From: PVC group bacterium
GTDB taxonomy: Bacteria > Auribacterota > Erginobacteria > Erginobacterales > Erginobacteraceae
Length of the DNA stretch: 24,608 nt
Assembly (NCBI GenBank): GCA_043804695.1
Contig: JAZDIV010000117.1
Span: 1 to 24,608, forward strand
Direction of reading: 5' to 3'
Part shown: piece after piece, positions 1-24,608 of the stretch
Layout: each line of letters begins with the position of its first letter
Numbering within the stretch: the first letter of the stretch is position 1
The notes under the pieces: model-generated
The model's input: the letters and a program-made list of their open reading frames with translations, nothing else
Told to the model about the DNA's origin: nothing
Database searches by the model: none
Program-made: the position numbers and the translations under genes

Positions 1-11
1 TGTATAGACAT

Positions 12-137
12 GTCATTGCGAGGAGCGAGATCCTTCGCTATCGCTCGGGACAGGCTACGCAATCTCAACTCTATGCACAGCAAGAGATTGCTTCCCGCCA
101 CGCTTTGCTCGCGGCTTCGGCTAACGCTCGCAATGAC
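12..137. repeat. Miniature palindromic element of the GTCATTGCGAG...GCAATCT...AGATTGC...CTCGCAATGAC type
   Basis: 11-bp perfect terminal inverted repeat (12-22 / 127-137) plus an internal GCAATCT/AGATTGC pair; a second copy lies at 24463-24570. Confidence 0.8.
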
Positions 138-207
138 CGCAATCGTTGATGTAAATACTACAACGGTCGGATTAATATGTAAGAGCGGCGAGCGTCAAGG
201 AGAAAAG

Positions 208-1674
208 ATGAGGACACACTTTGCGATTTTTCTGATAGTAACAGTCTTTGGTATTGCCGGGTGCGGAACGACCGGCGGACAATCGAAGGAGGCTGGGGTT
301 CCGAAGCTGGAAGAGGACGAGATGGAGAAGAGCTACCGGTCCGGGAAGGTGGCGGGGCGGGTGATCCACACCTTCACCCCCAACGACCTCAGAAACCAGA
401 TACTCTCCTTCAACCCGGAATTCTACGCTACCCTTTCACCGGAGGCTCTGTCGAAAATGTTTGCTGACTACCAAAAAATCTGCGGGCTGGAAATCGAGAC
501 GGTGAGAACCGGCATTTCCTCGGATGAGGAGATGGCCCGGTACCTGCGGAGAAGCGGGGTGGCGAAAGAACTTGGCCTTGACCAGGCTTCCGTTCAAGAG
601 GCCCTGAACCGAATTGACTGGAAATCCCGTTGTTTGAAACCCGTCGGCCAATTCACCAGATATTATGTCGATGTATCACCCGAGCCCCCGGTGAGACTGC
701 CGGCCATGTTCGAGCCGGCCGGGGCGGTTTACCTATCCTGGCCCATTTACGAAGGCTGGGTGTGGCGGGTCCATGCCGATCTGGTGAGAGAGATAACGGA
801 GGCAGCTCAGGCCTGGATATTCGTGCCGAACGAATACTGGCAGAAGGCGGTCGAGCTTTACCTGACTGAAAAAGGGATCGATCTTTCCAACGTTACATTT
901 CTCCATATCCCCACCGACGATGCCTGGGCCCGGAACTGGGGACAGACAACCATCTTCGCCGGAGAGGATAAAAGTCCCGCCTTCGTTCAAGAACACTACG
1001 TCGGATACGCCTACCAGCCATTCGCGAAGAAGAGCGCGGAGGCGGCCGCCGCTCTCGGGAGATACACGGATGTTCCGGTCTATCAATTGCCGCTGGTGCT
1101 CGAGCAGGGAGGCAACATAATTTCCGACGGACACGGAACGATCGTAAGTACGACCCGGGTCTTTGAACAGAATCCCGATGTCAGCCGCGATCAATATGAG
1201 AAGATCCTCAAGGATTATTACGGGTGTCAGCGGCTTATCGTCATCGAGCGGCTCCAGGGCGAGGTTAACGGCCACGCCGATTTCATCAAGTTCGCCGATC
1301 CCCACACTGTATTTGTCTGCTCGGCCCCCGAAGATTCCCGGTGGCATGAAGCGCTTGAGGAAACCGCCCGCATCTTTTCCGAGACAAAGTCGTTGGACGG
1401 TCAGCCTTACCAGGTGGTGAGAATCCCGCTTCCCACTAATTTCAACCACGGCAAAGACGGCCGGGGATACAATTACAACTGCGGCTTGATGGTGAATAAA
1501 AAGATGCTGGTTCCGATCTACGGCGCGCCCGAAGACGATGAGGCCCTCCGCATTTACCGGGAAACATTGCCTGATTACGAGGTCGTCGGGATAGACTATA
1601 CGCCGTATCTCGCCGGGGCTATTAATTGCCAGACGGTGGAGCTTCCTCCGGCGGTAACGGACCGCATAAAATAG
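208..1674 (+). CDS. Lipoprotein, agmatine/peptidylarginine deiminase (PPAD/AguA) family
   Basis: AGGAG before ATG 208; signal peptide with lipobox IAG-C; family motifs RLPAMFEP, DDAWAR, EQGGNIISDG, GHAD and C-terminal GAINCQT. The ORF extension to 10 only runs through the repeat element. Confidence 0.85.
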   Translation: MRTHFAIFLIVTVFGIAGCGTTGGQSKEAGVPKLEEDEMEKSYRSGKVAGRVIHTFTPNDLRNQILSFNPEFYATLSPEALSKMFADYQKICGLEIETVRTGISSDEEMARYLRRSGVAKELGLDQASVQEALNRIDWKSRCLKPVGQFTRYYVDVSPEPPVRLPAMFEPAGAVYLSWPIYEGWVWRVHADLVREITEAAQAWIFVPNEYWQKAVELYLTEKGIDLSNVTFLHIPTDDAWARNWGQTTIFAGEDKSPAFVQEHYVGYAYQPFAKKSAEAAAALGRYTDVPVYQLPLVLEQGGNIISDGHGTIVSTTRVFEQNPDVSRDQYEKILKDYYGCQRLIVIERLQGEVNGHADFIKFADPHTVFVCSAPEDSRWHEALEETARIFSETKSLDGQPYQVVRIPLPTNFNHGKDGRGYNYNCGLMVNKKMLVPIYGAPEDDEALRIYRETLPDYEVVGIDYTPYLAGAINCQTVELPPAVTDRIK

Positions 1675-1760
1675 CTTTTTATTGGAATCGGTGAGTGATC
1701 TTTCCCGCCGCCCGAAAAAATATCGCAATCTATGGTCAAATATGGGAACTTAGCTTCGCA

Positions 1761-1815
1761 ATTGTGGGAGGGCTTTCCAAGCCCGATAATCGGGGTTAAA
1801 AACCCCTCCCACAAT
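1761..1815. repeat. REP-like inverted-repeat doublet
   Basis: ATTGTGGGAGGG...CCCTCCCACAAT outer arms with an inner CCCGA-TAA-TCGGG hairpin. Confidence 0.65.
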
Positions 1816-1851
1816 ACAGTTATTGAAATTCCGAAGCAGCAAGTTATTGCC

Positions 1852-1962
1852 ATGAAGCCCGAATCTTATATGAGTCTGCAATCCGCCCTCGCATACTACG
1901 GACTGATTCCCGAGTACATTCCAGTCATCTTATTCATAAATCGGATTAATTTTGAATCATGA
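1852..1962 (+). pseudogene. Fragment of an AbiEi-type (type IV TA) antitoxin gene
   Basis: Translation PESYMSLQSALAYYGLIPE matches the SY(I/V)SLxSALxYYGLIPE motif of AbiEi-like proteins; similarity ends immediately and no N-terminal domain is present. Confidence 0.65.
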
Positions 1963-2161
1963 CAAAGATTAAATGAACCGCCACGCGAAAAGATATTGAT
2001 TTTATCAAATTATCCGGCAATGAATTACAGCCAAAGGTCTATTTCTGCCGGCAGCGTTAACAGGGAGAATAACCCGTTGTCCTTCCGGAGAAGAAAAAGC
2101 AGAGTGTGGTAGCCGCACAAACAAGAGTGCTATTCATAATACATTGAACGACAATTATTAG

Positions 2162-2206
2162 CCTGGATTATTCATGAAAATTTTCAATTTTCATGAATAA
2201 TCCAGG
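2162..2206. repeat. Perfect 21-bp inverted repeat with 3-nt loop
   Basis: CCTGGATTATTCATGAAAATT-TTC-AATTTTCATGAATAATCCAGG. Confidence 0.85.
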
Positions 2207-2211
2207 TTAAA

Positions 2212-2245
2212 GGCCGGGAGGGGATTTATCCCCTCCCGGTTTTTT
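2212..2245 (+). terminator. Probable intrinsic terminator
   Basis: CCGGGAGGGGA-TTTA-TCCCCTCCCGG stem followed by a T run. Confidence 0.7.
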
Positions 2246-2462
2246 AATTGAGATGACCGGATCCGGAAGACCCCACCTCACCTCCGTCATCTTTGATGAA
2301 GCAAGATATGTATTCAATCCCGCTTCCCGGGGGACAAGAGACCTGTGGCAAAAAATATGTACTCGCTCGAGAAGACGCTATATTATAGCCTTGAGCAATT
2401 ATACAAGTTGTATGTCTAAATAACATGTGGGCCTGGTGGAGATAAAATAGGGAGGTAAAAAG

Positions 2463-4418
2463 TTGAAAATAATAGTAGCTTGGACAACCGGTCTCGCGGT
2501 GGCCTTTACTCTGGCGGTCAATGCTGACGCCCAAGTTAATTTTCAGGTCATCCACGAATTCGACGGCGTGAACGGGGCAAACGCGCCCGGGCATCTGATT
2601 TCCTTAAACGGTCGACTATACGGGATGACCGCGGGCGATACCGCCGGCAATCATGGTGTAATCTTTTCGATTCTTCCCGACGGATCAGATTTCACTCTCA
2701 TTCACCGATTCGCCGGGCAGCCCGATGACGGGGCGTGGCCCCACGGGAGCCTTAATTTTTTCAATGACAAGCTCTACGGATTAACCTGGGCGGGCGGTTG
2801 CGACGGTACCGCCTGCCCCAACATGGACGGCAACGGCTGCGGGACCGTCTTCTCGCTCCAGACCGGGGGGGGCGACTACACGGTTTTATGGGAATTCGCC
2901 TGCAGCGATTTTTTCGAGGCTTCGCTTCCCAACGCATACTTCATATCCGACGGAGATGAATTATACAGCACGACCCAGACAGGCGGGGAATCCGGGAAGG
3001 GAACGGTTTTTTCGATCAAGCCGGACGGGACCGGGTTCACGGTTCTTTACAATTTTAGCGGAGACGGATCTGAGGGGACACTACCCGCCGCCGGCCTGGT
3101 TCTGGACGGCGACACACTCTACGGGACTACCTCATCAGGCTGGGAGTTCCCAGAAGACGACAAGGGAACGATCTTCTCTCTCCGGAAGGATGGGTCAGAT
3201 TTTACCGTTATTCATAAATTCAACGGGACTGACGGCAAGATGCCTTTTTCAGCCCCGATTATAATCGCCGGTCGGATCTATGGCGCTACCGCGCACAGGG
3301 GTGAAAGCGACAACGGAGTTATATTTTCTCTCCGGACGGACGGGACTGATTATACGGTTCTCCACTACTTCGCCTCTGAAGACGGCTGTCCGATGGAAGG
3401 GGTGGTCATGGCGGGGGACATTCTTTACGGCGCAACGCTTGACAACAGTCCGCCGGATTATTGCGGAGTAATTTATTCCATAAACGCGGATGGATCGAAT
3501 TATACGGAACTGCATCGTTTTAACGGCAGCGATGGCAGGGTAGCCTACGGGCGGTTGCTTCTAGTCGGCAACACTTTCTATGGCATGGCCGCCCTCGGCG
3601 GGACCAGCGGTAACGGGGTGATCTTCTCATTTCAGCGTCCCGTCCCGGAAAACCCCATTCTCCAGTCCGGGGATTATAACGGCGACGGTCGGGCCGATAT
3701 AGCCGTATTTCGACCTGATTCCGGCCTCTGGGCGGTCAGGGGTTTGGGGCGCATCTACTTCGGCGCCGCCGGCGACATCCCGGTGAGCGGGGACTACAAC
3801 GGTGACGGCTACACCGACGTGGGGATTTTCCGCCGCGCGACCGGCCTCTGGGCGGTCAAGAACATCACCCGGCTCTACTTCGGGGGCTCGAACGATCTTC
3901 CGGTTCCCGCAGATTATGACGGGGACGGCTGCTGCGACGCCGCCCTCTTCGGCGAGCAGTCGGGGCAGTGGAAGATCAGGGGGATCACAGCCGTCCACTT
4001 CGGGTCCCTGGGAGATCGCCCGGCCCCGGGGGACTATAACGGAGACGGAGCAGCCGATATCGCCCTCTTCCGCCCCGATTCCGGACTCTGGGCGGTCCGG
4101 GGGGTGACCCGGTGTTATTTCGGGACCAGCGGCGATGTCCCCGTTCCGGGTGTTTTTCAGTGGTACGGTTCTTTAATGAGTACGATCCCCTTCCGGGACC
4201 GGATCGCGGTCTTTCGGTCTGCCACCGGATTATGGGCGATTCGCAATCTTACACGGGCTTATTTCGGAACCTCGGGCGACACCCCGGTGGCCGGTGACTT
4301 CACCGGCAATTCTCTCGATGATATCGCCGTCTTCCGCCCTGATTCAAGTCTGTGGGCCATAAGGGGACTTAGCAGGGTTTATTTCGGTACACCGGGCGAT
4401 ATACCGGTGACGAAGTAA
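2463..4418 (+). CDS. Secreted tandem-repeat (GloVer-like, probable beta-propeller) protein with C-terminal FG-GAP/VCBS-like repeats
   Basis: GGGAGG RBS and TTG start; signal peptide ending ADA-Q; about seven repeats of LYGxT..G.G.IFS...DG..FT.LH.F; then repeats of GDYNGDG..DIA.FRP.SGLWAVRG..R.YFG..GD.PV. Confidence 0.85.
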   Translation: MKIIVAWTTGLAVAFTLAVNADAQVNFQVIHEFDGVNGANAPGHLISLNGRLYGMTAGDTAGNHGVIFSILPDGSDFTLIHRFAGQPDDGAWPHGSLNFFNDKLYGLTWAGGCDGTACPNMDGNGCGTVFSLQTGGGDYTVLWEFACSDFFEASLPNAYFISDGDELYSTTQTGGESGKGTVFSIKPDGTGFTVLYNFSGDGSEGTLPAAGLVLDGDTLYGTTSSGWEFPEDDKGTIFSLRKDGSDFTVIHKFNGTDGKMPFSAPIIIAGRIYGATAHRGESDNGVIFSLRTDGTDYTVLHYFASEDGCPMEGVVMAGDILYGATLDNSPPDYCGVIYSINADGSNYTELHRFNGSDGRVAYGRLLLVGNTFYGMAALGGTSGNGVIFSFQRPVPENPILQSGDYNGDGRADIAVFRPDSGLWAVRGLGRIYFGAAGDIPVSGDYNGDGYTDVGIFRRATGLWAVKNITRLYFGGSNDLPVPADYDGDGCCDAALFGEQSGQWKIRGITAVHFGSLGDRPAPGDYNGDGAADIALFRPDSGLWAVRGVTRCYFGTSGDVPVPGVFQWYGSLMSTIPFRDRIAVFRSATGLWAIRNLTRAYFGTSGDTPVAGDFTGNSLDDIAVFRPDSSLWAIRGLSRVYFGTPGDIPVTK

Positions 4419-4476
4419 TTGGGATTAGGGATTGGGGAATAGGGAATAGGGACTGATTACTGATTACTGATCACTG
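4419..4476. repeat. Short tandem heptamer repeats
   Basis: GGGAATA-like units followed by ACTGATT-like units directly after the stop codon. Confidence 0.7.
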
Positions 4477-4522
4477 TTTTTCCCCAGTGCCCGTCCCTCA
4501 CCGTCCGGAAGCACTCCGCAAA

Positions 4523-4611
4523 GTCCCGGTTTCACCGGGACCGCGGGATAAAAATCTTTAAGGAATCTCAAACTCAACCACGCTCTTAAAATTTTTCTTC
4601 GAAAAATTTTA
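4523..4611. terminator. Hairpins between convergent genes, possible bidirectional terminator region
   Basis: GTCCCGGT-TTC-ACCGGGAC (4523-4541) and TAAAATTTTTC-TTC-GAAAAATTTTA (4587-4611). Confidence 0.45.
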
Positions 4612-4659
4612 GTTTTGAACAATGCCAACGCATAAAAGAACGGCCACATATTCAACATA

Positions 4660-6057
4660 TTAATCTATCTGTCTGATCAAACTCTCGTGCCGATGTCCCT
4701 GTTGACGCCGGAAGTCCGCGTATATCCCGCAATCCAGGCGGCTGTTGCTTCTGAAGGAGAGATTGCCTATCAGGCTGATCAGCGGCTGGCGGCGGCCCCG
4801 TAAGTTGCTGCCCACCCGGCGCAGGATGCGCGGCATGGAATAGAAGTCGCGGTTGCAGGAGATCATTTCCCGGATGATGCCGTCCAGCAACAGGTGTTTA
4901 TACCGGGCCACCGGGAAGGTCAGCGTGTAGTATTTCCAGTCTTCCGGAAACGCATTGAGGGCGATGCGGTTCTTCGATTTCATCTGGTCCCACAGGCGCG
5001 TGCCGGGCAGGGGCGTCAGAAACATCATGCTGAGATTGTCCACTCCGTATCGGCCGGCGGACGCGGCGATACGTTTGCCGATCCCCGCTTTGTCTATGTC
5101 CAGACCGATGATGAAGGAGCCCACGACCATGATTCGGTGTCTCTGGATGCGGCGCACGGAGGCGCGGAAGTCCCGGCCCTTCAGCAGGTTGAATTTCTTG
5201 CCGAGTTCTTGAAGCCCTTCCGGCGTGGGGGATTCAAAACCGATGAAGACACCCCGGCATCCGGCCTGCGCGGCCAGGGTGAGGAGTTCTTCGTCATCGG
5301 CGAAGTTGATGGTGGCCTGGGAGACCCATTCCTTGCGCAGGTTCGCCCGGATCAGGGCACGGAACAGGTCCTTGGCACGGGCGATGTGTTCGGGGCGCGT
5401 ACCGATGAGGTTGTCGTCCACCACCAGAATGTGTTTTTCCCGCACCGACTGGAATTCCCGCACCACATCCGGAATGGGGCGCAGCCGGTAGTGAGCCCCG
5501 TTGAACGCCGTCACGCTGCAAAAGCTGCAGTTCAAGGGACAGCCGCGCGTGGTCTGAACGGCTCCGAAGGCATATCCCGTAGCCAGCAGGTCATGACGGG
5601 CGAGCGGAATATTGTTTATATCCGCAAACCCTCCGTCATACCGGCGCTTCAGGCGGCCCCGGCGGACATCCTCCAGGACCTGCGGCCAGACGCCCTCGGC
5701 CTCCCCCGTGACGACCGAGTCCACCCGCTCCATGGCCTCGTCCAGGCACATGGTGGCGTGAATGCCGCCGATGACGACGGGGACGCCGAGCCGCCGGAAG
5801 TGCGCGGCCACTTCATACGCGCGGTTCGCCTGAGAGGTGAAAGCGGTGATGCCCACCAGGTCCGGCCGGGGCAGGGCCGGATAGTCCGGAGCACCGAGGT
5901 TCTCGTCCAAGATCGAGATTTCCCACTCCGGCGGGGTCAGGCCCGCGACAACCATCAGGCTGAGCGGTTTCCAGACGCGGTACCGGTTCCAGCGGCTCTC
6001 CTTGACTTTGACGCTGCTGACCAGCGGATTGGAGGGATTGATCAGATATAGTCGCAT
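4660..6057 (-). CDS. Cobalamin-binding domain radical SAM protein
   Basis: N-terminal B12-binding signature (PLSL..VAGLTP, DEN, DLVGIT, GGIHAT, GEAE); TRGCPLNCSFC CxxxCxxC; DDNL; IGFES; TPLPGT. Confidence 0.9.
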   Translation of the reverse strand: MRLYLINPSNPLVSSVKVKESRWNRYRVWKPLSLMVVAGLTPPEWEISILDENLGAPDYPALPRPDLVGITAFTSQANRAYEVAAHFRRLGVPVVIGGIHATMCLDEAMERVDSVVTGEAEGVWPQVLEDVRRGRLKRRYDGGFADINNIPLARHDLLATGYAFGAVQTTRGCPLNCSFCSVTAFNGAHYRLRPIPDVVREFQSVREKHILVVDDNLIGTRPEHIARAKDLFRALIRANLRKEWVSQATINFADDEELLTLAAQAGCRGVFIGFESPTPEGLQELGKKFNLLKGRDFRASVRRIQRHRIMVVGSFIIGLDIDKAGIGKRIAASAGRYGVDNLSMMFLTPLPGTRLWDQMKSKNRIALNAFPEDWKYYTLTFPVARYKHLLLDGIIREMISCNRDFYSMPRILRRVGSNLRGRRQPLISLIGNLSFRSNSRLDCGIYADFRRQQGHRHESLIRQID

Positions 6058-6280
6058 GACCGGCGTTCACTCAGAAGGCTGACAAAAATGACTTCGGGAA
6101 CTGATTTTTATCCGTGGTTATTGTCTGTCTCGGGAAACACAGTTTCTCAAGGCCCTTGCACTAACCGGTAACCTGGTCTATAGTGCGTTTCTTCGCGCTG
6201 TTCCAGGCGCGGCCCTGATGGCAGTCCGGGGATTTTGCCCCAAAAGGCACCAAATGCCAATAAAAAAATAAGGTAAAAAC

Positions 6281-7882
6281 GTGAAATTCAAACTCCTCCC
6301 CAGGAAACGACATCTGCTTCGCATTGTTGTCCCCGCCTATCCGGCATTTAACATCTATTCCTTTCTTGCCGATACGACGACCTCTCTGGGAGCGGTCTGT
6401 GTTGCCACCTCCGCGCGCGAGGTGGCGGGGTGGGAGGTTGAGGTTATCGACGAAAACAATCTTCGGAGATTCGGTCCCCGGAGCGCCTCCGGCGGCGCGG
6501 ACCATGAGCTGCTTCAGAAGCTCAGACCGGCTGACGTCGTGGGATTTTACGGCGGGCTTACGAGCACGATTCCCCGCGTGTACGACTTAGCGCGCTTCTA
6601 TAAAAGCCGGGGGGTCATAACCATCGCCGGGGGGCAGCACTTTGTGGGAGAGACGATACCGGAAGCGCTTGTTTCGGATATTGATTGTATCGTCCGGGGG
6701 GAGGGGGAAAAGACCGTAAAAGAGCTCCTCCTCGCCTTCAAAGAAGGAAACGAACTTTCCTCGGTGTCCGGTGTCGCGTACCAGGAAAAGGGCGAGGTAA
6801 TCTATACTGCTGAGCGACCTCCCATCCCTGATCTGGACGCTTTGCCGTTGCCTGATTTCTCCCTGCTGAGGTATGCCAAGATCGCGCTCTTTCCCCTGGG
6901 GAGGGTCCGTGGCTGTGGGATGAACTGCGAGTTCTGCGCTGTTAAGGGCAAGCCGCGGTATGCCTCCGCCGAGAAACTGATTGAGCAGGCCAGTAAAATC
7001 GTGGAGACGATGGGCGGCCGGGAGTTCTTCATCGTCGACGATCTATTCGGCCAGGACCGCGATGAGACGTTGCGATTGTGCGCCCTTTTGAAAAATTACC
7101 AGGAGCAGATCGGCCGACGCCTGAGTTTCACCGTGCAAATTCGCCTGGACAAAGCGAAGGACACCGATCTGCTTAAGGCGATGAGAAACGCCGGAATCAA
7201 TGTGGTGGCGATCGGGTTTGAATCGCCGATCTCCGAGGAACTTGAGGCGATGAACAAGAGGCTGCGACCGGAGGAGATGATAGCCTTAACAAAGACGTTC
7301 CATCAATTCGGTTTTTTTGTGCACGGCATGTTTATTTTCGGCTATCCCATGATAGATGGTTCCCAATTTCAAATGTCGGCCAAAGAAAGGGTAAAGCGAT
7401 ACCGAAGGTTCATCAGGGAAACCCGAATAGATACGATCCAGGTCCTGGCGCCGGTTCCCCTGCCCGGCACGGAACTGCGGGAGCGCCTGACGCGCCAGAA
7501 CAGGGTCTACCCCCGCGAAAGCCTGGGCTGGGAGTACTACGATGCCAGTTTCCCCCTCTTCGAGCCGGATCAGCCTCTCACCCCCGAGCAAATGCAACTG
7601 GCGAGTCGAAGAATCATGGGGCGCTTCTACCACCTGCGCTATTTATTCCTCTTCTTCCTCAATGTTCTCTCGTTCCCCTATTTGCTTTTTCACGTTTTTA
7701 ACATTAAATCCGGCTGGAGGAGGTGGTTCCGGAGATGGCGGAATTACTTTCTCCGCTTTGTGGGCTCGAGAGTCCTGAAGAAATGGACTTTCCAATTCCA
7801 CCGGGGAAGATTTTTAAACAAGCTGGGAGAGGCCAAACTGCACATGGGGAAGAAACAGGCGTCCATTTCCCGGCTCCGGTGA
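6281..7882 (+). CDS. Cobalamin-binding domain radical SAM protein
   Basis: DENN, AGGQH, GEGE; RGCGMNCEFC CxxxCxxC; DDLF; IGFES; PLPGT; GTG start after AAGG. Confidence 0.9.
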   Translation: MKFKLLPRKRHLLRIVVPAYPAFNIYSFLADTTTSLGAVCVATSAREVAGWEVEVIDENNLRRFGPRSASGGADHELLQKLRPADVVGFYGGLTSTIPRVYDLARFYKSRGVITIAGGQHFVGETIPEALVSDIDCIVRGEGEKTVKELLLAFKEGNELSSVSGVAYQEKGEVIYTAERPPIPDLDALPLPDFSLLRYAKIALFPLGRVRGCGMNCEFCAVKGKPRYASAEKLIEQASKIVETMGGREFFIVDDLFGQDRDETLRLCALLKNYQEQIGRRLSFTVQIRLDKAKDTDLLKAMRNAGINVVAIGFESPISEELEAMNKRLRPEEMIALTKTFHQFGFFVHGMFIFGYPMIDGSQFQMSAKERVKRYRRFIRETRIDTIQVLAPVPLPGTELRERLTRQNRVYPRESLGWEYYDASFPLFEPDQPLTPEQMQLASRRIMGRFYHLRYLFLFFLNVLSFPYLLFHVFNIKSGWRRWFRRWRNYFLRFVGSRVLKKWTFQFHRGRFLNKLGEAKLHMGKKQASISRLR

Positions 7883-8033
7883 TGACAATCAGAAGGATTT
7901 CCAGGGCGCCCTGCCGCCGCCCTTCCGGTCGGCCTTCGGCCTCCCTTCAGGAACGGCAAGAAGGGCGGGAATCGGGACTGCGGGGGAATCGGGTCGTGCC
8001 CGGCATTTCCTGACGGTTTGAAAGAGGAATGAA

Positions 8034-8591
8034 ATGGATCTCGTTTCACTATTTCTGATCTCGATCGGCCTGGCGATGGACGCCTTCGCCGTCTCGATAG
8101 CGAGCGGGTTTAAGATGAAGGTCTTGAATCCGGCTCATGCTCTTATAATCGCGCTTTTTTTCGGAGGCTTCCAGGCGCTGATGCCCGTCATCGGCTGGGC
8201 GGCCGGGGTGCGTTTCCGGGTTATTCTCTCGGGTTTCGACCACTGGGCGGCCTTCGGGCTGCTCGCCGCGATCGGCGTGAAAATGATTTATGAATCATTC
8301 AAATTGGATGATCAGGAACAAACCGACGCTGACTTTAATTTTCCGGTATTGCTTACCCTGTCCCTGGCCACCAGTATCGACGCTTTGGCGGTCGGCTTGA
8401 GCCTGTCATTTTTACGGGTAGCAATCGCTCTTCCGGCGGTAATCATCGGAACGGTAACATTTCTGCTGTCTTTTCTGGGGGTTGTTCTCGGCAATAAAGT
8501 CGGCCATTTTTTCGAAAGAAAGATCGAGATCGCCGGGGGGATCATCCTGATCGGGATCGGAATAAAAATCCTGATCGAGCATTTGATCTGA
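8034..8591 (+). CDS. mntP: Manganese efflux pump MntP family
   Basis: Duplicated motifs LAMDAFAVS and ATSIDALAVG, FGGFQALMP, DHW, about six TM helices. Confidence 0.92.
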   Translation: MDLVSLFLISIGLAMDAFAVSIASGFKMKVLNPAHALIIALFFGGFQALMPVIGWAAGVRFRVILSGFDHWAAFGLLAAIGVKMIYESFKLDDQEQTDADFNFPVLLTLSLATSIDALAVGLSLSFLRVAIALPAVIIGTVTFLLSFLGVVLGNKVGHFFERKIEIAGGIILIGIGIKILIEHLI

Positions 8592-8785
8592 TGGGAATAG
8601 ATGCTGAATCCGGCAAATCTTACGGCGCCCGGCCCGGGCCGTCCGAAAGAGGATCTTTAAATCAACCCGCGTCAACCGTGCTCCGGGACACTCGGCCGGC
8701 CCGTTTCAAAAAAGCCCGGAAGCGGGCGCTCCCGGTTTTATCAGAAGTGGAGTTTTTTCAGTCTGAAGACTTTTCCACAATAATT

Positions 8786-10669
8786 TTACCTGAGGAACCT
8801 CCCCATCCCTTCCAGGGCCGGGAGCAGATACCGGTCCTTTTCTCTCCGGATCAGGTCCCTGTCCGTCACCGGCGCATAATCGTTGTCACGGATATCCGAT
8901 TCCAGCATGTTGTACGCCTCGGTGGAGAACCGCATCCGGAGTTCCGGGGTCATCAGGCAGCAGTCGTCCCAGCCCGCCAGGAGCAGGCACCGTTCTGCCG
9001 GCAGTTCGAAGAGGTTCTCTCCCAGAGTGTAGAGCGCGGGGTCGTTGGGGTCGCCCAGGATGCCGAGGATGGTGCCCGGGACATCGAGGTGGCTGCTCCT
9101 CGCGGTCAGAACCCGCGGCCCCTCGAAACCGGGGGCCCGGAAAACCAGGGGGACCCGGACCTGGTAATCATCGTAGGCGGAATTATGGCCGTAGTATCCC
9201 TCCTCCCAGAACTCCTGGCCGTGATCGCCGGTGATCACGATCACCGTGTTCTCCAGATAGCCCCCCTCCTCCAAAGCCGTCAGGATCCGGCCCAGATTAT
9301 AGTCGGCGTAGTGAATGGAGTTCCGGTAACGGTTGAAGATTTCCCCCCGGTTTTCCCGCAGATCGGTCTCCAGGAAGCTGATCTCCCCGCTGCAGGGTTC
9401 GAATTTTCTGAACCCGTCCGGAAAGTGATAGGTGGCGTGGGGAGAGTCGAGGAAGAGAAAACAGAAAAAAGGCTTTCCGGGAGGAACTCCTGCGAGCCAT
9501 TCCAGGAACCTTCGCACCAGGATTTCATCCCGGTCGGCCGAATCCTCCCCGGGGAGCCGGTCTTCGATCTCGATATCCAGATCGGCAAAGGCGGTCCGGT
9601 CGAACTCCGGGAAGGAGAGGGAGGTGCTCGACATCACCTTGAAGAGATATCCGTTGTGAAGCAGCTGCTTGATCAGAACCGGCCCCTGGCGGTGATTGAG
9701 CATCGGCTGCCAGTAGGTTCCATAGAGCCCGTAAAATAAAGCGAATCCGCCGAAGCGGGAGGTGGGACCGCCGGAGTAGTGGCTGAGACCCGTGATCGCC
9801 TTCTCGCTGAAGGCGGTCAGGTTGGGCATGATCTCCGGGTCCAGCATGTCGAAACGGAGGCTCTCCACCAGGATGATCACCACGTTATAGGGCCGGGGGA
9901 GCGGGCCGTAGCGGAAGGCGGGGCCGGGATAGGCCAGCCGGGAGGCGGCGGGGATGATGGGCGCCGCTTCCCCGAAATGCCCTCCGAGCAGCCGCTTGAA
10001 AGTGAACGGGCGGTAGAAGGGCAGGATCTTCTGATAGCGGGTGATCGGGGTGTAGCCGTAATAATCGCTGATCCCGAAAGACAGTTTCTCCACCAGGGAG
10101 AGGAGGATGACCAGACCGGCGGAGATCAGGATCAGCCGGGGACGGGAGACTCTCCAGAGCCGGCCCTTTCGGCGGAGGCGGCGGAAGATGAGGGTGAAAA
10201 TCAGGGACTCCGCCGTGATCAGGACAATCGCGGCCAGCCCGGCCAAAACCCGGTCACGGGCCGAGAAACGCACCGAGTCCCAGTAGCCGGGGGTGGTCAT
10301 GGCGTTGAGAACAATCCCGCTCAGGTGGAACTTGAAATGGGTGTACACCCGGACATCGACAAAAATGAAGACCTGGGCCAGGCTGAAGAGAATAACGGAA
10401 AGAATCCTGATCAGCCACCCCGCCCGCAGCAACAGATAAAGAGCGCTCAAAACCCCGGCCAGGATCAGGGCGATCAGCAGGAAATGAGCGAAGAACGCGG
10501 CGTACCGGAAAACGGCTTCCGCCCGGCTTGATGGGTCAAAGGAGAAATAGGGCCGGCCGGTGATAAAAAACAGGAGGGAGTTCACGGCCCCGAAGAGGAC
10601 GATCGTCCGGTATACAAGCCCCCGGGGGGGAGTCCCCTTGCCGGCCGTAGTTATCATAGTGCCTGCCAT
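8786..10669 (-). CDS. YejM/PbgA-like membrane protein with periplasmic sulfatase-fold domain
   Basis: About five N-terminal TM helices with D..VY..FKFHL; NVVIILVESLR, HYSGG..SRFG.F.LFYGL, DSPH..Y, TGDHGQEF.E...YGH. Start uncertain (10696, 10669 or 10657). Confidence 0.8.
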   Translation of the reverse strand: MAGTMITTAGKGTPPRGLVYRTIVLFGAVNSLLFFITGRPYFSFDPSSRAEAVFRYAAFFAHFLLIALILAGVLSALYLLLRAGWLIRILSVILFSLAQVFIFVDVRVYTHFKFHLSGIVLNAMTTPGYWDSVRFSARDRVLAGLAAIVLITAESLIFTLIFRRLRRKGRLWRVSRPRLILISAGLVILLSLVEKLSFGISDYYGYTPITRYQKILPFYRPFTFKRLLGGHFGEAAPIIPAASRLAYPGPAFRYGPLPRPYNVVIILVESLRFDMLDPEIMPNLTAFSEKAITGLSHYSGGPTSRFGGFALFYGLYGTYWQPMLNHRQGPVLIKQLLHNGYLFKVMSSTSLSFPEFDRTAFADLDIEIEDRLPGEDSADRDEILVRRFLEWLAGVPPGKPFFCFLFLDSPHATYHFPDGFRKFEPCSGEISFLETDLRENRGEIFNRYRNSIHYADYNLGRILTALEEGGYLENTVIVITGDHGQEFWEEGYYGHNSAYDDYQVRVPLVFRAPGFEGPRVLTARSSHLDVPGTILGILGDPNDPALYTLGENLFELPAERCLLLAGWDDCCLMTPELRMRFSTEAYNMLESDIRDNDYAPVTDRDLIRREKDRYLLPALEGMGRFLR

Positions 10670-10706
10670 TTGTAAATTAGCTCGCTGCGCTCGCAAATTT
10701 TTATTG

Positions 10707-11123
10707 GACCCCCGACGCCTGCGTCGGGGGTCTGTTGGTTGATTAAAATATTTTCACCGAGGCGACATGATAAAAAAGCCTTATAACCTCAGCCACTATT
10801 TACTCCATGAATGGTAAAGCCCTCCGGGGGCGTGACCCCTGCCGGCTTGGCCGGCAGGTAAATCAGTTCAGATGCTATAACCCATCCCGCCCCAGAAGAT
10901 CCCCGTGGCTTTATGCCACGGGTGAATGAGTTAACAGCTACCTTCGGACATAGATGTTGCAGCCATTGAACTTTCTCCCCTGCCGCGTAAAGCGGCAGGG
11001 GCCGTTTTTATGTTTGGTATCCTGCGTTAGCTTATAAACTTCCGCTCCGGTGGGATGAACCCACCGGGGGCGGTTGTTGTTTTATTGTCGCTGGTTAGCC
11101 TTTGAACTTCCGCTCCGGTGGGA
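10707..11123. repeat. Cluster of GC-rich hairpins (REP or IS200/IS605-end-like) plus a 19-bp direct repeat
   Basis: Stems at 10707-10732, 10838-10858, 10902-10922, 10977-11001, 11047-11067; AACTTCCGCTCCGGTGGGA at 11037-11055 and 11105-11123. Confidence 0.7.
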
Positions 11124-11180
11124 CACCCTGCAAATCGGCTTTGTGTTCTATCCATATTTTTCGGGGCATCCTGATGTTTA

Positions 11181-12023
11181 TTATCGGGGCCAAGCCCGAT
11201 CATCGGGGTCTCGTCGGGGTTCATCGGTGTTCCCGCCCGTGTCCGGCCGGCGGTCTGACCCCGGCCCGTTCCATCCCTTGCCCTCCGTCTGCCCCAGTTC
11301 CCAGAGCCGGGCGTACTTCTCGGCCACATAGCCGGTGGAAAGAACGGCGCTGATCAGCCCGGGGGCGCCGTCGCGGAACCCCCCTCGCAGGATGTAGTTT
11401 TTCAGGAAATTGAAACCGGGATGAAGAAACATCTTCAGCGCGGTCCCCCGCCGTCCCTCCCGGAAATATTTTCGAGCGGTACCGGCGGCGTAACTGCTTG
11501 ATTTAGCAACGAACTCGTCGATCGACTGGTGCGGGTGGTGGATCAGCCGGGCCTTCAGGAAGCCGTGACTGCCCCGGGGGACCACATCGGAATGAGGCGC
11601 GTCGGCCAGGAACCGATACCTGTCCTTCCGGAAGAGGATCGCCACCGTGTCCGTCTTCCACGCCGCGTGTTTCATCTCCCTCCCGAAGAGATAATTTCTC
11701 CGGTAGACCCGGTAGTTGTCGAACCGGGGGCACTGCAGCTCCCGGAGAATCTCGTCTTGCAGTTCCCCCGGGATGATTTCATCCGAGTCGATGGCCACGA
11801 TCCAGGGATGGGAGGTCCGATCGATCGCCCAGTTCTTCTGATTCCCGGGGAAGGTATACGGGTGTTGGTAGCAGGCATTCGCAAAACGGCGGGCGATCTC
11901 CGCGGTGCCGTCGGTGCTGAAGGAATCCACCGCGACCACCTCATCGGCAAAGCGCAGGCTGCGCAGGCAGGGGCCGATCTCGGTTTCCCGGTTGTAACAG
12001 ACAACGATGGCGCTAACTTTCAA
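11181..12023 (-). CDS. Glycosyltransferase family 2 (WaaE/KdtX-like)
   Basis: SAIVVCYNRE, VVAVDSFSTDGT, QKNWAI, IDSDE, LRGGFRDG..GL; TTG start. Confidence 0.88.
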   Translation of the reverse strand: MKVSAIVVCYNRETEIGPCLRSLRFADEVVAVDSFSTDGTAEIARRFANACYQHPYTFPGNQKNWAIDRTSHPWIVAIDSDEIIPGELQDEILRELQCPRFDNYRVYRRNYLFGREMKHAAWKTDTVAILFRKDRYRFLADAPHSDVVPRGSHGFLKARLIHHPHQSIDEFVAKSSSYAAGTARKYFREGRRGTALKMFLHPGFNFLKNYILRGGFRDGAPGLISAVLSTGYVAEKYARLWELGQTEGKGWNGPGSDRRPDTGGNTDEPRRDPDDRAWPR

Positions 12024-12053
12024 TTTTTACTCCGTAAAAATTGTTGTTGCTTC

Positions 12054-12116
12054 CTGTTTCGGGATGCCGGTACTCTCATTTTGAGGAAAAATGAGAGTAC
12101 CGGCATCCCGAAACAG
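12054..12116. repeat. Perfect 29-bp inverted repeat with 5-nt loop
   Basis: CTGTTTCGGGATGCCGGTACTCTCATTTT-GAGGA-AAAATGAGAGTACCGGCATCCCGAAACAG. Confidence 0.9.
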
Positions 12117-12324
12117 TCGCAAAAACAACCGGATAACAATCTTTTGTTTTCGCTATACGATTCTATGGGCTTGCCTTTTCGGACTGAGTATATGAACCCG
12201 AACTGATGTTCGGATTGGCATCGATCTGCTTGCTAATTGAAAAAATGACATTCACCACATTAGCGCCACAGGCGCCAATGTATACCAGATTTCGTTAAAA
12301 CTCAAGTACTGATAAAATATCCCT

Positions 12325-14016
12325 ATGCGAACGAAGAGAGATCGCGACGCCGGGGGGGGGCGCGAATATAATAATAAGTATATTCCTCCCCTTGAGATAC
12401 GGATTTTACCCAGCGGGGATCCCTGGTCGAGGTGGCTGCCGCGGCTGACGCTTGCTTTCGTGGTTTTCGGGCTCATCGTGCGTCTGGTCCGTTATCTGGT
12501 CTGCTACCCGATCTGGCCGGATGAGGCCTTCCTGGCCGCTAACTTCCTGAACGGGGGGTACGGGGATCTTCTGGGAACGCTCCGGTATCACCAGATATCA
12601 CCCCTCCTTTTCCTCTGGGCGGAGATGTTCACGGTCAGACTCCTGGGGTTTTCCGAGTACACCCTGCGGCTCTTTCCCCTCCTCTGCGGCCTGGGCAGCG
12701 TCCTCGTCTTCTGCCGCCTGGGTCGTCGGCTGTTCCGGGGGGAAGCGCTCCTGCTGGCGATGGCCTTTTTTGCGGCAGCGTACTACCCGATCCGGCACGG
12801 GGCCGAAATCAAGCCCTACGCGACGGACCTGGCGGTCTCTGTGCTTCTGCTGGCGCTCTTTGTCGAATGGTGGCGAAAACCCGGAAAACCGCGGCGGCTC
12901 TGGTTTCTGGCCCTGGCGGTCCCCTTCGCGGTCGGGCTCTCATTTCCGGCCGTCTTTGTCGCCGGCGGAATCAGCATTGCCCTGCTGGCGGCGGCCGCGA
13001 AGACACGGAAGACGAAGCTTCCGGCCCCTTTTATCGCGTACAATCTTCTTCTGCTGGGCGCCTTCCTGCTCACCTACCGGGTCTCGACCGGTCCCCAGTA
13101 CCGCGCCGAGGCCTGGCTGAGCGGCCCCCACCCGGAGACCGGGAGCTTCAACCAGGACTCCGCCTGGGTAAGAACCTTCCCCCCTTTCAGGGAGCCCGCC
13201 CGGCTGCCCGGCTGGCTCCTGGCAACCCATACCGGGATGATGTTCGCCTATCCCAACGGCGGCTTTAACGGCGGCTCCACGCTCACCTTCGTCTTCTTCG
13301 CGGCCGGGGCGGGCATTCTCTATTCCCGGAGAAGAAGAATCGTGCTGCTGGCCTTTCTCGCGCCCTTCCTGCTGACGTTCATCGCCGCCGCTCTTCATAA
13401 ATATCCGTATGGCCACAATGCCCGGTTCAACCTCTACCTGGCCCCGATCATCTGTCTCCTGGCCGGGCTGGGAGGAACGAAACTCATCTCCCTGATCCCG
13501 AAAGTAAAAACCCGGACCCTGATCTTCAAACTTCTTATTCTCCTGATGGTTCTGCTGGGGCTGGGGTCCATCGCGCAGGATCTGCTCCACCCCTATAAAA
13601 AAATCGAGGACCGGCGGAGCCGGGAGTTCGCCCGCTGGTTCTGGACCCATCAAGCAGAGGACGCGGAGCTGGTCTGCCTCAAGACCGATCTGGGATTGGA
13701 CTTCTTCCCCCGCCTCTTCGAATGGGGCCATTCGGCGCGCTATCTCTGCAATCAGCGGATCTACTCACCCGCCCACCGGGAGGGCCGGAGAGGTTTTTCT
13801 CCGGACGCGGTCAGCGGGGAGCACCCCCTCCGGTGCGTCGTCTTCAGCGTTCCGGAATGTTATGAGCCCTACGCCCGGCGCGATGAAAACAGGTGGCAGG
13901 AATGGCTGGCTTCGATGCAGGGCCGTTATCGTCTGACCGGCCATGAAAAATTCGAGGTCAACGCCGGCGTGGAGAGCCACCACGAGTGCTACGAGGTCTA
14001 TGAGTTCATCCCTTGA
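12325..14016 (+). CDS. GT-C fold polytopic membrane glycosyltransferase (PMT/ArnT-like)
   Basis: First loop IWPDEA, SPLLF, SEYTLRLFPLLCG, EIKPYATD, many TM helices and a C-terminal soluble domain; exact start uncertain. Confidence 0.8.
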   Translation: MRTKRDRDAGGGREYNNKYIPPLEIRILPSGDPWSRWLPRLTLAFVVFGLIVRLVRYLVCYPIWPDEAFLAANFLNGGYGDLLGTLRYHQISPLLFLWAEMFTVRLLGFSEYTLRLFPLLCGLGSVLVFCRLGRRLFRGEALLLAMAFFAAAYYPIRHGAEIKPYATDLAVSVLLLALFVEWWRKPGKPRRLWFLALAVPFAVGLSFPAVFVAGGISIALLAAAAKTRKTKLPAPFIAYNLLLLGAFLLTYRVSTGPQYRAEAWLSGPHPETGSFNQDSAWVRTFPPFREPARLPGWLLATHTGMMFAYPNGGFNGGSTLTFVFFAAGAGILYSRRRRIVLLAFLAPFLLTFIAAALHKYPYGHNARFNLYLAPIICLLAGLGGTKLISLIPKVKTRTLIFKLLILLMVLLGLGSIAQDLLHPYKKIEDRRSREFARWFWTHQAEDAELVCLKTDLGLDFFPRLFEWGHSARYLCNQRIYSPAHREGRRGFSPDAVSGEHPLRCVVFSVPECYEPYARRDENRWQEWLASMQGRYRLTGHEKFEVNAGVESHHECYEVYEFIP

Positions 14017-14052
14017 TTTTTCCGGGCGAAGCCCGGAAAAATCAAGGGATGA
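14006..14052. terminator. Perfect 22-bp inverted repeat overlapping the GT-C stop codon
   Basis: TCATCCCTTGATTTTTCCGGGC-GAA-GCCCGGAAAAATCAAGGGATGA. Confidence 0.6.
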
Positions 14053-14138
14053 TGATGACCCGATCACCTCGCTATCTGAATAATTCGGGTTAAACAGTTG
14101 CCTGGGAGGATTGTCTTTCCCGCGGGGGAATTTGCCTC

Positions 14139-14168
14139 TTGACCACTGCCGCCGGCAATCTTTACAAT
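14139..14168 (+). promoter_or_regulatory. Candidate sigma70 promoter for pdp and the downstream cluster
   Basis: TTGACC-18 nt-TACAAT; an additional TATAAT at 14180-14185; AGGAGG RBS follows. Confidence 0.5.
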
Positions 14169-14203
14169 ATGCCCTCTTCTATAATAGTCCCCAAGGAGGC
14201 AGC

Positions 14204-15544
14204 ATGACACCGTACGAAATAATCATGAAGAAAAGGGACGGCAAGGCCCTTTCCCCGGAAGAAATTATTTTTTTCATTGATGAATACACAAAAGGAGATA
14301 TCCCCGACTATCAGATGGCGGCCTGGATGATGGCGGTCTTTATCCGGGGGATGTCCCCGGAGGAATCAGCGGCCCTCACCCGGGCGATGCTCCATTCCGG
14401 GGGCACGATCGACCTCTCCTCGATCGGGAAAACTACCGTTGATAAGCACAGCACCGGCGGGGTCGGCGACAAGGTGAGCCTGGTCCTGGCTCCCCTGGTC
14501 GCGTCCCTGGGGATCCCGGTTCCGATGATGAGCGGGCGCGGGCTGGGCCACACCGGAGGGACACTGGACAAGCTGGAGGCGATCCCCGGCTTCCGGATCA
14601 GTCTCTCCGAGGAAGAGTTCATCCGGCAGGTCAAGGACGTCGGCGTCGCCATCATCGGGCAGACCCGCTCCCTGGCCCCGGCCGACAAGAAGATGTACGC
14701 CCTGCGGGACGTCACCGCCACCGTGGACAGCATCCCCCTGATCGCCGGCTCGATCATGAGCAAAAAGCTGGCCGCCGGTCCGGACGCTTTCGTCTTCGAC
14801 GTAAAAACCGGGCGGGGCGCCTTCATGAGCACGCTTTCGATGGCTGAGGAGATGGCCCGCACCCTGGTCGAGATCGCGGTTCTCTCCGGGCGGCAGGCGA
14901 CCGCGCTGATCACCGACATGAACCAGCCGCTCGGCTATTACGCCGGGAACGCCCTGGAGATAGTGGAGACCATCGCCTGCCTGAAGGGAGAAGGTCCCGG
15001 GGACCTGATGACGGTGGTGATGGAGATCGCCGGCATGATGATTATGCTGGGGGGAAAGGCCCCCACCGTCGAAGAGGGGAAACGGCTGGCCCGGGCGGCC
15101 CTCGAGGCAGGGAAAGGGCTGGCCAAGTTCAAGGAGATGGTGGCCGCCCAGGGCGGAGACACGGCCTATGTCGACAACCCCGGCCTCTTTCCTGAGGCCG
15201 CCGGAAAAATCCCGGTCATCGCCGCCCGGGGCGGCTTCGTCCACGCCATCGACACCCTGGAGATGGGGATGATCTGCGTGGCCCTGGGCGCGGGACGGGA
15301 GAAGGCCGATGATGGGATCGACATGTCCGCGGGGATCATCTTCGCCCGCAAAATCGGGGACCGGGTCGAGAAGGGCGACACCCTCCTGACCCTTTTTACC
15401 AACAAAGAGACCGGCCGGAAAGCGATCGCGGACCGCGCCCTCCAGGCGGTGGAGATCAAAGATTCTCCTTGCCAGCCCCCCCCGATAATCTATAAAGTAG
15501 TCGATAAAGATGGTATTAAAAATTTCCCCCGGGGGAATTTTTAA
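14204..15544 (+). CDS. pdp: Pyrimidine-nucleoside (thymidine) phosphorylase
   Basis: KKRDG, PDYQ, DKHSTGGVGDK, SGRGLGHTGGTLDKLE, RDVTATV, SIMSKK, KTGRGAFM, LGAGR; AGGAGG RBS before ATG 14204. Confidence 0.95.
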   Translation: MTPYEIIMKKRDGKALSPEEIIFFIDEYTKGDIPDYQMAAWMMAVFIRGMSPEESAALTRAMLHSGGTIDLSSIGKTTVDKHSTGGVGDKVSLVLAPLVASLGIPVPMMSGRGLGHTGGTLDKLEAIPGFRISLSEEEFIRQVKDVGVAIIGQTRSLAPADKKMYALRDVTATVDSIPLIAGSIMSKKLAAGPDAFVFDVKTGRGAFMSTLSMAEEMARTLVEIAVLSGRQATALITDMNQPLGYYAGNALEIVETIACLKGEGPGDLMTVVMEIAGMMIMLGGKAPTVEEGKRLARAALEAGKGLAKFKEMVAAQGGDTAYVDNPGLFPEAAGKIPVIAARGGFVHAIDTLEMGMICVALGAGREKADDGIDMSAGIIFARKIGDRVEKGDTLLTLFTNKETGRKAIADRALQAVEIKDSPCQPPPIIYKVVDKDGIKNFPRGNF

Positions 15545-15556
15545 AAGGAGTCCGCC

Positions 15557-15700
15557 ATGGGAAGCGCCAAGACCCTTTTTTACCTGCTGGTGGCCGCCGC
15601 TCTCATCGGCGCGGTGGTTCTGATCTTCAACAAGAATTACCGCCGGGACTACAACCTGGTTTCCAACCGGGATTTTTATTCCAGCCTGGCCCGACATTAA
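15557..15700 (+). CDS. 47-aa single-TM small protein (absent from the ORF track)
   Basis: AAGGAG RBS; MGSAKTLFYLLVAAALIGAVVLIFNKNYRRDYNLVSNRDFYSSLARH*; fills the pdp-comEC gap; GC-rich third positions. Confidence 0.7.
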   Translation: MGSAKTLFYLLVAAALIGAVVLIFNKNYRRDYNLVSNRDFYSSLARH

Positions 15701-15730
15701 TAATCCAGGCGAACGATCCGGAGAGTATTC

Positions 15731-18700
15731 ATGCAAACCTACATCGTATCTTTTGCCGCCGTTCTCATTCTCGGCATTTTCATGCGATTGATTCATCCGG
15801 AATCTTCCGAGCTGTCCACCCCGCCCCTGGTCGCCGCCGGCTTTCTGCTCGCCGGCGCGGTTATCTCCTTCATCTACCGTTCCCGGGTCATGGCTTTTCT
15901 CCTTCTCTGTGCCGCCATCTGCATTTTTATGCTGGCTTTGCCGATCACAACCGGGCTGAACATGTACCTGATGGGGATCTTCGCGGCACTCTTCCTGATT
16001 TCAATCGTTTTCGGATTCATCAAGATCAGGGCGCTTCCGTTCTGGATCCTGAGCGCGCTGGTCCTGGGATACGGCCTGACCTGCCTTCACCTTGACCGGA
16101 CCTCACCCTCCCACGTTATCTACTGGGGGGGCGACGATAACAACACCCAGAGCCTGGTCTACGGGATCATCGTCAAGGAACCGGAAGTCAGGCCGGAGAA
16201 GGGGGACACCCGCCTGACCATCGAGTCTTCCATCGTGGCCAAGATCGACAAAAACCCAAAGGGCCTCAGCATCATCGAACAGGCGATCGGCGAGATGAAC
16301 GGCCTCCAGCGGGAGTGGGAGACCGAGGAAGAAGCTCTCCTCACCCTCCTCCAGGTCCGCGACCGCCTGGCCGACGACCCGGAGGCGAACCCGGAAGAAA
16401 TCATCCGGGAGGAGTTCTCCTGCGGCGACTACATTCCCTCGAAGGAGGATATCGAGACCATCCAGATGTCGGCGGAAGAACTGGGCCCCCCCGGACCCGA
16501 AAAGGGATGGATCACCCGGATCGACACCGGCTGGATCCTGGTCATCGTCTACGATAGAGATCTCAACCGGGACAAGATCTATCCCGCCGTCTCCGACTGG
16601 CGGGCATACGGGGACACGGTCAGGATCATCGCCCCCCTCCAGTCCCCTCCCCCGGCGGAAAATCCCGGCGGCTTCGACTACCGCTCCTACCTGGAGTCGG
16701 TCAACACCTTCGCCACAATGCAGATCAAGGGGAAAGAAAACTGGACCACCAAGCAGCTCGATACCATCGAGATCATCAAGCCGTCTACCGGCAACTTCTT
16801 CATCAACTGGTGCATGGGCATCAAATATGAACTTTTGGCCGTCATCCGCCAGACCACCCCCTTCCCGGAGTCGGGTTTCCTCTCCGGCATCTTCGTCGGC
16901 CTGCGGCAGGGCGTCCCCGACAAGATCGTCAAGGATTCCCAGGCGGCCGGTACCGCCCACGTCTTCGCCGTCTCCGGCCTGCACGTGACCATCATCGCCG
17001 GGCTCCTCCTCCTCATCTTCAACCAGACCCCGATCCCGAAATCCGTCTGGGCGCCGATCGCGGTGCTCTTCCTGCTGATCTTCACGGTCATCACCGGGGC
17101 CCGCCCGTCAACGCTGCGGGCCGCCACCATGAACAGCTTCGTGCTGATCTTCTTCACCTATTTCGGCAAGAACATCCAGAAATCCCTGATCATGTCGATC
17201 TGCTTCGCGGCCATCGTCATCATCTGTTTCCTCCCGGCCGGATACGGCGGTCCCCTGATCCTTCCCTCGGCCTCGTTCCTGATGTCTTTCTCCGCCGTCC
17301 TTTTCCTGGGACTCCTCAGCGGGCCGGTTGAGGACTTCTTCAACTTTAAGCTCAATAACCTCCACAGCCTGGTCACCTTCGCGGCGGTAGCCATCCTGGC
17401 CGGGCTGCTTTTCATGAACCTGGGCAACCCCTGGGGGATACTGAAGGCGAAGCTCTTCTGGGGGTTTTTAATCGCCATCCCGGTCTCTTTCCTGATCCAG
17501 CAGGTGATCCCCTTCCGCCCCCGCTTCAGCAAGATCCCGGGAAGGTGGCTGCGGACCTTCATCGCCGCCCAGGTGGCCATCCAGTGCAGCATCGTTCCGC
17601 TCTCGATGGTGATCTTCCACCGGATGTCGCTGGCCGCCCCCTTCGCCAACTTCATCGCCATCCCCCTGATCGGGATCATCCTCCCGCTCGGGATGCTGGC
17701 CACCCTGATCGGATTCATCCCCCTGATCGGCATGCCGCTCGCCCTCCTGATCACGGCCGCCAACTGGCTGGGGATGCACTTCTTTATCTGGATGGATAAC
17801 TTCTTTGCCCGAACCTTCCCCTACCCCCAGGTGCCCAAACCGGGGCCGATCCCGCTGGTTATCTTCTACCTGGTCGTCTTTTTCTTCATCTACCGGGAAA
17901 AGATCATCCTCAGCCTGAAGATCGCCTTCATCCGGGTGAAGAACTCCCTGCCTGACTCCGCCTGCCGGATCAGGGTTTACGGCGCCCTGGCCGCCCTTCT
18001 GATCGCGATCGCGGCCACGGCGACGGGGTTCATCTCCTCCCGCACTCCCGAGCTCAAGGTGATCTTCCTGTCGATGGGATGGAAGGACGGGATGTGCGCC
18101 CTGATCGAGGCTCCCAACGGAGACACCATTCTCATCGACGGGGGGGCGGAAGGTAGAGATTTCTACAAGAAAAGGTATTCGTACTGGAACCAGGGGCAGC
18201 GGACCCTGGAGGAGGTGCTTCTCTCCGAGAAGGTCGTCGCTTTCGACGCGGTCGTCAATTCCAGCCCTGACGCCCGTTTGCTGGGAGGCCTGAATTACAT
18301 CGTCGGATCGGATGATTATTATATCAAGCGGCTCTACGTCTCCCTCCCTCCCTCCGTCTTCGGGCCGAAGGACATCAACCTGAACCGGTTCGCCATCGCC
18401 CTCGCCTCCGGCTATCAGGGCGATGCCGGGCATTATTACCGGCTGCTGCTTCTGAACCAGTTCAAGCCGGAGGATGCGCTGCATTTCATGACCTTCTTCC
18501 GGAAGATCCCCGATGACGAGATAACCGCCGCCCTCCAGACCCTTCCCCGGGAGCCGAACCCGAAATACGACCCCATGACGATTACCGGAGAGGCGATCCA
18601 GATTCTGAAGGAGAAGGAGGCGGAGGGGCACGAGCAGCTGATCGAGTCCATCATCTCCACCGAGGGGTGGCTCCATCCGGACGAAGATTTCACCCGGGAG

Positions 18701-19573
18701 CAGGCGGAAGTCCTGGCGAAGAAGTGGAAACTTTCGGTTCTTACCCCGGACGAGTATCACGGCTTCGTCTCCAACCTCCCCCAGCCGATCCAGTGGTTCG
18801 TCTACCAGCAGGGCGGGGTCCTCGCGGACATGGATGAGCTGGCCGCCTACCGGATGGAACTCTACGATCTCTTTATCGAGGCCATCGGGTTCAAGAGCGA
18901 AAACCCCGACGACCGGCTGTACCGGGACGACGAGATGTTCCTGCAGTATCACCGGCTGCTCTTCTCGGCCAAGGTGCAGGACATCCCGGTCAGCCCGGCC
19001 AACCAGGGGATCGTCATCATCGAGCCGGAGGAGATCCGGACCGTCGAGACCGCGGAAGGCGAGAAGAAGTCCCTGGTCCTGGAGGCCGCCGTCCTCAACC
19101 CGCCCGTGGATCGGGTTCCCGGAAAGTACGTCAATGAGGTCAACTCGGTAGTCGTTTACCTCCGGTACGGCGATGTCTCCTTCATCTTCCCCAGCCTCCT
19201 TGACAATGAAGGGGCCAACACCCTGGCCCAAAACGTCAAGGACGGCGTCGCGGCCACTATCTACCAGGCCCCGCAGTTCGGGAAGGGCAGCAAATACTTC
19301 GATCCGACCATCCTTCTCCAGCTGGTCAAGCCGGAGGTGGCCGTCTTCCAGTATCCGGGGGGGAGTTTCGGCCGGCCGAGCACGAAGTTTCTGGAGGCAT
19401 GGGCCTTCTGCCAGGCGCAGGGGATCAAGTCCTACAACACGAAAGAGATGGGAGCGATCACCGTCATCACCAACGGGGAGACCTATGACGTCATCACCGC
19501 CCTCGAACAGGCCGGGGAAGAGAGCGGCGGCGAGACCCCGGAAAAATCGATGGAGGTGGGCGGCGGGATGTAA
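15731..19573 (+). CDS. comEC: ComEC/Rec2 DNA uptake channel, enlarged, with degenerate MBL domain
   Basis: OB/DUF4131 motif YGD...NPGGFDYRSYL; competence domain G.AHVFAVSGLHV, PSTLRA, SFLMSF, ANFIAIP; MBL-like C-terminus LIDGG...NSVVVYLRYGDVSF...GAITV. Confidence 0.9.
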   Translation: MQTYIVSFAAVLILGIFMRLIHPESSELSTPPLVAAGFLLAGAVISFIYRSRVMAFLLLCAAICIFMLALPITTGLNMYLMGIFAALFLISIVFGFIKIRALPFWILSALVLGYGLTCLHLDRTSPSHVIYWGGDDNNTQSLVYGIIVKEPEVRPEKGDTRLTIESSIVAKIDKNPKGLSIIEQAIGEMNGLQREWETEEEALLTLLQVRDRLADDPEANPEEIIREEFSCGDYIPSKEDIETIQMSAEELGPPGPEKGWITRIDTGWILVIVYDRDLNRDKIYPAVSDWRAYGDTVRIIAPLQSPPPAENPGGFDYRSYLESVNTFATMQIKGKENWTTKQLDTIEIIKPSTGNFFINWCMGIKYELLAVIRQTTPFPESGFLSGIFVGLRQGVPDKIVKDSQAAGTAHVFAVSGLHVTIIAGLLLLIFNQTPIPKSVWAPIAVLFLLIFTVITGARPSTLRAATMNSFVLIFFTYFGKNIQKSLIMSICFAAIVIICFLPAGYGGPLILPSASFLMSFSAVLFLGLLSGPVEDFFNFKLNNLHSLVTFAAVAILAGLLFMNLGNPWGILKAKLFWGFLIAIPVSFLIQQVIPFRPRFSKIPGRWLRTFIAAQVAIQCSIVPLSMVIFHRMSLAAPFANFIAIPLIGIILPLGMLATLIGFIPLIGMPLALLITAANWLGMHFFIWMDNFFARTFPYPQVPKPGPIPLVIFYLVVFFFIYREKIILSLKIAFIRVKNSLPDSACRIRVYGALAALLIAIAATATGFISSRTPELKVIFLSMGWKDGMCALIEAPNGDTILIDGGAEGRDFYKKRYSYWNQGQRTLEEVLLSEKVVAFDAVVNSSPDARLLGGLNYIVGSDDYYIKRLYVSLPPSVFGPKDINLNRFAIALASGYQGDAGHYYRLLLLNQFKPEDALHFMTFFRKIPDDEITAALQTLPREPNPKYDPMTITGEAIQILKEKEAEGHEQLIESIISTEGWLHPDEDFTREQAEVLAKKWKLSVLTPDEYHGFVSNLPQPIQWFVYQQGGVLADMDELAAYRMELYDLFIEAIGFKSENPDDRLYRDDEMFLQYHRLLFSAKVQDIPVSPANQGIVIIEPEEIRTVETAEGEKKSLVLEAAVLNPPVDRVPGKYVNEVNSVVVYLRYGDVSFIFPSLLDNEGANTLAQNVKDGVAATIYQAPQFGKGSKYFDPTILLQLVKPEVAVFQYPGGSFGRPSTKFLEAWAFCQAQGIKSYNTKEMGAITVITNGETYDVITALEQAGEESGGETPEKSMEVGGGM

Positions 19574-19647
19574 TTTTATTTTATTTTCCTAAAGGAAAAT
19601 AAAATAAAAACAGCAAAATGCCGTCTAAATTGAGAAAAAGAGCTTGC

Positions 19648-19932
19648 ATGATGATGCGGGGTTTAATTCTACCGGTATTGATCATCGCGGCGGCCGGTGG
19701 CCTGGCCGGGGAAATCACGGCCCAGGAAAGGGTCAACGTCAACACCGCCGGCAACCGGGAGCTGCAGAGCCTGCCGGGCATCGGCCCGAAGATCGCCGAT
19801 AAATTCATCGCCGAGCGGCAGGTCAACGGCCCCTACCGCTCGCTGGAGGACCTGCAGCGGCGGGTCATGGGGGTTAACGGGGGCATGATCGAGTCCCTGA
19901 AGAAGCAGGGGCTCTACGCCGGAAACCCGTAA
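19648..19932 (+). CDS. comEA: ComEA-like helix-hairpin-helix DNA-binding protein 1
   Basis: Signal peptide; VNVNTA...LQSLPGIGPKIA..I..R..NGPY.SLEDL; second HhH is V.GVNG; start is one of three ATGs at 19648-19654. Confidence 0.85.
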   Translation: MMMRGLILPVLIIAAAGGLAGEITAQERVNVNTAGNRELQSLPGIGPKIADKFIAERQVNGPYRSLEDLQRRVMGVNGGMIESLKKQGLYAGNP

Positions 19933-20025
19933 AGCAGGCCGGCGATACATATTTATTCAATAACGGGCGTCACAACGACGCCCTGAGTAAGCCCTGACGG
20001 GCAAAACAACAGGAGGAAAAGCAGC

Positions 20026-20343
20026 ATGAGAACAATCATTGCATGTAGTATGATTGCTCTTCTGGCACTGGCGATTTCCGCTCCTCTGCTGGCCGAGGTC
20101 GATGTCAACACCGCGACCGCGTCGCAATTAACGGCCATCAAGGGGATCGGACCCAAGACCGCCGAGAAGATCATCCAGTATCGGGATGAGAACGGACCCT
20201 TCAGCTCCATCAATGACGTGGTCCGCGTCAAGGGAGTCGGGCCGAAGACCCTGGAAAAGATGATCGACTCCGGGTTGGTCTGCAACCCGCCGGCGGGGGC
20301 GGCGGTACCGGCGGCACCGGCTGCACCGGCTACGGAGGAATAA
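20026..20343 (+). CDS. comEA: ComEA-like helix-hairpin-helix DNA-binding protein 2
   Basis: AGGAGG RBS; signal peptide; VDVNTA...IKGIGPKTAEKIIQYR..NGPF.S..D..RVKGVGPKTLEK; Ala/Pro tail. Confidence 0.9.
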   Translation: MRTIIACSMIALLALAISAPLLAEVDVNTATASQLTAIKGIGPKTAEKIIQYRDENGPFSSINDVVRVKGVGPKTLEKMIDSGLVCNPPAGAAVPAAPAAPATEE

Positions 20344-20355
20344 ACAGCGATCGGT

Positions 20356-20397
20356 AATTTCGGGAGCGCGCCGGCGTGCCGGCGCGCTCCTGAAATT
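20356..20397. terminator. Long GC-rich hairpin after comEA-2 (terminator or mRNA stabiliser)
   Basis: AATTTCGGGAGCGCGCCGGC-GT-GCCGGCGCGCTCCTGAAATT. Confidence 0.55.
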
Positions 20398-20426
20398 GCC
20401 GGCATCCTTAAAGGCGGCACCACACC

Positions 20427-21344
20427 GTGAAAACCAAAAGAGCGGACCGTCTGGCCCGTCTGCTGTCGCTTATTTTCGCCGTGCTGGTTGTTTCCCCCGC
20501 GCCCGCTCTGGCCCTGTCAGGAGACAACATCCTCAAGGTGACTTTCCTGAACATCCGTCAGGGTGACTCCCAGGTTATCCAGACCCCGGACGGGAAAGTC
20601 ATCGTCATCGACGGGGGGCAGTCGGCCACCCGTTATTCGCCCTTCGACGCCGGGGCGGAGGTCGTCATCCCCTACCTGGAGAGCCAGGGGGTGAAAAAGA
20701 TCGACGTCGTGGTCGCCACCCACCCCGATTACGATCACACGGGGGGCCTGGTGGCGGTGTTGAACAGCACGTTCCCGATCGGGATGGTGCTCGACTGCGG
20801 CATCGTCCACACGACCGGTACTTATACAAGCTACCTCGAGGCGATCGAGAAGAAGAAGATACCCTTCCGGATCGCCGATGCCGGAGAAATCCTGGACTGG
20901 GGGAAATTCGTCCGGGCCCAGGTGCTCGCCCCCGAGGGGCCGCCCGAAAAACGGGGGCATCTCAACCTGAACAACAACTCGATCGTCATCCGGATGGAAT
21001 ACGGGGACGTCTCCTTCCTCTTCACCGGCGACTGCGAGCACGAGGAAGAAGATATTATTCTCTCCTCTGGAGCCCGGCTTAAAAGCACGATTCTGAAAGC
21101 CGGACATCACGGCTCGAAGACAGCCAGCGGCCAGCTTTTCTACTACCTGTGCGACCCGGAGGTTGTCACCATCTCCGCCGGGAAGAGAAATAAGTTCGAC
21201 CATCCTCACTGGGAATCGATAAAACTGTACCGGGAGACCGGGGCCGAAATTTACCGGACCGATTATCAGGGAAATATCACGGTGCTCACCGATGGAAAGA
21301 CCTATGAGGTGACCACCGGACATGAAGAAGTGGCGGAAGACTAA
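20427..21344 (+). CDS. Exported ComEC/Rec2-type MBL-fold metallo-hydrolase (putative nuclease)
   Basis: Signal peptide ending ALA-L; VTFLNIRQGDS, IDGG, THPDYDHTGG, NNNS, FTGD, GHHGS, HPH, YRTD. Confidence 0.88.
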   Translation: MKTKRADRLARLLSLIFAVLVVSPAPALALSGDNILKVTFLNIRQGDSQVIQTPDGKVIVIDGGQSATRYSPFDAGAEVVIPYLESQGVKKIDVVVATHPDYDHTGGLVAVLNSTFPIGMVLDCGIVHTTGTYTSYLEAIEKKKIPFRIADAGEILDWGKFVRAQVLAPEGPPEKRGHLNLNNNSIVIRMEYGDVSFLFTGDCEHEEEDIILSSGARLKSTILKAGHHGSKTASGQLFYYLCDPEVVTISAGKRNKFDHPHWESIKLYRETGAEIYRTDYQGNITVLTDGKTYEVTTGHEEVAED

Positions 21345-21413
21345 CCTTATTTTTTCTCCGAAAAAATAATCGGAGTAGTAATACCGGCTGCCCCCGGCCG
21401 CAGTGGTTCTTTT

Positions 21414-21452
21414 GACTTTTAGCACTTCAAACTTTAGACACTTCAGAACATT
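21414..21452. repeat. Degenerate ACTTTAGGC-type tandem repeat
   Basis: GCACTTCAAACTTTAGACACTTC (21422-21444) is 21/23 identical to the reverse complement of 23016-23038. Confidence 0.6.
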
Positions 21453-21714
21453 GCCCGAACGAAGTGAGCTAACTTGCTGTTTCGGAATGTCAATAATCGG
21501 AAAGATCAGATTATGGAAATCCCAAAACAGGCGAAAAAGCAACCAGGAAAAAATATTTTGTTTGTTACGCCAAGGGCTTACCGTTGTTTATTGAACAGTT
21601 GCATTCAAACTAATTCTTGGGCAATTATCAGTCTGTTACAAGTTTAAAGGTGTAATTCACTCCAATTCTTTTAAATTAGCGCCGGAGGCGCTAATTTATA
21701 ACGGGGGAGAAAAC

Positions 21715-23010
21715 ATGGATCCTCATATCCTGTTTATTGTCGGAGGCGCGGCCTTCATCCTCTTTTTACTGATCGCCCTCGACCTGACCCGCCTGCTCCG
21801 GAAAAAGGCCGGGGACTGGCAGGAGCTGGCGACGGCGGAGGAAAACGAGGCTGCGCCGCTGATGGAGCCGGGAAATGCCGGGGAGAAAACACCCGGGGAA
21901 ACCGGGGCCGCCCCTCCCGCCGGGGAGCGGGCGCCGGCGACCGGGGAGCTGACCAAGCTGAATATCCCCCGGGGAGCTGAGATCTTCGATCATATCATCA
22001 CCCATAACGACTGGGACGGGATCATCTCGGGGGCGCTCCTCAAGCATTTCTCTCCGTTGGCCAAGGTCGAGGTGACAACCGCCCGGGGCATCCGCTGGGC
22101 GCTCCGATCCCTGGCCAAGAACCCCGACAAGCCGCAGCGTCTCTTCATCACGGACGTGGGGATCACCAGCGAGAACCTGGCCGACATCGAGGATGCCCTG
22201 ATCGATCTCCAGAAGGCCGGTGTTAAAATCTACTGGTACGATCACCACCCCTGGTCCAACCTGAGCATCGACACCGCGGAACGGGATTGCGCCGACCTGG
22301 TCGTCAGCCCGCAATTCCATAACGCGGCCGACATCGTCTTCAAAAGGATCACCGGCGAGGACGATCCCTGGGCCGCTCAATTAATGCGGCTGATCAACAA
22401 TAAGCTCAAGCCGGAAGAAGAAGCATGGGGCAAGAACTGGCGGCTGCTCATTTTGGCCACCCAGAGCGCGCCGTCTCCGGGGGACATCATCGACCTCATC
22501 GTCAAGATCGCCGGCGACCGGCCGCTGTCGGTCGCCGACAAGTTCAAGATCAAGCGAATGGCGGACGAGGAGGTCATTTACCAAAAGTTCGCCGAGGGGA
22601 AGCACCGGGAGGAGATCACCCAGTCGGGGATGAAGTTCCTGGTAGTGGATCTCCGGGTCTTCCGGGAAGAGTATGACGCGGCCGGAAACCTGAAGCGAAA
22701 ATTCGCCCGGCACAACCCCCCCGCTTCCATCGGGTATGACATCGTCAAATATCACAACCCCGATTTCTACATCATGGTCCTGAAGAACGACCGGCTCAGC
22801 ATCCGGGGGGGGCAGGAGAGGAAGTTCAAGGTCGGAGAACTGGCGGGCCTGAAATCAATCAAGGGGAAACCGTGCCGGATCGCCGGCCACAGCTACGCGG
22901 CCGGGGTGTATCTCACCGTCAGCCTGATCAGCAAGCTGAAGTACATTTACAACTGGGCCCTTCCCCGGGAGGTTGAGGACTTCATCGACGAGGTCAAGAC
23001 CCGACTGTAG
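21715..23010 (+). CDS. Membrane-anchored DHH/DHHA1-family phosphoesterase
   Basis: N-terminal TM helix and acidic Pro/Ala/Gly linker; motifs THNDWDG, FITDVG, WYDHH and C-terminal AGHSYAAG; GGGGAG RBS. Confidence 0.8.
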   Translation: MDPHILFIVGGAAFILFLLIALDLTRLLRKKAGDWQELATAEENEAAPLMEPGNAGEKTPGETGAAPPAGERAPATGELTKLNIPRGAEIFDHIITHNDWDGIISGALLKHFSPLAKVEVTTARGIRWALRSLAKNPDKPQRLFITDVGITSENLADIEDALIDLQKAGVKIYWYDHHPWSNLSIDTAERDCADLVVSPQFHNAADIVFKRITGEDDPWAAQLMRLINNKLKPEEEAWGKNWRLLILATQSAPSPGDIIDLIVKIAGDRPLSVADKFKIKRMADEEVIYQKFAEGKHREEITQSGMKFLVVDLRVFREEYDAAGNLKRKFARHNPPASIGYDIVKYHNPDFYIMVLKNDRLSIRGGQERKFKVGELAGLKSIKGKPCRIAGHSYAAGVYLTVSLISKLKYIYNWALPREVEDFIDEVKTRL

Positions 23011-23011
23011 G

Positions 23012-23148
23012 GAAAGAAGTGCCTAAAGTTTAAAGTGCCTAAAGTGCCTAAAGTTAATTTCGCCTCGCACCTGTTATAGCGAGAGTCGCCGGGTGAGGTG
23101 GCAACTTTAGGCACTTTAGGCACTTTAGTACACTTTAGGCACTTTCTT
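23012..23148. repeat. Inverted pair of 9-mer tandem arrays (AAAGTGCCT)n ... (AGGCACTTT)n
   Basis: 25-bp perfect inverted match 23031-23055 / 23103-23127 around a 47-nt spacer. Confidence 0.85.
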
Positions 23149-23163
23149 TTAGGAGCCATATTT

Positions 23164-24342
23164 ATGAAACGAGCAATTATCATCGTACTGGACAGCGTGG
23201 GCATCGGCGAGATGCCGGACGCCGGTGACTTCGGAGACGCCGGGGCGAATACCCTGGGACATATCGCAAAGAGCGTCGACGGCTTCGCGCTGCCGAACAT
23301 GGAGAAGATGGGGATCGGCAACATCGCCCCCCTGCGGGGGATCCCCCCCTCCCCTGCCCCGTCCGGCGCTTTCGGCAAACTGGGCGAACTGTCACAGGGA
23401 AAAGACACCACCGTCGGCCACTGGGAAATTGCCGGGCTGGTCTCGGCCCGGCCCTTCCCGGTCTACCCGGACGGCTTTCCCCCGGACCTGGTCGAGGCGT
23501 TCGAGAAGATGATCGGCCGGAAGACGCTCGGGAACTACGCCGCCTCCGGGACCGAGATCATCAGGGATCTGGGCGAAGAGCACGTAAGAACCGGCCAGCC
23601 GATCATCTACACGTCCGCCGACAGCGTCTTTCAGATCGCCGCCCACGAGGAGGTCATCCCCCTCGATCAGCTCTACCGGATCTGCCGGCAGACCCGTGAA
23701 CTCCTCCAGGGGGAACACGGGGTCGGCCGGGTCATCGCCCGGCCGTTCGTGGGGAAACCAGGAAGCTTCGAACGGACGGCCCACCGCCATGACTTCTCCC
23801 TGGTTCCTCCCGACGACACCCTTCTGGACCTGATCGTCAAAAACGGCGGGAAGACATACGGAGTGGGTAAAATCTACGACATCTTTGCCGGGAAGGGGGT
23901 GAGCGAGACGGTGAGCATCGAGGACAACCGGGACGGAATGGAGAAAACCCTCTCGGCCATGAAGAAGAAGGGATTCAGTCTGATTTTCACCAACCTGGTC
24001 GATTTTGACATGAAGTACGGACACCGCCGCGATGCCGGGGCCTACGCGCTGGCTCTGGAGGATTTTGACCGCCGGATCCCGGAGATCATCAAGGCCTTGC
24101 GCCCGGAGGACATCCTCTTTATCACCGCCGATCACGGCTGCGACCCCACGTTTGCCGCCCATACCGACCACACCCGGGAGTACATCCCCCTGCTGGTGAA
24201 CGGGCCGGCGGTCCGGCCGGGGGTGAACCTGGGCACCCGGAGCAGTTTCGCCGACATCGCCCGGACGATCGCCGAGTATCTGGGACTGCCGGTGATGAAA
24301 TCCGGGAAGAGCTTCCTTCAAGATATTACGGCGGGGAGCTGA
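23164..24342 (+). CDS. deoB: Phosphopentomutase
   Basis: [86 protein letters not shown] before ATG 23164. Confidence 0.96.
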
Positions 24343-24398
24343 TTTACTGCTTCGAAATTTTACGCCAGAGGTTCCGCCTCTGGCGGACAATAAATGTC

Positions 24399-24608
24399 GT
24401 AGCGGCGACCTTCAGGTCGCCACTAAATGGCAGCCTGAAGAGGCTGTCCGGTAAACCCTGAAAGGTCATTGCGAGCCCCGAAGGGGCGAAGCAATCTATT
24501 TTTTCATTCATAACCACCTCTTATCCAAAATGATGAGATTGCTTCGTCGCTGCGCTCCTCGCAATGACCTCTAAAATGCCTAAAATCTGAATTATCGGAC
24601 AGCCTCTT
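24399..24608. mobile_element. Nested miniature elements: REP-like GTAG palindrome, TIR-bounded element, and GTCATTGCGAG element
   Basis: GTAGCGGCGACCTTCAGGTCGCC from 24399; TIR 24438-24454 / 24592-24608 (16/17); inner 13-bp TIR 24463-24475 / 24558-24570. Confidence 0.7.

Follow-up and report, generated by a model that had tools for sequence, protein, structure and literature searches.

A gene cluster linking a second ComEC subfamily to nucleases and deoxynucleoside catabolism: a probable DNA import-and-degrade system of two candidate phyla

Bacteria may take up DNA mainly for its genes or mainly as food; the debate is long-standing and unresolved, because in the model organisms a single machinery could do both. 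The transformation machinery, as found with the comE operon of Bacillus subtilis, contains HhH-type ComEA binders and a ComEC protein with OB, Competence-channel and MBL-fold domains in that order, and ComEB of the same operon is a precedent for a nucleotide-metabolism gene in a com operon. The "DNA for food" hypothesis holds that the ComEC route can serve nutrition. Palchevskiy and Finkel are said to have found in 2006 that Escherichia coli uses DNA as a nutrient via com-gene homologues; one set of com homologues is invoked there, and we know of no dedicated paralog or physical deo linkage described for E. coli. The classical nucleoside operons are deoCABD of E. coli and drm-pupG and dra-nupC-pdp of B. 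subtilis, where entry is through the nucleoside transporter NupC. The SPU (sugar-phosphate utilising) microcompartment loci are predicted in two papers to process deoxyribose-5-phosphate from DNA degradation (PMC4207490, PMC8217296), and a third paper predicts the same SPU-type processing for Ca. Auribacterota (PMC9324843). The terms ComEC, competence and DNA uptake do not occur in the main text of these three papers.

In our study, the window was the whole contig JAZDIV010000117.1 (24,608 nucleotides) of a PVC group bacterium of the order Erginobacterales. The eight co-oriented genes claimed for its + strand were all found at the expected coordinates by profile searches and ORFs. The locus contained the following features.

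14006..14052, + strand: hairpin with perfect 22-nt arms, where the upstream glycosyltransferase-like gene ends
14139..14168, + strand: sigma-70-like promoter match TTGACC-18-TACAAT, 10/12 consensus positions
14204..15544, + strand: pdp, pyrimidine-nucleoside (thymidine) phosphorylase; PF00591, PF02885, PF07831; TIGR02644 565 bits (cut-off 409)
15557..15700, + strand: small TM protein, 47 aa, single-pass; no family match
15731..19573, + strand: ComEC paralog, 1280 aa; PF03772 116.7 bits (cut-off 23), PF13567 51.9 bits (cut-off 31.6)
16892..17893, + strand: Competence (channel) domain of the paralog, two stretches of 86.5 and 48.1 bits
18053..19498, + strand: pseudo-MBL domain of the paralog, from motifs and a predicted model
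18380..18976, + strand: all-helical insertion of ~200 aa in the pseudo-MBL domain, specific to the order Erginobacterales; helices at model residues 144-342
19574..19609, + strand: AT-rich hairpin with perfect 17-nt arms, between the ComEC paralog and comEA1
19618..19932, + strand: comEA1, ComEA-like HhH DNA-binding protein; PF12836 51.6 bits
20026..20343, + strand: comEA2, ComEA-like HhH DNA-binding protein; PF12836 81.2 bits, TIGR00426 70.2 bits
20352..20401, + strand: GC-rich hairpin with 24-nt arms, between comEA2 and the MBL gene
20427..21344, + strand: stand-alone MBL protein, 305 aa, with a signal-peptide-like N-terminus; PF00753 58.3 bits
21415..21444, no strand: REP-like palindromic repeat copy inside the 370-bp spacer
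21715..23010, + strand: membrane-tethered DHH/DHHA1 phosphoesterase (NrnA/RecJ-like), from motifs and fold
23016..23138, no strand: REP-like element in the 153-bp spacer 5' of deoB; GTGCCTAAAGT units in tandem, which make up a perfect inverted repeat of 25 nt
23164..24342, + strand: deoB, phosphopentomutase; TIGR01696 491 bits, NF003766 542 bits
24484..24607, + strand: overlap of the contig end with bases 1-124 of contig C8, at 100% identity
184-1005 of the adjoining contig C8: punA
1179-2468 of contig C8, after punA: DEDDh exonuclease

Since the last 124 nt of the window recur unchanged as the first bases of contig C8, where punA and the exonuclease gene lie, the cluster is cut by the assembly and extends past the contig end. 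The enzymes pdp, deoB (drm) and punA (pupG) are those of the classical nucleoside operons, but the cluster has a DNA channel and nucleases where those operons have NupC. The idea of DNA nutrition is the same as in E. coli, whereas here the operons of two phyla have the linkage built into their structure.

The ComEC paralog contained N-terminal TM helices followed by the OB/DUF4131 domain, the Competence channel and a C-terminal pseudo-MBL domain, the same domain order as in the transformation machinery. The PF13567 region (DUF4131, N-terminal OB fold) was split by a ~110-aa insertion. The model of the pseudo-MBL domain (pLDDT 81) kept the ComEC beta-lactamase-like fold, and 9ic4, a structure of this very domain of ComEC, was the top PDB match (E 2.9e-15, with a TM-score normalised to the target, TMt, of 0.80). 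The metal ligands of the ComEC nuclease are defined and essential, according to PMC12455585; from the ligands H-x-D-x-D-H, D and the H of HHGS, one Asp was left in the paralog. The H-x-[HD]-x-D-H motif was present in 0/17 operon ComECs versus 11/12 canonical ComECs. In a tree of 29 ComECs, a branch with an SH-aLRT of 100 separated the 17 operon copies from the others. The operon copies form a ComEC subfamily of their own, whose nuclease domain is, as read from the motifs, dead; they differ from the transformation protein in the loss of the ligands (17/17) and in their large insertions, and the paralog of the window scored 97.6 bits against the TIGR00361 equivalog, below the cut-off of 190.05. 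A canonical ComEC of 795-815 aa coexists with the operon copy in this genome and in 5/5 genomes of a second lineage (described below), and in the latter the canonical copy was intact in 5/5. The canonical ComEC of this genome was likewise found to be without the nuclease motif, which blurs the division between a channel for transformation and one for feeding in this genome.

The nuclease of the transformation machinery is part of ComEC, whereas here it is predicted to be a separate exported protein. The stand-alone MBL protein matched TIGR00361 positions 441-663 in the profile search and the solved ComEC chains 30bt_A and 9ic4_A with E values of 1.6e-50 and 2.4e-50, respectively. Its metal ligands THPDYDH, GD and HHGS were all intact and were invariant in 11 orthologues. 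Judged by these motifs, it is the missing ComEC nuclease, encoded apart from the channel. It also partly matched defence-system MBL proteins in PADLOC (LmuA-type 65.7 bits; Avs1a 44.3 bits). Both ComEA-like proteins contained a signal-peptide-like N-terminus (by inspection) and an HhH region, and nothing else. The HhH DNA-binding region was recognised by PF12836 or TIGR00426; comEA2 passed the TIGR00426 cut-off of 53.1 and comEA1 scored 37.9. Against the full-length ComEA model TIGR01259, the two proteins scored 52.8 and 75.2 bits, below the cut-off of 152.35. The 47-aa protein, common to both lineages, contained a TM helix followed by the motif N..YR...N..SN..[FY]Y and is a candidate accessory subunit.

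The DHH protein scored 20.7 bits against PF01368, under the gathering cut-off of 28.1, and a sequence search with it matched no PDB chain; the assignment stands nevertheless because the motifs and the fold confirm it. The protein contained an N-terminal TM helix, a disordered acidic linker (aa 35-76, ~45 aa) with an invariant P-L-M motif, and the catalytic domains. The residues H97, D99, D101, D147, D176, H177, H178, G391, H392, A395, A396 and G397 were invariant across 17 sequences, and we take these to be motifs I-III (DxD, D and DHH) and the GGGH-like motif of DHHA1 (here GH..AAG). The predicted model (pLDDT 81.5) matched NrnA, PAP phosphatase, RecJ, PggH and GdpP with a Foldseek probability of 1.0. 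The two-domain fold and the DxD, D, DHH and GH..AAG motifs are common to this protein and to NrnA, RecJ, PggH and GdpP; unlike them, it has the membrane anchor and the acidic linker, and it is 10-16% identical to the solved members. On its motifs and model, it is a true DHH/DHHA1 nuclease-type enzyme with predicted nuclease activity. Positive charges followed the TM helix in all the homologues seen, and the protein is probably tethered on the cytoplasmic face. One relative was a fusion with a UvrD helicase. The family is small, with 16 representative clusters at E <= 1e-30 among 1.84 billion.

The hairpin at 14006..14052 marks the 5' boundary of the unit. The TTGACC-18-TACAAT sequence, a consensus match only, was the best sigma-70-like match of the region and lies 36 nt 5' of the pdp start, and an AAGGAGG ribosome-binding site was found before the pdp ATG. 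The gaps of 370 and 153 bp flanking the DHH gene, which the original prediction had given as a caveat to a single transcript, were both exact, with repeats in each. The repeats are copies of a genome-wide palindromic element, with 145 occurrences of its 11-mer unit across 43 contigs; at 23016..23138, the Rfam matches were all to miRNAs and below threshold. A weak terminator-like site was present 3' of the MBL gene. The spacer 5' of deoB ranged from 85 to 529 bp in the window and all 12 loci of the relatives; because a spacer of at least 85 bp is always present there, deoB-punA may form its own transcription unit.

Twelve loci were fetched from 11 relatives of the same order, spanning four of its families. 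The check proposed with the original prediction was synteny across relatives, and the linkage clearly held: the order pdp, small TM, ComEC, ComEA, MBL, DHH, deoB and punA was kept in 12/12 loci, with ComEC identities of 47-85%. Gene by gene, pdp, the small TM gene, at least one comEA and the DHH gene were present in 12/12 loci, the MBL gene in 11/12 (relative G009 has none in the cluster) and deoB in 11/12 (the twelfth contig ends before it). The punA gene lay directly beside deoB, on its 3' side, in 11/11 loci, and the DEDDh exonuclease gene followed in 6/12. The spacer between the MBL and DHH genes was 10-39 bp in 5/11 loci, and the flanking genes varied between loci. A full-length ComEC paralog was found in 11/13 same-order relatives, with fragments in the other two; the paralog query found none in 27 genomes from other families of the phylum.

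A second lineage of six loci was found with a profile of distant DHH homologues. The record titles of two of these name candidate division CSSED10-310 and those of four an unclassified "bacterium". In 5/6 loci, pdp, ComEC, ComEA, MBL and DHH were present in the same order, and the sixth locus was cut. The cluster there contained deoC, pdp, the small TM gene, ComEC, tandem ComEA, MBL, a PD-(D/E)XK nuclease and DHH, with overlapping start and stop codons, and its proteins were 25-50% identical across the second phylum. The deoC gene was directly 5' of pdp in the 4/4 loci scanned with Pfam, as in the deoC-pdp adjacency of the classical operons, and the PD-(D/E)XK nuclease was present in 3/4. The downstream genes were cdd, or hpt and adenine deaminase (Pfam). 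A deoB gene (TIGR01696) was found in just 1/5 second-lineage genomes, so the catabolic chain is not obviously complete there. The linkage rests on, in effect, two independent lineages only.

The original prediction had stated that dprA, comF and recA are absent from the window. This held for dprA and comF in our searches; for recA it stands as a Pfam result on the other main ORFs, which contained no such domain. Elsewhere in the genome, a dprA and a comF-like gene were found on other contigs, together with two deoC genes over the TIGR00126 cut-off that are unlinked to the cluster. The deo pathway set is thereby present, with pdp and deoB in the window, punA on the adjoining contig and deoC elsewhere. 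In the loci of the relatives, searched with the cluster proteins of the window and with queries for punA, the exonuclease and Memo, and in part with Pfam, no dprA-, comF- or recA-type domain appeared. For the purine genes, purM was over the cut-off in 0/14 genomes of the order versus 21/27 in other families, and purD in 1/14 versus 24/27. This absence gives a motive for salvage, and the cluster would explain how the members of the order lacking purM and purD could get purines. The argument is not general, because purH was found in all 41 genomes searched, one family (f14) lacks purM and purD and yet has no operon, and purM is present in the second lineage.

The cluster is probably a DNA import-and-degrade system that feeds deoxynucleoside catabolism and base salvage. 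The chain of DNA capture, depolymerisation and catabolism, serving nutrition rather than recombination, had been proposed from the window, and comparative genomics supported it. The reading is extended by the dead-nuclease paralog, the separate MBL protein, the DHH/DHHA1 enzyme, and the canonical ComEC, dprA and comF-like gene found elsewhere. With periplasmic and cytoplasmic locations read by eye from the N-termini, the two exported ComEA-like HhH proteins, whose domains were seen, would hold double-stranded DNA in the periplasm. The exported ComEC-type MBL protein, active if its motifs are a guide, would supply in trans the strand degradation lost by the channel. Single-stranded DNA would travel through the channel that the Competence domain of the ComEC paralog provides, with the 47-aa membrane protein taking part. 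On its presumed topology and substrate, the tethered DHH/DHHA1 enzyme would cut the incoming strand to mononucleotides at the cytoplasmic face, with assistance from the DEDDh exonuclease (this family of the order) or the PD-(D/E)XK nuclease (the second phylum). No gene of the cluster covers the conversion of dNMP to deoxynucleoside, which is a gap in the chain; an unlinked nucleotidase would perform it, and candidates (SurE or 5'-nucleotidase) were found elsewhere in the genome. The bases would be salvaged; the enzyme families for this last stage were seen, and its pathway follows established deo-operon biochemistry. Imported DNA would thus be consumed and not recombined.

An ordinary transformation operon, in which the paralog imports for recombination and the nucleoside enzymes merely recycle the degraded non-transforming strand, a role that has been proposed for ComEB (dCMP deaminase) of the B. 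subtilis comE operon, we consider unlikely. A dprA and a comF-like gene are present in the genome, the nuclease domain of the other ComEC is degenerate too, so that the paralog could be the working channel, and 10.1101/2020.12.30.424838 speculates about nucleotide-scavenging proteins under competence control. Cytoplasmic-type nucleases would, however, destroy incoming single-stranded DNA, and the cluster carries them (DHH/DHHA1 in 12/12 and the further 6 loci, DEDDh in 6/12, PD-(D/E)XK in 3/4). These nucleases and the nucleoside-catabolic set stand where transformation has its DprA, ComF or RecA partners, homologues of which are absent from the window and did not appear in the relatives' loci within the queries used. 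The intact canonical ComEC beside the operon copy in 5/5 second-lineage genomes argues in the same direction, and the full catabolic set (deoC, pdp, deoB, punA, cdd) exceeds simple recycling.

Another substrate or role, namely RNA or oligonucleotides, turnover of own or biofilm DNA, or a defence barrier against foreign DNA, is somewhat less probable still. Pdp, PunA and DeoB also accept ribonucleosides, and NrnA-type DHH enzymes favour short RNA or DNA oligonucleotides, as far as the titles of the PDB matches tell. The deoC gene directly 5' of pdp in the second lineage is, however, specific for deoxyribose-5-phosphate, and DNA is the substrate suggested by both the HhH domains of ComEA and the nuclease of ComEC type. 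A defence role could be read from the LmuA-type and Avs1a matches, but these span the generic N-terminal MBL part only, no other protein of the cluster matched a defence family, and the flanks contained no conserved defence-type sensor or effector genes. Hardly credible, and already strongly disfavoured, is a meaningless adjacency of independent salvage and com genes. The repeat-bearing spacers of 370 and 153 bp and the weak terminator-like site after the MBL gene would fit it; yet the spacer repeats belong to a genome-wide element, the short MBL-DHH spacers in the relatives and the overlapping start and stop codons in the second lineage speak against it, and the gene order persisted within Erginobacterales at ComEC identities as low as 47%, and across the second phylum at protein identities of 25-50%, while the flanks changed.

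The import-and-degrade reading suggests that uncultured bacteria may take DNA as food or spare parts and not for genetic exchange. Evolution appears to have separated the two ends of uptake here, with a second ComEC subfamily tied to nucleases and deoxynucleoside catabolism in two candidate phyla. In the literature searched, no description of such a cluster was found. It is possible, and we propose it tentatively, that the cluster represents an unrecognised DNA-eating class of ComEC, with a free periplasmic ComEC-type nuclease and a tethered cytoplasmic DHH exonuclease across the membrane. Strand hydrolysis, and not a partner of the ComFA/ComFC/DprA type, would then pull the import as a burnt-bridge ratchet, the products would enter deoxynucleoside phosphorolysis and, in some lineages, a deoxyribose-processing microcompartment, and the 47-aa protein and the P-L-M motif of the DHH linker would be docking elements. 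A ComEC nuclease in the form of a separate protein, with its predicted activity, is relevant to current structural models of how the strands are separated at the mouth of the channel.

Since the papers on SPU loci are silent on DNA entry in their main text, the cluster would provide the entry route that these microcompartments, predicted to degrade DNA, have been lacking. No shell genes were found beside the cluster in the window by Pfam, a difference from the SPU loci. A DeoC with an N-terminal extension of ~80 aa, as in SPU loci, was present. A BMC-H gene was found directly 5' of deoC-pdp in one (L057) of the four second-lineage loci examined upstream; the upstream neighbour in the three others was a BNR/propeller protein, with no shell gene. 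The genome studied here contained BMC-H genes and three EutN genes near a deoC.

The eight genes of the original prediction were confirmed on the + strand between 14204 and 24342. The window is the entire contig C117 of the source genome (2.97 Mb in 155 contigs, 88% complete), and the region contained the following features.

14006-14052: perfect hairpin, closing the gene upstream of pdp
14204-15544, +: pdp (TIGR02644, 565 bits)
15557-15700, +: 47-aa single-pass membrane protein, no family match
15731-19573, +: ComEC-like protein, 1280 aa (the ComEC paralog)
19618-19932 and 20026-20343, +: two small ComEA-like HhH proteins
20427-21344, +: MBL protein, 305 aa, with a signal-peptide-like leader
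21715-23010, +: protein of 431 aa, N-terminal TM helix, weak DHH match
23164-24342, +: deoB (TIGR01696, 491 bits)

The best promoter-like match in the region was located 36 nt 5' of pdp, and the spacers flanking the DHH gene measured 370 and 153 bp, as stated earlier. The final 124 nt of the window also form, without mismatch, the start of contig C8, which contained a punA-type purine nucleoside phosphorylase gene (PF01048) 324 nt past the deoB stop, followed by the gene of a 429-aa DEDDh/RNase_T exonuclease; the cluster is therefore longer than seen in the window.

The repeats of the two spacers were found to belong to a genome-wide REP-like palindromic element, present as tandem GTGCCTAAAGT units (21415-21444 and 23016-23138). 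Its 11-nt unit occurred in 145 copies on 43 contigs, against a chance expectation of about 1.4 (11-mer, 3 Mb), and the element filled several intergenic spacers of the genome; hence the repeats are not specific to the cluster. Rfam revealed neither a riboswitch nor any known regulatory RNA between 13900 and 24608 (E <= 1), where the sole matches were sub-threshold miRNA and sRNA hits sitting on the palindromic repeats. Two hairpins were present in other gaps, one between the ComEC paralog and the first comEA (19574-19609, perfect 17-nt AT-rich arms) and one between the second comEA and the MBL gene (20352-20401, 24-nt GC-rich arms, 92%). These hairpins may serve for processing or attenuation and thereby set product ratios.

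The ComEC-like protein of the window was used as a query against 40 relatives. A full-length paralog of 1243-1299 aa (47-85% identity) was found in 11/13 same-order genomes, and the remaining two contained fragments on cut contigs. From the phylum's other families, 27 genomes were covered; with this query they yielded no copy of the paralog, only ordinary ComECs of ~800-860 aa. The window proteins were then mapped onto 12 loci fetched from 11 genomes. Synteny, the check proposed for the linkage, held across these relatives: pdp, the small TM gene, the ComEC paralog, at least one comEA and the DHH gene were present in the same order and strand in 12/12 loci. The MBL gene (missing in the genome G009) and deoB (where the 12th contig ends first) were each found in 11/12, again in the same order and strand. 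punA followed deoB in 11/11 loci, and the DEDDh exonuclease followed punA in 6/12, all six in the family of the source genome, with order and strand unchanged. The flanking genes varied among loci, with a sulfatase in one genus and glycosyltransferases in another. The spacer between the MBL and DHH genes was 10-39 bp in 5/11 loci, so the 370 bp of the window represent a local repeat insertion. The spacer preceding deoB was at least 85 bp throughout, and for this reason deoB-punA may have a promoter of its own. A Memo-like gene (PF01875) was located after punA, close to where the cluster ends downstream, in 10/12 relatives' loci (L036-L047) and in the source genome (C8:3120-3995). It was often adjoined by a B12-binding radical SAM gene; two B12-binding radical SAM genes were also present in the window, at 4660-6057 (-) and 6281-7882 (+).

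The DHH-like protein was rare: of 5.8 billion clustered proteins, just 46 were close homologues (>=52% identity). When 1.84 billion representatives were searched exhaustively with a profile, 289 matched at E <= 0.001, including 16 at E <= 1e-30. A profile of the distant homologues led to six loci in species-representative genomes, two titled candidate division CSSED10-310 and four unclassified. In 5/6 of these second-lineage loci, pdp, the small TM gene, a ComEC of 933-947 aa, tandem ComEA, a membrane-anchored MBL protein and DHH were found in the same order; the sixth locus was cut. Several genes of this cluster were joined by stop/start codon overlaps. A Pfam scan of four of the loci placed deoC immediately 5' of pdp in 4/4 and a PD-(D/E)XK (Cas4/AddB-like) nuclease of 551-579 aa between the MBL and DHH genes in 3/4. 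The downstream genes encoded cytidine deaminase, or hypoxanthine phosphoribosyltransferase and adenine deaminase. A BMC-H shell gene was present upstream of deoC in one second-lineage locus, and none was found ahead of the cluster in three other genomes of this lineage. deoB was found in only 1/5 second-lineage genomes. Upstream of deoC-pdp and on the same strand, three of the genomes (loci L084-L086) share a conserved neighbour, a BNR/Sortilin-like beta-propeller protein (726-759 aa).

In a maximum-likelihood tree of 29 ComECs (a quick search, midpoint rooted, with long branches flagged), the 17 operon copies of both phyla were separated from the 12 canonical ones by a branch with SH-aLRT 100. 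In solved ComEC (PMC12455585), the Mn-dependent nuclease is formed by the C-terminal MBL domain, and its activity requires the ligands H598, D600, D602, H603 and D700, plus H725. The stand-alone MBL protein matched the solved ComEC chains (E 1.6e-50) and retained the THPDYDH, GD and HHGS motifs, which were invariant in 11 orthologues. The C-terminal domain of the paralog keeps the ComEC MBL fold (model pLDDT 81; top PDB match 9ic4, TMt 0.80) and contained a ~200-aa helical insertion; the ligand motif is replaced by NSSPDAR and HHGS by QFGKGS. The H-x-[HD]-x-D-H pattern was present in 0/17 operon ComECs and 11/12 canonical ComECs. Judged from sequence, it is thus a defining trait of this system, in the two phyla alike, that the in-cis nuclease has been lost and that a copy predicted to be exported or anchored is encoded by a separate gene. 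A predicted complex of the pseudo-MBL domain (33-518) with the mature stand-alone MBL (33-305) was neutral on docking (score 0.00, mark 0.32). According to a ComEC evolution survey (PMC6299819), the Competence-domain protein is single in 89% of proteomes and the Lactamase_B domain has been gained and lost repeatedly; a word search of that text returned no mention of paralogs or nutrients.

The H-x-D-x-D, D, DHH and GH..AAG motifs were invariant across 17 DHH orthologues. The AlphaFold model of the DHH protein (pLDDT 81.5) contained a TM helix at 3-31, followed by an acidic linker, predicted disordered, at 35-76, and it matched NrnA, PAP phosphatase, RecJ, PggH and GdpP (Foldseek probability 1.0, identity 10-16%). 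In the window protein and the distant homologues, the TM helix is preceded by no charged residue and followed by an Arg/Lys cluster; under the positive-inside rule, this would put the catalytic part on the cytoplasmic side. A distant family member of 1175 aa (P0058) contained a UvrD/REP helicase (48-744) fused to a DHH-family domain (817-1173), and this fusion fits DNA as the substrate. In the middle of the otherwise variable linker, a P-L-M sequence (window 21856-21864, aa 48-50) was nearly invariant, with L49 and M50 in 17/17 orthologues and P48 in at least 90%; a role as a short motif for docking is possible.

The simplest account, which we consider probable, is that the cluster is a system for importing and consuming DNA. 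From the conservation, domain identities, motif states and folds observed here, we infer the following cellular locations, substrates, order of events and nutritional purpose. The ComEA proteins would hold DNA, the free MBL nuclease would remove one strand and the ComEC paralog would conduct the other. The tethered DHH enzyme, helped by DEDDh or PD-(D/E)XK nucleases, would cut this strand to nucleotides. A nucleotidase would act on the products (SurE and a 5'-nucleotidase are encoded elsewhere in the source genome), and Pdp, PunA, DeoB and DeoC would yield bases, glyceraldehyde-3-phosphate and acetaldehyde. Comparative genomics thus lends support to the route from DNA capture to catabolism suggested by the original prediction. 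To it may be added a distinct ComEC subfamily, a split nuclease, a putative tethered DHH nuclease and the continuation into punA and the exonuclease. No comparable cluster was described in the titles and abstracts of the literature searched or in the passages of PMC7761423 and 10.1101/528695 that were covered.

The main rival explanation, a transformation operon with recycling enzymes, appears unlikely. Its chief point is the canonical ComEC of the source genome, which is also without the nuclease ligands and was the sole canonical copy lacking the H-x-[HD]-x-D-H pattern. This 795-aa protein (C73:4717-7104, locus L012; Competence domain 205 bits) is of canonical length, has degenerate nuclease motifs (LTRAGIDH, RRGS) and formed a very long branch in the tree. 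A PLD-family (PLDc_2) protein was encoded 3' of it, at 7353-8426, and is a possible substitute nuclease. A recycling role has also been suggested for ComEB of B. subtilis (10.1101/2020.12.30.424838). However, the rival is weakened by the nucleases within the operon that are predicted to be cytoplasmic and by the coexistence of a canonical ComEC with the paralog, which was also found in 5/5 second-lineage genomes (783-800 aa; open frames 795-815 aa). The partners DprA, ComF and RecA were not found in the window, nor in the relatives' loci by cluster-protein queries and partial Pfam scans. The absence of dprA and comF from the window had been noted before; elsewhere in the genome, dprA was found on contig C47 and a comF-like gene on C71 (98 bits, under the equivalog cut-off), along with three secretin genes. 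PADLOC gave only generic partial matches on the cluster (MBL, DEDDh, Cas4-fold).

A purine requirement was considered as a general driver. purM was over the cut-off in 0/14 genomes of the order, including the source, and in 21/27 of the other families; the values for purD were 1/14 and 24/27, and those for purH 14/14 and 27/27 (38/41 overall over the cut-off). These counts suggest that the operon-bearing order, whose members are kin and not independent, has a block early in purine synthesis. The same purM/purD gaps were found in family f14, where the operon is absent, and purM was over the cut-off in 4/5 second-lineage genomes. Purine auxotrophy was therefore rejected as a general driver, because it fits the order and neither the second lineage nor family f14.

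Two genes over TIGR00126 (deoC) were found in the source genome, on contigs C134 and C109. One of these two true deoC genes, on C134, encodes an N-terminal extension of 76 aa that may be an encapsulation peptide, and three EutN/CcmL genes are located 2.5 kb away (L053:9327-10220 and 12741-13764). Together with the BMC-H shell genes on C122, this arrangement suggests a deoxyribose-processing microcompartment. SPU microcompartment loci are predicted, in passages of PMC4207490 and PMC8217296, to process deoxyribose-5-phosphate from DNA degradation, and DNA-degrading microcompartments are predicted for Ca. Auribacterota in a lake study (PMC9324843). ComEC, competence and DNA uptake did not occur in the main texts of these three papers or of PMC11585597. 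A further 'DeoC' match on C48 (L015:8085-10086), the top Pfam DeoC score of the genome, was rejected as deoxyribose-phosphate aldolase because its neighbours form an aromatic amino-acid cluster, with genes for a type II 3-dehydroquinate synthase, a prephenate dehydratase and a prephenate dehydrogenase. The protein probably serves instead as aldolase in the alternative (archaeal-type) entry to the shikimate pathway.

Follow-up and report, generated by a model that had tools for sequence, protein, structure and literature searches.

The locus described here, from an uncultured Candidatus Auribacterota bacterium, appears to be a conserved DNA-scavenging operon set inside a deoxynucleoside-catabolism (pdp...deoB) operon, a reading to which we assign a probability of about 0.5. 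Its firm elements are the gene content and order, a dead MBL domain in a ComEC-type channel protein together with the selection acting on it, and an intact neighbouring MBL with an export signal. If the reading is true, this would be a second DNA-import channel whose nuclease has been outsourced to a separate exported protein and which serves DNA as food. The window, i.e. the whole stretch of 24,608 nucleotides that was analysed, holds the block in the order pdp, 47-aa membrane ORF, ComEC, two ComEA, MBL, DHH phosphoesterase and deoB, with the following features.

14201..15544, forward strand: pdp, pyrimidine-nucleoside phosphorylase, upstream edge of the conserved block
15557..15700, forward strand: unannotated 47-aa ORF with one hydrophobic helix, directly upstream of comEC
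15731..18037, forward strand: N-terminal part of the long ComEC (aa 1-769), with membrane helices, OB-fold (DUF4131) and Competence channel domain
18038..18343, forward strand: N-terminal half of the dead MBL domain (aa 770-871), with motif I LIDGG and a degenerate motif II NSSPDARL
18344..18934, forward strand: 197-aa all-helical acidic insert (aa 872-1068), splitting the MBL fold between motifs II and III
18935..19516, forward strand: C-terminal half of the dead MBL domain (aa 1069-1262), with motifs IV, V, FGHP and YRTD all altered
19618..19932, forward strand: first ComEA-like protein (104 aa), with a DNA-binding helix-hairpin-helix and a hydrophobic N-terminal stretch (signal or anchor)
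20026..20343, forward strand: second ComEA-like protein (105 aa), also with a DNA-binding helix-hairpin-helix, and with a signal peptide (ending ...PLLA, then EV)
20427..21344, forward strand: stand-alone ComEC-type MBL, 305 aa, GTG start, with a Sec-type signal peptide (ending ...APALA, then LS)
21715..23010, forward strand: putative membrane-tethered DHH/DHHA1-like phosphoesterase, 431 aa, with an N-terminal helix, then RLLRKK, an acidic Pro-rich linker and the catalytic part
23098..24342, forward strand: deoB, phosphopentomutase, downstream edge of the block

The same genomes also carry a canonical ComEC, which makes the long ComEC an additional paralogue. In the long protein Pfam recognises DUF4131 at 51.9 bits (cut-off 31.6) and Competence at 116.7 bits (cut-off 23), and its OB and membrane regions align to the solved ComEC 30bt_A, while against TIGR00361 it scores 97.6 bits (cut-off 190). 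The OB-fold region carries an acidic insert. The membrane part is the most conserved portion of the protein, with 64-92% identity and dN/dS of 0.08-0.22.

The C-terminus of this protein is related to the 305-aa neighbour, as a preliminary description had proposed; two collinear BLASTP matches (E 2e-12, 30% over 127 aa; E 2e-9, 35% over 86 aa) lie on either side of about 275 unmatched ComEC residues, a similarity far above chance. [quoted passage not shown] The motif positions given earlier are exact (SSPDARL at 18260-18280, FPSL from 19187, PQFGK from 19271), and the ligand loss claimed for the domain was borne out: of the His ligands none is left, and of three Asp ligands two are missing. Motif IV has lost its Asp (FIFPSLLD), PQFGKG stands in place of the HH of motif V, FGRPS in place of FGHP and YNTK in place of YRTD. 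A phmmer comparison with the solved ComECs 30bt_A and 9ic4_A paired altered with intact motifs in the same way (STHPDADH/NSSPDARL, HHGS/QF-GKGS, FGHPA/FGRPS, YRTD/YNTK). Residues H598, D602, H603 and D700 of M. glycerini ComEC are each required for activity (PMC12455585), and their equivalents are absent here, with S, R and L replacing H598, D602 and H603; the Asp equivalent to D600 is kept. Of the ancestral ligands only two Asp residues persist, D803 in motif I and D847 in the centre of motif II; both are conserved across the dead domains, as are E807, D862 and H1074. Pfam detects no Lactamase_B match in the long ComEC, even at E<=1.

The domain is conserved as a pseudo-nuclease: all 12 orthologues from the window's order have it in a dead state, as do two further long forms (G062 and G060), which makes 14 of 14 long ComECs examined. 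It is full-length in the 12 orthologues down to 35% identity, its halves span 35-88% identity, much like the OB region (40-81%), and 50 positions are invariant among 21 aligned sequences. In four unsaturated pairs dN/dS was 0.14-0.28 for the MBL halves (0.18-0.28 for the C-terminal one), and these alignments point to an old dead state on which selection acts.

The insert that divides the fold was modelled by AlphaFold2 on its own with a pLDDT of 90.1. Pfam gave nothing for it at E<=1, the best Foldseek match in the PDB had E 2.4 and the best PDB profile match E 0.28, and VIA-align wide reached at best Z 5.5 over 49 residues. Its HMM retrieved seven proteins from 1.84 billion representatives, six of them long ComECs or fragments thereof and one a HEAT-repeat protein, which suggests that the insert is confined to this ComEC lineage. 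It evolves at dN/dS 0.14-0.51 and carries a net charge of -8 to -22 in 12 of 12 orthologues, which argues against its binding DNA and goes against the preliminary idea of the dead domain as a DNA-binding scaffold.

The 305-aa neighbour, in turn, is an intact ComEC-type MBL with all catalytic motifs kept and, from its signal peptide, a predicted exported protein, in agreement with the earlier description. It scores 58.3 bits with Lactamase_B (Pfam), matches positions 441-663 of TIGR00361 ComEC_Rec2 (E 1.3e-40) and aligns to the solved and biochemically characterised ComEC nuclease domain with E 1.6e-50, and it is thus presumed to be a Mn-dependent DNase. Relatives occur fused to ComEA HhH and OB domains, among them C74 in this genome. 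At least six further exported MBL paralogues are encoded in the genome, none near any ComEC. Stand-alone MBLs of the same family are also found in archaea, and many loci have no ComEC within 7 kb; this distribution suggests general exported phosphodiesterases rather than dedicated ComEC partners.

The pdp product, with the Pfam domains Glycos_transf_3, Glycos_trans_3N and PYNP_C, scores 565 bits with NCBIfam TIGR02644 (cut-off 409), and in all fetched loci that extend far enough pdp precedes the long ComEC; DeoB scores 541.8 bits with NF003766 (cut-off 256) and 491.1 bits with TIGR01696 (cut-off 341.2). Both genes, like the DHH gene, are present once in the genome. The first ComEA matches Pfam HHH_3 (51.6 bits, cut-off 27) and, under the cut-off, TIGR01259 comE (E 3.4e-14); the second matches HHH_3 (81.2 bits) and TIGR00426 (70.2 bits, cut-off 53.1). 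The 47-aa ORF is preceded by a Shine-Dalgarno-like AAAGGAG, belongs to no family found by a Pfam search, and was recovered by tblastn from all 11 loci of the order, each time in this position (62-94% identity, E 3e-10 to 1e-25), whereas G062 gave only a weak match (30%, E 0.47). The assignment of the 431-aa protein to the DHH phosphoesterases is tentative: Pfam DHH reaches 20.7 bits, under its cut-off of 28.1, NCBIfam and a PDB profile search returned no match, and a structure search of the Atlas found archaeal DHH/DHHA1 phosphoesterases at TM 0.53-0.60. Its motifs THxDWDG, LFI[TA]D, YWYDHHPW and AGHxYAAG show little or no variation among 12 orthologues (mean column identity 74%), and its catalytic part is probably cytoplasmic. 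No nucleotidase was identified within the block.

The pairing of a dead ComEC domain with a separate intact one recurs among relatives: in 13 of 15 loci with readable downstream DNA, an MBL of the ComEC type, intact and exported, follows at a distance of 0.8-1.6 kb. In G009 the MBL is missing at the long-ComEC locus and present elsewhere in the genome, and in G060 the long ComEC lies outside any such block. The arrangement pdp-ComEC-ComEA-MBL-DHH-deoB occurs in 10 of the 11 fetched loci of the order and in G062, and the long ComEC stands between pdp and ComEA in all 11 and in G062, the block being retained across C-domain identities from 39 to 83%. Since these loci come from kin, their shared gene order does not count as independent evidence. 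Families f8, f12 and f19 have pdp-ComEA-MBL-deoB without the long ComEC in seven of seven fetched loci, counting two in which the contig ends or deoB was located separately, and in six of these seven the ComEA gene runs 4 bases into the MBL gene; deoB and pdp are directly adjacent in six genomes of f7 and f20. The MBL would on this basis have been a member of a DNA and nucleoside catabolism module first, and not a spin-off of ComEC. The ComEA and MBL pair is probably an older deo-linked module to which the ComEC paralogue and DHH were added later; as the order of growth is unrooted, it is equally possible that ComEC and DHH were lost from an ancestral full block.

The catalytic sites of the remaining ComECs bear on the proposal, made earlier, that catalysis is supplied in trans. 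Canonical ComEC is also dead in six of six genomes of the order, and intact in 11 of 11 with a C-domain outside it, including G062, which has the long dead ComEC with its adjacent MBL and yet an intact canonical one. Within the order, therefore, neither ComEC has a catalytic site, and any strand degradation must come from elsewhere; to this extent the proposal is supported.

In the scheme that we favour, the two small ComEA proteins would bind periplasmic DNA, and the soluble exported MBL would cut it and remove the non-imported strand, as ordinary ComEC does with its C-terminal domain. The long ComEC would then pass single-stranded DNA through its well-conserved channel. Its dead MBL domain and OB fold would form the periplasmic channel entrance, which is proposed as the reason why the domain was kept, and the acidic helical insert would be a lineage-specific protein-contact or gating module rather than a DNA-binding surface. 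In the cytoplasm, the DHH/DHHA1 phosphoesterase, tethered to the membrane, would break the incoming strand down to mononucleotides and, after dephosphorylation, pdp and deoB would channel bases and deoxyribose phosphate into metabolism. The genome also encodes secretins and T2SSE ATPases, envelope machinery that would fit this scheme.

Several known systems resemble this arrangement in part. Canonical ComEC of Bacillus subtilis and Moorella, with an active Mn-dependent C-terminal nuclease, has the OB fold, Competence channel and C-terminal MBL fold in the same order and ComEA genes nearby; the long ComEC is about 450 aa longer and a second paralogue. ComEA is reported to modulate the ComEC nuclease in vitro (PMC13539106), which parallels the pairing of ComEA and MBL genes here. 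In the split ComEC of Saccharibacteria and other Patescibacteria (L093, L097, L132, L143, L133), the nuclease is a separate polypeptide encoded beside the channel gene, with intact motifs and an N-terminal anchor or signal. The channel protein there has no C-domain at all, which points to a simple gene split, whereas the long ComEC keeps a dead copy beside the separate intact one. For S. pneumoniae, two papers describe a ComEC whose MBL-like C-domain has substituted metal ligands, with a separate membrane nuclease, EndA, and suggest that the substituted domain may stay as a DNA guide (PMC8579336, PMC12455585). Both cases share the substituted domain and the degradation of the non-imported strand by another extra-membrane protein, which is our supposition for the present locus, but the substitutions are conservative in S. 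pneumoniae and radical here (H to S, D to R, H to L, D to L, HH to QF), and the 197-aa insert is a further difference. EndA belongs to an unrelated kind of nuclease, whereas the candidate trans nuclease here has the same fold as the lost domain, and its gene lies in the same block, itself embedded in genes for nucleoside catabolism.

Ordinary genetic transformation is the alternative that draws on this precedent. The long ComEC would be a divergent competence channel, the exported MBL would degrade the non-transforming strand in trans, like EndA, and pdp and deoB would salvage released nucleotides or be neighbours by descent. DprA (265 bits), secretins and pilus-type T2SSE ATPases are present, and the ComEA genes adjoin comEC as in classical comE operons; a genome with DprA and a canonical ComEC may also be capable of transformation, and the long ComEC could be used for it. 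We nevertheless consider this unlikely, as a canonical ComEC is already there beside the long paralogue, ComEA and MBL stand between pdp and deoB even in loci that lack ComEC, the block persists over wide divergence, and a membrane-tethered DHH phosphoesterase by the channel would presumably destroy incoming DNA and not protect it. It is also improbable that the partnership is only apparent, ComEA and MBL being a self-sufficient periplasmic or extracellular DNase module whose products enter by ordinary transporters, and the long ComEC being unrelated to the MBL or carrying something other than long single-stranded DNA. The ComEC-less loci of three families, the MBL paralogues away from ComEC, the archaeal relatives and the nucleoside and nucleobase transporters reported for Auribacterota MAGs (PMC9324843) would fit such a module, which leaves unexplained the constant place of the long ComEC between pdp and ComEA, the branching of the adjacent MBLs, which mirrors that of the long ComECs, and the strong constraint on the channel domain; loss of the cis nuclease from both ComECs of the order is most simply explained by another nuclease serving both.

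Distinctly doubtful is the preliminary model in a strict form, in which the MBL is a duplicate of this ComEC's own C-domain and the two, subfunctionalised, can act only as a heterodimer of pseudoenzyme and enzyme, after the manner of CPSF-100/CPSF-73 or IntS9/IntS11. The two lie side by side, are both conserved and diverge together, and the conserved insert, part of which weakly resembles HEAT repeats, could be a docking surface. The free tree, with a backbone support of 33/0, however, places the adjacent MBLs weakly within a large stand-alone MBL family that spans many phyla, and in a quick tree with the three longest rows removed a 99* branch separates the long-ComEC domains from all others. 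As forcing ComEC C-domains and adjacent MBLs into one clade costs 17.7 lnL and is not rejected by the AU test (p 0.119), local duplication is neither shown nor rejected by these trees, and subfunctionalisation after duplication was not upheld; ComEA-MBL pairs in deo loci lacking the long ComEC also speak against it. The isolated C-domain of Moorella thermoacetica ComEC was reported to be monomeric (PMC8579336). That the dead domain is a decaying relic without function of its own is hardly credible; loss of all but two ligands and of recognition by Pfam would suit it, but not the low dN/dS of halves and insert, the confident fold, the invariant positions or the full-length retention.

CPSF-100/CPSF-73 and IntS9/IntS11 are proven heterodimers of the beta-CASP class. 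In them, too, a dead MBL-fold paralogue is kept together with an active one, within machinery that processes nucleic acids, although the insert here is not a beta-CASP domain and the pairing here is putative; Integrator entries among the Foldseek matches of the C-terminal model were weak. The proposed feeding of catabolism instead of recombination by ComEC-type uptake has a counterpart in idea in E. coli, which, as Palchevskiy and Finkel reportedly described in 2006, consumes DNA as a nutrient by means of homologues of competence genes. The E. coli com homologues are scattered in the genome, whereas the uptake genes here are inserted between pdp and deoB, standard deoxynucleoside catabolic enzymes of deo operons (pdp, deoB, deoC), together with a predicted dedicated nuclease and phosphoesterase.

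DeoC-family and microcompartment shell genes occur elsewhere in this genome. Microcompartment-based DNA degradation was predicted for Ca. Tritonobacter lacicola and Ca. Erginobacter occultus (Williams et al. 2022, PMC9324843), names borne also by the sources of relatives of this ComEC and MBL; ComEC, competence and nucleases have no occurrences in the available portion of that paper. A 371-base AT-rich spacer separates the MBL and DHH genes and holds a terminator-like hairpin at 21387-21404, so that DHH-deoB may be a separate transcript; promoter-like sites (7 versus 3.2 in shuffles) and terminator-like sites (16 versus 11.6) are not clearly above shuffled sequence. A 388-base contig from one metatranscriptome run is identical to 19960-20347, the region of the second ComEA, and parts of the DHH gene are identical to contigs from the same single run, a weak hint that both genes are expressed.

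The long ComEC paralogue of the window is encoded between two genes of deoxynucleoside catabolism, pdp and deoB, which are linked and both score above equivalog or subfamily cut-offs, placing the block within a deo operon. The genes of the block and those upstream of it are as follows.

10-1674: Porphyromonas-type peptidyl-arginine deiminase family protein, upstream and unrelated to the block
4660-6057 (reverse strand) and 6281-7882 (opposite strand): two B12-binding radical SAM proteins, upstream and unrelated to the block
8034-8591: MntP manganese efflux protein, upstream of the block, possibly of interest because ComEC-type MBLs use Mn
ending at 15544 (forward strand): pdp, upstream of comEC, pyrimidine-nucleoside phosphorylase by NCBIfam, above cut-off
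15557-15700 (forward strand): unannotated 47-aa ORF between pdp and comEC, encoding a single membrane helix and preceded by a good ribosome-binding site
15731-19573 (forward strand): long ComEC, 1280 aa, Pfam Competence and DUF4131
19618-19932 and 20026-20343 (forward strand): two small ComEA-like genes, HHH_3
20427-21344 (forward strand): MBL, 305 aa, Pfam Lactamase_B
21715-23010 (forward strand): DHH-like protein, 431 aa, sub-threshold Pfam DHH
23098-24342 (forward strand): deoB, 414 aa, phosphopentomutase by NCBIfam, above cut-off

The 47-aa ORF occupies the same position in all 11 loci of the order, with 62-94% identity; no Pfam family was found for it, and its product possibly serves the ComEC machine as a small subunit. 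In the two ComEA proteins the helix-hairpin-helix DNA-binding domain was confirmed (PF12836, HHH_3, 51.6 and 81.2 bits, cut-off 27), and the full-length comE subfamily score was not reached (TIGR01259, 52.8 and 75.2 bits, cut-off 152.35). Both are short forms, composed of a signal and the HhH domain.

Pdp, the long ComEC, one or two ComEAs, the MBL, the DHH-like protein and DeoB are encoded in this sequence at 10 of the 11 loci fetched from the order. In genome G009 the MBL is absent from the block and present elsewhere in the genome, and in G007 the start of an adjacent MBL is visible at the contig end. Outside the order, the whole block is present in G062, while G060 has a more distant long ComEC outside any such block. 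The co-occurrence of a dead ComEC with a stand-alone MBL, named in the preliminary description as a check, is seen within one block at 10 of the 11 order loci and in G062.

Simpler arrangements were found in the wider phylum. DeoB and pdp lie directly side by side in six genomes belonging to families f7 and f20. Seven loci were fetched from families f8, f12 and f19, and all have the order pdp-ComEA-MBL-deoB, with neither ComEC nor DHH; in six of them there is a four-base overlap between the ComEA gene and the MBL gene. The occurrence of such loci without ComEC indicates that the ComEA-MBL pair has a link of its own to deoxynucleoside catabolism. Two f8 loci (L150, 1674-4148, reverse strand, in G042; L151, 4449-6923, forward strand, in G056) carry an 824-aa opposite-strand gene between pdp and the ComEA-MBL pair, which matched none of the queries used.

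The long ComEC has a confirmed polytopic channel domain (PF03772, Competence, 116.7 bits in two stretches, cut-off 23) and aligns with the solved ComEC structures 30bt_A and 9vc6_A. The N-terminal OB fold scored 51.9 bits (PF13567, DUF4131, cut-off 31.6), the best stretch matching the profile end only, and the TIGR00361 equivalog score (97.6 bits) was below its cut-off of 190.05. Lactamase_B was not found by Pfam in this protein. In BLASTP its C-terminus aligned with the neighbouring MBL in two collinear segments (E 2e-12 and 2e-9); the roughly 275 residues between them belong to ComEC only. [quoted passage not shown] According to this model, the C-domain has the alpha-beta/beta-alpha MBL fold of ComEC type.

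The fold is retained and the metal ligands are not. Aligned motifs of solved and long ComEC read STHPDADH/NSSPDARL, HHGS/QF-GKGS, FGHPA/FGRPS and YRTD/YNTK, with non-ligand residues in the long ComEC, whose metal-ligand motifs have become NSSPDARL, FIFPSLLD and PQFGKG. The reference ligands in M. glycerini are H598, D600, D602, H603 and D700, with motif II being H-x-D-x-D-H, motif IV an Asp and motif V a His. In all 12 orthologues motif II is without its His, second Asp and final His, motif IV without its Asp and motif V without both His, leaving the D600 equivalent as the only one of the M. glycerini ligands retained. As hmmalign --trim covered one half of most long-ComEC C-domains, motif II was read in these from other alignments. 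In the M. glycerini enzyme, H598A, D602A, H603A and D700A each nearly abolish activity, and D600A lowers it about fivefold (PMC12455585). The motif coordinates of the preliminary description proved exact, and its claim of a ComEC C-domain with replaced ligands on a preserved MBL scaffold was borne out by the alignment to solved ComEC and by the predicted structure.

The dead state of this domain is ancient and selected. At least part of the ComEC C-terminus is present in all 13 genomes of the order (fragments in G007 and G008), with full-length counterparts of the C-terminal 533 residues at 39-83% identity in ORFs of 1243-1312 aa; the same query gave nothing beyond weak partial MBL matches in the 27 other sampled genomes of the phylum. 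With those of the window, the two MBL halves share 35-88% identity, about as much conservation as in the OB region, and the acidic or His positions D803, E807, D847, D862 and H1074 are still conserved in them and would be the candidates for any alternative metal site. For four pairs with unsaturated dS, dN/dS was 0.14-0.25 in the N half, 0.18-0.28 in the C half and 0.14-0.51 in the insert between them.

The insert (residues 872-1068) is predicted as a confident all-helical domain (pLDDT 90.1) with a net charge of -8 to -22, acidic in 12 of 12 orthologues. This acidity speaks for protein contact or gating and against a DNA-binding role, and the earlier suggestion that the dead domain is a DNA-binding scaffold is accordingly disfavoured. 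No fold match was found by Foldseek against the PDB (best E 2.4), by VIA-align wide (best Z 5.5, to 49 residues of lambda GamS, within noise for helical models) or by PDB sequence profile (best E 0.28), and Pfam gave no family. An HMM of the insert, searched against 1.84 billion representatives, retrieved seven proteins, of which six are long ComECs or fragments thereof; the seventh, a HEAT-repeat protein, matches in 11 short stretches, and likeness to HEAT repeats is a lead only. The OB-fold region of the window (16238-16525, ComEC residues 170-265) also contains an additional acidic stretch (net -14 in the window), whose charge is negative in 10 of 12 orthologues, so that acidic inserts have been gained in both periplasmic domains.

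The long ComEC is present as an additional paralogue. The genome of the window encodes a canonical ComEC of 795 aa on contig C73 (4717-7104; locus L001, 766-3153), which fits the Competence family with 205 bits versus 86.5 bits for the long ComEC. Of 61 sampled genomes of the phylum, those of the order carry both long and canonical ComEC, and most others carry one. The canonical MBL domain is itself degenerate in six of six order genomes (e.g. LTRAGIDH, FPSGIG, APRRGSS) and intact in all 11 canonical ComECs with a C-domain from other families; a C-domain match was not obtained for the ComECs of G030 and G022. Pfam is blind to the MBL domain in both ComECs of the window's genome, and both keep a dead copy of the fold. 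G062 combines an intact canonical ComEC with a dead long ComEC and an adjacent MBL, so the dead-plus-stand-alone arrangement need not follow loss of the canonical nuclease. In G001, of the same genus as the window's genome, the long ComEC and adjacent MBL occur twice in nearly identical form (C17:53284-54882 and C26:77069-78667); the copies may represent two strains rather than a duplication, because the bin has 8% contamination.

The neighbouring MBL had been described as an intact copy of the ComEC domain, and this is borne out. It matches Lactamase_B (PF00753, 58.3 bits, cut-off 22.7), positions 441-663 of ComEC_Rec2 (TIGR00361, E 1.3e-40) and the solved ComEC 30bt_A (E 1.6e-50), and every catalytic motif is present (THPDYDH, FTGD, GHHGS). 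Its N-terminus, read by eye, resembles an export signal, with a basic N-region, a hydrophobic core and the sequence A-L-A|L-S. All 15 relatives inspected have intact motifs together with an N-terminal hydrophobic signal, lipobox or anchor. Complex prediction with the ComEC C-domain (alignment residues 1-495) and the mature MBL (32-305), run without controls, scored 0.00 in both runs (mark 0.32), a value that counts neither for nor against a pseudoenzyme/enzyme heterodimer of the CPSF-100/73 type.

The genome of the window holds at least six further stand-alone MBL genes with intact motifs, on contigs C57, C37, C7, C8, C74 and C48. The one at C74:171-1874 (reverse strand) encodes 567 aa in which Pro/Ser-rich tandem repeats accompany an intact ComEC-type MBL and, at the C-terminus, a helix-hairpin-helix of the ComEA type, and is a natural MBL-ComEA fusion. 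On contig C119, two very large, secreted-looking proteins of 863 and 1128 aa (5389-7980, reverse strand; 10888-14274, forward strand) have a distant MBL domain at the N-terminus, after which come Pro/Thr linkers and repeat regions. A word-indexed search retrieved at least 3476 relatives at E<=1e-10 from many phyla (8000 scored candidates), and many of those listed are fused to HHH_3 and OB-fold domains. Of the genome loci of 604 relatives, the best 80 were sorted by type: two were Auribacterota blocks, about 17 were ordinary full-length ComECs and several were split forms, mostly of Saccharibacteria, in which a Competence-only ComEC precedes a separate MBL gene; the remainder, archaea included, were stand-alone genes with no ComEC within 7 kb. 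Judged from their motifs and signals, stand-alone ComEC-type MBLs probably constitute a large family of exported DNases.

The preliminary description had also treated the MBL as a paralogue of the ComEC domain, with duplication to be tested by phylogeny. A maximum-likelihood tree of 58 MBL domains, from which the canonical ComECs of G030 and G022 were omitted for want of a domain, recovered clades of long-ComEC domains (100/97), of dead canonical domains (100/100) and of adjacent MBLs, joined by one external sequence (99/95). Adjacent MBLs and long ComECs branch in mirrored patterns. Support for the backbone was poor (33/0), and constraining long-ComEC domains and adjacent MBLs together cost 17.7 lnL (AU p 0.119). 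In a quick tree with the seven deo-linked MBLs added and the three longest rows dropped (CAN_G010, LONG_L053_G060 and SA_G000_C48), the deo-linked MBLs fell within the stand-alone group (support 80) and the long-ComEC domains were split off by a 99* branch. Long branches limit all of these trees, by which an origin through local duplication appears neither supported nor excluded.

The DHH-like protein has 12 orthologues with 53-87% identity to that of the window. The motifs THxDWDG, LFI[TA]D, YWYDHHPW and AGHxYAAG, invariant or nearly so in all 12, are presumably DHH motifs I-III and the DHHA1 GGH..AAG-type motif. The Pfam DHH score (20.7 bits) was below the cut-off of 28.1, NCBIfam gave no match and a PDB profile search gave no meaningful one; Atlas structure rows listed archaeal DHH/DHHA1 proteins at TM 0.53-0.60, as a lead only. 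At the N-terminus the orthologues have in common a hydrophobic helix, after which come basic residues and a Pro/acidic linker. We infer a putative DHH/DHHA1 phosphoesterase which, by the positive-inside rule, would be tethered to the inner face of the membrane.

The architecture, conservation, linkage and dead or intact states demonstrated here can be joined in a mechanism for DNA uptake. The OB and MBL domains of ComEC are periplasmic and jointly form the channel entrance, and the ComEC nuclease is redirected by ComEA coating (PMC13539106). In the block, DNA cutting would be done by the putatively exported MBL together with ComEA, and the long ComEC would import one strand, its dead MBL domain serving as a structural piece of the entrance and the insert contacting partners. 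The imported strand would be broken down inside the cell by the DHH enzyme, and the products used by Pdp and DeoB, along with DeoC-family and microcompartment genes. A similar case is S. pneumoniae, where EndA stands beside a ComEC with a substituted C-domain, possibly a guide (PMC8579336).

Genetic transformation stays a live rival, since DprA, secretins and pilus-type ATPases are encoded in the genome. A bolder reading of the mechanism is a hard-wired 'DNA-eating' machine, in which an extra ComEC has lost its own nuclease, recruits the MBL and ComEA and hands the strand to the DHH enzyme, coupled to Pdp, DeoB and DeoC; we give this a probability of roughly one in three. The pseudo-MBL and the acidic, partly HEAT-like insert would then recruit the MBL and ComEA at the channel mouth, and the strand would pass directly to the membrane-tethered DHH exonuclease, coupling uptake to immediate degradation and to the microcompartment pathway. 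Stages of its assembly, from deoB-pdp through pdp-ComEA-MBL-deoB to the full block, would be visible in sister lineages. Microcompartment-based DNA degradation has been predicted in two Auribacterota species (Williams et al., 2022; PMC9324843), and that article names neither ComEC nor nucleases; the locus would offer a mechanism for the degradation predicted there.

Dead or missing ComEC nuclease domains, the trans nuclease EndA, split ComEC genes and the idea of DNA as food are already known. What is new is the combination of a pseudo-MBL bearing a lineage-specific insert with an intact, probably exported enzyme of the same fold in the same conserved block, together with both ComECs of the lineage being dead and the whole set lying inside a deo operon, simpler stages being kept in sister families. 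In the openly accessible literature covered, neither a dead-MBL ComEC accompanied by an intact stand-alone MBL nor a comEC inside a pdp/deoB operon was found described. It has long been disputed whether natural DNA uptake evolved to supply food or to supply genes, a question to which the gene order here would bear the answer. Because a ComEC paralogue, ComEA, a presumed nuclease and a presumed phosphoesterase are inserted into an operon of deoxynucleoside catabolism, a few recombinant proteins would suffice to test the nutritional hypothesis directly. If the 'DNA-eating' reading is true, this would be the first uptake system whose gene organisation dedicates it to DNA as a nutrient and not as genetic material. 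By Pfam, the nuclease domain seems to be 'lacking' from about half of ComECs (PMC6299819; PMC8579336), and how the second strand is removed in such organisms is an open question of the ComEC literature; the exported MBLs of ComEC type, which probably form a large and uncharacterised family with frequent ComEA fusions, could act in trans.

In one metatranscriptome run (share 0.06), three small contigs were found, two of them identical to 19960-20347 and 22606-22761; the rest was uncovered, to which no weight attaches. Promoter and terminator scans of the block gave counts not clearly above those of shuffles, and Rfam gave no matches at gathering score in 13900-24608. Every spacer of the block contains a hairpin: an AT-rich perfect palindrome after comEC (19573-19612), GC hairpins before the second ComEA (19966-19984) and the MBL gene (20356-20400), and a GC hairpin with a GGA loop (21679-21693) about 22 bases 5' of the DHH start codon.
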